DNA from: Thermoplasmata archaeon
GTDB lineage: Archaea; Thermoplasmatota; Thermoplasmata; UBA10834
Length of the DNA: 53,950 bases
Direction: 5' to 3'
Assembly (NCBI GenBank): GCA_049273895.1
Contig: JBASRQ010000165.1
Location: 1-53,950 of the forward strand
In this document: positions 1-53,950 of the stretch, piece by piece
Numbering within the stretch: position 1 is the stretch's first letter
Layout of the letters: the number at the start of each line of letters is the position of its first letter
Made by a program: the position numbers and the translations under genes
The notes under the pieces: generated by a model
Told to the model about the DNA's origin: nothing
Seen by the model: only the letters and a program-made list of their open reading frames with translations
Database searches by the model: none

Positions 1-1191
1 GTCGATGAGATCTCCATCCTCCCGCCGGCCGCCCCCGACGGCAAGTTCGTCATCGCGAAGGTCTGGCACAGGAACTGGGAGGCAAACAGGCTGGTCCGCA
101 GGCTCGGCAGCAATCTCAGGGTCGGCAGGGCCAAGATAGGCTTTGCCGGCACCAAGGACGGCCGCTCCGTGGCGACCCAGCTGATGTCCTTCAATGCTCC
201 GATAGAAGCGGTGCAGGCACTCGCCATACCAGATGTCAAAATCACCGAGCCTTACAGAGCGAAGCGCATGATTTCCATAGGCGACCTTGTCGGCAACAGA
301 TTCATACTGAGAGTTGCCGACATCGATACTGGCCTGGATGCGAGAGCCACATGCGATTCAGTCAGGGAGAGACTAGACTCTGTCGGAGGATTTCCCAACT
401 TCTTCGGGATTCAACGGTTCGGCTCAGTGAGGCCGATCACCCATCTTATCGGAAAGGACCTGATCCGCGGCGACTTCGAAGGCGCAGTTCTAAGATATGT
501 CGCGAACCCGTCGGAAGAAGAGGACTCAGAAGCGAACGATGCTAGACGCGAGCTCCAGGAAACTAGGGATTTTGAGCGAGCCTTCCGCGAGTTCCCGATG
601 AAGCTCAGTTTCGAGCGCACGATGATAGGATACCTGAAAGACAATCCGCACGACTACCTGGGCGCTCTGAGGATGCTGCCATACAACCTGCTCATGATGT
701 TCGTTCACGCATACCAATCATACCTGTTCAACCGCATACTGAGCGAGAGGATCAGAGCGGGCATGTCGATCAGAGAGCCGGAAACGGGGGATCTCGTGCT
801 GCCCCTGAGCAAGACGAACGTTCCCGACCACGACAACCCAATACTAGTTTCAAGCGACAATCTGGTGAAGGCCACGAGGAACGCCAGAAATGGCAAGGCC
901 TTCGTCAGCGGTCTCTTGTACGGCACGGACTCCGTGTTCGCTGAGGGGAGGATGGGGGAAATCGAGAGGAGGATCATCGAGGCCGAGAGCATATCGAGAC
1001 TGGATTTCCAGATCATCGGCTTGAGGGAGGCTTCATCCAAAGGCTCGAGGAGGGAGCTCCTTTCGCCACACAAAGAGCTCGTCATCGATATCGGCAAGGG
1101 AGAAGCGAAGTTTCAGTTCACCCTGAACAAGGGATGCTATGCGACTAGCCTCATGAGGGAATTCATGAAGGCTGAGACGAGCAAGTACTAG
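1..1191 (+). CDS. truD: tRNA pseudouridine synthase, TruD/Pus7 family (N-terminus outside window)
   Basis: Frame 1 is open from base 1 (...KIGFAGTKDGRSVATQLMSF precedes the track ORF at 169). TruD-type motifs GFAGTKD and FFGIQRFG. TAG stop at 1189-1191. Confidence 0.85.
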   Translation, partial: VDEISILPPAAPDGKFVIAKVWHRNWEANRLVRRLGSNLRVGRAKIGFAGTKDGRSVATQLMSFNAPIEAVQALAIPDVKITEPYRAKRMISIGDLVGNRFILRVADIDTGLDARATCDSVRERLDSVGGFPNFFGIQRFGSVRPITHLIGKDLIRGDFEGAVLRYVANPSEEEDSEANDARRELQETRDFERAFREFPMKLSFERTMIGYLKDNPHDYLGALRMLPYNLLMMFVHAYQSYLFNRILSERIRAGMSIREPETGDLVLPLSKTNVPDHDNPILVSSDNLVKATRNARNGKAFVSGLLYGTDSVFAEGRMGEIERRIIEAESISRLDFQIIGLREASSKGSRRELLSPHKELVIDIGKGEAKFQFTLNKGCYATSLMREFMKAETSKY

Positions 1192-1227
1192 CAAACGGTT
1201 ATTTCGTCGCGCAACATTCGGTGTCGC

Positions 1228-1389
1228 GTGAAAAGACCGAAGACAGTGCTCACGTGTCCCGAATGCGGGTCAGCTGACCTTTACTATGAGACCGGGTTGA
1301 TCACTGGCTATAAGTACCACTGCAAGAGGTGCGGCTACATCGGAGCATTCGTGATAGAAAAGGAAATGGAAGAAGAAGCGGAGAAATAG
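1228..1389 (+). CDS. small zinc-ribbon protein, 53 aa (below ORF-track size cutoff)
   Basis: GTG 1228 to TAG 1387-1389 reads VKRPKTVLTCPECGSADLYYETGLITGYKYHCKRCGYIGAFVIEKEMEEEAEK. It has two CxxC knuckles (CPEC, CKRC) and an acidic tail, and fills the truD-pan gap. Confidence 0.45.
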   Translation: MKRPKTVLTCPECGSADLYYETGLITGYKYHCKRCGYIGAFVIEKEMEEEAEK

Positions 1390-1418
1390 TCTCCGCATGC
1401 CGCGTCCGGGGGGTTCGG

Positions 1419-2627
1419 CTACGCGAACATCGGACCCGATTCCATCGCTTTCTCTGCGCCCTCATCAAGGACCTTCAGAGTGGCCTTTTCGAAGTCCACC
1501 ATCGTCACAATGTCCCTGTTCTCTCTGATCGCGAACATTCCAGCCTCTGTGCAGATAGCCTTGATGTCCGCGCCAGTCGAGCCCTCCGACTTCGCAGCGA
1601 GATCTTCGAGATTCACCGTGGAATCGAGGTTCATGCGCTTCGAGTGGATCCTGTAGATCTCAGTCCTCGATTCGAAGTTCGGCATCGGAATCTCGATGAT
1701 CCTGTCGAACCTTCCAGGCCTTAGAAGAGCTTCGTCCAGAATGTCGGGTCTGTTCGTGGCGCCAATGATCTTGACTTCGCCCAAGGGGTTGAACCCGTCG
1801 AGCTCTGCGAGGAGCTGCATGAGGGTTCTCTGGACCTCTCTGTCTCCAGAGGTCGCTAGCTCCAGCCTCTTCGCGGCAACGCTGTCAATCTCGTCTATGA
1901 AGACGATAGAAGGTGCCTTCTGTCTGGCAAGGTCGAACAGCTCTCTCACGAGCCTTGCGCCCTCACCTATGTATTTCTGTACGAGCTCCGAGCCGACGAA
2001 CCTGATGAACGTCGCATTCGTCTGCTTGGCAACCGCCTTCGCCAGCAGAGTCTTGCCGGTACCAGGCGGACCGACAAGCAGCACGCCCTTCGGCGGGTCG
2101 ATGCCGACCTTCTTGTAGAGCTCCGGCCTCAGCAGCGGATCCTCCACGGCCTCTCTGACCTCCAGGATCTGATCCTGCAGTCCGCCGATGTCGCCGTAGA
2201 CGGTGTCAGGCTTCGAGATTATCTCCGCGCCGACCACGATCGGGTCGAGCGATGGAGGCAAGACTCCCATGACTGCCAGGGTCTGTTTGTTCAATGCCAC
2301 CCGCGCGCCCGCAGTGAGCAGCTCCGTAGATACATAGTCAGATGTGCTCACTATGAAGTCGGGTCCGGTTGAACTCTTCACCACGACTCTGCCATCTGCC
2401 AGCACATCCTTGATCTGTCCTATGATGAGCGGGGGCGCTTTCAATCTCTCAAGCTCGGCCTTGAGCCTCTTCAGCTCCTTCTGGAGCCGAATAAGCTCCC
2501 CCTCGACAAACCTCTTCTCTCCTTCTACTCGGCGAGATTCTTCGACGAGCTCGAGGTTTCTTTCCTCAAGGACCGAAATCTTCCTGTGAATCTCTTCCAA
2601 CATCGGGCTTGCTTGGTCCTGTTCCAA
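1419..2627 (-). CDS. pan: proteasome-activating nucleotidase (PAN), AAA+ ATPase
   Basis: N-terminal coiled coil ([11 protein letters not shown]...[12 protein letters not shown]), Walker A GPPGTGKT, Walker B IVFIDEID, and a C-terminal hydrophobic-aromatic-X tail (MFA). Confidence 0.93.
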
Positions 2628-2664
2628 TGTATTACACCTCGTTACAACACTTCTTACCGAGCTG

Positions 2665-2698
2665 GTAATTATATAAGGTTAAATACTCTATTTATTCT
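2665..2698. promoter_or_regulatory. AT-rich divergent promoter region with two TATA-like boxes (pan on minus, mbf1 on plus)
   Basis: taattatataagg (2667-2679) and tctatttatt (2687-2696) lie between the divergent starts at 2627 and 2729. These are the only AT-rich blocks in the spacer. Confidence 0.5.
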
Positions 2699-2728
2699 TT
2701 GGCTTCTTAGTCCAGTTGCGCGATTTTC

Positions 2729-3220
2729 ATGATTTGCGAGCTTTGCGGGAAAGACGTCACCTTCTGCAAGAAGGTGACTATCGAAGGGGTCCAGCTTGAA
2801 GTTTGCTCCGAATGCGCAAAGTTCGGCATCGAGTCGAAGAAAGCCCCCGAAAAGAAGGCGGGACCAACACCGGTGATAACTCAGAGGCTCGAGATTCGCG
2901 AGAAGAGATCGAGACCAAAGGACGTTCTTGAGAGTGTTGGAAAAGAGGAGCTTGTCGAGGATTTTGCGGCCCGCATCCGAAACGCGCGCTCAAGCAAAGG
3001 AATGACTCAGAAGGACCTCGCCATGAAGATCAACGAGCGTCAAACGGTTCTGAGCAAGATTGAGACTGGCCAGATGAGACCCGACGACAAGGTCATCCGA
3101 AAGCTCGAAAAGGAACTGGAAGTGAAGCTTCGAGAGAAAGTGGTGGACACTCAGATCGCGAAGGGCATGAGCACGTCCGCGCTCACACTCGCAGACCTCA
3201 TCAGGATGCAGAAGGACTGA
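2729..3220 (+). CDS. mbf1: multiprotein-bridging factor 1 (zinc ribbon + XRE-type HTH)
   Basis: N-terminal CELCGK...CSECAK zinc ribbon; C-terminal HTH MTQKDLAMKINERQTVLSKIETG. Confidence 0.85.
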   Translation: MICELCGKDVTFCKKVTIEGVQLEVCSECAKFGIESKKAPEKKAGPTPVITQRLEIREKRSRPKDVLESVGKEELVEDFAARIRNARSSKGMTQKDLAMKINERQTVLSKIETGQMRPDDKVIRKLEKELEVKLREKVVDTQIAKGMSTSALTLADLIRMQKD

Positions 3221-3232
3221 CCACGGTGCTGA

Positions 3233-3721
3233 CTAGCGGAAGTCTCTGCCGAGGATCTCAGTGGTAGCGCGCTCGATGAAGGTGCTCTCGACACAGAGAC
3301 CGTAGTCAGAGGCTACGAGGAGCGCAGCTGGCTCAACATCAATGCCCAGCAACTCCTGCTTCTTGTTGACTCTCGAAACGACTTCTCTCTTGGACACGGA
3401 CTTGGTCTTGACAATCTTGTCCACAATCTCCGAGAAGAAATCTTGCTTCGCATTTGGGACTTGGTCGAGCACCTCTTTCGTTGGTCTGTAGTCCAGAGGG
3501 ACCTCGATTCTTGACAGATCGAACGCCGGAAACACGTTGCCGTTCCTTTTTTCAAGATATCCCCCGGTGATTCCGGCATCGAGCAGCTTCTGAGCCTCTT
3601 TTGGCGAGAACCACCTTGTCTCCATCGACGCCGAGAAAACGAATTCTCGCTCCGTCAGGAACTCCTTGCCTTTGCGCCTGAACAAGAGTGCGAGACTCCT
3701 CTCGAGGTCACCCATTGCCAA
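3233..3721 (-). CDS. DUF2240 family protein
   Basis: The pattern RKGKEFLTEREFVFSASMETRWFSPKEAQKLLDAG...VNKKQELLGIDVEPAALLVA matches my recollection of archaeal DUF2240 proteins. It overlaps the upstream gene by 14 nt. Confidence 0.65.
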   Translation of the reverse strand: MAMGDLERSLALLFRRKGKEFLTEREFVFSASMETRWFSPKEAQKLLDAGITGGYLEKRNGNVFPAFDLSRIEVPLDYRPTKEVLDQVPNAKQDFFSEIVDKIVKTKSVSKREVVSRVNKKQELLGIDVEPAALLVASDYGLCVESTFIERATTEILGRDFR

Positions 3722-4313
3722 CCAATCTCCCGAAATCCTCTGAGACGATGTAGTCCGCTCCGAGCGTCTCCAGGCTGGACCGCTCGGACACCGAAGCGAA
3801 GACTCCTAGGGAGAATCCGAGTTCCCGTTTCGCGGCAACTGCTTCCTTGGCCAGATTGATCGGGACGATGAAATCGGCAATGCCGACTGCACGAACGTCT
3901 CGAGAAAGGTCGAGGAAGGCTCTGCCAGCTATAGCGGGGTCAAAACTCACGATCCCATCCCGGTAGTCTACTTTGAAGATAATGTTCTCTGAAAGCTTAA
4001 AAGCTCCTCTCAAGTCGTCGAGACTTGAGAGCGTTGTTGTACCGATCACGGCCTTTTCTGCCCCCGTGATTAGCATGTCGATCACATTGTTCGAGAACCG
4101 CACCCCTCCCTCATACAGAGTCGGAATCTCCTCGGAAATCTCGCGCACAACATCGAGCTGCGGCTTGTTTCTCGTGATTCCGTCCTCATCTGCGACATAG
4201 ACCTTTTTGAAGTTGTCCGAGAGCTTCGATGCGAACTCGGACATCTCTCCGCGTGCATACGCGCGTTTCGTGAATGAGCGACTCTTGACGTTAACGTAGG
4301 GAACAACAAACAT
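3708..4313 (-). CDS. HisA/HisF-family TIM-barrel protein
   Basis: VYVADEDGITRNKPQLDVV...YEGGVRFSNNVIDMLITGAEKAVIGTTTL resembles the HisA/HisF beta-alpha barrel pattern (DLDG..., GGGIR, G(A)...V.GT). Family-level call only. Confidence 0.5.
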   Translation of the reverse strand: MFVVPYVNVKSRSFTKRAYARGEMSEFASKLSDNFKKVYVADEDGITRNKPQLDVVREISEEIPTLYEGGVRFSNNVIDMLITGAEKAVIGTTTLSSLDDLRGAFKLSENIIFKVDYRDGIVSFDPAIAGRAFLDLSRDVRAVGIADFIVPINLAKEAVAAKRELGFSLGVFASVSERSSLETLGADYIVSEDFGRLVGNG

Positions 4314-4457
4314 GAACAGACTCGGACAAAGAAGAAGGCCCTAGATAAAACATCCTACGCGCACGTGACACGAAGGGAGAACAAGCACGCTGTCACGGAC
4401 CGATGCTCATCACATTGAAGAAAAAGAGGGGTTGTCGACACAACAGAGAGGGAGGAG

Positions 4458-4694
4458 GTGTTCACATCCGGCTCTCGGTTTGTGAAACACGGGAAGGAAA
4501 AGGAGTTTGTCAGTGCTTGGAAGGACTTCGCGGATTGGACGTTGGAGAGCCAACGAGGAATGATTGAAGCGTTCCTTCTGCAGGATCAAGATGATTTGAG
4601 GCGATTCATTTCGCACGGGCCTTGGAAGGACGCGAAGAGCATTAAGGAACGGAGGCCCAGGCCCGAATCCAAGGACTACTTGGCCAGGCCCTAG
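4458..4694 (+). CDS. small ABM/Dabb-like (antibiotic-biosynthesis-monooxygenase fold) protein, possibly C-terminally truncated
   Basis: FVKHGKEKEFVSAWKDFADWTLESQRGMIEAFLLQDQDDLRRFISHGPWKDAKSIKE fits the ABM-domain pattern. It has a GTG start and the only alternative is an antisense low-complexity ORF. Confidence 0.4.
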   Translation: MFTSGSRFVKHGKEKEFVSAWKDFADWTLESQRGMIEAFLLQDQDDLRRFISHGPWKDAKSIKERRPRPESKDYLARP

Positions 4695-4833
4695 CAACTC
4701 TGTGACGAAGTTCAGGTCAGGACTCTCGAATCTGTTTTGCATATCTCAGAGCGATAGGAACAGGGCGTTCATATCGACGCACCTGGCAAGTCGTTCCCAT
4801 GCGAAGAACGACGCTTTGTAGTCCACGACAATG

Positions 4834-4843
4834 CTTATATAGA
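4834..4843 (+). promoter_or_regulatory. TATA box of the thermosome gene
   Basis: cttatataga lies about 80 nt upstream of ATG 4921. A Shine-Dalgarno-like aaagggaggt sits at 4911-4920. Confidence 0.55.
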
Positions 4844-4868
4844 AGTTCTAACATATACAAAACCCTAC

Positions 4869-4887
4869 CCGCAGGGAATCCCTGCGG
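4869..4887. promoter_or_regulatory. perfect 19-bp palindrome (9+1+9) between TATA box and thermosome start; candidate operator or 5'-UTR hairpin
   Basis: ccgcaggga-a-tccctgcgg read directly. It lies where a TSS is expected, about 25-30 nt downstream of the TATA box. Confidence 0.5.
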
Positions 4888-4920
4888 AACTTGATCAATC
4901 CAGACAGTGGAAAGGGAGGT

Positions 4921-6561
4921 ATGAAATTGATAGGCCAAACACCGGTTTTTATCCTAAAAGAGGGAACCAAGAGAGAGAAAGGAAAAGGCGCGCAATTCAA
5001 CAACATCAGTGCCGCCAGAGCCATCGCGGATTCGGTCCGAAGCACACTAGGCCCGAGGGGCATGGACAAGATGCTCGTGGACAGCATGGGTGACGTTGTC
5101 ATAACGAACGACGGCGTGACGATTCTGAAGGAGATCGATGTTGAGCACCCGGCGGCAAAGATGCTCGTCGAGGTCGCGAAGACACAAGATGAGGAATGCG
5201 GAGACGGAACGACAACTGCGGTCATCCTCGCAGGCGAACTTCTCAAGAAGGCCGAGGCCCTGATCGAGCAGAACGTCCACCCGACGGTCATATCCGGTGG
5301 TTACAGGGCGGCCGCAACGAAGGCGAGGGAGATACTCGAAGATGTCGCGATTCCCGTGACCGCTGATGACAAGGAGACTCTCATGGACATCGCTCGCACG
5401 GCGATGATCTCGAAGAGCGTATCGGCATCTAGAGACCTGCTTGCAGACGTCGCAGTGAAGGCCGTGAGCGCAGTCGCAGAGAAGAAGGACGGCAAGTGGT
5501 TCGTGGACGATGACAACATTCAGATCGTCAAGAAACAGGGCGGCTCCATGGACGATACGAAGATGATCGCTGGAATAATCGTCGACAAGGAAGCCGTTCA
5601 CGCCGCAATGCCCAAAAGGGTCGAGAAGGCGAAGATCGCTCTCGTCGACTCAGCGCTCGAAGTCAAGAAGACCGAGATCGATGCGAAGATCGAGATCACA
5701 GACCCGAACCAGCTTCATGCGTTCCTCGACGAAGAGGAGAACATGCTGAGGAAGATGGTCGATGTTGTGAGGAAGTCAGGAGCCAGTGTCCTGTTCTGCC
5801 AGAAGGGCATCGACGACCTTGCTCAACACTACCTTGCGAAGGAGAAGATCTACGCAGTCCGCAGAGTCAAGAAGAGCGACATGGAGAAGCTGGCGAAGGC
5901 GACCGGGGCCAACCTTGTGACGAAGCTAGACGACCTCAAGGCCGACGACCTCGGCGATGCCGCGTTGATCGAGGAAAAGAAGATCGCGGACGACAGAATG
6001 ACATTCGTAACTGGCTGCAAGAACCCCAAGGCCGTTTCGGTTCTCATCAGGGGCGGCACTGAGCACGTCGTCGATGAAATCGAGCGCTCGTTGCATGACG
6101 CCATCAGCGTCGTCTCGGTCGCGATCGAGGACGGCAAGCTCGTCACGGGCGGGGGCTCGACGGCGAGTGAGCTGGCTCTCAAGTTGAGGGACTATGCAGC
6201 GTCAGTCGGTGGCAGAGAGCAGATCGCAATCGACGCGTTCGCGAGCGCCATGGAGGTCGTGCCAACGGCACTGTCCGAGAATGCGGGCCTCGACCCTATC
6301 GATGTGCTGATCGAGATGAGGCAAGCTCACAAGTCTGGCAAGAAGTACGCCGGCATCAACGTGTTCACTGGCAAAGTCGTGGACATGAGGAAGGAGAGGG
6401 TTCTGGAGCCGATCCGTGTTGGAAAGCAGGCAATCAGCTCTGCGACCGATGCGGCAGTCATGATCCTGAGGATCGATGACGTCATCGCATCTAAGGGCGG
6501 CGACAAGGGCGGCAGGGGACCCAAGGGACCCGACATGGGCGACGAGGGCGGAATGGACTGA
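4921..6561 (+). CDS. ths: thermosome subunit (group II chaperonin)
   Basis: [40 protein letters not shown] and a Gly/Met-rich tail. ATG 4921 is preferred over track TTG 4891 because of the SD directly upstream. Confidence 0.96.
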
Positions 6562-6671
6562 AGTCCGCCCCACGAAACCTCTTCAACTTCTTTGATTTAG
6601 TCAGATGACCGAACGGATAGGCAGCCGTGCAGACTGGCGATATGCCATCGAGTGCCTGGAGGCGACGGACA

Positions 6672-7280
6672 ATGGCAAATGAGGAAGCTAAGGAAGCAGC
6701 GACGCCCGAGGAGGGCGAGACAAAAGAGGCTGCGGTCACCGACCCTCTGGCGCTCAGGGACAAGAAGATCGCGGAGCTCACGGACGACCTGAAACGTCTT
6801 CAGGCCGAGTTCGACAACTACAAGAAGCGCAGCGAGAAGGAGTGGAGCGAGAGGTCAAGATACGCCACGCAGAATCTGATGAAGGATCTTCTGGCGGTCC
6901 TTGACTCCTTCGACAAGGCCATAGAGGACGCAAAGAGCAATCACAACAGAAACAGCCTGAAGGCTGGGCTAGAAGGCCTTCACAAACAGCTGCTGCAGAC
7001 GCTCCAGCGGGAGGGCCTGAAGGAGATCAAGGCGGAAGGCAAATTCGACCCGTTCGTCCATGAGGCCCTCATGAAGGAGGAGCGAAACGATGTTGAGGAG
7101 GGGAAGATCCTAGAGGTTTACCAAAAGGGCTACGCAATCGGACAAAAGCCATTGCGACCGACAAAGGTGAAGGTGGCCAAGAGCAAGGAGCCTGAGGTAG
7201 CACCAGAAGAGAACGGGAATCACGCTAATGATACGAAGACCAATCACAAGGCGGAAGAGGATGAGGAAGAGACCAAGTAG
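6672..7280 (+). CDS. grpE: nucleotide exchange factor GrpE
   Basis: Coiled-coil N-terminus, then FDPFVHEALMKEE...VYQKGYAIGQKPLRPTKVKV, and it lies immediately upstream of dnaK. The internal ATG 6672 (MANEEAKE) is preferred. Confidence 0.9.
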   Translation: MANEEAKEAATPEEGETKEAAVTDPLALRDKKIAELTDDLKRLQAEFDNYKKRSEKEWSERSRYATQNLMKDLLAVLDSFDKAIEDAKSNHNRNSLKAGLEGLHKQLLQTLQREGLKEIKAEGKFDPFVHEALMKEERNDVEEGKILEVYQKGYAIGQKPLRPTKVKVAKSKEPEVAPEENGNHANDTKTNHKAEEDEEETK

Positions 7281-7292
7281 AGGTGACTGAAC

Positions 7293-9179
7293 ATGGCAGC
7301 GTCAAAAGGCAAGATAATAGGAATCGACTTAGGGACCAGCAACTCAGCGGCGGCGGTGGTGGAAGCCGGAAGGCCGACCATCATCCCGAGCGCGGAGGGA
7401 ACAAGCCTCGGAGGAAAGGCGTTCCCATCATATGTGGCGTTCACAAAGGACGGCCAGATGCTTGTGGGAGAGCCCGCCAGAAGGCAGGCGGTGTCGAACC
7501 CCGAGGGCACCGTGATGGCCATCAAGCGGAAGATGGGGACTGACTACAAGGTCAGGGTATACGGCAAGGAGTACACACCCCAGCAGATCTCGGCGTTCAT
7601 CCTGCAGAAGATAAAGAGAGATGCGGAGGCCTACCTCGGAACGAAGGTCGAGAAGGCGGTCATCACTGTCCCTGCCTATTTCAATGACAACCAGAGACAG
7701 GCCACGAAGGATGCTGGACAGATTGCAGGCCTTGAGGTCGTAAGGATCATCAACGAGCCCACAGCCGCCGCACTTGCGTACGGCCTCGACAAGGCCGAGA
7801 AGGAGCAGAAGATACTGGTTTTCGACCTTGGCGGAGGCACGCTCGATGTCACGATCATGGAGTACGGCCAGGGAGTGTTCGAAGTCATTTCCACCAGCGG
7901 CGACACGCAGCTCGGCGGAACCGACATGGACAACGCCATCGTGGACTACATCGCGAAGGAGTTCAAGTCGGACACGGGCATCGACATCTCGAAGGACAAG
8001 ATGGCTGTCCAGAGGGCGAGAGAGGCGGGCGAGAAGGCGAAGATAGAGCTCTCATCAACGCTCGAGACAGAGATCAACCTTCCGTACCTCAGCGCAGACG
8101 CCTCCGGTCCCAAACACCTGACCATGAAGCTCACCCGAACCAAGCTGGAGGAGCTCGTCAGACCAACGGTCGAAAGGTGCAGGAAGCCGATGGCGCAGGC
8201 GTTGGATGACGCGAAGCTCGCGCCCGACAAGATAGATAAGGTCATTCTGGTCGGAGGGCCCACGAGAATGCCCATCGTTCAGAAGTTCGTCGATGAGATC
8301 GTTGGGAAGAAGACCGTGGGAGGAGTTGACCCGATGGAGTGCGTCGCGATGGGTGCTGCAATTCAGGGCGGCGTCCTTGAGGGAACGGTCAAAGACATCC
8401 TCCTGCTCGATGTGACTCCGCTTTCGCTCGGAGTGGAGACGCTCGGAAGCGTGTTCCACAAGCTCATCGAAAGAAACTCCACGATTCCGACAAGGAAGAG
8501 CGAGATCTTCAGCACTGCGGCAGACGGGCAGACGAGCGTCGAGATACATGTTCTCCAGGGAGAAAGACCGATGGCGCCCGACAACGTCACGCTCGGAAGA
8601 TTCCACCTCATCGGCATCCCGCCGGCACCGAGAGGGATCCCGCAGATCGAGGTCACATTCGACATTGATGCCAACGGCATCATCGATGTGAAGGCCAAGG
8701 ACCTCGGAACCGGTCAGGAACAGAAGATTACCATAACGGCCACAACGAAGCTCGGCAAGAACGAAATCGAGAAGATGGTCAAGGACGCGGAGAAGTTCGC
8801 AGACGAGGACCGCAAGCGGAAGGAGAAGGCCGAGCTCAAGAACAGAGCTGAGCAGAAGGCATACGAGGTCGCGAAGATCCTCGGGGAAATGGGAGACAAG
8901 GTCCCGCAAGATCTGAAGGACAAGCTGAACAAGCTTGCAGAGGAGGTCAAGGAAGCCGTCCAGACAGACGATGCCGCCAAGATCAAGGAGAAGCTGGACG
9001 AGTTGGAGAAGGCCCTGCTCGAAATCGGCAAGAGGGTCTACGAGGCTGCCGGCAGGCAGGCACAGCAGGCGCAGGGCCCACCGCCAGGGGCGGAGCCTGA
9101 GGAGCCCTCGGGCGGAGACAAGGGCTACGTCGATGCCGACTACAAGATCGTCGACGACGAGGAAGACAAGAAGAAGTAG
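7293..9179 (+). CDS. dnaK: molecular chaperone DnaK (Hsp70)
   Basis: [29 protein letters not shown] and an acidic C-terminal tail. Confidence 0.98.
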
Positions 9180-9266
9180 GCGCTCACCTGTAACCCACCA
9201 CTCCTGGACGCCTTCAATTTCATCATCCGCTCAGAGGAGCGCCCACAGACCAGGAAGGACTGAAGA

Positions 9267-10424
9267 ATGGCTCAGAAACGGGACTACTATGAGGTACTCG
9301 GCGTGCAGAGAGGGGCCTCGAAGGACGAGATCAAGCAGGCCTACAGAAAGCTCGCGATGAAGTACCATCCCGACATGAACAAGGAAAACGTCAAGGCAGC
9401 AGAGGAGAAGTTCAAGGAGATCTCCGAAGCGTACGAGGTCCTGGTCGATGATGACAAGAAGGCACGGTACGACCAGTTCGGCCATGCAGGCGTCGAAGGC
9501 ACATTCAGGACGGGAGGATTCGACTGGTCCGACTTCACGCACTTCGGAGACATCAGCGACATCTTCGGGGACCTTGGAGGGTTCGGTTTCGGCGGGGGCA
9601 TATTCGACCAGTTCTTCGGGAGGACCGCCAGGAGAGGACCTCAAGAAGGGCGATCGCTCAGATATGATGTCGAGGTGACGCTTGATGACATTGCCAAGGG
9701 CGTAGAGAAGGAAATCCGCATTCCTCATTCTGTCGCATGCAAGACCTGCGGAGGAGAGGGCGCCAAGGAAGGCGACTTCAGGACATGCCCGACGTGCAAA
9801 GGCCAAGGTCAAGTCCAGAGAGGCCAGAGGAGAGGAAACACGAATTTCGTGACGATCACCAACTGTCCGACTTGCGGCGGTACCGGAAAGCAGATTGTCC
9901 GTGAGTGCCCGTCGTGCAGAGGAGCTGGAGTCAGCCAAACGACGAGCAACATCAAAGTGTCCATCCCGAAAGGTGCCGATGAGGGCATGAGGCTGAGGAT
10001 AAGGGGTGCAGGAGAGGCGAGTTCGAACGGCGGACCACCCGGGGACCTGTATATAGTGGTGCACATGGCGGAGCACCCGCTCTTTGCAAGGGAAGGAAGA
10101 GACCTCTTCGTCGAAACGCCCATTTCTTTCACTCAAGCCGCGCTTGGAGATCAGGTCGAAGTGCCCACGCTCGATGGCACCGCGCTCGTCTCCATACCCG
10201 CTGGAACCCAGACCGGGACGGTATTCAGGCTGAAGGGCAAGGGCCTCCCGGACATGAGAGGCAGAGGCCAAGGGGACGAATTCGTCAAGGTGAGCGTTGT
10301 CACTCCATCGAAGCTGACCAATCAGCAGAAGGATCTTCTGAGACAGTTCTCGCAGTCCGTAGGGGGATACGAGAAATCGACCCCCCGTAAGTCCATCTTC
10401 AAGGGGTTCAGAAAGGGCGAATAG
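9267..10424 (+). CDS. dnaJ: molecular chaperone DnaJ (Hsp40)
   Basis: J domain with KYHPDMNK, a G/F-rich linker and four CxxCxGxG motifs ([32 protein letters not shown]). Confidence 0.96.
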
Positions 10425-10465
10425 TCAAAACCTATTTATCCAGAGTAGCACAGATACTACTCCAG

Positions 10466-11218
10466 ATGCGGACAATCGGACTGCTGACTGAGGACCCCAG
10501 GACTTATTTTGAGATGCTCGAAGCCCTCCGAGAACAGGGGTTGAAGGTGGTGTCTCTGGATTTCGGCGAATCGGTGCCCGCCAATGTCGGTGTGATCATT
10601 ACAACCGAAGAGGAGAAGGACAAGATCTCCTTCGACAAGATCGTGACCGACTCCGACCCGGATGCGGCGATTGCGCGAGCAAAGATGATGCTGCCCACCG
10701 AGAGCTCGGTCGGCGAACTGACGATTGGTATCGATCCCGGCGTCAGGCCAGGAGTAGCAGTTCTGGGAGACGGGGTAGTGCTGATGAGATCTCTAGCGAA
10801 ATCTCCCGAGGCTGTCAGGGAATTGGTGACCGAAGTAGTCCGGGAATATCCCGATGCGAATGTTGTCGTGAGGATTGGCCACGGCGACCGAACTAACAGG
10901 AACAGGATCTTCAACACTCTCTGGGACGAGGGACACATGCTGGAGATCGTGGACGAGAGGAACACAACTAAGAAGTCTCACACGCCCGACGAGGATGCTG
11001 CAGTTGAAATCGCAATGACGCCAGGCTACAAGCCGAAAAAGAAGCAAGAGACGGACCCGTGCCCCGGAGAAATCAGGAACATCCAACGCATAAGCCGCCT
11101 GGAGAGCTCAGGGAGCGTGACGGTCTCAAAAGCGCTGGCCAGGAAGGTCGCCAAGGGGGAGCTCACATTGAGCGATGCCATCGACATCCAGAAGAACGGC
11201 TCAAATGAGGCCGGCTAG
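10466..11218 (+). CDS. conserved archaeal protein, possible RNase H-fold (RuvC/YqgF-like) nuclease
   Basis: IGIDPGVRPGVAVLGDG resembles the first acidic strand of RuvC/YqgF-type nucleases. A TATA-like cctatttatcc (10431-10441) ends about 25 nt before the ATG. Confidence 0.4.
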   Translation: MRTIGLLTEDPRTYFEMLEALREQGLKVVSLDFGESVPANVGVIITTEEEKDKISFDKIVTDSDPDAAIARAKMMLPTESSVGELTIGIDPGVRPGVAVLGDGVVLMRSLAKSPEAVRELVTEVVREYPDANVVVRIGHGDRTNRNRIFNTLWDEGHMLEIVDERNTTKKSHTPDEDAAVEIAMTPGYKPKKKQETDPCPGEIRNIQRISRLESSGSVTVSKALARKVAKGELTLSDAIDIQKNGSNEAG

Positions 11219-12174
11219 AACAAGTGCTTCTCTGTCAACTTCGCGCAGCCACCAACGCCACATCTGATCGTCTCTATGCCCAATTCCTTGATTCGTTCTT
11301 CGACCTCGCGGACATGCTTAGGCTTCGTGTTAACGTAGACCGTGGCACCGGTATCGATTGAGAAGTAAGCAGGAAGCCCTTCCGAACGCATCTTCCTGAC
11401 TTCGAGGATCACCTTCACCGTCTCGGGTCGCCAGAGCATCATCTCGTCAACACTGGTCATCGTTATTCCGTGCAATATGAGGGAATCGCGCTCCGCGAGG
11501 ATCCCGATTTTCTCAATGCTGTGTTTTCGAATCGCATTCTCCATTTCAGCAAGAGCGCCATGAACGAAGGCCAACCTTGAATGAAAGAACGGAGAGGTCA
11601 GCACGGCTTTGTGCGCATTCTCGGTGAACTTGAATGCTGGTATCAAAGCGACCACGATGCCCATCTGGAAATCCTCAGAAGCAATCTGGTATGCGTAGGA
11701 TTCCTCGTCCTCGAATCCTGCCCTCCAACGAGAGAACGCGCCCGTGACGGATCGTGTGGCGGAGCCCGCACCTCTCCGTGCAATGACAGAGAGCCGTTCG
11801 AGAGAGAGTTTCAGTCCTGAGGCCTTTGATGCTGCGACCGCCAGCGCCGCAAAACCCGATGCCGAAGCGCCGAGACCAACGTTCGATGGGAAGTTGTTCT
11901 TCGAGACCATCTTGAACCTGAATTCCAGGCCGCTTCTTCTCCTCACCTCATCCACGACGCTAATGACACGTTCGAGCTCTCGACCAGAAAGCTTCTTTCC
12001 GTCGACAAAAGCGGTGTCTTTCTTGAACCTGCCGAATTCCAGAGTGGTGTGTGAAGCTGTCGGAGAAGTGGCCACGGATATGGAATCATGAAATGGTATC
12101 CTCAGCTTCTCGTCTTTGAGACCGTGGTACTTTATCAATCCCTGAATCGGGTGAGCGATTGCTGAGCCCTTCAT
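11215..12174 (-). CDS. diphosphomevalonate decarboxylase family (GHMP kinase superfamily) enzyme of the mevalonate pathway
   Basis: The N-terminal HPIQGLIKYHGLKDEKLRIP matches the MVD-family IALIKYWGKRD motif. The GHMP-type Gly/Ser loop NVGLGASASGFAAL is present. Confidence 0.7.
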   Translation of the reverse strand: MKGSAIAHPIQGLIKYHGLKDEKLRIPFHDSISVATSPTASHTTLEFGRFKKDTAFVDGKKLSGRELERVISVVDEVRRRSGLEFRFKMVSKNNFPSNVGLGASASGFAALAVAASKASGLKLSLERLSVIARRGAGSATRSVTGAFSRWRAGFEDEESYAYQIASEDFQMGIVVALIPAFKFTENAHKAVLTSPFFHSRLAFVHGALAEMENAIRKHSIEKIGILAERDSLILHGITMTSVDEMMLWRPETVKVILEVRKMRSEGLPAYFSIDTGATVYVNTKPKHVREVEERIKELGIETIRCGVGGCAKLTEKHLF

Positions 12175-12183
12175 CGAGTCACC

Positions 12184-12588
12184 TCACACATCGAACAGAA
12201 CGGTGATGGTCCCCTCTTCGTCGTCAAACTCGAGACGATGATAGGTAATGCCCTTGACAACCGACCTCTTCGGGTGCTTTCTTTCGTCGAACTTCTCCCC
12301 CTTTACATGAGCTTCGAGCTCTTTGCCATCAGTCTTCACTTCGAATTCGCCAAATACGAGGTCCTCAGTATCGTGGATGAACAGCAACTCCTGCAGGAAG
12401 TCCACCAAAAGCTGCTCTCTGTTCTCCGCTTTGAGCACAATCTTCATCTCACCCCGAGGCTCCACCTTGCTGACATCGGTTATCTGGTCGAACATCGCAT
12501 ACGCCGCGTTCGCAAACCTCTCATCGAGCGTGTCCCCAAACACCTCCACCATCGCATCGGCCGTGTGCTCAAGTGTCCTATATCTCAT
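12184..12588 (-). CDS. archease (RtcB activator)
   Basis: MRYRTLEHTADAMVEVFG...VKGITYHRLEF is the typical archease signature (EHTAD, ITYH). Confidence 0.88.
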   Translation of the reverse strand: MRYRTLEHTADAMVEVFGDTLDERFANAAYAMFDQITDVSKVEPRGEMKIVLKAENREQLLVDFLQELLFIHDTEDLVFGEFEVKTDGKELEAHVKGEKFDERKHPKRSVVKGITYHRLEFDDEEGTITVLFDV

Positions 12589-12621
12589 CGTGCCAGCAAG
12601 ACCATTGTCGATATATCAAGT

Positions 12622-13311
12622 CTATGTCTTCGCTAAGCGCACGAAGAAATCACAATATCCAGAAATCCGACAGACGGAGCAGCGCGGCCTTCTCGCCTTG
12701 CATATTGCTCTTCCGTGTTCAATCAGGTTTATGTGGAAATTGAAGAACTCGGCTCTCGGCACAAGCGTGGCCAGCTCCGTTTGCGCTCGCTCCCTCGTCG
12801 CTTCTGGGCCGATGAGTCCTATGCGCCGCGTAACTCTGTGGATGTGCGTGTCAACTGGAAAGGCGGGCATTCCTAAAGAGAACAAGAGCACGATCGACCT
12901 CGTTTTTGGACCCACACCTTTCATCTGTGCCAACCAGGACTCGGCCGTCCGAGGACTTATTTCTCTGAGGAAGCTGAGGTCAAGGGCACCTCTTTCTCTC
13001 TTGATGAAGTCCAGCGCATCCAGAATCCTCGAGGCTTTTATTCCGGCCAGGCCTCCTGAGCGGATTATCTTGGCGATCTTGACCGAATCCTCGCCCATCA
13101 TGTCGTTCCAGCTCGGATACGCCTTTCTCAGCGCCACGAAAGCCCTATGGGAATTCTTATCAGTGGTATTCTGGGACAGAATCGTTTCTATGAGCGTGTC
13201 CAACGGATCCTCGTCTAGCTCGACCTCCTTCCTGCCGTAGATAATCGTGAGAATCCGGTCTATCTTTGCTGCCTTTCGCCTCAGGACGGCAGGCCGATGA
13301 GAGGGTGTCAT
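12622..13311 (-). CDS. nth: endonuclease III (HhH-GPD DNA glycosylase/lyase)
   Basis: ETILSQNT, HhH GVGPKT, PVDTHIHRV and the 4Fe-4S cluster loop CKARRPRCSVCRISGYC (C-x6-C-x2-C-x5-C). Confidence 0.9.
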   Translation of the reverse strand: MTPSHRPAVLRRKAAKIDRILTIIYGRKEVELDEDPLDTLIETILSQNTTDKNSHRAFVALRKAYPSWNDMMGEDSVKIAKIIRSGGLAGIKASRILDALDFIKRERGALDLSFLREISPRTAESWLAQMKGVGPKTRSIVLLFSLGMPAFPVDTHIHRVTRRIGLIGPEATRERAQTELATLVPRAEFFNFHINLIEHGRAICKARRPRCSVCRISGYCDFFVRLAKT

Positions 13312-13406
13312 TCAGTTTCTCTCAGCGTAACGAGAGACCCGCACAAATACTATGCGCATGGGAACGAGATGTGACTGGCCAGTTGAAGAGCCTCCTGCAG
13401 TGAAAG

Positions 13407-13417
13407 CTTTTATATCC
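13407..13417 (+). promoter_or_regulatory. TATA box for the aspartate dehydrogenase gene (leaderless geometry)
   Basis: cttttatatcc ends about 24 nt before GTG 13439, which starts the Rossmann motif VNICVIGCGAIG. Confidence 0.55.
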
Positions 13418-13438
13418 TCCTGCGCTCTGTTTTCGGCC

Positions 13439-14245
13439 GTGAACATCTGCGTCATAGGCTGCGGAGCAATCGGGACGACGATTGCGCGCGCGGTCGAACC
13501 GATGCATGATATCGGAATCGTCTACTTGACGGATCGATCGAAGGAGTGCGCCACGAGACTTCAGGAGAAGATGACCAAGGTCAGGTATGTCCCGGACATC
13601 GTCCCGATACTGACCGACATCAAGCTGGTTGTCGAGGCCGCAAGCCAAGACGCAGCTAGATACTACGTTCCTTTGGCGCTGTCTGCAGGTGTCGATGTCC
13701 TGATCATGAGCGTCGGGGTCTTCCAGGACGAGGAGTTCCAAAACGATGCCTTCAGGCTCGCAAAGCGCAAGGGCGCCAAGATCTACATGCCGAGCGGTGC
13801 CATCGGCGGGATAGACGCTTTGGGCGCCGCAAGCCTCGAGCAGATCGACGAGGTGACCCTCACTACGACCAAACCGCCCTCGGCCTTTGGACCGAACCCC
13901 TATCTGGAGTCGAAAGGCATAGTCGCCTCGGAACTGCGGGAGAGGACCGAGCTTTTCTTTGGAACAGCAAGGGAGGCGGTCAAGCATTTCCCCCAGAATA
14001 TCAATGTCGCTGCAACCATATCGCTGGCCGGGATAGGCTTCGAGAAGACTCGAATAAGGATAATGTGCGACCCTCAGGTCCAGACGAACGAACACCATCT
14101 GAAGGCGAAGGGCAAGTTCGGAGAGCTCGATGTAGTTACCAGGAACGTGCCCTCACCGAGGAACCCGAAGACTAGTTACCTAGCTGCACTCTCAGCGATT
14201 GCCGCTATCAAGAAGATCACTGGAAGCACATGGGTCGGCGTTTAG
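13439..14245 (+). CDS. nadX: L-aspartate dehydrogenase
   Basis: NICVIGCGAIGTTIA Rossmann start, SGAIGGIDAL, and C-terminal NVAATISLAGIG...HHLKAKGKFGE typical of NadX. The start was moved from track 13352 to GTG 13439 on promoter geometry. Confidence 0.8.
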   Translation: MNICVIGCGAIGTTIARAVEPMHDIGIVYLTDRSKECATRLQEKMTKVRYVPDIVPILTDIKLVVEAASQDAARYYVPLALSAGVDVLIMSVGVFQDEEFQNDAFRLAKRKGAKIYMPSGAIGGIDALGAASLEQIDEVTLTTTKPPSAFGPNPYLESKGIVASELRERTELFFGTAREAVKHFPQNINVAATISLAGIGFEKTRIRIMCDPQVQTNEHHLKAKGKFGELDVVTRNVPSPRNPKTSYLAALSAIAAIKKITGSTWVGV

Positions 14246-14299
14246 CCAGCATCAGCTCTTTATACGCTCAATCGCATTAAGCGGAGCTGTCGTGATCGC

Positions 14300-15385
14300 T
14301 TGGCAGGAAGGGAGAAGAGGATTTTCTCGACACTCAAGACAGACGTGGATGCAATCGTTCTCACGAATGCCTCTGAACCCAACCTGGACCTGAGCTTCTT
14401 CTACGCGACGGGCATAGTAAACGGTCTGTTCGAGGATTGCGTTGCCATTGTGACGCATAGAGGAGTTGAGGTTCTTTCATCGGAGCTGGAGGAGCTGAGT
14501 GCGAGAATGGCTGGAGCCAAGACCACCGTGTTCCAGACGAGGAAGCAACGCGATGAACTGCTCACGAGAAGGCTGAAAGGGCACGGGAGGATTGGGATCA
14601 ACTCAAAGGAGCTGACCCACGCCAACTACCTGTTCATAAAGAAGTGCGCCAAGGGAGCTAGGTTAATTGATGTGTCCGAGGCCATTGGAAATGCCAGAAT
14701 GATCAAGGATGCGGAGGAGGTCTCTCGTATCAAGAAGGCCTGCGACATCACAAGCAGAACTGCAGAGAAGATCCCGGGCCTCGTGACGGAAGGACAAATG
14801 GAAACAGAGGCCGCGGCGGAGCTCAACTACATGATGATGAAGCTGGGGGCGACGCGCATGGCTTTCGACACGAACGCATCATTCGGCCCTTCGACCGCGG
14901 AGCCTCATTACGTTCCTGCATCGCGAAAGCTCAGGAAAGGCCAGTTCGCGCTGTTCGATTTCGGCGCGTCGTATAAAAAATACGCAGCCGACCTGACGAG
15001 GACCTTCGTGTGTTCCAGGGCGAACGCAAAGCAGAAGGAAATGTACAGTATCGTTCTCAAAGCCCAGCTGGCCGCAATCGATAAGATCCGCGATGGCGTG
15101 CAAGGCAAGGAAGTGGACCAGGCGGCCCGGAAGATAATCGACGGATCGAAGTTCAAAGGAAGATTCATTCACAGCACGGGTCACGGAATAGGTTTGTCGG
15201 TCCATGACCCCGGGGCGATATCATCCGTCAGGGACATGACCTTGAGAGAAGGGATGGTCCTCACGGTTGAGCCGGGGGTTTACGAGAGAAACTTCGGGGG
15301 CGTGCGAATTGAAGACGACGTTCTAGTCACCAAGAAGGGGTGCCGAGTACTGACAACCGCCCCCAAGGAGTTCCTGACCGTCTAA
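14300..15385 (+). CDS. M24-family Xaa-Pro aminopeptidase
   Basis: The metal-ligand pattern is DFGASYKKYAADLTRT, HSTGHGIGLSVHD, VEPGVY, GGVRIEDDV. Confidence 0.88.
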   Translation: MAGREKRIFSTLKTDVDAIVLTNASEPNLDLSFFYATGIVNGLFEDCVAIVTHRGVEVLSSELEELSARMAGAKTTVFQTRKQRDELLTRRLKGHGRIGINSKELTHANYLFIKKCAKGARLIDVSEAIGNARMIKDAEEVSRIKKACDITSRTAEKIPGLVTEGQMETEAAAELNYMMMKLGATRMAFDTNASFGPSTAEPHYVPASRKLRKGQFALFDFGASYKKYAADLTRTFVCSRANAKQKEMYSIVLKAQLAAIDKIRDGVQGKEVDQAARKIIDGSKFKGRFIHSTGHGIGLSVHDPGAISSVRDMTLREGMVLTVEPGVYERNFGGVRIEDDVLVTKKGCRVLTTAPKEFLTV

Positions 15386-15780
15386 AACAACGACAACATC
15401 TGGATATCGGCCAGCCGTCTTCCGAGCTGGTCGACTATGTAGATGAGCACAACGCCGATCAGAGAGATGACTATAGATGCGAGCCACTCGTCATTGACCG
15501 TGAGCTCGTCGACCATGATGAACCTGACAGCAATGATTAGGAGCACGAACGCGAACAGGAGACCCAGATCTCCGAGATCGAACTTGCCCATCGCATCTCT
15601 GAACACTGGGATGACGACAACTGCGATCAATGAGACGACAAGGATCCTGAGGAAGTAAGACCCCTGAGCACCCCAATCCCCGCTCACAATTGCGCCACTA
15701 ATGTAGAAGATGATCGAGACAAGCGCAATGGCGACGACCAAAAGGACGAGCTGCCCGAGATCCATGGTTCCACTAGACAC
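15382..15780 (-). CDS. small integral membrane protein (about four hydrophobic segments)
   Basis: Hydrophobic stretches run throughout (LVLLVVAIALVSIIFYI, ILVVSLIAVVVIPV, LLFAFVLLIIAV, IVISLIGVVLIYIV). No recognisable family. Confidence 0.6.
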   Translation of the reverse strand: MSSGTMDLGQLVLLVVAIALVSIIFYISGAIVSGDWGAQGSYFLRILVVSLIAVVVIPVFRDAMGKFDLGDLGLLFAFVLLIIAVRFIMVDELTVNDEWLASIVISLIGVVLIYIVDQLGRRLADIQMLSLF

Positions 15781-15820
15781 GGTACTGCCTAGATTGGAGA
15801 TATCTCTTTCTGCGGAGCTT

Positions 15821-16402
15821 CTACCACTTCCTGGGCATCGCCAGGATCTCTCTCACCTGGAAATTGAAGAAACCATTTGCATGAGCGGGTCTCACGACAC
15901 ACGCAGTGTCGGCACCGGAACCGGATCCCGCAACAGCGATCACCTCCACCTCCCCGCAAGGGATAGCTCCGTTGTCCGCTGCCATGATCGTTACCTCCAC
16001 GCAGACTTTCATCCCCTGGCCGAATAATGCGCGCAGTGCCTCTGCGACCGTCTCAACGCGAGAGGCGCCCCCCACCTTTCGATTGATCGACCGCTCAACC
16101 CCTGAGAGAACATGCGAGGCGCGAACCACCTTGGCCCCCGACTCAATGAGCTCTTCCTCAACATCTTTGCTCATCTCACTCTCGCCTTCTTTCTCAGAGC
16201 CGCATTGCGAGGTGACAACAGCAACACCGGCTCCGGTTCCCTTCAGCCTCGAGATCAACTTCCTCGCTGTGTCACCAGTCGTGCTGGCAACGACCACGTT
16301 CTTGATGTCTCCTCTCTTCATCCGATCCGCGACGATTCCCATGATCTCATCTGTGTTCTCCGCTCCTGGATGCTCGAAGTAGAAGATTGATGATTTCGCC
16401 AT
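15821..16402 (-). CDS. pyruvate kinase alpha/beta (C-terminal) domain-like protein
   Basis: IFYFEHPGAENTDEIMGIVADRMKRGDIKNVVVASTTGDTA...VCVEVTIMAADNG...AVAGSGSGADTA matches the standalone archaeal PK_C-like family as I recall it. Confidence 0.6.
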   Translation of the reverse strand: MAKSSIFYFEHPGAENTDEIMGIVADRMKRGDIKNVVVASTTGDTARKLISRLKGTGAGVAVVTSQCGSEKEGESEMSKDVEEELIESGAKVVRASHVLSGVERSINRKVGGASRVETVAEALRALFGQGMKVCVEVTIMAADNGAIPCGEVEVIAVAGSGSGADTACVVRPAHANGFFNFQVREILAMPRKW

Positions 16403-16505
16403 GATCTGACCGTACTGGCATGATCTAGAGTGGATATAGCGATTGCCATAACTACGTAGGGGGGCCAGGAAACGCTTATTTACGGAGAGCTAGCTTCGGA
16501 CACGT

Positions 16506-17513
16506 GTGGCCATCTTCTTCAATGAGGAGTTTCTGGGTCACGTGCAAGACCCATTTCACCCTGAATCTCCCGAGAGACTCAAAGGGATTATGCAGAAGCT
16601 CAAGGAGCACGGTCTCTGGAGGAATGTGATCCCATCCAAGACTGGAAAACTGGAGACATTGCTTCTGGTCCACAGCGAAGACTATGTTGACTTCATCAGA
16701 AATTGCGGGGATTGCAGCCTCACACTGGACACACAAGTCCATCACGAAACCTACGGAATCGCAGCCTTGTCTGCGGAATGCGCAGTCGACGCAGCAAAGT
16801 ACTCAAAGGAACAGGGAAAGCCAGCGTTCGCGCTGACACGTCCGCCTGGCCATCATGCCGGGAAGGACTACGGGATGGGCTTCTGCTACTTCAACAACAT
16901 CTCAATCGCTGCAAGATACCTGCGGAAGACGGGAGACAAGAGGATTGCGATCGTGGATGTAGATGTTCATCATGGCAATGGAACGCAGGAGATATTCGCG
17001 ATGGACCCTTCGATCCTCTACATCTCGACACACCAGGCAGGCATATTCCCCGGGACAGGCCCCGTGGAGTACGTTGGGAAGGGAGACGGCGAAGGCTACA
17101 ATGTTAACATGCCCTTCCAGTCGGGATGCGGCGACTCCACATTCGATGTGGCCTTTGAAGAAGTCGTGAAGCCCGTTGTGAATGAATTCAAGCCAGACGC
17201 GATGCTTGTTAGCTGGGGAATGGACACGCACTACCGTGATACCTTGGCATCACTGACCCTCAGTTCCGAGGGTCATGTCAGGCAAGCTGAGCAACTGATC
17301 AAGCTTTCGGAGATATGCGGCAACCGCATAACATTCATGTTGGAAGGAGGCTACGACATCCAAGCACTGTCAGAAGTTGTGGCTGGCGTTATCGGGAGAA
17401 CCGAAGGTGTGGAAGTTCCTCTGGCGTTCACTGACATAATCGACAACAGCTGCCTCGGAAGGGGGACTATCATCAGGTGCAAGCAGATAGTTTCCAAGTA
17501 CTGGAAACTATAG
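16506..17513 (+). CDS. histone deacetylase-family (AcuC/HDAC-type) deacetylase
   Basis: RPPGHHA, DVDVHHGNGTQEIF and EGGY. The TATA-like gcttatttac (16475-16484) lies about 22 nt before GTG 16506. Confidence 0.88.
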   Translation: MAIFFNEEFLGHVQDPFHPESPERLKGIMQKLKEHGLWRNVIPSKTGKLETLLLVHSEDYVDFIRNCGDCSLTLDTQVHHETYGIAALSAECAVDAAKYSKEQGKPAFALTRPPGHHAGKDYGMGFCYFNNISIAARYLRKTGDKRIAIVDVDVHHGNGTQEIFAMDPSILYISTHQAGIFPGTGPVEYVGKGDGEGYNVNMPFQSGCGDSTFDVAFEEVVKPVVNEFKPDAMLVSWGMDTHYRDTLASLTLSSEGHVRQAEQLIKLSEICGNRITFMLEGGYDIQALSEVVAGVIGRTEGVEVPLAFTDIIDNSCLGRGTIIRCKQIVSKYWKL

Positions 17514-18674
17514 ACTTGTGTTCTTCCTTCTGAGATCTAGTGTCTTCTCGTGCTCGCGCTTCACGGTTTTCTCGAGCTGATCAAGCAGCGCGTCCATAGT
17601 CCTGTAGATATCCCAGTCCGTCTGGCTCGCGTAGTACATGCTCCGATCCGTCGTCAGCCTCGCGTGAATGCTGAACTTGCTCCGGAGTCCCTCATGGTGG
17701 TATGTCTGAATGTGCACCGTGAAGACGCGCGGGAACTGAATCTTATCGATCCGCTTCATCGATTTCTCAATCAGATCGTAAAGGACACTGTACACGTCAG
17801 GGTCTTCCTCGACAAGCCCGGTTATCTGAACGTACACGCCCTCCCTCTTCTTGAGGCTGATCACCTGTTCCATAAGGTCTGCCTGAGAGACGACTCCCAC
17901 GAGCTTTTCTCCCTCATGGACGAAGATGGTGGCGAGGCCCTTTTCGACCATCAATGATGCGACCTTGCCTATGGTGTCATCGGGAGAGACTGCGATCGCT
18001 GGCCGGCTCATGATGCTGCCGACTGCGATGTCAGGAGGTTCCTTGTCGCTGCCAATCAGTTCACTGTACGGCCTTGAGCCCTTGGGCGACCAGATAATCT
18101 CCATGACCTCGTGCATGCTTACTGCGCCGACCAGCCTGCCGCCGTTGTCGATAACCGGGAGTGTCTTCTCCATAAGGCCCTTCATCAGCATCTGGGCCCT
18201 GCGAACGCTCTCCTTCTCAGTGACAGCTTGGGGGTTTTTCGTCATGAACTCCATGACCTTCTTGTTCTTCAGCTGGTCCACATTGGGCAATATCCTGATG
18301 ATGTCGGTCCTCGAGACGAAACCGACCATCTTGTCATTCCTCACAACAGGAGCGCCTCTGACTCCAGAGGCCATCATCTCCTCGACGGCGTTGGTGACGG
18401 GCATGTCCTCCTCTAGCCTGGGCGCCGGACGCATGACCTGCTCCACTTTCGAGGAAAGCGGCAGGCTCCTCCTCAGAAGGAAGGACGAGTAACTCACGAG
18501 GCCGACGGGCTTGTTCCCCTCCAAGACAGGGATTTCTCTCAGCCGATCTTTCTTCATCCGAGATATGACGTCTGATAGTATCTCTCCTTTGTTGGCCGTC
18601 ACTGCAGCCGAACTCATTACGTCCCTTACGAGAAGCTGGACGATGTCAATTCCATTCAAACTAAACACATCCAC
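17508..18674 (-). CDS. four-CBS-domain protein with C-terminal HPF/RaiA (S30AE)-like domain
   Basis: There are four repeats of the CBS pattern (for example VRDVMSSAAVT...LREIPVLE). The last ~100 aa (VYVQITGLVEEDPDVYSVLYDLIEKSMKRIDK...SQTDWDIYRTMDALLDQLEKTVKREHEK) align by eye to E. coli HPF. Confidence 0.65.
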   Translation of the reverse strand: MDVFSLNGIDIVQLLVRDVMSSAAVTANKGEILSDVISRMKKDRLREIPVLEGNKPVGLVSYSSFLLRRSLPLSSKVEQVMRPAPRLEEDMPVTNAVEEMMASGVRGAPVVRNDKMVGFVSRTDIIRILPNVDQLKNKKVMEFMTKNPQAVTEKESVRRAQMLMKGLMEKTLPVIDNGGRLVGAVSMHEVMEIIWSPKGSRPYSELIGSDKEPPDIAVGSIMSRPAIAVSPDDTIGKVASLMVEKGLATIFVHEGEKLVGVVSQADLMEQVISLKKREGVYVQITGLVEEDPDVYSVLYDLIEKSMKRIDKIQFPRVFTVHIQTYHHEGLRSKFSIHARLTTDRSMYYASQTDWDIYRTMDALLDQLEKTVKREHEKTLDLRRKNTSL

Positions 18675-18943
18675 TTAGGATTCTGCGGTGCAAAAACACG
18701 GCCGAACTCCATTTCGTTTCTGCTAAGCGTGTTCCGTCTCTAAATACTTTCGACACTGCTAGGTTCGGTACTCATTTATACCGTTCGCTCAATCTGGTAG
18801 AATGGGCAGAAGGGGTCCGACTGCCCAGGCATCTATTTGGGCGGAGAATCGGGACTGTGGAAGAGAACTCGGACGACTCCAGTTGCCTGCACAAGGCGGT
18901 CACGGATGGCCTTCGTGGTCCGGCGGCAAGGACAATCAGCGGG

Positions 18944-20164
18944 ATGGGCTTCCACACCCTGGATGATTTCGATCTCAAAGGGAGGCGAGTTCTTCTCAGA
19001 ATTGATATCAATTCTCCAGTTGACGAGAAGACCTTGAGGCTGCAGGATGGTTCGAAGATCAAGTCGTCCGTGCCGACGATAAGGGAGCTTATGGACAGGA
19101 GTGCGAAGACAGCAATCCTAGCACACCAGGGCAGACCCGGAGATTATGACTATATCCCTTTGAACGAACACGCAGCTTACATGAGTCAGTACCTGGGTCG
19201 AAGGGTCGTATACGTCAACGATCTTATGGGCGCGCATGCCGTCAGAGCCATCGAGGGACTGGGAGAGGGGCAATGCATCCTGCTCAAGAACGTGAGGGAC
19301 TTCTCTGAGGAGCAGGCCAAGAAGACGCCGGAGGAGCATTCTGAATCAACGCTGGTGAGATCGCTCGCCCCATTGTTTGACGTCTTTGTGAACGATGCTT
19401 TTGGCTCGTCACACAGGGCGCATGCTTCTTTGGTGGGGTTCACTCCGGTCCTACCCTCCGCTGCGGGTAGGCTGATGGAGAACGAGGTCAAGACGCTCAC
19501 ACAGGTGTTTCAGAGTCCAAAGAGGCCTTCGACATTCATTTTCGGCGGAACGAAGTTCGCCGACGCTCTACACGTCATCGAGACGCTCTCGGAGAGAGAG
19601 CACGTGGACAATATACTTGTAGCCGGCTTGGCAGGGTATGCCTTCCTTTGGGCACTGGGGAACAACATCGGGTCGAAGACGGAGGCTCTAGTGAAGAAGA
19701 CCGTTACGGACGAGGTCGTCAGGGATGCAAAAAGGCTTCTGTCAGATCACGGCTCGAAGCTGCACCTCCCTGAGGACGCCGCCATTGATGTTGACGGGCA
19801 ACGCGTCGAGCACATGCTGGAGAGCATCCCCGATGACGCATCCATCAAAGACATTGGGGCAGCCACCATAGAGAAGTTCAGGAGGATCGTGATGTCCTCG
19901 AGGACCGTATTCTTGTCAGGTCCTCCGGGCGTGTTCGAGAAGGAGGAGTTCTGCAAAGGCACGTGCGAGCTCTTCGATGCCATTGTTGAGTCCGATGCGT
20001 TCTCCGTAATCGGAGGAGGCCATTCATCGGCGGCAGCCAACAAGTTCGGGTACATCTCGAGGATATCCTATGTCAGCACAGGTGGGGGCGCCCTTGAACG
20101 GCTGTTGCTGGGAAGGCAGATGCCCGTCGTCGAGGCGCTCAGAGCTTCGGCGAAGAGGTTCTAG
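18944..20164 (+). CDS. pgk: phosphoglycerate kinase
   Basis: MGFHTLDDFDLKGRRVLLRIDINSPVD is a canonical archaeal PGK N-terminus, and STGGGALERLL lies near the C-terminus. ATG 18944 is preferred over track GTG 18857. Confidence 0.92.
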   Translation: MGFHTLDDFDLKGRRVLLRIDINSPVDEKTLRLQDGSKIKSSVPTIRELMDRSAKTAILAHQGRPGDYDYIPLNEHAAYMSQYLGRRVVYVNDLMGAHAVRAIEGLGEGQCILLKNVRDFSEEQAKKTPEEHSESTLVRSLAPLFDVFVNDAFGSSHRAHASLVGFTPVLPSAAGRLMENEVKTLTQVFQSPKRPSTFIFGGTKFADALHVIETLSEREHVDNILVAGLAGYAFLWALGNNIGSKTEALVKKTVTDEVVRDAKRLLSDHGSKLHLPEDAAIDVDGQRVEHMLESIPDDASIKDIGAATIEKFRRIVMSSRTVFLSGPPGVFEKEEFCKGTCELFDAIVESDAFSVIGGGHSSAAANKFGYISRISYVSTGGGALERLLLGRQMPVVEALRASAKRF

Positions 20165-20799
20165 CCGTACGGAAAACCTTTGCTGCCGCCGCCACCGAGT
20201 ATCGTTCCGCCGATTGATCTTGCCCTGATGAGCCCTCTGAGCGGCACGCCGTCAATCTCGTTCAGGCTGCTCTTGTTGACAATGACAAGCACCAACACGG
20301 GAACACCACCAGCTTCCTTGATGTCCGCAATGGCTCCCTTGAGCGTCGCGCCTGTGCTGAGCACATCGTCTATGATTATGATCTTCTTGCCATTTGCGAC
20401 GGACGCGAAGTTCGAGCTGAACGCCCCTCCGGCCTGGCTCTCCGCATGCGGGCGATAGACTCCCATGTCCAAGCCCATTATCTCGGCCAGAAGAGTCGCG
20501 AACGGCACTCCGTTGATTGAGACTCCGAGCACGACATCAGCATCCTGGTCACGCTTGCTCAGTTCCTCGAGAGCGATATCCGCCATCAGTTCTGACATCA
20601 ACCCTACGCGGTATCCGGACACGCCGACCGACCTCCAGCCTATCTTCACATCAGACGGGGGGAGGCCTTCCGCTCCGTACTCAATCAGGTAGTTGACAGT
20701 ATCCACGGAGAGATGAAGCTCATCTGCGATTTCCCTTACGCCCAGGCCCTTCTTCCTGAGCACCTTGGCATTGGCTGCCAATTCCTTTACATCCACCAT
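20161..20799 (-). CDS. PyrE-like phosphoribosyltransferase-domain transcriptional regulator (GfcR-like)
   Basis: N-terminal HTH (LRKKGLGVREIADELHLSVDTVNYLIEYG) fused to a PRTase domain with the PRPP loop KIIIIDDVLSTGATL. Start taken at MVDVKEL (20799). Confidence 0.7.
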   Translation of the reverse strand: MVDVKELAANAKVLRKKGLGVREIADELHLSVDTVNYLIEYGAEGLPPSDVKIGWRSVGVSGYRVGLMSELMADIALEELSKRDQDADVVLGVSINGVPFATLLAEIMGLDMGVYRPHAESQAGGAFSSNFASVANGKKIIIIDDVLSTGATLKGAIADIKEAGGVPVLVLVIVNKSSLNEIDGVPLRGLIRARSIGGTILGGGGSKGFPYG

Positions 20800-20834
20800 C
20801 TTACCACAGCTCGGAAATGCATCGTGTCCCAATA

Positions 20835-21746
20835 TTAACCTTTCTGCGGGCATTTCAAGCTCTCAAGGGAGCCAATCATCGCAACCAGTGTCTTGTTTAG
20901 CGGTGCCGGAACACCATCGTGCTCGCCGATGACGCAGAAAGCACCATTGATCTGGTCTATCTCCGTCCTCTTTCCCCGCTCAACATCCTGGAGCATGCTG
21001 GACAAGTTCCTCGCTGTATCCGCCGCGACATCGCGCACGCGAGTCTTCATAGACCTGCCGCTGAGACGAATTCCTTCGGCTCTTGCGATCTTGACGCATT
21101 CCCAGCAGACCTCGGTCACGAACCTTGATATGATTGGACTTGCCAGTATCTTCCCGTTCGGAACTCGCAGAACCGCAGTAGTGGGGTTCATGCACGCGCT
21201 GACCACTGCTTTCGCCCATATCTCGCAAAGGATGTCCTTCTTCACAGTCGTCGGAACTCCTGCTTTTGAGAAGGCGCCTGCCACCTTCGCCGCGCTGGCG
21301 GGATCCAAATCTGCGCCGATGATCGTCATGCCCATGCCTGATATCCTCACTGTGCCTGGCGAGAGCAAGGTCGCTCCCATGGTCGTAGTCCCGCCAAATG
21401 CTTTGCTTCCCTTCCACGCCCTGAGAAGCTCTAGGTTGCCCAAACCATTCTGAAGCGTCAGCACCAACGTTTCCTCCCGCACCCAAGCGCGGCAGGCGTC
21501 CACAGCATCTGCCGTGTCGTAAGCCTTGGTGGTGACAATCAGCAGCTCAGGAGGCATGAGGCCGCTAACGCGCTCGTGCGCTTCCAGCTTGACGAAACGA
21601 TTCCTGTCGCCGACGAGAGTGAGCCCGTTCGTGTTGATCTCTTTGACTTGTGGTCTTCTGCCAATAAGGACTACCTCGTTCGTCCTCGCCAGGAGACCAC
21701 CAAGAGCGATCCCTAACGAGCCGGCCCCAAAAATGGCAATGTGCAT
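20835..21746 (-). CDS. panE: 2-dehydropantoate 2-reductase (ketopantoate reductase family)
   Basis: N-terminal MHIAIFGAGSLGIALGGLLA Rossmann motif and C-terminal SSMLQDVERGKRTEIDQING, typical of ApbA/PanE. Confidence 0.85.
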   Translation of the reverse strand: MHIAIFGAGSLGIALGGLLARTNEVVLIGRRPQVKEINTNGLTLVGDRNRFVKLEAHERVSGLMPPELLIVTTKAYDTADAVDACRAWVREETLVLTLQNGLGNLELLRAWKGSKAFGGTTTMGATLLSPGTVRISGMGMTIIGADLDPASAAKVAGAFSKAGVPTTVKKDILCEIWAKAVVSACMNPTTAVLRVPNGKILASPIISRFVTEVCWECVKIARAEGIRLSGRSMKTRVRDVAADTARNLSSMLQDVERGKRTEIDQINGAFCVIGEHDGVPAPLNKTLVAMIGSLESLKCPQKG

Positions 21747-21770
21747 CAGTTGATGCTGACCAACCTGCGT

Positions 21771-22745
21771 CTATTTGTGATTTGTTCCACGCCGGGCGGC
21801 TTCAGCCGCGATATGAGCGACACGAGTCGGTTCTGGCACACGGTGCTTCAGGAGCCTAACTGCTATGTTCTTTGCCTGCTCGGGGGAGACTCTGTGACCC
21901 GCAGAAACGTACACTGGCTTGCCCGATCTTTCACCGAACAAGGCATGGCCCACAAGCTTGCCCTCCAATGTGACCTTGCTCACACCCTCGGACCGACGAA
22001 GGGAGATCTCGCCGCACAACAGCTTCTTTGCGACCCCGATGGTAGGTATGTCGAAGACAACCCCGACTTGGCTCGTGATGCCGAACATCTCGGGATGCAG
22101 GATACCGTTCCCATCATACATCAGGACCGCTTGGTCATCGACCAAGTTCATGAGCGGCTCGATGAGAGGGATTTCCCTGAAGGCCAGATAGGTCGGGACA
22201 TAGGGGAACTTCGCGGTCCCCTTCGCGACATGTCTTCCAACCTCTTTCCCAGACTCGAAATCGAACTCGACGAGGGCTGACCACGCATGCTCGTCAGAAT
22301 AAGCGACGTCTACTCCTGCGACTGATTTGATAGCTCCTCTGTGCTCCTTCAGTGAAATATGTCGCCTCAGGTCGGCCTGTTTCTTTCGCAGTCTCCTTAG
22401 AGGATAGTTGGCTTTGAAATCCGAGAATAGGATCTTGTCAAGATTCACGATCCTTGCTCCCGAAATCTCAACCCCTTCTCCGCGAAGGAGCTCAATCTTC
22501 TTTTCCGGGCCTCCCCCAGTATAGCCGCCGACGTGTCCGTCCGACTGGACAACGCGACGACAAGGAACTCTCTCAATATCCTCGTTCCTGCTCATCGCGA
22601 GCCCGACAAATCTGCTGGCAACAACGTCTCCCAAAGCTTTCGCGACCTCGCCATATGTCGTCACTCGTCCCTCTGGCACTTGGGCCACGAGGTCATAGGT
22701 CTCCTTCCACAGATCCGGAAGATCGCCAATCGAGGCCGATTGCAT
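21771..22745 (-). CDS. fusion protein: O6-alkylguanine-DNA alkyltransferase-like domain + endonuclease V
   Basis: N-terminal half: VPEGRVTTYGEVAKALG...VPCRRVVQSDGHVGGYTGG (MGMT DNA-binding/active-site domain). C-terminal half: VAGVDVAYSDEH...HPEMFGITSQVGV...PVYVSAGHR (Nfi). The start could also be 22826. Confidence 0.85.
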   Translation of the reverse strand: MQSASIGDLPDLWKETYDLVAQVPEGRVTTYGEVAKALGDVVASRFVGLAMSRNEDIERVPCRRVVQSDGHVGGYTGGGPEKKIELLRGEGVEISGARIVNLDKILFSDFKANYPLRRLRKKQADLRRHISLKEHRGAIKSVAGVDVAYSDEHAWSALVEFDFESGKEVGRHVAKGTAKFPYVPTYLAFREIPLIEPLMNLVDDQAVLMYDGNGILHPEMFGITSQVGVVFDIPTIGVAKKLLCGEISLRRSEGVSKVTLEGKLVGHALFGERSGKPVYVSAGHRVSPEQAKNIAVRLLKHRVPEPTRVAHIAAEAARRGTNHK

Positions 22746-22803
22746 CGAACCGTGGACTGCACCTGAAAGTATTAAATGTGTCCTGGCACAACTACGACTT
22801 GCG

Positions 22804-23829
22804 ATGTCGTCGAATTCGCTCCTCAATTACCGCAGGATCCTCAAGGGGGATGAGAGAGCCAAGTATCTGAAGGCCAAACAGGCCAGAGTCGACGTCGCCC
22901 TGGAATCCGACGAGGCGATTCTGTGGAATGCGCATGAGCACGCCCTGAGACATCCAAGACAACGAATGGGTGAGACCTCCTTGCTCGACCTGAAGGTCGA
23001 GCTGGGGCACCGGATGCTGGACAACTGTCGCCTGTGCGAACGGCGATGCGGGGCGAGAAGAAGCTCAATGGAGACAGGTCACTGCGGAGTCTTGGACGCA
23101 AGGATAAGCAGCGAATTCCTGCACATGGGCGAAGAGCCGGATCTTGTGCCTTCCTACACGGTCTTCTTCTCCGGCTGCACCTTCAATTGCGTCTTCTGCC
23201 AGAACTGGGATATCAGCACCAGGCCTGGATCTGGCATCACAATCAGTCCAAGAGCCTTGGCGAGGATGATTGAATCTAAAATCGATGGGGCAGACAGACC
23301 CGGAGGGCCAGGTGGCTCACTCAGACTCGCTAGAAACGTCAATTGGGTCGGGGGAGATCCGACATCGAATCTGCCGTACATCTTGGATGTCCTGCGAGAG
23401 TGCAAGGCGAATCTTCCCCAAGTCTGGAACTCCAACATGTATCTGACCGAGGATGCGATGAGGCTCTTGGACGGGATCATCGATGTGTATCTGACCGATT
23501 TCAAGTACGGCAATGACAAATGTGCGCTCAGGCTGTCGAACGCGCCCGACTATCTCAGGATAATCGAGAGAAACCACATCACGGCCAGGGGACAAGCGGA
23601 AGTGATCATCAGGCATCTCGTTCTCCCAGGACACGTTGAGTGCTGCACGCGTCCGGTGCTCTTTTGGGTCGCCGAGAACCTGCAGGACGTGTTGGTCAAC
23701 GTCATGGCCCAGTACCGCCCGGAGCATAGAGCGGCGAATTACGAAGAGATATCGCAACCCCTGAGCTTGGCAGAACATCGAAAAGCGTTGAAGATTGCGG
23801 AGCAGTTAGGCCTTGAGCTTTGCCATTAG
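22804..23829 (+). CDS. radical SAM protein, PflX-like (pyruvate formate-lyase activase homologue)
   Basis: CxxxCxxC motif CTFNCVFCQNW, preceded by the Cys-rich segment CRLCERRCGARR...GHCG. Confidence 0.8.
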   Translation: MSSNSLLNYRRILKGDERAKYLKAKQARVDVALESDEAILWNAHEHALRHPRQRMGETSLLDLKVELGHRMLDNCRLCERRCGARRSSMETGHCGVLDARISSEFLHMGEEPDLVPSYTVFFSGCTFNCVFCQNWDISTRPGSGITISPRALARMIESKIDGADRPGGPGGSLRLARNVNWVGGDPTSNLPYILDVLRECKANLPQVWNSNMYLTEDAMRLLDGIIDVYLTDFKYGNDKCALRLSNAPDYLRIIERNHITARGQAEVIIRHLVLPGHVECCTRPVLFWVAENLQDVLVNVMAQYRPEHRAANYEEISQPLSLAEHRKALKIAEQLGLELCH

Positions 23830-23909
23830 CTAAGTGCTGCTGGCTGGCACACAAAGTCGCACGAACTACATCTAGAACGTCTTAAGTACAGACATTGTAA
23901 TCCATTCGC

Positions 23910-24803
23910 GTGGATTCCGCAGAAGCTATCAATGCGTTGCGGCTTGTCTCCGGCGTCTCTGTCCTGGCCTATGCCTCTGTTCTGGACCTGAGAACAAGAA
24001 AAGTGCCCAACATCCATTGGATCGGGCTCGCCGCGGCAGGTCTTGGCTTCATCCTGGCGCAGTTGATGCTTGACGAGAAGCCGCTTGAATATCTCCTCAT
24101 CTTCGTGCCGATATTGGCAATTCTTGCGGACATCTACTGGGGTTCGGAAGAGGAAAGCGCGAAAGCGCGATTCGCGACTATCGGGAAGTACGCATTGGCC
24201 GTGGTCTCCATTCTGCTGTTGGCCTATTTGTACGGAGATGCCGAGTACTTCCAGCACCTCCTGGCCGTCCCGTGCATGATGCTGTTCGTCGTGGCGCTGT
24301 ACATGCTAGATGCTATTCGCGGAGGTGCAGATGCCAAGGCGCTCATCTCTCTCTCAATCCTCTTCCCGTTCTATCCTGTGTTCGGCTCGTATCCACTCCT
24401 CCACGCTCATTCACCCTCAGCAGAGATCCTCTTTCCATTCTCATTCGGTATCCTGGTCAATGCAGCAATCATCGTGGCGCTCACTCCGCTTGCATTTCTT
24501 GTCCGTAACCTCGTAAATAGAGAGTTCGAGTTTCCTCTTGGTCTGCTCGGATACAGGATTGAGGCGACGGAGGTCGCGCGGAAGCATGTCTGGCTCATGG
24601 AGAGTATCGTGGACGGCAAGCACACCACACACGTTAGACCGCGGAACCAGGAGAACCAGAGCTCGGACATCGATCTCCTGGTGAAGGCTGGTCATAGGAG
24701 AGTCTGGGTGACGCCGAAGATTCCGTTCATTGTCCCGATCCTGGCGAGCTTGATCCTGACCGTTGCTGTCGGGAATTTGCTGCTGCTAATCTTTCCTCTT
24801 TGA
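23910..24803 (+). CDS. A24-family aspartic peptidase (archaeal prepilin/preflagellin peptidase type)
   Basis: Polytopic membrane protein with a first catalytic Asp context SVLDLRTRKVPN and a second IRGGADAKALISLSI (GxGDxK-like). Confidence 0.78.
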   Translation: MDSAEAINALRLVSGVSVLAYASVLDLRTRKVPNIHWIGLAAAGLGFILAQLMLDEKPLEYLLIFVPILAILADIYWGSEEESAKARFATIGKYALAVVSILLLAYLYGDAEYFQHLLAVPCMMLFVVALYMLDAIRGGADAKALISLSILFPFYPVFGSYPLLHAHSPSAEILFPFSFGILVNAAIIVALTPLAFLVRNLVNREFEFPLGLLGYRIEATEVARKHVWLMESIVDGKHTTHVRPRNQENQSSDIDLLVKAGHRRVWVTPKIPFIVPILASLILTVAVGNLLLLIFPL

Positions 24804-25439
24804 CGGACATTCGTCGCCAAGAGGGCACGAATCGCAGAGCGGCGTCTTTCTGCATCGGGTCTTGCAGTGAATGACGATCAAGGCATGCGTCTCGGCGTAG
24901 TCCTTGACATTCCGGCGAAGCGACGACTCGAATAGCCGCTTCGTCGCATCGCATTCTATGCTCGTAGTCATCTCCAGACGAGCAAGCAAGCGATACGTGT
25001 ATGCATCGACAACGAAGCTGGGTCTGCCAAGCGCATAGAGCAGAATCGAGTCTGCCGTCTCCGGACCGATCCCTGGGATCCCAAGCAACTCAACTCTCAA
25101 CCTGTCTACAGGACGAGCACGCATGAGTTCGAAACTGCCGCCATACTTCTCGACGATGTACTTCGAGAATGCAATGAGATACCGCGCCTTCTGCCGATAG
25201 AATCCAGATGGGCGAATCGCACTCTCCAATCTAGCAGTGCTCGCTCCGACGATTGCTTTCGGAGACATGAGACCCCTGCGCTTTAGATTAGCAACCGCCT
25301 TCTCCACGTTCACCCAAGCGGTGTTCTGAGTCAGAATGGCCCCAGCCATTATCTCAAAGGTACTTTCTCCAGGCCACCAATTAGATTCACCATACTCGGC
25401 CCGAAGCATGCGCAACAGTCTGGGAATGGTCAGTGCCAT
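24786..25439 (-). CDS. endonuclease III-related HhH-GPD protein
   Basis: AILTQNTAW, HhH IPGIGPETADSILLY, VVDAYTYR and a C-terminal Cys cluster CKTRCRKTPLCDSCPLGDEC. Confidence 0.8.
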   Translation of the reverse strand: MALTIPRLLRMLRAEYGESNWWPGESTFEIMAGAILTQNTAWVNVEKAVANLKRRGLMSPKAIVGASTARLESAIRPSGFYRQKARYLIAFSKYIVEKYGGSFELMRARPVDRLRVELLGIPGIGPETADSILLYALGRPSFVVDAYTYRLLARLEMTTSIECDATKRLFESSLRRNVKDYAETHALIVIHCKTRCRKTPLCDSCPLGDECPSKRKD

Positions 25440-25456
25440 CCTGCACCCTCCCGGAA

Positions 25457-26479
25457 TCAGACCACCAAGTTGATATCAGAGCCGCACTTGCCGCACTTGT
25501 TTCCTTTGAGATTGGCAGATTGTACCCAGAACCCCTCTCTCTCTATCACGCGCGTCCCGCACTTTGGACAGTAGGTGTCGTCCTTATCCCCCGCGAAAAC
25601 GTTGCCGAGATAGACGAACTCCGCCCCCGACTTCCGAGCTTGTTCATACGCTTGGGTGAGAGTCTTCTCCGATGTTTTTGGCACCCTCGTGAGCTTGTAG
25701 TCCGGATGGAATGCGGAGAAGTGTATCGGGACCTCGGCTCCCAGCGAGTCGACCGCCCATTTCGAGAACTCAGAGATCTCATTCATAGAATCGTTGTGCT
25801 CCGGGATTATCAAGTAAGTGAGCTCCACATGGATTCCCAGCTCGACCGCCACCTCGCATGCCTTCAGGACAGGCGCGAGTGTCCCGCCGCAAATCTCTTT
25901 GTAGAACTGCTCTCTGAATGCCTTGACATCGATGTTCATTGCGTCAATCACGCCTTTCAGTTCTCTGAGCGGCGCTTCCTGGATGTAGCCGTTGGTGACG
26001 TAGTTCGTCCTCAGTCCGGCAGCGTGGGCAGCCTTCGATGCGACCGTTGTGAATTCGTGCCAGATGGTTGGTTCGTTGTAGGTCCAGGAGACCGAGCTTG
26101 AACCCGTGTTCCTGGCATATCTGACGACGTCATCAGGTGTGATCGGGGTCAAATCGAACTGACCGAACTTCGCCCTGGAAATGGTGAAGTTCTGGCAGTG
26201 CTGGCAGAAGAGGTTGCAACCGATGCTCCCGAAGGAGATTGACGTGGTTCCCGGTAGGAAATGAAACAGAGGCTTTTTCTCGATTGGATCAGGATGTATC
26301 GAGGAAGCTAGGCCGTAGATCAAGGAATAGAGGGTTCCAGATCTATTCTCCCGTACGCCGCATAGTCCTCTCTTGCCATCTGCCACTAAGCAAGAATGAG
26401 GACAGAGGCTGCATCTGACCTTTCCGCCCTCTCTGGCATAGAACTGAGCCTCATTGCTGGCGTGACCGGAAGTGCTCAT
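25457..26479 (-). CDS. AmmeMemoRadiSam-system radical SAM enzyme
   Basis: N-terminal CSLCPHSC...GLCGVRENRSG, SAM cluster GCNLFCQHCQNF and C-terminal zinc ribbon CPKCG...CGKCG. The overall pattern matches that family. Confidence 0.78.
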   Translation of the reverse strand: MSTSGHASNEAQFYAREGGKVRCSLCPHSCLVADGKRGLCGVRENRSGTLYSLIYGLASSIHPDPIEKKPLFHFLPGTTSISFGSIGCNLFCQHCQNFTISRAKFGQFDLTPITPDDVVRYARNTGSSSVSWTYNEPTIWHEFTTVASKAAHAAGLRTNYVTNGYIQEAPLRELKGVIDAMNIDVKAFREQFYKEICGGTLAPVLKACEVAVELGIHVELTYLIIPEHNDSMNEISEFSKWAVDSLGAEVPIHFSAFHPDYKLTRVPKTSEKTLTQAYEQARKSGAEFVYLGNVFAGDKDDTYCPKCGTRVIEREGFWVQSANLKGNKCGKCGSDINLVV

Positions 26480-27428
26480 AGCCGAGGTTCTCCAGCTTCT
26501 CGCGCTTTCCGTTGTCTATGAGTATGTTCTCCTCGCCGCTCGTGACCTTCCCTATGACGGTCATGGGGCAGCCGCACTCTCCCGAAAGCTTGGCGAGATC
26601 GTCCTCCGCCTCACGCTTGATTGTGAACAGAAGCTCGAAATCATCTCCGAAGTTGAGAACCAAGTCCTTTTGCCGCTCCAGGTCGTGGAAAGCCAGTTCG
26701 ACCTCCTTGGCCTTCGGAATGCGCGCGTAGTCCACCTCGTAGGTCATGCCGGAGCTGCTTGACATCTCGAATATCGAGGTGGAAAGGCCATCGGAGATGT
26801 CCATGGCGGAGGTGACGAATCCGGACCTGCTCAACAGCATTCCCTCGCGAACTCTCGGCCACGGTCTCTTCAGAGCGTCCTCTGCTTCCTTCAATCCCAA
26901 GGCTCTCTTCAGCGAATAGAATCCGGAGCCGGCTCTCCCGAGGTTGCCAGTGACTGCTATTAGGTCTCCTGCCTTCGCCCCTTTCCTCAAGAGAATGCCC
27001 TCTTTCGCGACTTCGCCGAACGCGGTTCCGCAGAGGACGAGGTCGTCGTGTTCCTTGGTGTCGCCGCCAACGATGCTCGTGTTGAACCGCCTAGCGCAGT
27101 CGTTCATCCCGTCGACCATCTGCTCGATGAACTCGATCGGGTGGCCCCTCGTGATGCCGATCGCAGTGACAAGGCCGAGCGGGGTGCCGCCCATCGCTGC
27201 TATGTCGCTCAGGTTGACCGCGATGATCGACCAGCCAATATCGTAAGGTCCCATTCCCTTCGGGATGTGGGCCTTTGTCACCATCATGTCGGTCGTGATC
27301 AGGAGATATCTGTTTCCGATGTCGATTGCGGCACAGTCGTCGCCCGGCCCAATCGTCGCATCGCTCTTGATGATCCTCTCGATGATCCTGATCGTTTCTC
27401 TCTCGCCCAGCGTGCCCAGCGTCTTCAT
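26451..27428 (-). CDS. thiL: thiamine-monophosphate kinase
   Basis: AIR-synthase-related fold signatures GPGDDCAAI, LITTDMMV and GGDT. Confidence 0.85.
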   Translation of the reverse strand: MKTLGTLGERETIRIIERIIKSDATIGPGDDCAAIDIGNRYLLITTDMMVTKAHIPKGMGPYDIGWSIIAVNLSDIAAMGGTPLGLVTAIGITRGHPIEFIEQMVDGMNDCARRFNTSIVGGDTKEHDDLVLCGTAFGEVAKEGILLRKGAKAGDLIAVTGNLGRAGSGFYSLKRALGLKEAEDALKRPWPRVREGMLLSRSGFVTSAMDISDGLSTSIFEMSSSSGMTYEVDYARIPKAKEVELAFHDLERQKDLVLNFGDDFELLFTIKREAEDDLAKLSGECGCPMTVIGKVTSGEENILIDNGKREKLENLGYEHFRSRQQ

Positions 27429-27551
27429 GACTGGTACACATTCTCCACGGGCTATTAAGACTTTTCAACGGCAGAGCGGAGCTGTTGCTGGACAGCATGA
27501 CAAGCCTTAACGTACTAATATGGGAAGCCCTATTCCTGCGCGGTCATCTTA

Positions 27552-28802
27552 ATGCGAGTCGAGGTACCGTACGGAGAAGGCAGGGAAATCGTGGAGGTTC
27601 CCGACGGGAACCTCGGCGAGATCGTCTACCAGAAGGATGTCAAGGCGGACGACAAGGTTCAGATCGTTCTGGACGCTGTGAAGAAGCCTGTCAACTCGAA
27701 GCCACTCCCGGAGTTCCTGAAGGGGGGGAAGAACGTTTTGGTCATCGTCAACGATGCCACGAGGCCCACCCCTACATGGAGGATAATCAGTGCGATCCTT
27801 CCCTTTCTGATCAACAAGAAAGTGAAATACCTTGTCGCGACTGGGATGCATCGAGCCCCGACAGAGGAGGAGTTCAACTACATCTTCGGTGACTTGTATC
27901 CTCAGATCAAGGAGGACGTCCACGTTCACGATGCGAAGAAGAGCGAGACGGTTTTTCTGGGGACTTCAAAGAAGGGCACTCCGCTCAAGCTGAACAAGTT
28001 GGTCGTGGATGCGGACAGAATCATCGTGGTCAGCAGCGTCGAGCCTCACTACTTCGCCGGCTATACAGGCGGCAGGAAGTCCTTTCTTCCGGGTGTGTCG
28101 GCCTACGAGACAATAGAGGCGAACCACAGACTGGCGCTCAGCATAAATGCTCAGTCGCTTAAGCTCGCTGGGAACCCCGTCGCGGAGGATATGGAAGACG
28201 CGATGAAGGCTCTCAAGGACAAGATGATATTCTCGATAATGGTCGTGTTAGACAAGAATCACAGAACATGCTGCGCCTACGCGGGAGACCTGTGGGGAGC
28301 CTTCCGAAAGGCGAAGGATATGGCAGATGACGTCTTCGTCATCGATCTGAAGAAGAGGGCCGATATCGTGGTGGCTGTCACGGCGTTCCCCTACGACATA
28401 GACCTGTATCAGTCGCAGAAAGCTCTCGACAACGCGAAGTTCGCTGTGAGAGACGGCGGAATCATCATTCTCGTCAGCGCTTGCCGGGACGGAGTTGGCC
28501 CGCCCAATTTCCTCGATCTGCTCGGAAGCGCGAACACGCCGAAGGAAGCTTTGGACAAGATCGCTCAGGGGTACAAGCTAGGCTACCACAAAGCGGCGAA
28601 GATGGCGGAGATAGGGCTGAAGTGCAGGATGTTCGCGGTCACCAAATTAGATCCCGCGACAGCAAAGAAGGCGCATCTTACGCCTGTCAACAGCATCCAA
28701 GAAGCAGTGGACATTGCCATCCGCGAGTTAGGGCCAAAGTCCAAGGTGACGTTTATTATGGACGCTGTGATTACAGTCCCCAGAATCCTGGGAACGCAGT
28801 GA
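27552..28802 (+). CDS. LarA-family (nickel-pincer-dependent 2-hydroxyacid racemase/epimerase-like, DUF2088) protein
   Basis: MRVEVPYGEG...VNDATRPTP...ATGMHR...YTGGRKSFLPG matches LarA-family landmarks, including the GGxK segment that carries the cofactor-binding Lys in LarA. Confidence 0.75.
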   Translation: MRVEVPYGEGREIVEVPDGNLGEIVYQKDVKADDKVQIVLDAVKKPVNSKPLPEFLKGGKNVLVIVNDATRPTPTWRIISAILPFLINKKVKYLVATGMHRAPTEEEFNYIFGDLYPQIKEDVHVHDAKKSETVFLGTSKKGTPLKLNKLVVDADRIIVVSSVEPHYFAGYTGGRKSFLPGVSAYETIEANHRLALSINAQSLKLAGNPVAEDMEDAMKALKDKMIFSIMVVLDKNHRTCCAYAGDLWGAFRKAKDMADDVFVIDLKKRADIVVAVTAFPYDIDLYQSQKALDNAKFAVRDGGIIILVSACRDGVGPPNFLDLLGSANTPKEALDKIAQGYKLGYHKAAKMAEIGLKCRMFAVTKLDPATAKKAHLTPVNSIQEAVDIAIRELGPKSKVTFIMDAVITVPRILGTQ

Positions 28803-28832
28803 AACCCCTGTTATTGACGAGCAAATGATGCT

Positions 28833-29945
28833 ATGCTGAGGAAGAAGTACATCAACGCAGAACGCGCGAAGAAGCTGGAGAAGGAGATGCTCACGTGCAC
28901 CTTCTGCGGCTTCTGCAAGAGCGTCTGCCCGTACTTCGAGGACAATCAATGGGATCCGTCCGTCGCTAGGGGCAAGGTCATCCTCGCGTACGGCCTAGCT
29001 AGAAAGGAAATACCTGCCGACGAATCGGTCTTGCAGAGGCTGTACCAGTGCACTACCTGCAAGGACTGCGAGAGAAGGTGCCCGTCCAACATAAGGGTAG
29101 TGGACATAGTGGAAGCCGCCAGGGCCGACCTTGTCGAAGCTGGCTGTGTCCTTCCGGCACACAAGAAGGTCATTGAGAACATAAGGAAGACGAAGAATCC
29201 TTATGGCGAGACATCCACGGTCGACTTCGGTGTGCCCGTCAAAAGGGCGGATATAGGCTACTTCATTGGCTGCACCGCCAGATACAGGCAGCCTGAGATA
29301 GCTAGGCACACAATCTCTCTTCTGAGGAAGCTCAATGTCGATTTCACACTCGTGGACGAGGTTTGCTGCGGCAGCACCCTGCAGAGGATTGGCGCCAAGG
29401 AGAAGGACTACGTGAGGCTGATGAAAGCCAATGTCGACGCTGCAAAGAAGCTGGGAGTGAAGAAGCTCCTCTTCACGTGTGCAGGCTGCCTGAGGATGTT
29501 CAAGGAGCAGTATCCAAAGTACGTCGAGGTGCCCTTCGAGGTCGAACATCTCGTGCAATTCCTGTCGAAACAGAACCTGAAACTCAGACCGTTCCCCAAG
29601 AGGATCACATACCACGACCCTTGCCATCTTGGAAGGCACCTCAAGATCTACGACGAGCCACGCAAGGTCATCAGCATGATCCCGGAGGCAAAATTCGTCG
29701 AGCTGGCCGAGAACAAGGAAACGGCTAGATGCTGCGGAGGAGGGGGCGGAGTAAGATCCGCGGACCCCCAGGCGGCCCAGAGGATCGCCTCTAGACGAGT
29801 CAAATCCGCATCGGAGATCGCCGACATAATGGTGTCATCGTGTCCGTTCTGCGTGAGCAATCTTAGGTTCGGGAACGAGATCGTCAAGGTCGACATCGAG
29901 ATAAAAGACATAGCCGAGCTGGTCGATGACCTTCTGGTGGTTTAG
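28833..29945 (+). CDS. (Fe-S)-binding oxidoreductase subunit, HdrD/GlcF/LutA-like with two CCG domains
   Basis: Two ferredoxin motifs (CTFCGFCKSVCP, CTTCKDCERRCP) and two CCG motifs (VCCGSTLQ, ARCCGGGGG) with flanking Cys. Confidence 0.82.
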   Translation: MLRKKYINAERAKKLEKEMLTCTFCGFCKSVCPYFEDNQWDPSVARGKVILAYGLARKEIPADESVLQRLYQCTTCKDCERRCPSNIRVVDIVEAARADLVEAGCVLPAHKKVIENIRKTKNPYGETSTVDFGVPVKRADIGYFIGCTARYRQPEIARHTISLLRKLNVDFTLVDEVCCGSTLQRIGAKEKDYVRLMKANVDAAKKLGVKKLLFTCAGCLRMFKEQYPKYVEVPFEVEHLVQFLSKQNLKLRPFPKRITYHDPCHLGRHLKIYDEPRKVISMIPEAKFVELAENKETARCCGGGGGVRSADPQAAQRIASRRVKSASEIADIMVSSCPFCVSNLRFGNEIVKVDIEIKDIAELVDDLLVV

Positions 29946-29957
29946 GCCGGGAGGGCG

Positions 29958-30860
29958 ATGGATCTGAGCGAGCGCGGCGACAGGAAAGGGCATAGAAGTC
30001 TGTCTAGATCACAAAGAAGGCCCCCGCAGTCTATCAAGCTGGGCACATGTCTGCTCAAGCTCGACGAACCCAGGATAATGGGGATTATCAACAACACCCC
30101 AGACTCGTTCTCTGGAGACGGCATCGGGGGGGACGAGAAGGCCGCTGTGCGGAAGGGCCTCTCTTTGTTCGACATGGGCGCGGACATAGTCGATGTCGGA
30201 GGCGAGTCCACAAGACCAATGGCCACACCCGTTCGGTTGGACGAAGAACTGAGGAGAACGATTCCGGTCGTGGAGACCCTGGGCAAAATCCACCCTGGTA
30301 GGGTCTCCATTGATACGATGAAGCCTGAGGTCGCTGAAGCCGCTCTCTACGCTGGCGCAGTCATCGTAAATGATGTTTCAGGACTTCGCAATCCGCGAAT
30401 GAAGGAAGTGGTCGCAGAGCATGACGCTGCCGTCATCATAATGCACATGCGCGGGGACCCGAGGACGATGCAGGTCAAGCCGCGGTACAAGGATGTAGTG
30501 GCAGACATAATGACCTATCTGGATGCCCGGGTCTGCGAGGGCGAGGAAGCTGGGATCGATCCTAGGAAAATCATGATCGATCCCGGCATCGGCTTCGGCA
30601 AGACGGTCGACCACAACGTCGAGATCATCCGACGACTCCGAGAGTTCAAAGCACTGGGCAAGCCAATCGTGATAGGAGTCTCAAGGAAGTCGTTCATAGG
30701 CAAGATAACAGGACTACCTGCGCTGGACAGACTGCCAGGGTCGATTGCTGCCGCGGTCCTCGCCGTCAGGGAAGGCGCCAACATCGTCAGAGTGCATGAC
30801 GTCTCGGAGACCGTGAGTGCCCTTAAGGTTGCGCGTGCAATCACCACAGGCTACCGATAG
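29958..30860 (+). CDS. folP: dihydropteroate synthase
   Basis: MGIINNTPDSFSGDG, DVGGESTRP, SIDT, NDVSG, IDPGIGFGK, GVSRKSFIG. Confidence 0.9.
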   Translation: MDLSERGDRKGHRSLSRSQRRPPQSIKLGTCLLKLDEPRIMGIINNTPDSFSGDGIGGDEKAAVRKGLSLFDMGADIVDVGGESTRPMATPVRLDEELRRTIPVVETLGKIHPGRVSIDTMKPEVAEAALYAGAVIVNDVSGLRNPRMKEVVAEHDAAVIIMHMRGDPRTMQVKPRYKDVVADIMTYLDARVCEGEEAGIDPRKIMIDPGIGFGKTVDHNVEIIRRLREFKALGKPIVIGVSRKSFIGKITGLPALDRLPGSIAAAVLAVREGANIVRVHDVSETVSALKVARAITTGYR

Positions 30861-31030
30861 ATGATTCTGCCGCTGTGCACAACACCAGCAATGCTCTCCG
30901 ATCTGGGCTGAGAACAGAGTCCCGGGAAATCACACGAAGGGCACGAGGCTTGAGGTCCTTCCACCCAAGGCCGACGAGCGACTGATCGCGAAGACCGTCA
31001 CCAGACCGCAGACTGGCCCATGACCCGAAG

Positions 31031-31103
31031 TGGGCCCGTCGCGATTTGAACGCGAGTCACCAGCACCCCAAGCTGGAAGGATACCAAGCTACCCCACGGG
31101 CCC
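31031..31103 (-). tRNA. tRNA-Pro (anticodon GGG)
   Basis: The reverse complement folds by hand into a cloverleaf. Acceptor GGGCCCG/CGGGCCC; anticodon stem CCAGC/GCTGG with loop TTGGGGT; T arm TCGCG-TTCAAAT-CGCGA; discriminator A; no encoded CCA. Confidence 0.9.
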
Positions 31104-31135
31104 TGAGAGAAAAACGAAGTGCACCGGGCGCGAAT

Positions 31136-31324
31136 TCAATAGGGCGCGACCTCGTCAATGAGGTTGGCATGCGTCAGCAGCATCCTGCGGCAGCAGTACC
31201 TCTCGAGCTTCAGGGAGTCGAGAATATCCTTCGGCGATTCGCCCATCTCAACCCGCTTGATGAAGTCCTCGTACGCGCTGCCTATGACCTTGCCGCATGT
31301 GAAACATCTGACCGGTATTATCAT
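31136..31324 (-). CDS. rpoN: DNA-directed RNA polymerase subunit N (Rpo10)
   Basis: [15 protein letters not shown]...[10 protein letters not shown], 62 aa. The upstream part of the 92-aa track ORF is discarded. Confidence 0.93.
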
Positions 31325-31331
31325 TTTCACA

Positions 31332-31733
31332 TCACCTGTATGATTTCTGGTGCTTCTTCCGCGCTCCCCGTCCCTGTGGGTTCTTCGGAAGCTTTCTCCT
31401 CGGATCCGACACAAGAAGCGACCTGTCGTACTTCGCGAACATAGTCTGGAGATCCTCGTCCTCGAGGAACTGCACGAGACCCTTGGCGATTGCCGTCCTC
31501 GCGGCGTTCGCCTGACCCATCACGCCCCCGCCCTGGACGTTCACATCGATGTCGACCTTCACCGATTTGTCTCCCGCAAGAGTGAGAGGCTCCATGATCA
31601 TGGCCCTCGCAAGGTGCGGCTCGTGCATTTCGACTGGGACATTGTTGATCCTGATCAGCCCGCGCCCCTTCCTGACGCTAGCCCTCGCCACGGCGCTCTT
31701 CCGCTTGCCGCTGGCAACAACTACCTTCATCAT
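31332..31733 (-). CDS. rps9: 30S ribosomal protein S9 (uS9)
   Basis: [10 protein letters not shown]...[12 protein letters not shown]...[12 protein letters not shown] at the C-terminus. Confidence 0.95.
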
Positions 31734-32161
31734 CTCAACTCCTGCTTCGCGCCGAGCTCCTTGGTGATATCCCCGAGATGAACGTACTTTATGAGGTGGG
31801 GCTTCTTCGCAGACTCAATGGTCTCCGACTTCGCGTCCTTGAACTGTCTCGGGATCCCGAGATAGACCTTCAGGCGCTTGAGCGCTGCCCTTCCAGCTGG
31901 CCTCTTGTACTCGACCATGCCTCTCACGGTCCGCTTGAGGATGGCGTCCGCGGTTCTCGGATAGAACGGACCCTTGGCTTTGGTCTGGCTCGCTCCCCTC
32001 GTCCGTCTGTGAGCGTAGAATTCCAGAAGTTGGTCCCTATTGCCCGATATGATGGCCTTTTCGGCGTTGAGTACGACGATCTCCTCGCCGTTCCTGAGTC
32101 TCTTCGCGACGTGTGAGCTAAGCCGCCCCAATATGAGTCCATCAGCGTCTATGACAGCCAT
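31730..32161 (-). CDS. rpl13: 50S ribosomal protein L13 (uL13)
   Basis: [18 protein letters not shown]...[12 protein letters not shown]. Operon position between L18e and S9, with a 4-nt overlap with rps9. Confidence 0.95.
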
Positions 32162-32165
32162 CAGC

Positions 32166-32531
32166 TCACCCCATGATCCTGACCTTGGAGCCCTTCGGGT
32201 TCTTCTCGACGAGCTCCTCGAGCGAAATGCTCTTCCCGCCTGCTTTCTCGATCTTTTCCTTTGCCTGTCCCGACGACCTGTAGGCGGCGACTGTGACCTT
32301 CTTTGCGATCTCGCCGGCTCCGAGTAGCTTGCCGGGCACGACCACGGTCTCGTTCTCGCTCGCGTATCGGTTCAGCTTGCCCACGTTGACCTCGGCCCAA
32401 TTCCTCATCGGGCCCTCGAGCCGCAGAGCGATGTCTCGCCAGACAGGTGCCTCGTTGACCCTGCTTACGTCCTTGAGACGCTGTATCAGGACCACGAGGT
32501 TGGGATTGGTCTTCCTTGCTTTCATTCCCAT
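32166..32531 (-). CDS. rpl18e: 50S ribosomal protein L18e
   Basis: KTNPNLVVLIQRLK...APVWRDIA...VNVGKLNRY...VVVPGKLLGAGEI. GGAGGAG SD 5 nt upstream of the ATG. Confidence 0.93.
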   Translation of the reverse strand: MGMKARKTNPNLVVLIQRLKDVSRVNEAPVWRDIALRLEGPMRNWAEVNVGKLNRYASENETVVVPGKLLGAGEIAKKVTVAAYRSSGQAKEKIEKAGGKSISLEELVEKNPKGSKVRIMG

Positions 32532-32578
32532 TCTGACTCCTCCGACATCCAGAGAGCAGGCGACTTAATGTAGGAACC

Positions 32579-32588
32579 GTTTATAAAG
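32579..32588 (-). promoter_or_regulatory. TATA box of the L18e-L13-S9-RpoN(-tRNA-Pro) operon
   Basis: gtttataaag (palindromic core TTTATAAA) lies about 50 nt upstream of ATG 32531, leaving room for a short leader carrying the SD. Confidence 0.55.
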
Positions 32589-32761
32589 ATTTGTATGCGC
32601 CGGAATTGCTGGCTCGGGGCATCTGGCTGCACCGAATCGGCGTTGATTTGGCCTCGCTCAGGAGCGCCGATACGTTGGATGAGGGTGCTTATTCACACAC
32701 TCAATAGAAGATATATATGGCATACGATATACACGGAAATCCTGGCTCGCCGGGGGTTTAG

Positions 32762-33814
32762 ATGATTCGTTTTGGTCCTGCAGGGATTCCGCTCTCCTGC
32801 AAGGGACGCACTTTGAAAGACGGCATCGAGGACGTCCACAACCTTGGCCTCACGGCGATGGAGGCGCAGCTCGTGAGAGCGCACGTGCAAGAAAGGGCTG
32901 CAGAACCCGAGGAGACAGGCCTCAAGCCCAAGAATCTCACGACCGACATGGTCATCGAGATAGTGAGGAGGAAGGGGGACAAGGAACAGGTGATCTCCGA
33001 CCTGGACGAGCCAATCAAGAAGGGAGACACTCTCGTCGCGCTCACGAGCGGGATCGCCAAGACTTACCAGGAACTCCGCCAGCTGAGAGAAATGGCGGAC
33101 GAGCTAGATGTCGCCCTCTCGATTCACACTCCGTACTACATGGACCTTGTCGGGGAGGGCGAGCTCTCATTCAGAAGCATGGATTCTGTCCGATGGGCAG
33201 GGATAATGGCGAAGGAGCTCGGCGCCACCGTGGTTGTAACGCATATGGGCCTATACGGGGATGTCACGCCGAGGACCGCCCAGAAGAGGATCAAGGACCG
33301 GGTAGAGCAACTGGCCAAGTGGTACAGGAAGCACGGGATCGCAGTCCCGCTCGGTCTCGAACTGAGCGGCAGACAGGAGATTTTCGGCTCGCTTCCGGAG
33401 GTGCTCAAGACCTGCAAGGAAGTGGGTGGAGCAGTACCCGTGGTGAACTTCGCCCACTACCATGCAAGAGAGAACGGGACATTGAGGGAGCCCAAAGACT
33501 TCGACGAACTCTTGGATAAGGTCTGGAAGTACGTCGATGGGGAGTTCTATACGCACTTCTCTGGCGTGGAGCATGAGGGGGGGAACGAGAAGAGGTTTAC
33601 GTCGATCAAGAAGGGAGACCTCAGGTTCGAGCCTCTTGCGGAGTCAATCGTTGACCGCAACCAACCAATCACGGTCATATCTGGATCCCCACTGTTAGAA
33701 CACGACGCGATGTACATGAAGGTCATCCTCGAAAGGGTCCTAGCGAAGAAGGTCTCAAAGGAGACAAAAGAGGCCAAGACGAACAACAAGAAGGAGAAGG
33801 CCGGATCCAGATGA
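32762..33814 (+). CDS. xylose-isomerase-like / endonuclease IV-like TIM-barrel protein with an internal insertion and a Lys-rich tail
   Basis: MIRFGPAGIP..., SIHTPYYMDL, VVVTHMG, LGLELSG, VVNFAHYHA resemble the AP-endonuclease-2/sugar-phosphate-isomerase barrel strands. About 65 extra residues follow the first strand. Confidence 0.55.
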   Translation: MIRFGPAGIPLSCKGRTLKDGIEDVHNLGLTAMEAQLVRAHVQERAAEPEETGLKPKNLTTDMVIEIVRRKGDKEQVISDLDEPIKKGDTLVALTSGIAKTYQELRQLREMADELDVALSIHTPYYMDLVGEGELSFRSMDSVRWAGIMAKELGATVVVTHMGLYGDVTPRTAQKRIKDRVEQLAKWYRKHGIAVPLGLELSGRQEIFGSLPEVLKTCKEVGGAVPVVNFAHYHARENGTLREPKDFDELLDKVWKYVDGEFYTHFSGVEHEGGNEKRFTSIKKGDLRFEPLAESIVDRNQPITVISGSPLLEHDAMYMKVILERVLAKKVSKETKEAKTNNKKEKAGSR

Positions 33815-34347
33815 AAGAGAGCGTCGACTACATCCTTGACGGCATCAAAAGAACCTTCGAGACCGAAATTGGGAACACCGACAAGTTCGTGGACCACATA
33901 ATCAGCTCGAGGAAGGTCTTCATCTACGGTGTAGGCAGGTCCGGCCTGATCGCAAAGGCCTTCGCCATAAGGCTGGTCCAGATGGGGCTCGAGGTGTTCT
34001 TCATAGGGGAGACCGTCACGCCCATTGTAGAAGAGGGCAATCTCGTCATCATCGTATCCTACACAGGAGAGACGATGTCGGCGATGCAGACGGCGAACAT
34101 CGTCAGAAGGGTTGGGGCGAAGGTCGTGTCGATCACTGCGAACGCGAACTCGAAGCTAGCAGGGGCATCGAACCTCGTCATCCTAATACATCCGCCGAAG
34201 GACGAAGAGCGAAAGCGACTCGCCCCCCTAGGGACCCTGTTCGAAGACGCCACGATGATTTACCTTGACGGGATAGTGAAGATGCTCATGGAAAAGCTGG
34301 GCCAGAGCGAGGGCGCAATGCGCAAACGCCACGCTATTTGGGTCTAG
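33811..34347 (+). CDS. hxlB: 6-phospho-3-hexuloisomerase (SIS domain)
   Basis: KVFIYGVGRSGLIAKAFAIRLVQMGLEVFFIGETVTP...GTLFEDATMIYLDGIV...RHAIW parallels archaeal PHI sequences. The start overlaps the upstream stop (ATGA). Confidence 0.78.
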   Translation: MKESVDYILDGIKRTFETEIGNTDKFVDHIISSRKVFIYGVGRSGLIAKAFAIRLVQMGLEVFFIGETVTPIVEEGNLVIIVSYTGETMSAMQTANIVRRVGAKVVSITANANSKLAGASNLVILIHPPKDEERKRLAPLGTLFEDATMIYLDGIVKMLMEKLGQSEGAMRKRHAIWV

Positions 34348-35551
34348 CCTTGTCGTCCAGGGGCGAACCCGCATCTGGGGTCTTCGGCTCCGCCTCCTGG
34401 CCATGCTTGTTCCACCTGAGCAGCATCAGCGCCAGGGTGGAAAATGCAATCACGGCAACGATGCTGCCCGAGACAACCATGATCATCGGCAGATTGGCCT
34501 TGAGCCAGTCTCTGACCCTGCTAGTGAATCCCTTCTCGTCTATGCCCAGAAACGATTCGTGCGAGATGGAGGTGGTCTCGTTCGATATCTCAAACGACGA
34601 GTGGAGTATCAGGCCGGTTCCAGTCGTATAGTAGGACGAGTTCATGGCGACTGGAGAATACTGCCCCGAGGTCTTCGCCAGCGGCTCCGAGCTATAGCGA
34701 TAGAACGCTTGCACGGTGCCGTCCTCCTTGGCGAAATTGATATCCTGGGTCGGAAGCCCCGTCTGGTTCAACCTGTGCGTGAAGCTGGGGCCGTATATCT
34801 CCTCGTTCACCCTACTCGACACCGTCGTCATCGAACCATTTGGGCTGGTCGAGTTCTCCCTGATCATGAACATGTTCGTGGAGCCCCCGCCCTTGAGCAG
34901 GTGCTCGATGGCGAGTCCAGTGAAGCTCAACTCCTTCAGTATGTCGAGAGTGCAGTTTATCTTCATCTCCGTCCGGCCAAGGATCGTGTAGCTGCCGAAG
35001 GAGTTGGAGTATGTCACTGGATATTGGGTGATTTGGAACGAGAAGGTCAGATTGGCCCAGTTCTCGACGCTCGCAATCGTGTCAGTCGTCTGATTGAACA
35101 GCGAGACATCGGCGCTCATCCGGATCTGAGCGTACTCGCCTGACTCGACCCCGTTGGCGAACTGAACGGCTGTCGTATTCCATGTGACATTGTGGTGTGA
35201 GTCGAGATAGCCAGTGTAGATCGCCTCGGAACGGGAAAAGACGCCGTCGTGATTGGTATCGTTGTACAGGTACACGATGGGAAGACTGACCTCAAAAGAG
35301 GGGGCGAACAGATTGGTGCTGTGCTGAAAGACAACTCTCGGCCAGTCGAAAGTCACAGCGGCTGTCAGGTTGCCCGAGACGAAGACGGCCTTGAAGTTGT
35401 CCACGGAATAGTCGAGGAAGTGCTGCTCGTCAGCAGCCTGCGCATCCCCTATGGACCAGAAAGCCAGGACTGCAGCGCAAAGAACAGCCGCGAGCGACCC
35501 GAGCCGTGACCACAAAGAACTCCTCCTCCTCAATATGACCTTAACGGGCAC
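34334..35551 (-). CDS. secreted/membrane-anchored glycoprotein candidate (signal peptide, 12 N-x-S/T sequons, C-terminal TM anchor)
   Basis: N-terminal RRRSSLWSRLGSLAAVLCAAVLAFWSIGDAQA, C-terminal hydrophobic MIMVVSGSIVAVIAFSTLALMLL plus a charged tail. GTG start. The TATA-like agcatatatcg (35575-35583, minus) lies about 25 nt upstream. Confidence 0.7.
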   Translation of the reverse strand: MPVKVILRRRSSLWSRLGSLAAVLCAAVLAFWSIGDAQAADEQHFLDYSVDNFKAVFVSGNLTAAVTFDWPRVVFQHSTNLFAPSFEVSLPIVYLYNDTNHDGVFSRSEAIYTGYLDSHHNVTWNTTAVQFANGVESGEYAQIRMSADVSLFNQTTDTIASVENWANLTFSFQITQYPVTYSNSFGSYTILGRTEMKINCTLDILKELSFTGLAIEHLLKGGGSTNMFMIRENSTSPNGSMTTVSSRVNEEIYGPSFTHRLNQTGLPTQDINFAKEDGTVQAFYRYSSEPLAKTSGQYSPVAMNSSYYTTGTGLILHSSFEISNETTSISHESFLGIDEKGFTSRVRDWLKANLPMIMVVSGSIVAVIAFSTLALMLLRWNKHGQEAEPKTPDAGSPLDDKARPK

Positions 35552-35610
35552 TGGCGAGAAAAAGCTTTCTTGACGATATATGCTCGGGCAAGCGGCTTGC
35601 TGGGAATGGA

Positions 35611-36267
35611 TCAGGGGGGCACAGATTTGACCTTGAGCTTCCTTGTCCTGGTTTTCTTTGGGAGGCCGTCTGGCTCCTCCTTGAATACTGCAAATGCCAG
35701 CTCCTTATAGCCGTCGCCAGCGAGCCTGAAGGCCTTTATATCCTCGTTGATCGGATCGATCACGATCGCCGTGTGATAAGGTTGGTCGAACATCGTGCGC
35801 TGCGTTTCCAGATCGGTCCGAGAGAGGAAGCAGGTGTGGCCTGGGTGGGAATGGTACCAGCCGACCAGGATGTAGTCGAAGCCCGAATCGTCCAGGTTGG
35901 TGAAGAGATTCGGGAACGCCTCAGGGTCGAACCTGACCTTCGAGGATGAGCTCCTCAACTCGGTTGTGCCTATGTCCCTAACGACAGAGTAGGCCCGGCC
36001 ATTCCATTTCCTGACCTCGCCCAAGAGAAATCCCATGACCTCTAGCCTCCGGGGGGCCTCTCTCTCGGCGTGCGCCCGTATCTTCTTCTCGGCGGTGGTG
36101 GACAGGTACAACTCGAAAGGGTTCCCGGATTCCGCCGCCTCGGCGTAGAGACCGATGGAATCGCCGGACAGCCAATCGTGGGGCGCGAGCTTCGCTCGCG
36201 CAGGAGGCTCCTTCTCCTCGATGGGCCTCTTCGTCTCCCTGACAATCCTTGGCCTAGCCAACCGCAT
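35611..36267 (-). CDS. JAMM/MPN+ metalloprotease (Rpn11/JAMM1-like isopeptidase candidate)
   Basis: Conserved Glu in LEVMGFLLGE; JAMM motif GWYHSHPGHTCFLSRTD (H-x-H-x7-S-x2-D). The start (GTG 36270 / ATG 36267) overlaps the E2 stop. Confidence 0.85.
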   Translation of the reverse strand: MRLARPRIVRETKRPIEEKEPPARAKLAPHDWLSGDSIGLYAEAAESGNPFELYLSTTAEKKIRAHAEREAPRRLEVMGFLLGEVRKWNGRAYSVVRDIGTTELRSSSSKVRFDPEAFPNLFTNLDDSGFDYILVGWYHSHPGHTCFLSRTDLETQRTMFDQPYHTAIVIDPINEDIKAFRLAGDGYKELAFAVFKEEPDGLPKKTRTRKLKVKSVPP

Positions 36268-36775
36268 CACCCACGATCCTCACACGCCTATCTGACTGGT
36301 CCATGACCACAGGGGGCTGGTACTTGTTCCTGTTGAAGTACGCGGCCGCCCTTGTGCACATGTCGTTCCCGAAGGGGTTCTTCGGATTTGGATTCACGAG
36401 AAGCGATTCTATGCCTTTGATGAACGTGACTAGGTTCGAGCTGAAATCCCAGTTCTCAAGGAGTTTCGTGCAGACATAGCCGCCGTCGTCTGGGGCCATT
36501 ATGTTGGGGTGGAATATCGCAGTCTGCCATTTCACAATCGGCTTCTCCATCGGGTAGTCTTCGCTGACAATCACTGCCATCCTGTGAACGAACCTGTGGA
36601 CGACCTTCCCCTGCTCCCAATCGGGCCCTGGCACTCTAAGGAATGTCACGTTAATCATCACAGGGAACGAGGCGAGCGCGGAATCAGAAATTGCTATGTG
36701 ATGCCTCAGCTCACGCTGGCACATCTCAATCTCGTTCTTCAACCGGACTCTGAGCAGGTCCAATGGCAGAGGCAT
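36254..36775 (-). CDS. ubiquitin-conjugating enzyme E2-like protein (UBC fold)
   Basis: YPMEKPIVKWQTAIFHPNIMAPDDGGYVCTKLLENWDFSSNLVTFIKGIESLLVNPNPKNPFGND matches the UBC consensus (YPxxPP.v.F.t.i.HPNi...G.iC...L...W......l..i..LL..PNp..P) almost position by position. Confidence 0.85.
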   Translation of the reverse strand: MPLPLDLLRVRLKNEIEMCQRELRHHIAISDSALASFPVMINVTFLRVPGPDWEQGKVVHRFVHRMAVIVSEDYPMEKPIVKWQTAIFHPNIMAPDDGGYVCTKLLENWDFSSNLVTFIKGIESLLVNPNPKNPFGNDMCTRAAAYFNRNKYQPPVVMDQSDRRVRIVGDAVG

Positions 36776-36780
36776 TTCGA

Positions 36781-37020
36781 CTAGCCGCCCTCGGGGTCCG
36801 GAATCAGCTCTAGAATGTCATCGCCTCTGATGCCGGCATCCAAGAGCGTGTTCCCTCCTCGGAGGACCTTCTTGCCCTTCCGAAGGACATATGCGCCCAT
36901 GTCCTTGCTCCAGAAAGTCGCCGCGCTTTCGATGACCTCGTCGACGGTGTTCTCGTTCTCGAGTTCCATCTCGACAGTGGCGCCGGTCTCGGCATTCTTG
37001 ACTTTGATCCTAATTGCCAA
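36781..37020 (-). CDS. ubiquitin-like beta-grasp protein ending in Gly-Gly
   Basis: 79 aa, MAIRIKVKNAETGATVEMELENENTVDEVIESAATFW...ILELIPDPEGG followed directly by TAG. TTG start with GGTGG 4-5 nt upstream. It lies 5 nt upstream of the E2 start. Confidence 0.8.
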   Translation of the reverse strand: MAIRIKVKNAETGATVEMELENENTVDEVIESAATFWSKDMGAYVLRKGKKVLRGGNTLLDAGIRGDDILELIPDPEGG

Positions 37021-37082
37021 AAAACCACCGTGCTACTGGACCGAATATGAGGTTATAGCGTTTTCTATTACCTGTAGCAGTC

Positions 37083-37874
37083 TCATGGCTTCAGGTGGAC
37101 GGGGCAATTCGGGTTGAGTGGGATCTCGAGTTCCTCGGACTGGTTCCGCTGCCCGTCGTAGTAGAAAGCGTTTGCGATGAGCATGTCCGGCCTGCTCGAA
37201 ACGACCTTGAGCGCCTCCCTCACCATGATCGCGGAAATCACGCTTGTGGTCGTGATCTCGGCCGCCAGCCTCGGCTCGTGGAACACGACATCCTTGCCAG
37301 TGCAGCTGAACCTCAGCTCTGCGACTTTCGAGTGGCTGCGGTTCATGCCGCATTGGACGCATGCACCAACCGGCGGCCTCGCGACCATAACCTTCCCGAG
37401 AAACCCTTCCATTCCCCCATCGATGTAGACCTTGCCCGCGTGGTATGAATGCGAGTTTGTGTGGATTCGCGCCTGAATATTGTCCAGGCAACCTAGTACG
37501 AGGTCATAATCCTTGAATGCCCCCTCCGGAAGGTCTTCGATCCTCTGGCGCATCGGGACGGGCCTCGCATCCGGGGAAATGCTCAGTATGCCACGGGCGA
37601 CAGCGTCTGCCTTGCTCGCCCTTCTTTGAGCGTCCTCCCTGCTGAAGAAGAGGCATCTGTTCAGATTGGAGCCGACAACATGGTCCATGTCGATGACGGT
37701 TATGTTCCTGAAGCCCGATAGAGCGAGGTTCTTGGCCACCTCGTTTCCGAGCGCTCCCGCGCCGACCATCATTACCTTGGACCTCGCGATGGACTCGAGG
37801 TCCAGCCAGCCGATTCGCTTTGACCGGTCGAACACGTCGTCGTCGATCGACCCCACTCTCAGCTGCTCCTCCAT
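37083..37874 (-). CDS. E1-like adenylyltransferase (ThiF/MoeB/UBA family)
   Basis: VGAGALGNEVAKNLALSGF, VIDMDHVVGSNLNRCLFF, LDNIQAR, zinc motif CVQCG, and Cys-Thr in RFSCTGKD. Confidence 0.88.
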   Translation of the reverse strand: MEEQLRVGSIDDDVFDRSKRIGWLDLESIARSKVMMVGAGALGNEVAKNLALSGFRNITVIDMDHVVGSNLNRCLFFSREDAQRRASKADAVARGILSISPDARPVPMRQRIEDLPEGAFKDYDLVLGCLDNIQARIHTNSHSYHAGKVYIDGGMEGFLGKVMVARPPVGACVQCGMNRSHSKVAELRFSCTGKDVVFHEPRLAAEITTTSVISAIMVREALKVVSSRPDMLIANAFYYDGQRNQSEELEIPLNPNCPVHLKP

Positions 37875-37898
37875 GATGCGGGAGGAATAGTCCTAGTA

Positions 37899-37908
37899 AA
37901 TTAAAACT
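37899..37908 (-). promoter_or_regulatory. TATA-like box for the E1-Ubl-E2-JAMM cassette (leaderless geometry)
   Basis: Minus-strand TTTTAATTTA ends about 25 nt upstream of the E1 ATG (37874). No SD lies between them. Confidence 0.5.
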
Positions 37909-37958
37909 TCGGCTATCTGGCGAGGGGGCGAATGCGCCGGCTTTCCATGCATTCGATC

Positions 37959-39080
37959 TCAATCCCAGATGAGTCTGCCATCTGTCATGATGGCTTTTTC
38001 GTCTCCGCTCCTGCTGACCGCGACGATATCGGGCTTCTTAACCAAACCGTCAAGATGTATCAGCGCTTCTGCGTCCCCATCGTAGTTGGAACCGACCGCG
38101 AAGTGGCATGTGCCGTAGACCTTCTCGTCCTCCAGCATGTTGGCCGTGATCTTTGCCTTCCTGTTGAGGCCGATGCCCAGCTCGCCGATGTGCTTGGCGT
38201 TCTTTGCATACGTCGGCGCCACCGATGATTTGATGGTGCCCTTCTTGCCGGCGTCCAAAGCCTTCTTGGTCCCGAGCCTGACCGACTCATCGAGCTTGGC
38301 AGCCTCCGAGCCTCCGCTTATGCTTGTGATGAACCCGTCCTTGATCTCGGTCAGTATGGGTTTCTTGATCACCACTTCTCCCTCACTGAGGACAATCGAT
38401 CCATCGAATGCGATGATACCGTGTGCAGTCCCGAGTGCCGGGGACACATAGACCTCGCCCGACGGGATGTTGCCCGCGCGTCCAAGCTTTCGGAAGTCGC
38501 CGTCATCCGGCCTTGGCTTTCGACCTCTGACTCCGATGGTCACGTCTGTTCCTCCGGGGGCAGTTACCCGTACATGGTCGGCCCACTGGAAGAGCTTGCA
38601 CACCCTGGCCGCATCCGACCTCAGCTGAGTGTAATCGATCGGGACGGTGCGGCGGAACATATCGCGAGTTATGCCGGGAGACCAGAACCCGCGGATCTTC
38701 TTCTCCTCATAGAGCATGTCGTAAATGTGGTCATACCGACGCTTGCCCTTGTATCCCTCCTTGAGGCCCCACTTGTCCTTGCCCAGCCTGTCCTTGCTGA
38801 TAGATATCGCGATGTCGGGGACTGCTGACAGTGCCCTAATGACTTCATCCTCCGCAAGGTCGAACTGGCCCTTCTCCCTCTGGAACAGCAGGGTCGGTGC
38901 GGCTCTCGCCTCTAACGCAGCATCGTACAACGCCATCGATATCTCGCGCACCTCGATTCCTGGGTTCGAGATGATCAGAATCCGATCGTCCTTCCTGACC
39001 GCGAGGACGTCTCTCACGGCTGCCCGAGCGCCACGAGCTAGCGCTCTGTCATAAGTCCCCTCGAATGCGTCCATGCCCAA
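37959..39080 (-). CDS. M29-family aminopeptidase (AmpS/aminopeptidase T-like)
   Basis: NIPSGEVYVSP...GIIAFDGSIV...GELGIGLN...HFAVGSNY resemble thermophilic metalloaminopeptidase landmarks. Confidence 0.7.
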   Translation of the reverse strand: MGMDAFEGTYDRALARGARAAVRDVLAVRKDDRILIISNPGIEVREISMALYDAALEARAAPTLLFQREKGQFDLAEDEVIRALSAVPDIAISISKDRLGKDKWGLKEGYKGKRRYDHIYDMLYEEKKIRGFWSPGITRDMFRRTVPIDYTQLRSDAARVCKLFQWADHVRVTAPGGTDVTIGVRGRKPRPDDGDFRKLGRAGNIPSGEVYVSPALGTAHGIIAFDGSIVLSEGEVVIKKPILTEIKDGFITSISGGSEAAKLDESVRLGTKKALDAGKKGTIKSSVAPTYAKNAKHIGELGIGLNRKAKITANMLEDEKVYGTCHFAVGSNYDGDAEALIHLDGLVKKPDIVAVSRSGDEKAIMTDGRLIWD

Positions 39081-39173
39081 TCACCGCTGGGGGCGCATTT
39101 GATTAGCCTGATTTCAAGCTTTGGGATTGTCAAGCAAAATCATGCGACGAAACCAATTTTGCGGAAATCTAAT

Positions 39174-40175
39174 ATGAGCGGAGCACCGTGTTCGAAAGCG
39201 ATGTTCAGCCTCGAGGCGCCGTCCGAAGTCGAGGGTACTGTGGATGTGTGCATTATCGGTGCTGGTCCTGCCGGGATGACCTCGGCTGTCTACCTCGCAC
39301 GAAAGAAGCTCTCGACAGCGATCGTGACCCAAGACATCGGCGGACAGGTGGCATGGACGCTCGGCATCGAGAACTACATGGGTTACCAGTACATCACCGG
39401 CCGGGAGCTGACCGCGAAGTTCGATGAGCAGGTCAAGCAGTTCCCGATTCCAATCGTGCTTGACCAAGTCAATCGTATCACGAGCGAGCCAGATCTGTTC
39501 AAAATCGAGACGACAGGCGGCAGGTCGATCAACGCAAGGTCTATTATAATCGCCTCCGGCAAACGGCCGAAGGAGCTTGGGGTCCCGAACGAGCGAGAGT
39601 TCGTCGGAAAGGGATTGTCCTATTGCGCAACCTGCGACGCCCCTCTTTTCGGAGGAAAGGATGTCGCCGTTTGCGGAGGAGGAAATTCCGCGATCCAGTC
39701 AGTGATCGAGTTGTCCCAGGTGGCCGCGAAGGTCTACATCATCTCGAGAAACCCCTGGAAGGCAGATGCGATTGTATGCGACAAGGCGGATCACCTGAAG
39801 AATGTTGAGAGAAGGCTGGGCTACGAAGTCCTTGAGATAATGGGCGATAGGCTGGTAGAAGGAATAAGGATCCGCGAGAAGACCTCAGGAAAAGAGGAGA
39901 CCCTGAGAGTGAGCGGTGTGTTCGTCGAGGTCGGTCTCAATCCGAACACTGATTTCGCCAGAGGGATCGTGAACCTGAATGAGTATGGTGAGATCGAGGT
40001 CAATTGCAGATGCGAGACGAGTGTGCCAGGCATATTCGCCGCTGGAGATGTGACCACAGTCCATGAAAAACAGATAGTTGTGGCTGCCGGCGAGGGCGCG
40101 AAGGCGGCTCTGAGCGCCCACGAGTACTTGCTGAAGAGGCCGACATTCATCCTAGCCGGTCAAGATACTTCGTAG
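39174..40175 (+). CDS. trxB: thioredoxin-disulfide reductase-like flavoprotein
   Basis: FAD motif VCIIGAGPAGMTSAVY, redox-active CATC, second dinucleotide motif VCGGGNSA, and C-terminal GIFAAGDV. ATG 39174 is preferred over track start 39099. Confidence 0.85.
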   Translation: MSGAPCSKAMFSLEAPSEVEGTVDVCIIGAGPAGMTSAVYLARKKLSTAIVTQDIGGQVAWTLGIENYMGYQYITGRELTAKFDEQVKQFPIPIVLDQVNRITSEPDLFKIETTGGRSINARSIIIASGKRPKELGVPNEREFVGKGLSYCATCDAPLFGGKDVAVCGGGNSAIQSVIELSQVAAKVYIISRNPWKADAIVCDKADHLKNVERRLGYEVLEIMGDRLVEGIRIREKTSGKEETLRVSGVFVEVGLNPNTDFARGIVNLNEYGEIEVNCRCETSVPGIFAAGDVTTVHEKQIVVAAGEGAKAALSAHEYLLKRPTFILAGQDTS

Positions 40176-41613
40176 AGATCGGCTTGCCGTGGAGCTCGAT
40201 GTCGTACTGCTTCAGAATCTCCCTGACTTCTTGCTTCACTGTCTTATCCAGGGCGACAGGCCTGTGCTCTTTCAGAAGCCTCTTGACCTCGTCTCTCGCT
40301 GCCTGCCTGATGGGCTCCAACTTCGCGTCTGGCGCACATTGCCTCATCGCGATCTTGGGAAGGAGTATCTCGCTTCTGAAATGCTTCAGCGTGTGAACAT
40401 CCTTCATGAAGTATCCGCCAGGGCCCACGCGCGCAATCGCATCGAAGGCCAACGTGTCCTTGTTGACCTTGACGCCGTTCCAGCCACGGAGTATGTTCCG
40501 CCAGAGCTCACAGTCCATGACGACCTGCTCGAGCGATTCGCACCCTGACCGGTCGAAGCCCCCTATGCCCACCACCTGGTCGGCCCCTGCCAACACGGGG
40601 ATGAGCCCGCTGATCGCTTTCTGGTATCCGATCTCGTAGCCTGGCACTGAACCCGAAGCCGCTATTCCTCCCACCTGGCACGGGAGCCCGTATCGCCTTG
40701 CCATCTGGCACCCGGCAGCATTGATCAGGGCTCCCTCAGTGGAGCCCGACAAGAAGACGCCTGTCTTCATGTCCATGGGCCCGCTCTCCGAACTGTACAG
40801 TATAGGGGCGCGAGGGGCCGCCGTCTCCGTGATGACAGCTCCTCCAAGGTTCTCCGCGTTGACGAGGGCGACGGTGCCCGCCAGCGTGACAGGGCATACG
40901 GAACCGGAGATGGCCATTGACAGATGAACAACCGGAAGCCCAGCCCGCGCAAAGACGACCGCCGCCTCGATGTCCCCCTTCTCATAGCGCAAGGGGGTGA
41001 TGGGCGTGTGAGTCATCGAGACGATCGGCCTCTTCCTGAGCTCCTTCTCAGAGCCGACGACCGCCGATGCCATCTTGATCAGGTACTCTGCGTCGGTTGT
41101 GTCTCCCGCCCCATGCTGAACGTGCTTGCCCGTGTAGATTAGCGATGCAGCATACTCGTGCAGGTTGGATATCTCCGGAGGGACATCGGTCGCGACCACC
41201 TCGGCCCAGTAGAGATCGACCTCCGGCATGGCGTCACAGACTATCGTGAAATCGACGAGGTCGTTCATGGTGGATTTCCGCTTGATCTGAGCGTCGACAT
41301 CCCACACATCGGTAGGCTGCCCGTCGTTGCACCCTTGGATCTTGTCAATTGCGGGCAGTCTCAGGTCGTGCGCTTTTTCTCTGCCGCTCATCACGAATTC
41401 CTTGGGAGCTATGGCAAGGGCGTCCTTGACCATCCGCTCGGGTATTCTGGCTATCTGTGACTTGTGATCGACCCTCGCTCCGTGGCCTTCGAGAATCGAG
41501 AGCACCTCAGGGCTGGTGACCTTGATTCCGACTTCTTCCAGTATCTTGATGGATTCGTTGTGAACGACCTCCTCTTCTTCGCTCGTCAGAGGGTTGAACA
41601 CAGCTCTCGCCAC
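40147..41613 (-). CDS. MttB-superfamily methyltransferase (non-pyrrolysine type)
   Basis: 488-aa uninterrupted ORF with the overall trimethylamine-methyltransferase-family pattern as I recall it, and no in-frame TAG. Confidence 0.75.
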   Translation of the reverse strand: MARAVFNPLTSEEEEVVHNESIKILEEVGIKVTSPEVLSILEGHGARVDHKSQIARIPERMVKDALAIAPKEFVMSGREKAHDLRLPAIDKIQGCNDGQPTDVWDVDAQIKRKSTMNDLVDFTIVCDAMPEVDLYWAEVVATDVPPEISNLHEYAASLIYTGKHVQHGAGDTTDAEYLIKMASAVVGSEKELRKRPIVSMTHTPITPLRYEKGDIEAAVVFARAGLPVVHLSMAISGSVCPVTLAGTVALVNAENLGGAVITETAAPRAPILYSSESGPMDMKTGVFLSGSTEGALINAAGCQMARRYGLPCQVGGIAASGSVPGYEIGYQKAISGLIPVLAGADQVVGIGGFDRSGCESLEQVVMDCELWRNILRGWNGVKVNKDTLAFDAIARVGPGGYFMKDVHTLKHFRSEILLPKIAMRQCAPDAKLEPIRQAARDEVKRLLKEHRPVALDKTVKQEVREILKQYDIELHGKPISTKYLDRLG

Positions 41614-41710
41614 TGTACATTCCTCAAGAAGGGTGAATCCATACGCATATAAAAATCAGGAGTCCGGCTGACGAAGAAGTATCAAATAGGAGCGAAAGGA
41701 CCGCTCGAGC

Positions 41711-42217
41711 TCACTTCCTGCGCTTCGACCTGAAGCTCTCGACCGCCTTTTCTTCCAATCTCCTTGCGCGTCTCCTCATAGCTTCCCTGTTCCGTCGCTG
41801 GTCATCCACCGTCTCTAGAACGAGTTCGGGGGCGAGTGTCGGCTTGCCGTTAGGGCCCAATGCTACTAGAGTGAGATATGATGAGCCCGTGTGCCGCTTC
41901 TCGCCAGTTCTCGGGTCTTCAGCCTCTACTCTGACGCCCACTTCCATCGAGGATCTCCAGACGGCATTCACGTTCGCCTGGAGCGTGACGAGGTCGCCTA
42001 CATGCACTGGCGATAGGAAGTCCATCTTGTCGACGGAGGCTGTCACTATGTTGCTGCGAGTGTGCTTCGCCGCCGCCACATAGGCCGCCTCGTCGACCAT
42101 CTTCAGGATCGACCCGCCGAACACGTTTCCAGCGATGTTCGCATCCTGTGGCATCATGACCCTGGCCACCGTCGTCATCGATTCTGACACACGTCTCTTC
42201 GCGCGCTTCATGGTCAC
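41711..42217 (-). CDS. acyl-CoA thioesterase (hotdog fold, YciA-like)
   Basis: MMPQDANIAGNVFGGSILKMVDEAAYVAA...VGDLVTLQANV. Confidence 0.8.
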   Translation of the reverse strand: MTMKRAKRRVSESMTTVARVMMPQDANIAGNVFGGSILKMVDEAAYVAAAKHTRSNIVTASVDKMDFLSPVHVGDLVTLQANVNAVWRSSMEVGVRVEAEDPRTGEKRHTGSSYLTLVALGPNGKPTLAPELVLETVDDQRRNREAMRRRARRLEEKAVESFRSKRRK

Positions 42218-42237
42218 ATCCTTCCTGACGCTGCGAT

Positions 42238-43245
42238 CTACTGCCCCGGCGGGGCACGTGGCGGGGACGGTGGGCGCTCGTACTTCATCCCGGACCGGCC
42301 AGGAGACGGCTGCAGCGGCTTCCTCATCTTCAGCATCACAAGCGCCAATACCACAAGCGCAACCAGCAAGACGATACCGCCCATAGCAACGATGAGTGTA
42401 AAGCTGACCGAGGAACCTGCATTATAGTCCTTGAGGAGCAGCGTTACGACGGGATTTCGTGATCCCTTCTCGTATGTGTCCTCCTTGACGAAGTTCTTAG
42501 CATCCGCCGACCACCAGTAGACCACTGAATTGCCGTCGATGTCCGTCGCCGTTATCTTGAGCGACTCGAACTTACCCGCGGGCGTGGTGACAATTTCCTT
42601 CGCAGAGGCGACGACGAAGTTGTAGGTCAATATGCCCGTCTTCGTGTCAGGAGGGCCCTGCATCGTTCCGTTGACCCAATTCGTTGTCGTCGTGGTCTCG
42701 GTGACGGTCTCAGACCAAGAGTCTCCCGGTCCTGTCGAGGACGGGCTGAACCCTGACATGAGGGCCGGGGAGTATGTAGTTTGGATTTCGCTCTCGGCTC
42801 GGGACACGATCTGGAACGACCCTGTCCCGAAAGTCAGGTTGGTCCACATGAACAAGTCGTTCTTGACCAAGGCCATGCCGCTTTGAGTTTCGTAGACGTA
42901 ACCCCCCAGCGTCAAGGATGCCTCGAAGCCGAGGAAGTCGACGCTCCCTGAGGCACCGCCCGAGATCTTCATGACATTGACATCGTACGAGGTTCCTCCG
43001 ACGGTGATCCTGTCCTGGTCAACGTAGGTGTAGGTGGTCGTGCCATTCGCGCTGATTTCAGACACGCCCATGGACATAGTATACGTCCAGAAGTCGCCTC
43101 TGCTCCTGTCCAACGCCGCCGCGGGAAAGGCGGCAAGCACCACTACCAACGCGATGGAGACGACGCTGATTGGCCCGACGAATCTTCTCGCTCTCAAATC
43201 ACTGCCCCCTACGAATCCTGCTTGTCCAATCAGGAACTCGACCAT
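42238..43245 (-). CDS. membrane-anchored surface protein candidate (N-terminal signal/anchor, C-terminal TM, Pro-rich tail)
   Basis: VGPISVVSIALVVVLAAFPAAAL at the N-terminus, a Thr/Ser-rich ectodomain with 3 sequons, the TM segment LIVAMGGIVLLVALVVLALVML, then PPSPPRAPPGQ. Confidence 0.65.
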   Translation of the reverse strand: MVEFLIGQAGFVGGSDLRARRFVGPISVVSIALVVVLAAFPAAALDRSRGDFWTYTMSMGVSEISANGTTTYTYVDQDRITVGGTSYDVNVMKISGGASGSVDFLGFEASLTLGGYVYETQSGMALVKNDLFMWTNLTFGTGSFQIVSRAESEIQTTYSPALMSGFSPSSTGPGDSWSETVTETTTTTNWVNGTMQGPPDTKTGILTYNFVVASAKEIVTTPAGKFESLKITATDIDGNSVVYWWSADAKNFVKEDTYEKGSRNPVVTLLLKDYNAGSSVSFTLIVAMGGIVLLVALVVLALVMLKMRKPLQPSPGRSGMKYERPPSPPRAPPGQ

Positions 43246-43435
43246 CAGACATATACCTTTCCCAGAAAGATCTCACAGGATCTAGCATCGGAGACAAGCT
43301 GGCCTGAAACTGCGCCTTTTTATCGCTCAGGACGAAAAGTATTAAGAACGACAACTCGAATCCGCCCAGAGACGAGGGATGCCCGGCGGAAAAGGACCCG
43401 CCGTTGGGAGAGGCACTCGCCGAGGACGTAAGACC

Positions 43436-43660
43436 ATGCCTGAAGGACTATCGATGTACGCCGAGAAGGTCTACAACGCGATGAAGACCGCGGGGATAGA
43501 CTGCGAAGAGAAGATGGCCAACGCCGAAAGGATCGTGGGCCTCACGAAGGCCCCGAAGAACTTCGTGCTCAGAGCTCTGGATGAGCTTCAGTCCAAGGGT
43601 TTAGCGAAACGTAAGGCGAGAGAGAAGGCTGCGGGCTACTACCTGATCATCAAGCAGTAG
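43436..43660 (+). CDS. small winged-helix-like DNA-binding protein
   Basis: MPEGLSMYAEKVYNAMKTAG...IVGLTKAPKNFVLRALDELQSKGLAKRK...GYYLI has a wHTH-like pattern. The internal ATG 43436 is preferred over the Arg/Gly-rich extension. Confidence 0.5.
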   Translation: MPEGLSMYAEKVYNAMKTAGIDCEEKMANAERIVGLTKAPKNFVLRALDELQSKGLAKRKAREKAAGYYLIIKQ

Positions 43661-43780
43661 GCCTTCACTATTCTTGAACGCTCCAGGAGTCTCCACTGGG
43701 GCATTCCCAAACCATCTGGCCTCACCTGAGGTCAGCAAGATATATGATACCGTACGGTCTAACCCGTCGCAAGTGTTCCG

Positions 43781-44899
43781 ATGCCTGAAGACTTCACAGT
43801 GACGCCCTACATGGTCGCGGGCGAAATCGACTACGACGTTCTGATTGAGCGGTTCGGGACGAAGCGAATCGACGAGCAGCTTCTCGCGAGACTGGCGAAA
43901 TACGGACCGCTGCACCACATGCTCAGACGGCAGATATTCTACTCCCAAAGGGACGTGGATTGGCTCCTCGACGAGTACGACAGGGGCAACAGGTTCACAT
44001 TGTACACCGGCAGGGGGCCGTCGGGGCCGATACACCTGGGCCATCTGATGCCCTGGGCGTTCACGAAGTACCTTCAGGACACATTCAAGGTGAAGCTCTG
44101 GTTCCAGCTCACAGACGACGAGAAGTTCATGTTCTATGACCATCTGACTCTGGACGAGTGCAAGAGGTGGGGCTACGAGAACGCCTTGGACATCATCGCT
44201 CTAGGTTTCGATCCCAAGCTCACGAGAATATTCCTCGACACTGAGTACATCAAGACGATGTACCCGATGGCAATCAAGGCGGCGAAGAAGATCAATTTCT
44301 CGACCATCAAGGCGGTCTTCGGGTTCGACAACTCGAACAACATCGGCAGCATCTTCTTCACCAGCATCCAGACCGTGCCTTGCTTCCTCGAGTCGATAGA
44401 GCAGGACAAGAAGGTCCCTTGCCTGATACCGTGCGGGATCGACCAGGACCCGCATTTCAGGATCACCAGGGACATCGCGGAGGGCCTGGGATACTACAAG
44501 CCAGCGCTGATCCATGCGAAGCTGATGCCGTCGCTTGCCGGCTCAGACAAGATGTCGACATCGACCAAGGCCGACACCACGATATTCACGATGGATGACA
44601 AGAGGACGGTCAAGAAGAAGGTCGGGAACGCTTTCACTGGCGGGCGAGTCTCGATCGAGGAGCAGAAGAAGTTAGGAGGAGACCCAGACATCTGCTCCGT
44701 TCACGCCTACAACACATATTTCTTCGAGCCCGATGACAAGAAACTCGCGAAGCTCTACTCCGACTGCAAGGCCGGCAAGATCATGTGCGGCGAGTGCAAG
44801 AACCTTCTCTACGACAAGGTATGGAAATTCCTCGAGGAGCACCAGAGAAGGAGAGAGAAGGCCAAGGACGTCATCGAGGACTTCTTCGTGAGGGACTGA
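43781..44899 (+). CDS. trpS: tryptophan--tRNA ligase (archaeal/eukaryotic type)
   Basis: HIGH-type TGRGPSGPIHLGHL, QLTDDEKF and KMSKS-type KMSTS. TATA-like aagatatatga at 43738-43748. Confidence 0.9.
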   Translation: MPEDFTVTPYMVAGEIDYDVLIERFGTKRIDEQLLARLAKYGPLHHMLRRQIFYSQRDVDWLLDEYDRGNRFTLYTGRGPSGPIHLGHLMPWAFTKYLQDTFKVKLWFQLTDDEKFMFYDHLTLDECKRWGYENALDIIALGFDPKLTRIFLDTEYIKTMYPMAIKAAKKINFSTIKAVFGFDNSNNIGSIFFTSIQTVPCFLESIEQDKKVPCLIPCGIDQDPHFRITRDIAEGLGYYKPALIHAKLMPSLAGSDKMSTSTKADTTIFTMDDKRTVKKKVGNAFTGGRVSIEEQKKLGGDPDICSVHAYNTYFFEPDDKKLAKLYSDCKAGKIMCGECKNLLYDKVWKFLEEHQRRREKAKDVIEDFFVRD

Positions 44900-44902
44900 G
44901 CG

Positions 44903-45286
44903 TTGAGGCTGAAGCCGATCGCCACAGTTGTCAACGAGATGACCGAGACCCCTGACGACTGGGACCGAGTCAAGTCGAAGCTAGTTTTCGAGAAGGAGTT
45001 CGCAGAGGGTCTGTTCAAGCTCGGACATTTCAGACACATCTGGGTCATATTCGGCTTCCACAAGATGCGACAGACCGAGTTGAAGGTGCATCCGCAGCAC
45101 GACCCAGAGAAACCCCTGGTCGGAGTGTTCGCGAGCAGGTCCCCCACCAGGCCCAACAAGCTGGGCCTCACCTTGGTTGAACTCGTCAGCGTGAGAGGGA
45201 ATGTCGTGACCGTCAAAGGCCTCGATGCGCTTCATGGAAGCCCTGTCTTCGACATCAAGCCGTACGAAGAAGAGATAGACTACTGA
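44903..45286 (+). CDS. TsaA/TrmO-family (YaeB-like) tRNA methyltransferase domain protein
   Basis: HIWVIFGFH...VGVFASRSPTRPNKLGLTLVEL...GLDALHGSPVFDIKPY. TTG start 4 nt after the trpS stop. Confidence 0.8.
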   Translation: MRLKPIATVVNEMTETPDDWDRVKSKLVFEKEFAEGLFKLGHFRHIWVIFGFHKMRQTELKVHPQHDPEKPLVGVFASRSPTRPNKLGLTLVELVSVRGNVVTVKGLDALHGSPVFDIKPYEEEIDY

Positions 45287-45341
45287 ACGGCCAGCTGATT
45301 CTGGAAAAGTACATAAACGGTCCTCCCGATGAGGCTTCAGC

Positions 45342-46871
45342 ATGTCAGACAAGGATGTCGTCGAGCAGCTGAACTTCTTCGAGAAGAAGGTCCTGAAGGC
45401 CCTGCACGAGCTGAAGCGGGCGAGCCCGGAAGAGACCCTGAAAAAGAGCGGCCTAAGTCGGCTGGTCGAGGTCATGAACGCCTCCTCTTGGTTGCAGGCG
45501 AAAGGGCTCGTGAAGATCGACGAGGTCATCAGGAAGACCTACTCGCTCAGGAATCCTCAGGTCGCGTCCCGACCGCTTCCCGAGAGAGTCGCAATCGAAG
45601 TGCTTTCAAAGGACCACAAGGGCAAGGGGTCCATGGCCGACCTCAAGAAGAGCGGGAAGCTGAAGGATGAGGAGATTGCGATTGCGCTTGGCTGGATCAG
45701 GAAGAAGGGCTGGGGTGAGGTGACCAAGCACGGGACCGACACGATCATCACTCTGACAGAGAAAGGTGCTGCCGCCATTCACAGGAAAGGGGAGGACGAG
45801 CTTCTCATAGAGAAGCTCGCAAAGACCGTGATTGGCGAGGACGACGCCAAAAGGGAAATCATCGAGATGCTGAAGCAGCGTAAGGATATCGTGAACGAGA
45901 AGCACATTGCAACGAGGACCGTCTCGCTCACAGATGAGGGCGCCAAGATAGCCGCCCTAGACCTCAAGATGAAAGAAGAGGTCGCGCAGCTTACACCCGA
46001 ACTCATCCAGTCCGGCAGATGGCGCGATGTCGAAGTCCGGAGGTACGATGTGAAAGCGTTCGCGCCTACTATTCACGGAGGCCGGAAACACCCTTTGACC
46101 GTCCAGCTGGAGAAAGTCAGGTCGATCTTTCTCAACATGGGATTCACGGAAGTGACGGGGCAGTTCGTCGAGAGCGCCTTCTGGAACATGGACGTGCTAT
46201 TCACCGCACAGGATCACCCCGCCAGAGAACTCCAGGACACCTTCTACATTAAGAACCCTGAGAGGCTCGACCTCTCGGAGGACGAGGCTCTTGTGGAGAA
46301 GGTGAAGCAGGTCCACGAGAACGGGTGGAAGACCGGATCACTAGGCTGGAGGTACAAGTGGAGCAGAGCAGAGGCTGAAAGGGCACTGCTGAGAACCCAC
46401 ACCACTGTCAACAGCGTGAGATACATCGCGAAGAATCCCAAGCCACCGTTCAAGGTCTTCTGCATAGGCAGGATCTTCAGGAGCGAGGCCATGGACTCTA
46501 CCCATCTGCCTGAGTTCACACAGATCGAGGGGATTGTCTGCGAGAAGGGTGCCAACTTCGACATGCTCTGCGGCCTGCTCAAGGAGTTCTACACGCGCAT
46601 GGGATTGCCCAGAATCAGGATCAGGCCTGGCTATTTCCCGTACACGGAACCGTCGCTCGAGGTTGAGATCTTCTGGAACGGCCAGTGGATGGAGCTGGGC
46701 GGGGCAGGTGTGTTCAGACCGGAGGTGACAGCGCCGCTCGGAGTCGACGAGCCCGTATTGGCATGGGGTTTGGGCTTCGAGCGGCTGGCGATGCTCCTCT
46801 GGGGTTTGAAGGATATCAGAGATATCTACATCTCGGATGTCGAGTGGCTCAAGACAATGCCCCAGATCTGA
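45342..46871 (+). CDS. pheS: phenylalanine--tRNA ligase alpha subunit (archaeal)
   Basis: Class II motifs FRSEAMDSTHLPEFTQIEG, GAGVFRPEV and AWGLGFERLAM, with N-terminal winged-helix repeats. Confidence 0.93.
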   Translation: MSDKDVVEQLNFFEKKVLKALHELKRASPEETLKKSGLSRLVEVMNASSWLQAKGLVKIDEVIRKTYSLRNPQVASRPLPERVAIEVLSKDHKGKGSMADLKKSGKLKDEEIAIALGWIRKKGWGEVTKHGTDTIITLTEKGAAAIHRKGEDELLIEKLAKTVIGEDDAKREIIEMLKQRKDIVNEKHIATRTVSLTDEGAKIAALDLKMKEEVAQLTPELIQSGRWRDVEVRRYDVKAFAPTIHGGRKHPLTVQLEKVRSIFLNMGFTEVTGQFVESAFWNMDVLFTAQDHPARELQDTFYIKNPERLDLSEDEALVEKVKQVHENGWKTGSLGWRYKWSRAEAERALLRTHTTVNSVRYIAKNPKPPFKVFCIGRIFRSEAMDSTHLPEFTQIEGIVCEKGANFDMLCGLLKEFYTRMGLPRIRIRPGYFPYTEPSLEVEIFWNGQWMELGGAGVFRPEVTAPLGVDEPVLAWGLGFERLAMLLWGLKDIRDIYISDVEWLKTMPQI

Positions 46872-46889
46872 ACGGCAAAGATCGGACAC

Positions 46890-49325
46890 CTAAATCTCGG
46901 GCGAAGAAAGGCCTTCGAGCTCACGTTCTACGAGAGAGCCTATGTCATTGGATCCCACGCTCGTTAAGAGCTGCTTCGACTCCTCAAGCATCTTGCGCGC
47001 GCGGACAACATCACCGCTTTCCTTGAGCATCAGCCCGAACTCCATCTTGCGCATACCTAGGCTGCGAGGGACTTCCATGCCGTCAAGGGCTGCGATACTC
47101 TCGTAGTAGTACTCCTCGCTCGCCTTCCAGTTCTTGGATGATCTTTCGGCCATGCCCAGGTTCGCAGATGCAGCCGACATCCCGATCCGGTCGTCCAGCT
47201 CAGTGACGATGTCCAACGCTCGAAAGCAGTGTTCCTTTGCGAGCTCCAGCGAGCCTGATTTGATGAGTACTTCGGCCAGCGAGGTCAGCGCGTATGCCTT
47301 GGACCTCGGCTGACCGGTTTCGTCTGAAAGCCGGACGGCGTTCTCCAGGTGCAGCTTCGCCTCATCCGAGCGACCAAGCGAGGCGCACGCGATGCCCATG
47401 TTGACATAAACGTTGGCTAGTTCCACAGGGCCGAAGCCAGCGGCGCACTTCGAGAAGTGCTCGATAGCGTCTTCATACATGCCTCGACCGATGAAGACAT
47501 TGCCCAGCTCCATGTGCGCCAGAAGCATCCCCTTGGAATCCATAACGGCCATGGCATCCATCGCGCTCTTCTCGAGCAGTTCTTGGGCCTTCGCGTAGTT
47601 GCCGAGCTTGCTCTCGACTACTCCGAGACCGCGCAGCGCCTTCGCCCTGACGCCCGGGATCTCCTTCGCCTCATCAAGAGCGTCAGAGAAGAACTTCGAA
47701 GCCTTCTTCAGCTCATCCTTCTTGCTCTTGGTTTTGCCCATCTCGACAAGGGCCTCGGCCTTCTGGTTCGACTCCCCCTCTTTGGAAACCTTCTCGAGCA
47801 GAGGCCACGCATCATCGTCCTGACCAACGAGGCTCGCGGTTCTCGCCTTCAAGAGCATGACAGGATGCACATACTTCGGCTTGGACGCGTCGAAGAATGA
47901 AATGGTCTCCCAGAGGCGCTGCACATTGCCCTCGGCAAGCAGCTCGTCGCTCATCCTGGACATCATCATCTCGGCCTCGAGGACCCGGTTCGCGCGCATT
48001 AAGTGAAACAAACGCTCCTGCGGATTGTTGGCTTTGAGATAGTGGTCAGCAGCCGCGCTATGCCATCTGGCACGCTCCTCTTTCGTCATGGAGCTGTAGA
48101 CGAAATCGCGGAGCGAGGCGTGGATCTCGAACTTGCCGGGAGCCACCTCCCTGAGCATCGACCCCTTCCTAGCCTGGCGCAACTCCCTCGGAATCGCATC
48201 CGTCGGAAAAGGCTGCTGGAACACAGATGCGAGCTGCAAAAGAGACCTCTCATCCTCATGAAGACCTGCGTAGAATTTCTCCTCGAAGAACCTGGATATC
48301 TGGTATTTGGCCTCCGTGGGGCTCGACTCTGTGACCATCTCAAGCGAGAGCGGATGGCCGTGCGTGATGCGAGCCAACTCATCCGCGACCGACCCTTCGA
48401 TCCCTCTGGACCTCAACACCTCTAGGGCCGCCTTCTTCTCGAGGCCGCCGAGCTCTATCTCCGCGACCTCCTTTCTGGCGACCATGTCCGAGGAATCGTA
48501 GAACTTGGGGTCTTCCTCTGAGGTCACGACGATCTTCGCGGACCCGTTGCTGTGCCTCAGCATCTTGAGGAACTCCTGGAGGGTGTCGGAAGCATCGACG
48601 TCGTCGAACACGAAGGTGTAACCATCCTCAGCCAGCTCTTCGTTCAGGAGAAAGCTCAGCTCGCCGAGCTCATATCTGCCGGAGGCGAGATAGGCCGCCA
48701 ACTTCCTGCCGCCATTCTCCGCGAAGAATCTCCCCATGGAATCGGCGAGCGTTCGAGGGGCATCCCACGGCTTGGCCGAGTACCAGAAGATCCTCTGCCC
48801 GGACAATTCGGACACAGCCTTTGCCACGAGAGTCGTCTTGCCTATGCCAGCAATCCCTCTTATCGATAGGACCTTCAAATTCGGCGAGGCGAGCGCCTTG
48901 CTGACCGCCTCGAGTTCCTTCTCCCGCCCGTAGAATTCCCTGACCGAGGGCAGAGGAGATGACCGCTTGGCTGATTTCGCTTTCGAGATCGATTCGGGAG
49001 AAACCCGGGTGGAATCGACCATCGGCGTGATGTTGTTGTCCTTGATATACTGGAGCACATCGGCGGCCTTCGACTTGCCGCTCATCGTCAGGAAGTAGAC
49101 CTTTCGCCTGGCTTTCCCCCTGCGGACATGCTTCAGCTTCTCGTCCACAATCTCTGAAGCCTTGAGCTTCTTGAGCTCGATGGCCGCATGCGCCCTTGAT
49201 ATTGCGCATGCCTGTGAGATGCCGTCTTGGGTGACGTCGAACGGTGCTTCGTATTTGTCCTCGTACCTCACGTAGTTGTTCAAATGATACAGAATACGTT
49301 CGGAAACAGTCAGTTCACCGGCCAT
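46890..49325 (-). CDS. wHTH - STAND/NB-ARC-like P-loop NTPase - TPR repeat protein
   Basis: N-terminal wHTH-like segment (ISRAHAAIELKKL...RRKVYFLTMSG), Walker A IRGIAGIGKTTL, Walker B TFVFDDVD, and a C-terminal half made of TPR-like repeats (for example AKAYALTSLAEVLIKSGSLELAKEHCFRAL). Confidence 0.8.
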   Translation of the reverse strand: MAGELTVSERILYHLNNYVRYEDKYEAPFDVTQDGISQACAISRAHAAIELKKLKASEIVDEKLKHVRRGKARRKVYFLTMSGKSKAADVLQYIKDNNITPMVDSTRVSPESISKAKSAKRSSPLPSVREFYGREKELEAVSKALASPNLKVLSIRGIAGIGKTTLVAKAVSELSGQRIFWYSAKPWDAPRTLADSMGRFFAENGGRKLAAYLASGRYELGELSFLLNEELAEDGYTFVFDDVDASDTLQEFLKMLRHSNGSAKIVVTSEEDPKFYDSSDMVARKEVAEIELGGLEKKAALEVLRSRGIEGSVADELARITHGHPLSLEMVTESSPTEAKYQISRFFEEKFYAGLHEDERSLLQLASVFQQPFPTDAIPRELRQARKGSMLREVAPGKFEIHASLRDFVYSSMTKEERARWHSAAADHYLKANNPQERLFHLMRANRVLEAEMMMSRMSDELLAEGNVQRLWETISFFDASKPKYVHPVMLLKARTASLVGQDDDAWPLLEKVSKEGESNQKAEALVEMGKTKSKKDELKKASKFFSDALDEAKEIPGVRAKALRGLGVVESKLGNYAKAQELLEKSAMDAMAVMDSKGMLLAHMELGNVFIGRGMYEDAIEHFSKCAAGFGPVELANVYVNMGIACASLGRSDEAKLHLENAVRLSDETGQPRSKAYALTSLAEVLIKSGSLELAKEHCFRALDIVTELDDRIGMSAASANLGMAERSSKNWKASEEYYYESIAALDGMEVPRSLGMRKMEFGLMLKESGDVVRARKMLEESKQLLTSVGSNDIGSLVERELEGLSSPEI

Positions 49326-49422
49326 GCCTCCACCTTGCGGCCCAGGAGACGAGGATTACATTATTTAAAGGCAATTGCTACATTGAATCACAAGAACGTC
49401 CGTCACTTTTAAACAACCGGAA

Positions 49423-50736
49423 TCAACCAAGGGTTGCAGGGGGTTCGGAACCTGGTGACGGTGTTGATGCAGTTCTCTTTTCCTTGACCAAGAAGAACAC
49501 GAGAGAGATCGTGAACATTCCGAGAGCTCCGGAGACGATGAAAGGCACGATTGTGCCCACGAATGGATGCGGAAGTCCGAGGCTCTTTCCGAAGAACATG
49601 TCAATTAGCAAACCACCGACGGGCGCTCCGAGCACAGCGCCGGAATTGTTCATCGACTCCAGCACGCCTATGAGCCTGCCCCTGACCTCCTCGGGAACGG
49701 TATCAGCCTGGAGCGCCCTAAGTGCCGGGCTCGAGACCTGGAACGCCATGCTACGCATGGCGAGAAGAAGAACGACGATCACAAGAGCTCCGCCGAACGG
49801 AATCAGCATCGTGCCGAGGAAGGAGAAGAATCCGCCAACGACGAACAGTTTCTTCCTTCCCATGCGGTCCGACAGTCTGCCGGATGGATACGCGACCAGC
49901 GCACCGAGGCCCATCGCGGTGCCGATAATCACAGAAATTATGTCAGCTTCGAGGCTCGGATATTCTAGAAGCAGGAAAAGCGCCATAAGAGGGCCGATGC
50001 TGGAGAACGCGAATCCTTCCATCGCGGCGTTCGCGTACAACACTTTGAGGTTCCTGAGCCCCTGTTTGTCCATGCCGTCTGGTCTCATGAGTTTCGCGAG
50101 CGATATCTTGTGCCGATCCTTCACTGGCGAGCGCGCGTCGGTCACATTGGCCCAAACCATCACTGCGCCGACAAGTGCGACGGCGGCTGTGAAGTAGAAC
50201 GGGAACTTGAAGCTGTCAACCACGGAGAACCCGAGGTACTGGGCGGCGACGAAGTAGAGTCCGCCCCCTATGAAAGGTCCTACGACCATGCCCAGATTGG
50301 AGGACATCACGATCTTGCCCAGGGACGAGCCCCTCTTCGATGTCGGGCATGAGTCAATCACGAGCGCTTCGCTCACGGGCCAGACCATGGCGCTCGCGAC
50401 GCCCTGGAGACCCCTGACGAATGTGAGCCCCACCCACGATGTCGGGATCGTGAAGAGGACTGCCAATAGAGCGTAAAGGAAGCTTCCGATCAGGATGAGC
50501 CTCTTCCTGCCGAGCTTGTCCGAGAGGTTCCCGAAGGGCGCGGCCAGTATAGCCCTTGTCAACATGAACGAGGAGAACAGTATGCCCACTTCGAGCCCTC
50601 CTCCGCCAAGGACCTTCACGTACTGCGGGAACAGTGGCATTATGAGCCCGAACCCGAGGCTGATGATGAAGTCGAGTGACGCGAGGTAGTTGACGTTCTT
50701 GTTGGCTTCGCGCTCGCTCAGCAGACACGAGTTCAA
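49423..50736 (-). CDS. MFS transporter
   Basis: About 12 hydrophobic segments, with the MFS loop motif GNLSDKLGRKR and a repeat SGRLSDRMGRKK in the second half. Confidence 0.85.
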   Translation of the reverse strand: MNSCLLSEREANKNVNYLASLDFIISLGFGLIMPLFPQYVKVLGGGGLEVGILFSSFMLTRAILAAPFGNLSDKLGRKRLILIGSFLYALLAVLFTIPTSWVGLTFVRGLQGVASAMVWPVSEALVIDSCPTSKRGSSLGKIVMSSNLGMVVGPFIGGGLYFVAAQYLGFSVVDSFKFPFYFTAAVALVGAVMVWANVTDARSPVKDRHKISLAKLMRPDGMDKQGLRNLKVLYANAAMEGFAFSSIGPLMALFLLLEYPSLEADIISVIIGTAMGLGALVAYPSGRLSDRMGRKKLFVVGGFFSFLGTMLIPFGGALVIVVLLLAMRSMAFQVSSPALRALQADTVPEEVRGRLIGVLESMNNSGAVLGAPVGGLLIDMFFGKSLGLPHPFVGTIVPFIVSGALGMFTISLVFFLVKEKRTASTPSPGSEPPATLG

Positions 50737-50760
50737 GGTGACCTTGCCTCGACAGGCGCG

Positions 50761-51684
50761 TCAGCCGAAGAGATCGACTCCGGCCCGCATGTTCCTGAGG
50801 ATGATTGGAACCAGGGATTTGTTCGTAGCCCTCATACCACAGTCGGGGTGCGCATAGGCGATATTCTCCCTTCCCACCTTGGTAGCAATCTCCTTCAGTT
50901 TCGCGACAACGCTGTCGGGAGTGCTGACCTCGCTCTCATTCATGGGCGTGACCGCAATGCAACCGGCGCCAAGTTTCTTGTCTGCATCCTCGAAGGCGCT
51001 CCGAGAGACATGTTGGATATTCCTGTTCTCGATTCGGCCGGCGAAAGCGAAGCTGAGAGTCGAGACGTTCTCGAGCTTCAGGAGGTGATCCACAACACCG
51101 AATCCCCCGATGAATCCACAGACATGAACGCTGACCTTGTCCTTCGGCAGGCCATTCGTGACGTAATCAAGGAGATCGACCCTGGCCGCGAGGTTCTTGT
51201 AGCCCTGCGAAAGGAACGGCTCGTCAATCTGGACGTAGGCTCCTCTGTCAGCGAGCGCTTTCGCAATCGGGGCAAGGGCGATCGCTATGTCCTCATACAG
51301 ATCGAAGTCCATGATGTTCTTGTAGTGCGATTTGATCTTCCGACCTCCGCATGTCATGCCGAGTGTGGTTGGACCAGTCAACGCGAGCTTGATCTTCAGG
51401 TCTGGATGCTTTGACCGGATGTACTCCAGATCCTTGACCTTCGAGAACGATTCCGGGCCGTTCCTGATGGCAATCTTCCCCAGCACGACGGGCAATCCAG
51501 CCTCGATTGCGAGTCCCTCGAGCGACTCTGCAAAGTAGGACACCATATCGGCCCTCTGTTCGCCATCCGAGACCACGTCGACGCCGTGGGAAATCTGGAA
51601 TTCCAAAGCGCGGTCTATCGACTCGTGCAGGTCCTCGCTGAACCTGAAGAGACTGCCGATGGTTGTTGTGGTCAGCCGCGTCAT
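50761..51684 (-). CDS. cobalamin-independent methionine synthase (MetE C-terminal domain-like, short archaeal form)
   Basis: TTTIGSLFR...VVSDGEQR...VSVHVCG...AHPDCGM (His/Cys zinc-ligand pattern). Confidence 0.78.
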   Translation of the reverse strand: MTRLTTTTIGSLFRFSEDLHESIDRALEFQISHGVDVVSDGEQRADMVSYFAESLEGLAIEAGLPVVLGKIAIRNGPESFSKVKDLEYIRSKHPDLKIKLALTGPTTLGMTCGGRKIKSHYKNIMDFDLYEDIAIALAPIAKALADRGAYVQIDEPFLSQGYKNLAARVDLLDYVTNGLPKDKVSVHVCGFIGGFGVVDHLLKLENVSTLSFAFAGRIENRNIQHVSRSAFEDADKKLGAGCIAVTPMNESEVSTPDSVVAKLKEIATKVGRENIAYAHPDCGMRATNKSLVPIILRNMRAGVDLFG

Positions 51685-51779
51685 TTCGATGACGAAGAAT
51701 CATGGACCACTTATAAGCCTTTTTGAGGGACGAAAGAGACTGGAAAAGAGTTAATGTCGGCCATCACCGTTAGGGTCGC

Positions 51780-52607
51780 GTGAGGCTCATAGTGACCTCG
51801 TCCGAGGACAACGCGTCGATGAATATCCGAGCGCGTCTCTTGGAGAGGCCCGGTTGGACCGAGAGCGGTGATTTCGACGGACACCCAGCATTGGTCAAAG
51901 ATGATTTCCTCATCGTCCAAGTCAACAAGATCCATCTCGACGAAGATCATGTGGACCAGAGGGCAGAGGAGAGACTTGGGATTCATGTCGATGTTGTCAT
52001 CTTCGCGTCAAGGCACAGGGCGGAGTCCAGGATCCCGACCCTGACCGTCCATCCGATCGGCAACTATTCATCCGCAGATTTCGGGGGCAAGCCGGGCACG
52101 CTCTGTAGATCGTCTCCCCACTTGATGACCTCTGCACTCAGGGAACTCGCCCCGAACGCAAAGGGGATGGGGTTCAATGTGTCTTTCGAGACGACGCATC
52201 ACGGCCCGAGCGTCAACTCCCCCGCGTTCTACATCGAGATCGGCAGCTACGAGGAGCTCTGGGGAAGAGAGGACGCTGCCGAGGCGATAGCTAAGTCAAT
52301 CATGAGCATCAAGGATGAGGGGTATCCGGTCGTGGTCTGCGCAGGAGGCGGACACTACGCTCCAAGATTCACTGAGGTCGCGCTCGCGAGGAAGGTCGCA
52401 ATAGGTCACATGGCGGCCAACTACGCCCTCGACAGCCTCAGCGAGGATTTGATACGGCAGATGGCGGAGAAGAGCGGAGGGGCGAAGATGGTCTACTTCC
52501 ACAGGAAGGGAATGCCGAAGCCCGCCTATAGGATGCTGAAAGAGCGATTCGCATCGTGCGGGCTGGATGAGATCAGCAGCAACGACCTCGAGCCATTAGG
52601 AGAGTGA
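51780..52607 (+). CDS. dtdA: D-aminoacyl-tRNA deacylase, archaeal type
   Basis: RLIVTSSEDNASMNI...FASRHRAES..PTLTVHPIGN...FGGKPG...FETTHHGPS...YIEIGS. GTG start. Confidence 0.85.
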   Translation: MRLIVTSSEDNASMNIRARLLERPGWTESGDFDGHPALVKDDFLIVQVNKIHLDEDHVDQRAEERLGIHVDVVIFASRHRAESRIPTLTVHPIGNYSSADFGGKPGTLCRSSPHLMTSALRELAPNAKGMGFNVSFETTHHGPSVNSPAFYIEIGSYEELWGREDAAEAIAKSIMSIKDEGYPVVVCAGGGHYAPRFTEVALARKVAIGHMAANYALDSLSEDLIRQMAEKSGGAKMVYFHRKGMPKPAYRMLKERFASCGLDEISSNDLEPLGE

Positions 52608-52613
52608 GCCACT

Positions 52614-53339
52614 GTGACTGCCAAGAAGGAGAAAGGCAGGAGCCGCCAAAGTTGTGACAAGATAATCAAGGAGATCCAGTCGAGGAGGAACCCTGAGAAC
52701 ATCGCTGGCATGGCGAGGTTCGGCATCAACCCGAGCAACACATACGGAGTCCCAATCCCCGTGCTCAGGAAGATGGCCAAAGACATAGGAAAGGACCATG
52801 AGATCGCACTGAAGCTGTGGTCTTCGGGCATCCACGAGGCCCGGATCCTTGCCAGCATGGTCGACGACCCGAGGCTCGTGAACGACAAGCAGATCGCCAC
52901 ATGGGTGAATCAATTCGATTCCTGGGACGTTTGCGACCAGTGCTGCATGAACCTGCTCGACAAGACCGAACACGCGTTCGAGAAGGCCAAAGAGTTCGCC
53001 GCGAGCGACAAGGAGTTCGTCAAGAGGGCAGGGTTCGCGCTGATGGCCTGCCTCGCGGTCCATGACAAGAGTGCATCGGACGATCAGTTCGAGGAGCTGC
53101 TATCCATGAGTGTCAAGGGCTCCACAGACGAGAGGAATTTCGTGAGAAAGGCCGTCAACTGGGCTCTGAGGCAGATTGGCAAGCGCAACGCGGAATTGAA
53201 CAAGGTCGCTATCGAGACAGCCAAGAGAATACAGAGGCAAGATTCCAAGGCCGCAAAGTGGGTCGCTAATGATGCCCTCAAGGAACTCACAGGCGAGGAA
53301 GTCAAGAAGAAGCTGATGGAGAAACGAAGGGCCGGATGA
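52614..53339 (+). CDS. DNA alkylation repair protein (AlkD-like HEAT-repeat family)
   Basis: IAGMARFGINPSNTYGVPIPVLRKMAK...LWSSGIHEARILAS...FDSWDVCDQCC...WALRQIGKRN. Confidence 0.8.
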   Translation: MTAKKEKGRSRQSCDKIIKEIQSRRNPENIAGMARFGINPSNTYGVPIPVLRKMAKDIGKDHEIALKLWSSGIHEARILASMVDDPRLVNDKQIATWVNQFDSWDVCDQCCMNLLDKTEHAFEKAKEFAASDKEFVKRAGFALMACLAVHDKSASDDQFEELLSMSVKGSTDERNFVRKAVNWALRQIGKRNAELNKVAIETAKRIQRQDSKAAKWVANDALKELTGEEVKKKLMEKRRAG

Positions 53340-53342
53340 TCG

Positions 53343-53950
53343 TCACTGCACGAGCGTACCTTCGAACTTCTTCCCCTCGAGGGCGTCTCTGAGGTTGGCA
53401 AGATCGTTTCCGTCGAGGACTGCGAGAGAAATCTTCGACCGCTCAAGCACACGGGCCCCGACAGGGTCAAAGACGTTGTTGGGGCCTGCTCCTGCGGAGT
53501 GGCCCACTAAAGTGATGAGCTCCTTGTGAGTCATCGTTGGAATGCGCTTCGCCTCGGGGTCCTTTTTCGGGTCAGCAGTGTAGGCGCCGTCGACTGAGGT
53601 AGCGTTCACCAGTCTCTTGGCCTTGACACGCTCCGCGAGAAGGGCCGAGACTGCGTCCGTCGTGATTCCCGGACTGACGCCGCCCATGACGACTATCGAA
53701 TGTGTGCGGCCCGCACGGACAGCTTCGTCGTAGTCCTTCGGGGGCACGTGGTTCGCGTGGTCCCCGAGCGCCGTTGTCAGAAGGCGCGCGTTCAGGCGCG
53801 TGACCTCTATCCCAAGCTCGTCGAGAAAACTCTCGTCCGCGCCGAGGTCCCTGCCTGCTCTGATGTAGTACCGGGCGATTCTTCCTCCGCCCGTGACGAT
53901 GTAGAGCTTGTACTTAGCCGACAGTCCGATGAGTATCTTCGCGAGCTTTC
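53343..53950 (-). CDS. pyrH: UMP kinase, archaeal type (N-terminus outside window)
   Basis: The frame stays open to the window edge: ...KLYIVTGGGRIARYYIRAGRDLGADESFLDELGIEVTRLNARLL...VVMGGVSPGITTDAVSALLAE...VDGAYTADPKKDP. Confidence 0.88.
   Translation of the reverse strand, partial: KLAKILIGLSAKYKLYIVTGGGRIARYYIRAGRDLGADESFLDELGIEVTRLNARLLTTALGDHANHVPPKDYDEAVRAGRTHSIVVMGGVSPGITTDAVSALLAERVKAKRLVNATSVDGAYTADPKKDPEAKRIPTMTHKELITLVGHSAGAGPNNVFDPVGARVLERSKISLAVLDGNDLANLRDALEGKKFEGTLVQ

Follow-up and report, generated by a model that had tools for sequence, protein, structure and literature searches.

The four-gene locus

Positions 35,611 to 37,874 of the window (the whole 53,950-nt, or 54-kb, stretch of DNA that was analysed) hold four genes on a single strand, in the order E1-Ubl-E2-JAMM. 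The products are predicted to be an E1-like activating enzyme, a ubiquitin-like modifier (Ubl), an E2 conjugating enzyme and a JAMM protease. The features, taken from the open reading frame listing and from the minus strand read directly, are as follows.

37896-37910, minus strand: TATA-like, putative promoter box gaagTTTTAATTTAc, 5' of the E1 gene (read directly)
37083-37874, minus strand: E1 gene, 263 aa, ATG start
37021-37082, minus strand: E1-Ubl spacer with conserved blocks GCTACAGGTA, GAAAACGCTATAAC, GTCCAGTA and GGTGG
36781-37020, minus strand: Ubl gene, 79 aa, TTG start, ending ...LIPDPEGG and then a stop codon
36254-36775, minus strand: E2 gene, 173 aa
35611-36270, minus strand: JAMM gene, 219 aa from a GTG at 36270, with an alternative ATG at 36267

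The E1 and Ubl genes are separated by 62 nt and the Ubl and E2 genes by 5 nt, and the E2 and JAMM genes overlap by 14-17 nt. The coordinates, gaps and overlap proposed in an earlier, sequence-only reading of this DNA were all exact, and every motif it quoted was located in the four translations. It had also called the host Thermoplasmata-like, correctly, the nearest relative (~95% identity) being an uncultured Thermoplasmata chromosome. The match of the cassette to its families and the conservation of its orthologs are far beyond chance: the Pfam scores reach 158 bits (ThiF), 54.7 bits (UQ_con) and 48 bits (JAB), and orthologues are found in 24 genomes (tblastn E 1e-40 to 1e-170) in unchanged order. 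Across 60-84 orthologous loci, conservation of the catalytic residues is 97% or higher.

The upstream box includes ttttaattta at 37897-37906, centred ~28 nt before the E1 ATG, and most of the orthologous loci L001-L024 have its core, GGTTTAAyT, equally far from the E1 start. The sequence-only reading had placed a TATA-like box about 25 nt upstream of this ATG, and the conserved box is a candidate promoter. It recognised no other promoter-like element in the cassette, and here it was mistaken: a strongly conserved BRE/TATA-like element, GAAAACGCTATAAC at 37052-37065, precedes the Ubl gene, and a Shine-Dalgarno-like GGTGG (37025-37029) lies just 5' of the Ubl start. The spacer blocks are invariant or almost so across 11 divergent loci, in which neither RNA structure nor covariation of the spacer was found. 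The spacer is probably a dedicated Ubl promoter plus ribosome-binding site.

The E1-like activating enzyme

The E1 is about as large as MoeB and consists of one adenylation (Rossmann) domain, with motifs GAGALGN (38-44), SNLNR (69-73), CVQC (172-175) and SCTGKD (190-195). The Pfam ThiF profile spans residues 20-259. The GxGxxG loop (38-43) is accompanied by N70, R73, K88 and D131; G38-G43 and these four residues are kept in at least 59 of 60 loci, or at least 58 when the Zn ligands are included. The Zn site (C172/C175/C257/H260) is a C-C-C-H variant, and the crossover-loop Cys191 (FSC-T), 16 residues past the CxxC, is kept in 60/60 loci. The adenylation domain, Zn site and crossover-loop Cys place the protein in the E1-like adenylating superfamily (ThiF/MoeB/UBA).

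Within that superfamily, the closest solved structures by phmmer are UBA2 (85 bits), with the CxxC and NPNC motifs in register, and UBA7, UBA3 and UBA1 (75-80 bits), versus 55-57 bits for MoeB and ThiF. The architecture is not that of a canonical E1. Past the CxxC, the chain re-enters the Rossmann fold after only ~30 residues, and its C-terminus lies 3 residues beyond the last Zn ligand; the protein has neither an inserted catalytic-Cys domain nor a C-terminal ubiquitin-fold domain. Canonical E1s load E2s via these two domains, and their absence counts against conjugation by this cassette; so does the location of Cys191, at the position of the ThiF/MoeB/UbaA crossover-loop Cys that is used in sulfur chemistry. 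By its sequence the protein is E1-like, nearest to canonical E1s, with a different architecture.

The size of the protein, and a Zn site and crossover-loop Cys like those of ThiF, MoeB and UbaA, are the main points in favor of a sulfur carrier or dual-use system of the SAMP kind. Adenylation of the Ubl would then lead mainly to its thiocarboxylation (to make cofactors or thiolate tRNA) or to "sampylation" without the E2, with the UBC protein as an accessory or regulatory partner instead of a thioester carrier. The characterised euryarchaeal SAMP/UbaA/JAMM1 system does work without an E2 (PMC4895103), and the E1 matches the NCBIfam ThiF, MoeB and UbaA models. These matches are low-scoring and all far under the cut-offs (64 bits vs 450 for UbaA), and together with the higher scores to UBA2, UBA3 and UBA1 they argue against such a system. 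It is considered improbable, also on account of the other three proteins.

The ubiquitin-like modifier

The AlphaFold2 model of the Ubl (pLDDT 89.8) has a beta-grasp fold. Its best Foldseek matches in the PDB are ubiquitin (TM 0.88, 29% identity), SUMO1, Hub1 and Caldiarchaeum Ub (TM 0.88); MoaD, ThiS and SAMP are not among the 50 matches listed, which speaks against a sulfur carrier. BLASTP aligns the Ubl to human ubiquitin over 68 aa at 28% identity, Gly-Gly included, and hhalign gives E 1.9e-5 for the pair. The score to Pfam ubiquitin (PF00240) is 17.3 bits, under the 25.4 cut-off, which counts against conjugation, and public annotations call the protein hypothetical, without a Pfam domain. 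A beta-grasp fold nearest those of ubiquitin and SUMO, with Gly-Gly at the C-terminus, gives the protein the fold features of the ubiquitin family.

G78-G79 is present in 79/79 loci. A lysine pair, K50/K51, occupies the position of ubiquitin K48, and K50 is found in 81/82 loci. Among ten syntenic genes, that of the Ubl shows the highest conservation, as expected because a modifier must fit several partners. The reading frame here ends at the Gly-Gly, that is, in the mature form. Among 122 distinct Ubl genes, however, 41 carry non-conserved tails of 1-13 aa past the invariant PDPEGG, which implies a processing step. Caldiarchaeum pro-ubiquitin is likewise cut by its own Rpn11 (PMC5654768, PMC6043591), and Bil Ubls have similar tailed precursors (10.1101/2023.09.26.559546).

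The E2 conjugating enzyme

The E2 carries HPN (89-91), GGYVC (98-102), W109 and the PNP loop NPNPKNP (128-134). Its score to Pfam UQ_con (PF00179) is 54.7 bits (E 1e-14), above the gathering score of 27, a cut-off also passed by the orthologues in loci L025, L026 and L027. The best phmmer matches in the PDB are UbcH10, Ubc13 and Rad6 (E ~5e-12). In the AlphaFold2 model (pLDDT 80.4) the C-terminal 15 residues are disordered, and the best 50 Foldseek matches listed from the PDB are all eukaryotic E2s (probability 1.00). Superposition on solved E2s is moderate (TM 0.58-0.65), a point against conjugation. The HPN region aligns with HPN...C85 of UbcH5b, and profile, fold, HPN and Cys agree in placing the protein in the UBC family.

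H89, N91 and C102 are present in 84/84 loci. This invariance stands against a sulfur-carrier role and also argues against a non-catalytic UEV-like partner, which would not be expected to keep the Cys and the HPN. The sequence-only reading would have been undone by a fold other than UBC or by an unconserved Cys; neither was found, and the structure searches that it proposed matched the Ubl and E2 models to ubiquitin/SUMO and to E2s. On the evidence of the model and the alignments, the protein is a canonical UBC-fold conjugating enzyme with Cys102 as its predicted catalytic residue.

The JAMM protease

After an N-terminal extension of ~50 aa, the JAMM protein contains E77 and then HSHPGHTCFLSRTD at 140-153 (H140-S-H142, S150, D153), motif residues that are kept in 77-79 of 79 loci. 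Pfam assigns 48 bits to JAB and 35 bits to Prok-JAB. In the PDB the closest phmmer matches are Rpn11 (53 bits), the Caldiarchaeum Rpn11 homologue (6fjv, 45 bits) and CSN5 (43 bits), followed by AMSH, with no JAMM1/SAMP-type chain among the matches listed. The NCBIfam desampylase model gives 49 bits, short of its cut-off of 130, again not as in a SAMP-like system. By its motif and its greater similarity to Rpn11 and CSN5, it is a predicted Rpn11-like JAMM/MPN+ metalloprotease.

Distribution and genomic context

The cassette occurs in about 264 species-level genomes, mostly Thermoplasmatota, Methanomassiliicoccales among them. Some of the contigs encode the exact E2 of Methanomassiliicoccus luminyensis, an orthologue that RefSeq names "ubiquitin-conjugating enzyme E2". 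A survey of co-occurrence, as suggested earlier, found tight linkage: for the 122 distinct Ubl genes, the same locus holds the E2 in 120, the JAMM in 116 and the E1 in 100, and five genomes with a non-adjacent E1 have an orthologous E1 on another contig. The cassette is real, widespread in Thermoplasmatota and found in a gut methanogen that has been cultured; its activity is predicted.

A ten-gene synteny is kept, within which the identity of the cassette declines in parallel with that of the flanking genes. The neighbors include PAN, chaperones, ribosomal proteins and metabolic genes. The orthologues in this conserved synteny are under strong purifying selection. Because of the synteny, the ordinary GC content (equal to that of the surroundings), the lack of relatives found on viral contigs and the lack of PADLOC defence matches in the flanking genes, the cassette has a vertical, housekeeping character; it appears to be chromosomal and vertically inherited. 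The conserved neighborhood has no rhodanese, MoaE, ThiG/ThiH or tRNA-thiolation gene, a further point against a sulfur carrier. The context of the locus points to no target and no phenotype.

The same context bears on two other explanations. One is antiviral defence of the Bil or CBASS kind, in which the Ubl would be put on phage or virus proteins, an option raised by analogy in the sequence-only reading. The set of E1, E2, Ubl and JAB does parallel BilABCD, down to the tailed Ubl precursors (10.1101/2023.09.26.559546), and the E1 weakly matches the E1 half of the PADLOC "E1-E2" (Cap2) models (~46 bits). PADLOC gives zero matches for the E2, however, and a fixed housekeeping neighborhood, co-divergent across the whole class, differs from the patchy islands typical of defence systems. 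With no defence genes in the flanks, no viral-contig relatives and no compositional anomaly, the genomic context disfavors this option, which is judged highly unlikely. The other explanation, a recent eukaryotic acquisition or an assembly contaminant without function in the archaeon, draws on the eukaryotic identity of the best solved-structure matches for all four proteins. Sequence identities to eukaryotic proteins are only 20-33%, and the operon, which has the GC content of its surroundings, contains genes that overlap, starts other than ATG and boxes resembling archaeal promoters. Given the conserved synteny in ~264 species-level genomes and the strong purifying selection, acquisition or contamination is effectively refuted.

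A proposed conjugation pathway

The cassette is thus quite likely a chromosomal, vertically inherited, minimal eukaryote-like ubiquitin-type conjugation system, neither a sulfur carrier nor a mobile defence system. This agrees with the proposal that it is an E1-E2 conjugation module rather than a MoaD/ThiS-MoeB locus, which is supported by the searches with all four proteins and by residue conservation. The analysis computed the folds and families of the proteins, the conservation of their residues, the linkage and distribution of the genes and the precursor tails; all of the chemical steps, independence from an E3, the formation of chains and the role in the cell are inferred.

In the proposed pathway, the Ubl would be mature here with a free Gly-Gly, and about a third of related lineages would need a tail of 1-13 residues removed. 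The E1, presumably a homodimer, would bind ATP-Mg, adenylate Gly79 and load the Ubl as a thioester on Cys191. The Ubl would then move to Cys102 of the E2, where Asn91 of the HPN would be placed for oxyanion stabilisation. The E2 would transfer the Ubl to target lysines, either free of an E3 or with an unlinked factor. Ubc9 is able to discharge without an E3, and the Caldiarchaeum E1 and E2 do so in auto-modification. Chains may be built on the conserved K50/K51. The Rpn11-like JAMM would remove the Ubl and, where tailed precursors are present, would also mature them. As for the role, one might guess that cellular proteins are regulated, or turned over in connection with the proteasome.

The lack of a recognisable RING E3, remarked on before, was upheld for the 54-kb window and the related loci listed. 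When the six reading frames of the window were searched by regex, none contained a RING-like C3H(C/H)C3 pattern. RING proteins are also absent next to the cassette in 10 related loci with neighbors listed, next to the unlinked E1s, and in 11 further loci listed.

It is possible, if doubtful, that the E1-Ubl-E2-Rpn11-like module is an ancient form of E3-independent ubiquitylation, vertically inherited since at least the Thermoplasmatota common ancestor and common to the DPANN Micrarchaeota. An E1-to-E2 relay and an Rpn11-type deubiquitylase would in that case have existed before the Asgard/TACK lineages arose and before RING E3s were recruited, and the cassette would be the simplest extant stage toward the eukaryotic ubiquitin system. 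An ancestral E3-free system would then be open to experiment in cultured M. luminyensis.

Comparison with known systems

The novelty implied by the sequence-only reading holds in part. A deep-branching "Ca. Thermoplasmatota E2" clade (bioRxiv 10.1101/2023.07.25.550441) and E3-less Ub/E1/E2/JAMM operons ("JAMM-3", PMC6043591) have been mentioned in passing, so novelty is lower than implied, but no characterisation of either was found in the literature.

The haloarchaeal SAMP/UbaA/HvJAMM1 system resembles the cassette in its beta-grasp Gly-Gly modifier, MoeB-sized E1 with a crossover-loop Cys, and JAMM deconjugase (PMC4895103, PMC4443979). It has no E2, whereas the cassette has a tightly linked UBC E2 with an invariant Cys, an E1 and a JAMM far below the UbaA and desampylase cut-offs, and a Ubl that is ubiquitin/SUMO-like rather than MoaD/ThiS-like. 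The cassette thus lacks the combination that marks sampylation (UbaA E1, JAMM1 desampylase, no E2).

Bacterial BilABCD (type I/II), the related E1-E2-Ubl-JAB operons and RING-containing bacterial operons share the four functional roles, a conserved Gly with variable tails, a JAB maturase/deconjugase and an E1 without a UFD (PMC1779556; 10.1101/2023.09.26.559546). The Bil E2 has a CEHH-type active site, no HPN, and belongs to other families, unlike the HPN-containing E2 of the cassette (10.1101/2023.09.26.559546). The E1 also lacks the BilD architecture of inactive and active adenylation domains plus a Cys domain (IAD+AAD+CYS), and Bil is patchy and defence-associated. Neither the defence E2 and E1-E2 model assignments nor the defence-island context of BilABCD and CBASS Cap2 applies to the cassette. 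The RING-containing bacterial locus of Armatimonadia (L027) differs in having an extra second E2, a trypsin-like protease, a YukD-type Ubl, a JAB-LysM protein and a Prok-RING_1 protein.

The operons of Caldiarchaeum subterraneum (Aigarchaeota) and of Asgard archaea are like the cassette in their Gly-Gly Ubl, E2 with HPN and Cys, UBA2/UBA3-like E1 adenylation domain and Rpn11-like JAMM (PMC3082918, PMC5654768, PMC6043591). They also share the Ubl-E2 adjacency and tailed precursors implying JAMM maturation, the latter in related lineages of the cassette. The linked RING E3 of a complete operon of this type was not found here: the Caldiarchaeum operon carries the RING gene srfp, and the cassette and the 54-kb window have none. 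The Caldiarchaeum E1 is reported to have a ~60-aa catalytic-Cys domain and a Ubl-like C-terminal domain, and the 263-aa E1 of the cassette has neither (PMC5654768; PMC11354881). The Caldiarchaeum order is rpn11(-), ubl, e2, e1, srfp, compared with E1-Ubl-E2-JAMM on a single strand. The hosts are TACK or Asgard archaea, with Ubls ending ...TVGG, and here Thermoplasmatota, with PDPEGG.

By description, the cassette fits exactly the JAMM-3 group, which is closer to Rpn11/CSN5 than JAMM-1/2 and comes with Ub, E1 and E2 and no E3 (PMC6043591). The likeness is one of description, JAMM-3 being presented there without taxa, sequences or operon analysis.

Genes and products of the cassette

Four consecutive minus-strand genes, coding for an E1, a ubiquitin-like modifier (Ubl), an E2 and a JAMM protease, had been proposed in a sequence-only reading of the window. 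A mechanical ORF list and a reading of the minus-strand sequence, from which the coordinates below are taken, confirm them at 35611-37874, with gaps of 62 and 5 nt and an overlap of 14-17 nt between the E2 and JAMM genes. All the motifs quoted for the four proteins were also found.

Features of the cassette (positions in the window)
37083-37874, minus strand: E1, 263 aa, ATG start
37021-37082, minus strand: E1-Ubl spacer, high primary-sequence conservation, with equivalents in the orthologous loci L001-L024
36781-37020, minus strand: Ubl, 79 aa, TTG start, C-terminus ...LIPDPEGG-stop
36254-36775, minus strand: E2, 173 aa
35611-36270, minus strand: JAMM, 219 aa from GTG at 36270; ATG at 36267

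Pfam recognizes ThiF (158 bits), UQ_con (54.7 bits; cut-off 27) and JAB (48 bits) in the cassette, and its GC content and skew are like those of the remainder of the window.

The fold and the catalytic cysteine had been singled out beforehand as the points on which the E2 assignment could fall. Its fold is that of the UBC family, and Cys102, together with His89 and Asn91, is kept in 84 of 84 loci. The best sequence matches among solved structures are the eukaryotic UbcH10, Ubc13 and Rad6 (E ~5e-12). For an AlphaFold2 model built from 26 homologues (pLDDT 80.4), the 50 best Foldseek matches in the PDB are eukaryotic E2s without exception (probability 1.00, TM 0.58-0.65, 20-27% identity). When set against UbcH5b, the E2 aligns along DYP.KP...HPNI...C...W...PNP..P with 33% identity over 82 residues. 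Automatic annotation labels the E2s already. The E2 matched none of the PADLOC models.

Two additional E2 cysteines are well conserved in a set of loci that is almost all archaeal: C19 in helix 1 (82 of 83 loci) and C140 (82 of 82). Both are missing from the E2s of the bacterial locus L027. Canonical E2s are not known to have these residues; the two cysteines may serve in a disulfide or a metal site. An extra E2-like gene is present in some Thermoplasmata loci, which hints at E2 paralogy in parts of Thermoplasmatota. There are two E2 matches in L084, and in L115 an E2-like match on the opposite strand adjoins an unlinked E1.

The E1 scores highest against UBA2, the SUMO E1 subunit (85 bits), then UBA7, UBA3, UBA1 and UBA6 (75-80 bits), and drops to 55-57 bits against MoeB and ThiF of E. 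coli. Its scores with the curated NCBIfam models of ThiF, MoeB and UbaA, the SAMP activator, lie far under their cut-offs. The protein is a bare adenylation domain: the ThiF profile spans residues 20-259 of 263, leaving no space for either an inserted Cys domain or a ubiquitin-fold domain (UFD) at the C-terminus. C172, C175, C257 and H260 are the Zn ligands, and C191, which lies on a short crossover loop (FSC-T) and is kept in 60 of 60 loci, is the sole candidate for the catalytic Cys. We take its position to be that of the loop Cys of ThiF, MoeB and UbaA and of the "C-T" catalytic Cys of canonical E1s.

The JAMM protein is closest to Rpn11 (53 bits), followed by the Caldiarchaeum Rpn11 homologue 6fjv (45 bits), CSN5 and AMSH, and it falls under the haloarchaeal desampylase cut-off (49 vs 130 bits). 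Its E...HSH...S..D motif is complete and invariant across loci.

The modifier and its precursor tails

The Ubl is confidently modeled as a beta-grasp (pLDDT 89.8). Its best Foldseek matches are ubiquitin (TM 0.88, 29% identity), SUMO1, Hub1 and Caldiarchaeum ubiquitin (TM 0.88), and no MoaD, ThiS or SAMP is among the 50 structure matches listed. BLASTP aligns it to human ubiquitin over 68 residues at 28% identity, terminal GG included, and places K51 opposite ubiquitin K48. The Pfam ubiquitin match is sub-threshold (17.3 bits vs a cut-off of 25.4), and public annotation calls the protein "hypothetical" throughout. It is the most conserved product of the ten syntenic genes, with 78% identity where the E2 has 64%, the E1 60% and the JAMM 50%.

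After de-duplication, 122 distinct Ubl genes could be compared at the C-terminus. PDP(E/T)GG is present in all of them except the divergent Desulfurococcales Ubl (L182). A stop follows directly after GG in 80, including the Ubl of the window, and 41 add 1-13 non-conserved residues (e.g. L025 5710-5997, L193 4760-5017); the Methanomassiliicoccus luminyensis-type Ubl ends GG-AHAPSR. A conserved GG followed by a variable tail implies that the C-terminus of the modifier would have to be exposed by a protease. The tailed Ubls are thus predicted to be precursors that need C-terminal processing, and the Ubl of the window would be made mature. Caldiarchaeum pro-ubiquitin undergoes the same kind of cut by its own Rpn11 homologue (PMC5654768, PMC6043591), and similar C-terminal tails occur on Bil Ubls (10.1101/2023.09.26.559546). 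The tails support the functional importance of Gly79 and a role of the linked JAMM as putative Ubl maturase.

Promoter-like elements and start codons

The TATA-like box noticed upstream of the E1 gene is borne out, being kept as GGTTTAAyT ~27-33 nt before the ATG. The accompanying claim, that no further promoter-like element exists inside the cassette, is contradicted by the E1-Ubl spacer, which is among the best-conserved non-coding stretches of the locus. It contains, in order, GCTACAGGTA, GAAAAC.ATATAAC, GTCCAGTA and GGTGG. The second block is BRE/TATA-like and lies ~35-41 nt before the Ubl start; the last is Shine-Dalgarno-like and lies 4-5 nt before it. The spacer thus probably holds a dedicated Ubl promoter and ribosome-binding site, which would allow the Ubl to be made in excess over its enzymes. 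A structured RNA was ruled out (RNAalifold -1.2 kcal/mol, no covariation), and an Rfam search of the window found nothing.

Most lineages start the Ubl gene with a near-cognate codon: TTG in the window (37018-37020), and CTG in several other loci, where no in-frame ATG, GTG or TTG precedes the conserved N-terminal strand. The observation covers the aligned position in L005, L006, L008, L013, L019, L020 and L024; ATG is found only in L021, L023 and L026. Such codons suggest that translation of the modifier gene is initiated in a non-canonical or purposely weak way.

Neighborhood, inheritance and the search for an E3

Scanning a genome collection with the E2 returned 27 loci. A ten-gene order is maintained in ~22 Thermoplasmata species: MttB-like, (TrxR-like), M29 peptidase, E1, Ubl, E2, JAMM, a 405-aa membrane glycoprotein (TM405) and, on the opposite strand, SIS-domain and AP-endonuclease-2-like (AP2) genes. 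Identities of the cassette proteins drop in parallel with those of the flanking genes. The nearest relative, at ~95% identity, is an uncultured Thermoplasmata archaeon with a complete chromosome of 1.98 Mb (OY970070.1). The remaining genes of the window are housekeeping genes (PAN, TruD, thermosome, GrpE/DnaK/DnaJ, ribosomal proteins, tRNA-Pro).

The flanking genes, like the E2, gave no PADLOC match, and no cassette relative was found on viral contigs. These results point to a chromosomal, vertically inherited cassette and argue against a mobile defense island. Membership in the Bil or CBASS systems was rejected on curated models and on the defining features of those systems. Because the context is housekeeping and inheritance vertical, regulation or turnover of cellular proteins is favored over antiviral defense as the role of the cassette.

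PAN (AAA + proteasomal ATPase OB domain; 1419-2627, minus strand) and a thermosome-GrpE-DnaK-DnaJ block (4891-10424) lie 25-34 kb from the cassette. They are possible downstream machinery; linkage to the cassette was not seen. An 811-aa STAND-type NTPase (NB-ARC/AAA_16) with C-terminal TPR repeats is encoded at 46890-49325 (minus strand), ~9 kb from the cassette. It weakly matches the PADLOC candidate systems PDC-S27 and PDC-M16A and is unlinked to the cassette in related loci.

The M29, TM405 and SIS/AP2 genes were rejected as functional partners and are read as inherited gene order. M29 and TM405 are linked in the closest lineage only, TM405 being weakly matched in a few further loci; synteny of the opposite-strand SIS/AP2 genes reaches Methanomassiliicoccales and partly Sysuiplasma. 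The TM405 gene (34334-35551, minus strand) follows the JAMM gene in the same direction after 59 nt. Its 405-aa product begins with a signal or TM segment, ends in a TM anchor and bears ~12 N-x-S/T sequons; it has no match in Pfam, NCBIfam or PADLOC and is probably an unrelated surface glycoprotein.

The absence of a linked RING E3, as first proposed, holds for the six frames of the 54-kb window and for the neighbors in the related loci given below. A regex scan of the six frames found no RING-like pattern; the frames rich in CxxC/CxxH belong to DnaJ, radical-SAM and Fe-S proteins, to small zinc ribbons at a distance from the cassette, far away in the window, and to the E1 itself. No conserved extra partner was found beside the cassette in 10 E1-less loci and 11 further loci, unlinked E1s included. 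All-against-all clustering of the neighborhood ORFs was noisy, as overlapping-frame ORFs are co-conserved in GC-rich DNA. A RING is detectable by these methods when present, since a Prok-RING_1 protein with a predicted membrane domain was found in L027 (Armatimonadia bacterium, 5782-12128). This operon also encodes two UQ_con E2s, a trypsin-like peptidase, a YukD-type Ubl, a 408-aa ThiF E1, HicB and a JAB-LysM fusion, and is a RING-containing bacterial relative of the archaeal cassette.

Distribution

A broader scan, with an alignment query of archaeal sequences only, found a relative in 264 species-level genomes, the best 80 of which are all Thermoplasmatota. The invariant core is the Ubl-E2-JAMM trio, with the E1 directly upstream in most loci. 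A set of low-GC lineages has the trio alone, in other contexts. Five genomes with a stand-alone trio carry an orthologous E1 on a separate contig, so the E1 belongs to the system even when unlinked.

The full cassette followed by opposite-strand SIS and AP2 genes extends across Methanomassiliicoccales (Methanomassiliicoccaceae, Methanomethylophilaceae, Ca. Methanoplasma), and in Sysuiplasma it is followed by AP2 only. Rearranged cassettes occur in Micrarchaeota and one Desulfurococcales MAG. In four Micrarchaeota loci (L163, L164, L167, L171) the E1 is followed by an opposite-strand JAMM gene and then by a Ubl whose C-terminus reads (L/M)(I/M)PDPTGG, showing that the same modifier tail is conserved across archaeal phyla. 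A UBC E2 directly follows the Ubl in L163 and L164; L167 and L171 end after the Ubl. More distant E2-E1-JAMM sets exist in some bacteria. The archaeal gene order E1-Ubl-E2-JAMM-SIS-AP2 also appears, at 46-56% identity, in three human-gut "cleanbin" assemblies labeled Anaerovoracaceae bacterium, Bacteroides salyersiae and Eggerthellaceae bacterium (L140, L150, L151), whose contigs most likely represent Methanomassiliicoccales DNA binned in error.

A scan for cultured carriers with a single protein returned MAGs only. A homologue search returned P0278, named by NCBI [quoted passage not shown], an assignment to a cultured human-gut methanogen. The contigs encoding exactly this protein (L193-L195) carry ThiF-E1, an 85-aa unannotated ORF, UQ_con, JAB and opposite-strand SIS and AP_endonuc_2 genes. 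The L193 cassette sits between a DDE transposase, with a tRNA-synt_1b gene intervening, and an IS605 OrfB/TnpB-like gene, and its TrpRS-like and SIS/AP2 neighbors are kept.

Proposed mechanism

The best-supported reading is a classical E1-E2 relay in minimal form, each chemical step of which is predicted from sequence. The reading is based on fold, motifs, conservation, linkage and the Ubl tails. The E1 would adenylate Gly79 of the Ubl, which would then form a thioester on Cys191 and pass by trans-thioesterification to Cys102 of the E2. A target lysine, helped by the HPN asparagine, would attack the E2 thioester (aminolysis). The JAMM protease would reverse the modification and also mature the Ubl precursor where there is one.

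Ubc9 can modify consensus sites directly. Discharge of the E2 without an E3 is plausible because of this precedent and by analogy with Caldiarchaeum, whose E1 and E2 carry out auto-ubiquitylation without the RING protein (PMC5654768). An E3 encoded away from the cassette may take part instead. BilD, which also has no UFD, binds its E2 beside the adenylation site (10.1101/2023.09.26.559546).

Significance and comparison with known systems

It is still an open question how E1-only sulfur-carrier systems gave rise to the three-step E1-E2-E3 ubiquitin cascade. To our knowledge, the archaeal ubiquitin examples studied to date (Caldiarchaeum, Asgard) already have RING E3s, and almost all come from uncultured organisms, the one cultured Asgard isolate growing in syntrophic co-culture only. 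The cassette represents a simpler state, with a MoeB-sized UBA2/UBA3-like E1, a canonical UBC E2, a ubiquitin-fold tag, an Rpn11-like protease and no linked E3, conserved across hundreds of Thermoplasmatota species. It raises the questions of whether an E2 acts without an E3, how a domain-less E1 loads an E2 and what ubiquitin-type tagging does in a prokaryotic cell. These can be addressed in a cultured archaeon, as contigs with the exact E2 of M. luminyensis carry the cassette, and also in vitro, the proteins being small and single-domain. The common statement that "euryarchaeal Ubl conjugation has no E2" fails for Thermoplasmatota.

Prior art exists but is thin. Passages of Fuchs et al. 2018 (PMC6043591) describe "JAMM-3" prokaryotic JAMMs, nearer Rpn11, in operons with Ub, E1 and E2 and without E3, and name no taxa for them. 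The cassette is not reported by Grau-Bove et al. 2015. A search of the full-text literature for Thermoplasmata/Thermoplasmatota, Methanomassiliicoccales or Micrarchaeota together with ubiquitin found no description or characterization. The cassette is no categorical surprise and is of interest chiefly to specialists, for two reasons: no simpler archaeal system with a canonical E2 is known, and a cultured organism carries this one.

Kinship was judged by relative bit scores against PDB chains and by a published tree statement, which puts a "Ca. Thermoplasmatota E2" on a deep branch within the archaeal E2/UEV clade (2023 preprint, 10.1101/2023.07.25.550441). Membership in the SAMP/UbaA system was rejected on the curated models and on its defining features. 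The closest parallel is with the Caldiarchaeum and Asgard ubiquitylation operons, whose way of working the cassette would share; it differs from them in having no RING E3, in its domain-less E1 and in its host, a member of Thermoplasmatota.

Follow-up and report, generated by a model that had tools for sequence, protein, structure and literature searches.

The stretch of DNA analysed here, 53,950 nucleotides from an uncultured Thermoplasmata archaeon (the 54-kb window), carries on its minus strand four genes in the order E1 (263 aa), Ubl (a ubiquitin-like modifier, 79 aa), E2 and Rpn11-like JAMM. The E2 gene, the third of the four, had been placed at 36254-36775 in a preliminary description that gave no strand; an ORF of exactly this extent was found, and it lies on the minus strand. 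The four genes and the two genes flanking them are as follows.

34334..35551, minus strand: membrane glycoprotein-like protein, unannotated, 405 aa (hydrophobicity and sequon counts)
35611..36270, minus strand: Rpn11-like JAMM/MPN+ metalloprotease, 219 aa (Pfam JAB, 1.1e-12; Prok-JAB, 1.2e-08)
36254..36775, minus strand: E2 ubiquitin-conjugating enzyme, 173 aa (ATG-to-stop ORF; UQ_con match)
36781..37020, minus strand: Ubl modifier, 79 aa, TTG start (β-grasp model and free GG end)
37083..37874, minus strand: E1-like Ubl-activating enzyme, 263 aa (Pfam ThiF, 2.3e-46)
37959..39080, minus strand: M29-family aminopeptidase-like protein, 373 aa (Pfam Peptidase_M29, 8.6e-12)

The Ubl stop and the E2 start are 5 nt apart, and the JAMM gene begins before the E2 gene has ended, with an overlap of 17 nt if its start codon is GTG and of 14 nt if it is ATG. 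The order E1-Ubl-E2-JAMM is conserved in about 22 Thermoplasmata MAGs, in which the E2 identity falls to as little as 64%; the enzymes of the set retain their catalytic residues and the Ubl retains its GG end. In these MAGs the cluster lies among genes for an M29 peptidase, MttB-family, SIS and TIM-barrel proteins and the ribosomal proteins S9, L13 and L18e, and in distant Methanomassiliicoccales and Thermoplasmatales loci it is still found beside SIS or S9/L13/L18e. Proteins in which the Ubl is fused to the E2, or the E2 to the JAMM (P0248 and P0259), exist in relatives, and such fusions lend support to a predicted functional coupling of these parts.

The M29 gene is co-directional with the operon. 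It is directly upstream of E1 in every locus of the L001-L022/L024 group that reaches that far, and the distant loci L025-L026 lack it. Inspection by eye revealed an AT-rich TATA-like box between the M29 and E1 genes, which suggests that the promoter of the E1 operon is separate from the M29 gene. At the other end, the JAMM gene is followed in 19 of the closer loci (L001-L022) by the gene for the 405-aa protein, the other loci ending before it. The encoded protein combines a signal peptide and 12 N-x-S/T sequons with a transmembrane segment at the C-terminal end and a short cytoplasmic tail that contains Lys; it diverges fast (37-91% identity) and has no match in Pfam, NCBIfam or PADLOC. It is uncertain whether the M29 protein or the 405-aa protein forms part of the conjugation system.

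A RING regular expression in six frames and Pfam scans of 49 ORFs revealed no E3 of the RING, U-box or HECT type in the 54-kb window, and an Rfam scan of the window gave no matches. The zinc ribbons encoded in the window are generic only and lie far from the operon. A STAND NTPase gene is located 10 kb from the cluster.

The inventory of E1, Ubl, E2 and JAB is that of bacterial Bil-type operons, and an anti-virus role of the Bil or CBASS-Cap2 type has to be weighed, in which the Ubl would be put on viral proteins and block assembly, as in bacterial Bil. Shared with CBASS Cap2/Cap3 are the E1 adenylation domain, the E2 and the JAB, and with Bil (ISG15-like) also the Ubl; the E1 adenylation domain partially matches the Cap2 'E1-E2' models of PADLOC 2.0.0 (2023) at up to 46 bits, and the STAND NTPase would fit a defence setting. 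However, the E2 and the Ubl have no PADLOC match at all, the JAB matches are weak (21 bits at most), the E1 and JAB matches are at the level of generic domains only, and the Bub proteins in the PDB are distant from the E1 (4e-06). Moreover, the cluster holds the same housekeeping chromosomal position in about 22 MAGs, with SIS or S9/L13/L18e kept as neighbours even in the distant loci, and the Ubl sequences of the clade are 78-97% identical, unlike fast-evolving, patchy defence genes. We regard a defence system as improbable and dropped it on the grounds of the missing PADLOC matches for E2 and Ubl, the housekeeping synteny and the lack of a variable defence island. The comparison with E2-like proteins of defence operons, drawn in the preliminary description, is for the same reasons beside the point.

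The E2 protein and its family

The Pfam scan of the E2 gave a UQ_con match (PF00179, E=1e-14) above the gathering cutoff (54.7 vs 27 bits), in which residues 62-143 align to profile positions 45-125 of 140, and no other Pfam family at E<=0.01; the assignment first made by eye is upheld by this check. A phmmer search against the PDB yielded 270 chains at E<=1. The 60 of these that are listed all bear the names of eukaryotic proteins, E2s in nearly every case, and the best among those listed are clam E2-C (2e2c, 5e-12) followed by Ubc13 (1e-11). The segment to which the preliminary description had drawn attention is present in the ORF as residues Y74-F147, and the UBC landmarks named there (YP..P, HPN, Cys, Trp and LL.PNP..P) co-align with solved E2s in three phmmer alignments against the PDB; H89-P90-N91 and C102 fall on the HPN and the active-site Cys of 2e2c, Ubc13 and UBE2D2. 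The spacing between HPN and Cys is, as had been noticed, three residues longer than in UbcH5-type E2s, N91 to C102 being 11 residues against 8 in UbcH5 and Ubc13, and the 3-residue gap falls directly after HPNI, the inserted residues being M93-A94-P95. In a pairwise comparison with UBE2D2, the identity was 33% over 82 residues. Among 34 members of the E2 family, at 53-92% identity, H89, P90, N91, C102, W109, P129 and N130 are invariant; the members are marked by the signature HPNIxxPxxGGxVC, in which the distance from N to C is 11. Judged by its sequence, the flagged gene encodes a genuine ubiquitin-conjugating (E2) enzyme, for which thioester chemistry is predicted.

The AF2 model of the E2 (pLDDT 87.4, pTM 0.81) has the UBC α/β fold with an N-terminal helix, a four-stranded antiparallel sheet and a crossover helix. 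The order of elements is α1, β1-β4, a 3-10 helix, α2 and α3 (138-149), with a long β2-β3 hairpin; α4 is absent, and the tail is predicted to be disordered over residues 162-173, the pLDDT being below 50 from residue 162. Foldseek returned a probability of 1.00 for all 50 matches listed, nearly all of them eukaryotic E2 structures at TM 0.6-0.73, with UBE2D, Rad6, UBE2E and Ubc13 as top neighbours.

With the eukaryotic class I E2s (UBE2D/UbcH5, UBE2N/Ubc13, UBE2A/Rad6) the Thermoplasmata E2 shares the UBC fold, YPxxxP, HPN, the catalytic Cys, the Trp and LLxxPNPxxP, at a core identity of 33-35%. It differs from them by the spacing of 11 instead of 8, the long β2-β3 hairpin, the missing α4, a disordered tail carrying a conserved [RK]-[IVL]-[IVL]-[GRE], the additional invariant residues C19, H25, H64 and C140, and DFSSN in place of the loop-7 'SPA'. 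The 8-residue spacing and the α1-α4 set of canonical eukaryotic class I E2s are thus lacking, and because of the spacing of 11, the missing α4 and a Pfam match that ends at position 125 of 140, we file the protein as a member of the UBC superfamily and not as UbcH5-type. The description of its motifs as near-canonical therefore holds for the catalytic core, whereas the N-terminal half diverges and the model has no helix α4. The basic character ascribed to the C-terminal tail is weak, since residues 150-173 contain 4 K/R against 3 D/E.

At E<=1e-5 the E2 family comprises 168 members, one of them on a closed 1.98-Mb chromosome, and all organism-named ones are from Thermoplasmatota/'Euryarchaeota' MAGs. 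The named outgroups nearest to the family are archaeal (Methanomassiliicoccaceae, Ca. Sysuiplasma, Thermoplasmatota and Theionarchaea), and a profile search adds Micrarchaeota and Bathyarchaeia; in two outgroup representatives no E1 or JAMM is adjacent to the E2. E2s of the UBC type like this one have a wide distribution among uncultured archaea (Thermoplasmatota, Theionarchaea, Micrarchaeota, Bathyarchaeia). The degree of motif conservation, which had been thought notable for a prokaryotic E2, is less exceptional, since many lineages of uncultured archaea have E2s of the PF00179 type. Family members are already labelled 'ubiquitin-conjugating enzyme E2' by JGI and NCBI, and some 'E2 C' by JGI; a 'Ca. 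Thermoplasmatota E2' clade is present in the E2/UEV tree of a 2023 preprint. In our own neighbour-joining tree of 89 core columns, the bootstrap value for the regex-defined family set was 0/200, because variants that lack the Cys or have larger insertions nest inside it. The nested topology of a second neighbour-joining analysis of the E2s, without support, is indicative only.

The family distribution bears on another explanation, namely that the sequence is eukaryotic contamination or that a eukaryotic E2 gene was recently transferred into one MAG. The best PDB matches of the E2 are all eukaryotic and the 'E2 C' names of JGI point the same way, but the 168 members, all named ones archaeal and one on the closed chromosome, the archaeal synteny, an identity to eukaryote-type E2s of about 35% even in the core, the family's own signature and the archaeal nearest named outgroups speak against it. 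This explanation is scarcely credible and was dropped in view of the archaeal members, the synteny, the low identity and the archaeal outgroups.

The modifier, the activator and the protease

The Ubl ends in PDPEGG directly before the stop codon and is translated in mature form; the GG-stop is found in 25 of the 26 related Ubl loci. Its lysines are at positions 6, 8, 39, 48, 50 and 51. Within the cluster it shows the highest conservation, with 78-97% identity across the clade. The match to the Pfam ubiquitin family is weak and under the cutoff (E=0.004), and no source gives a functional name for it, the named matches being 'hypothetical protein' with no Pfam domain recorded. The AF2 model (pLDDT 90.4) shows a β-grasp fold, for which Foldseek retrieved ubiquitin at TM 0.83-0.88 and 27-30% identity, and also SUMO and Hub1; the ubiquitin of Caldiarchaeum (6fno_D) matches at TM 0.88. 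There is no MoaD, ThiS or SAMP among the top 50 Foldseek matches. A BLASTP comparison with human ubiquitin aligned 68 aa at 28% identity and brought the two GG termini into register.

The E1 consists of a single adenylation domain of ThiF/MoeB size, the ThiF domain spanning residues 20-259, with a short crossover loop that carries Cys191 and a Cys3His zinc site. The residues kept at 95% or more in 25 homologues are G38xG40xxG43, D62, R73, K88, D131, C172/C175/C257/H260 and R188-F-S-C191. Pfam and PDB alignments revealed neither a catalytic-Cys domain insertion nor a C-terminal ubiquitin-fold domain. The best PDB matches are the adenylation domains of eukaryotic E1s (SAE2/UBA2, 4e-23; UBA7, 1e-21; UBA3, 4e-21; UBA1, 5e-21), and MoeB (2e-14) and ThiF (7e-14) score lower than these. 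The alignment to SAE2 jumps the Cys domain and stops at the zinc motif; since residues 205-259 align after the SAE2 Cys domain, an insertion of roughly 220 residues is missing from the E1. All curated NCBIfam cutoffs are far from being reached (ThiF 96/275, MoeB 83/449, UbaA 64/450). By sequence comparison, the adenylation domain is nearer to eukaryotic E1s than to MoeB/ThiF.

The JAMM protein has a complete MPN+ motif, E77, H140-x-H142, S150 and D153 being kept in 26 homologues. In the PDB it is matched best by the Rpn11 of yeast and human (3e-13), the Rpn11-like protein of Caldiarchaeum (6fjv, 8e-11), CSN5 and AMSH. At its N-terminus it carries the motif RPR[IV][IV]. It is presumed to be the deconjugase of the Ubl.

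These three proteins also bear on a sulfur-carrier explanation, in which the Ubl, like MoaD, ThiS or SAMP, would be adenylated so that a thiocarboxylate could form (molybdopterin, thiamine or tRNA thiolation), with the E2 and JAMM as accessory or vestigial parts. The E1 is indeed MoeB/ThiF-sized, shares the zinc site and the Cys in the crossover loop, and matches ThiF, MoeB and UbaA below threshold, and the JAMM likewise matches the haloarchaeal desampylase (49 bits, cutoff 130). Against this, the E1 is far under all these cutoffs, is nearer to eukaryotic E1s and has no rhodanese domain; in structure, the 50 nearest neighbours of the Ubl are modifiers of ubiquitin type; and the E2, with its invariant HPN and Cys, is under strong purifying selection, and sulfur transfer needs no E2. 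We consider a sulfur carrier very improbable and dropped it because of the E1 cutoffs, the Ubl neighbours and the conserved E2. Haloarchaeal sampylation (SAMP/UbaA and HvJAMM1) is to be compared as well: an archaeal GG-ended Ubl, a MoeB-sized E1 and a JAMM deconjugase are shared with it, but it operates without an E2, whereas the Thermoplasmata cluster keeps a UBC E2 and a Ubl that is ubiquitin-like and not MoaD-like, and its E1 and JAMM stay below the UbaA (64 bits, cutoff 450) and desampylase cutoffs.

A proposed conjugation cascade and its relatives

It is likely that the E2 belongs to a compact, chromosomally fixed Ubl-conjugation system of this archaeon. From the domain identities, the conserved catalytic residues, the folds, the operon and the synteny described above, it most probably serves as a minimal and reversible cascade of Ubl conjugation to proteins; all of its chemical steps, and its independence of an E3, we infer. 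The Ubl would be synthesised with an exposed Gly-Gly C-terminus, so that no processing would be needed. The MoeB-sized E1 would bind ATP (GxGxxG, R73, K88, D131) and adenylate Gly79, and its crossover-loop Cys191 would then hold the Ubl as a thioester. The Ubl would pass by transthioesterification to Cys102 of the E2, in which Asn91 of the HPN would stabilise the oxyanion, and the E2, either without an E3 or with one encoded elsewhere, would attach it to lysines in target proteins, in the Ubl or in the E2 itself. Finally, the Rpn11-like JAMM metalloprotease would take the Ubl off again. A tie of the cascade to the PAN/proteasome pathway is speculation.

Counting against a conjugation system are the lack of an E3 in 54 kb, the E1 without a ubiquitin-fold domain (UFD), the E2 model with TM 0.6-0.73 and without α4, and the Ubl under the Pfam cutoff. 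In eukaryotes and Caldiarchaeum it is the ubiquitin-fold domain of the E1 that recruits the E2 (PMC5654768); as the E1 described here has no such domain, the meeting of E1 and E2 would need another explanation.

The homologous system of Caldiarchaeum has been rebuilt in vitro, with an E1/E2/RING ubiquitylation cascade and Rpn11-type deconjugation (PMC5654768). The operon of Ca. Caldiarchaeum subterraneum encodes Ub, E1-like, E2-like, srfp(RING) and Rpn11 proteins (Nunoura 2011, PMC3082918; Hennell James 2017, PMC5654768; PDB 6fjv, 6fno). Both operons encode a modifier of ubiquitin fold, an E2 of UBC type in which HPN and Cys are present, and a JAMM resembling Rpn11. Caldiarchaeum has in addition a small RING-finger E3, which neither the Thermoplasmata cluster nor the 54-kb window contains; its E1 has a Cys domain and a C-terminal UBL/UFD, whereas the Thermoplasmata E1 is a lone adenylation domain of 263 aa; its ubiquitin is a pro-form needing cleavage by Rpn11, whereas the Thermoplasmata Ubl is made mature; and the Thermoplasmata E2 differs by the insertion of three residues between HPN and Cys and by the lack of α4. 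Of the features of Clusters I and II (Hennell James 2017), the di-Gly modifier, the UBC E2 and the Rpn11-like JAMM are present, and the E1 UFD and the RING E3 are absent. The Thermoplasmata E2 system is an uncharacterised addition to an archaeal kind that is already known, which makes it a solid but unsurprising find.

Related bacterial Ub/E1/E2/JAB operons have reportedly been described by Iyer, Burroughs and Aravind. The UBL-less E1 and the gene set of E1, E2, Ubl and JAB are shared with these operons and with the archaeal 'Cluster III' clusters, in which the E1 has no C-terminal ubiquitin-like domain and which comprise E1, E2, Ubl and JAB (Hennell James 2017 Supplementary Note 4, PMC5654768). 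In a bacterial cluster from Armatimonadia (L027) the E2 has the same HPNIMPPERGGAVC motif, with 34% identity over 83 aa, but that cluster is larger, with two E2s, a 408-aa E1, a 389-aa JAB and a zinc-ribbon-rich protein. A further mark of Cluster III and these operons is an E2 that groups with bacterial E2-like proteins; for the Thermoplasmata E2, the Armatimonadia protein has the family motif, the nearest named outgroups are archaeal and not bacterial, and the neighbour-joining tree is without support.

Ubiquitylation was long held to be specific to eukaryotes, and the operons of Caldiarchaeum and Asgard archaea are the current models of its origin; Thermoplasma is a classic model organism for the 20S proteasome. 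A four-gene version without an E3 would broaden the phylogenetic base of E2-dependent conjugation, since the cluster is fixed at one chromosomal position across a whole Thermoplasmata clade. It would also allow E1-to-E2 transfer in the absence of a ubiquitin-fold domain to be studied in a natural system of very small size, and one would have to ask whether proteins are tagged for degradation in relatives of Thermoplasma. Its importance is lessened by the fact that the E2 family is already annotated in public databases and present in a published tree, and that the activity is predicted only.

A more far-reaching proposal, which we put forward tentatively and hold to be rather doubtful, is that the cluster is a vertically inherited ubiquitylation machine of ancestral grade, with a ready-made ubiquitin, a MoeB-sized E1 with a eukaryote-like adenylation domain, and a UBC E2 working without an E3 or UFD recruitment. 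Recruitment might then proceed via the conserved tail motif common to E2 and JAMM, and substrates might be fed to the PAN-proteasome. If this were true, ubiquitylation by way of an E2 would be older than the Asgard/TACK lineage, early Thermoplasmatota would already have possessed it, and the cluster would be the simplest natural E1-E2-DUB system for mechanistic work.

Conjugates of the Ubl would have a recognisable mark. Since R65 is the last K/R of the Ubl, the tryptic remnant expected on lysines is the 14-residue GDDILELIPDPEGG.

The E2 gene and its conserved residues

The flagged gene at 36254-36775 (minus strand) is an ORF running from ATG to stop that encodes 173 aa, and the plus-strand frame is full of stops; the peptide quoted in the preliminary description corresponds to residues Y74-F147. 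The Pfam scan matched UQ_con as the sole family (E=1e-14; 54.7 bits against a curated cutoff of 27 bits), with E2 residues 62-143 aligned to profile positions 45-125 of 140. By phmmer, 270 PDB chains were retrieved at E<=1, of which the best 60 are all eukaryotic by protein name and nearly all E2s, headed by clam E2-C (5e-12) and Ubc13 (1e-11). In the three alignments inspected, YP..P, HPN, Cys, Trp and LL.PNP..P are in register with the PDB E2s, as expected of the UQ_con-type E2 with aligned catalytic motifs that had been proposed, and a 3-residue gap lies immediately after HPNI. The distance from N91 to C102 is 11 residues, compared with 8 in canonical E2s, in agreement with the three additional residues originally noticed. 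The ORF, the profile match, the PDB alignment and this spacing therefore confirm the earlier observation. The C-terminal tail, which had been called short and basic, is present but barely basic (4 K/R versus 3 D/E). The motif conservation had also been considered notable; the motifs do align, but they are less exceptional in the wider picture: the gene belongs to a conserved archaeal operon for minimal ubiquitin-like conjugation, a type that had been recognized and annotated before.

Among 34 E2 homologues with 53-92% identity, the residues H89-P90-N91, M93, D97-G98-G99-Y100-V101-C102, W109, P129-N130 and P134 are invariant. Besides the catalytic Cys, C19, H25, H64 and C140 are likewise invariant in 34/34, and H64 and C140 persist in more distant E2 clades; judged from this conservation, the four residues could form a metal site or a disulfide making up for the missing α4. 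In the AF2 model (pLDDT 87.4), α1 is followed by a sheet of four strands whose β2-β3 hairpin is unusually long; a 3-10 turn behind the Cys, the crossover helix and α3 come next, and the chain ends in a disordered tail without α4. Foldseek matched the model to UBE2D, Rad6, UBE2E and Ubc13 at probability 1.0, with TM of only 0.6-0.73 and 21-26% identity for the eukaryotic E2s. By inspection, the tail (36257-36325, minus strand) keeps [RK]-[IVL]-[IVL]-[GRE] in about 32 of the 34 members (RIVG in the window), and the N-terminal extension of JAMM (36235-36255, minus strand) keeps RPR[IV][IV][RK]E. It is tempting to speculate that the two stretches represent one short docking motif, a candidate for the way in which E2 might be recruited by an E1 without UFD.

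Organization and conservation of the operon

The core consists of four co-directional genes, with a gap of 5 nt between Ubl and E2 and an overlap of 14-17 nt between E2 and JAMM. The window proteins were compared by tblastn against 27 related genomic loci.

Core operon genes and p405, with tblastn identity across related loci
37874-37083, minus strand, E1, core operon gene, 60-94%
37020-36781, minus strand, Ubl, core operon gene, 78-97% (top of the conservation ranking)
36775-36254, minus strand, E2, core operon gene, 64-96%
36270-35611, minus strand, JAMM, core operon gene, 50-90%
34334-35551, minus strand, p405, membrane glycoprotein-like protein of 405 aa, 37-91%

The order across related loci is M29 peptidase, E1, Ubl, E2, JAMM and p405; an MttB-family gene borders this block at one end, SIS and TIM-barrel genes at the opposite end. 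This order is kept in loci L001-L022 and L024 wherever the contig reaches far enough, as E2 identity falls from 96% to 64%. At three distant loci the core genes stand beside the same neighbours: Ubl-E2-JAMM adjoins the SIS gene in L025 (Methanomassiliicoccales) and S9/L13/L18e in L023 (Thermoplasmatales), and E1-Ubl-E2 adjoins the SIS and TIM-barrel genes in L026 (a rumen methanogenic archaeon). Such conserved order and neighbours argue for vertical inheritance of the operon within Thermoplasmata, rather than for a mobile or defence island.

The p405 product carries a signal peptide and 12 N-glycosylation sequons, together with a C-terminal transmembrane segment and a Lys-containing cytoplasmic tail of 25 aa; it gave no family match. 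The gene lies directly downstream of JAMM in 19 related loci and evolves fast; its product could be a conjugation substrate or a mere neighbour. By eye, AT-rich TATA-like boxes were seen in 37875-37958, some 30-36 nt ahead of the E1 start (TTTTAATTTA), and in 35552-35610, upstream of p405 (CATATATCG); on this evidence, transcription may run in separate units for the M29 gene, E1, Ubl-E2-JAMM and p405. The MttB-superfamily methyltransferase gene (40147-41613, minus strand), which keeps its synteny with the operon at most of the closer loci, is an uninterrupted ORF of 488 aa; thus it has no in-frame UAG and no pyrrolysine.

Partner proteins and the proposed cascade

The Ubl has 79 aa and a β-grasp fold (AF2 pLDDT 90.4). 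In Foldseek its model matched ubiquitin with TM 0.83-0.88 and 27-30% identity and also superposed on SUMO, Hub1 and the ubiquitin of Caldiarchaeum; the best 50 matches included no structure of MoaD, ThiS or SAMP. At 25 of 26 loci the Ubl terminates with GG-stop. The homologue at the Methanomassiliicoccales locus L025 (7710-7997) carries 13 residues beyond GG (…PDPEGGSLSAKGGVHLQDG) and looks like a pro-form needing JAMM processing, as in Caldiarchaeum. In PDB, E1 (263 aa) best matches eukaryotic adenylation domains, those of SAE2, UBA7, UBA3 and UBA1 (4e-23 to 5e-21), with MoeB and ThiF matching less well (about 1e-14); the alignments showed that it lacks the Cys domain of roughly 220 residues and the UFD. 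Its homologues conserve the ATP-binding residues, a Cys3His zinc site and the R188-F-S-C191 loop. E1 scored below every curated ThiF, MoeB and UbaA threshold, and on the last of these a sampylation system was rejected. JAMM is closest in PDB to Rpn11 (3e-13) and a Caldiarchaeum Rpn11-like protein (8e-11), and its motif E...HxH...S..D is intact.

We propose that the Ubl would be made mature, with no processing required; that E1 would adenylate Gly79, hold the modifier as a thioester on Cys191 and hand it to Cys102 of E2; and that E2 would transfer it to lysines by aminolysis, Asn91 stabilizing the oxyanion, and JAMM would reverse the modification. Homologous Caldiarchaeum proteins carry out the cascade in vitro, stimulated by a RING protein (Hennell James 2017, PMC5654768). 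By analogy, the Thermoplasmata system probably works like the Caldiarchaeum/Asgard ubiquitylation operons; it differs in that E1 lacks a UFD, the cluster has no RING E3 and the Ubl is mature instead of a pro-form. Compared by description, the UFD-less E1 fits 'Cluster III' and bacterial operons (Hennell James 2017). A Bil or CBASS defence system was rejected, since PADLOC gave no match for E2 or Ubl. Features worth pursuing are the absence of an E3 in the window, of a UFD in E1 and of α4 in E2, the free-GG ubiquitin, the extra invariant Cys/His residues of E2 and its conserved tail motif.

Family distribution and genomic setting

At E<=1e-5 the E2 family comprises 168 proteins, every one with PF00179, and those with an organism name are all Thermoplasmata, Thermoplasmatota, Methanomassiliicoccales or 'Euryarchaeota RBG' MAGs; some are labelled 'ubiquitin-conjugating enzyme E2 C' by JGI or 'ubiquitin-conjugating enzyme E2' by NCBI. 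The closest genome is OY970070.1, an uncultured Thermoplasmata MAG closed as a 1.98-Mb chromosome (E2 96% identical in amino acids). An exhaustive profile search of 1.84 billion representatives gave 3441 matches at E<=1e-3, 29 of them at E<=1e-30. The signature HPNIxxPxxGGxVC, with N-to-C spacing 11, marks the family, and Methanomassiliicoccaceae and Ca. Sysuiplasma are among its named members. In neighbouring clades the spacing is 9, 10, 13-14 or 18; their named members belong to Theionarchaea, Micrarchaeota, Bathyarchaeia and Thermoplasmata, and Ub-E2 fusions occur among them. Against each non-family group, eukaryote-type spacing-8 E2s included, the window E2 shows about 33-39% identity in the core. 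A crude NJ tree without bootstrap support places the family among prokaryotic clades of non-canonical spacing, with spacing-8 sequences outermost. A 2023 preprint (10.1101/2023.07.25.550441) independently recovers 'Ca. Thermoplasmatota E2' as a deep branch of the archaeal E2/UEV clade; in the literature searched, no paper characterizes the Thermoplasmatota system.

Among homologous proteins, P0252 is a true Ubl(GG)-E2 fusion and P0248 and P0259 are E2-JAMM fusions of 534 and 682 aa, which support functional coupling; P0242 and P0296 are E2s with C-terminal zinc ribbons. Ten proteins of about 225 aa (P0269, P0274, P0278, P0281, P0285, P0286, P0289, P0290, P0293 and P0295) join an N-terminal Ubl-like domain to a family E2 domain that has lost the catalytic Cys and are thus UEV-like; the gene for P0278 (locus L030, 6001-6696) adjoins an Arf/Ras-like small GTPase and a DUF835 protein. 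In a bacterial cluster from Armatimonadia (L027, 7782-14128), one E2 has the same HPNIMPPERGGAVC motif as the window family; the cluster also encodes a secreted trypsin-like protein, a Ubl ending AG, an E1 of 408 aa, a JAB of 389 aa, a second E2 and a protein with many zinc ribbons.

At 56% G+C, the window represents ordinary chromosomal DNA and encodes among others TruD, thermosome, GrpE-DnaK-DnaJ, PGK, ribosomal proteins S9/L13/L18e, a class I (W/Y) tRNA synthetase and PheRS alpha. No RING-like pattern was found in any frame, and no E3-type domain in the 49 window ORFs scanned. The Rfam gathering-threshold scan of the whole window gave zero matches, despite a tRNA-Pro(GGG) called by ARAGORN at 31030-31103 (minus strand). 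A PAN-type proteasome-activating AAA ATPase (1419-2627, minus strand; AAA 2.8e-45, proteasomal ATPase OB domain 7.9e-14) is encoded 34 kb from the operon and may bear on what becomes of conjugates. A STAND NTPase of 811 aa that contains NB-ARC and TPR repeats, by its domains a putative signalling or possibly immunity-type protein, is encoded at 46890-49325 (minus strand), about 10 kb away from the operon.
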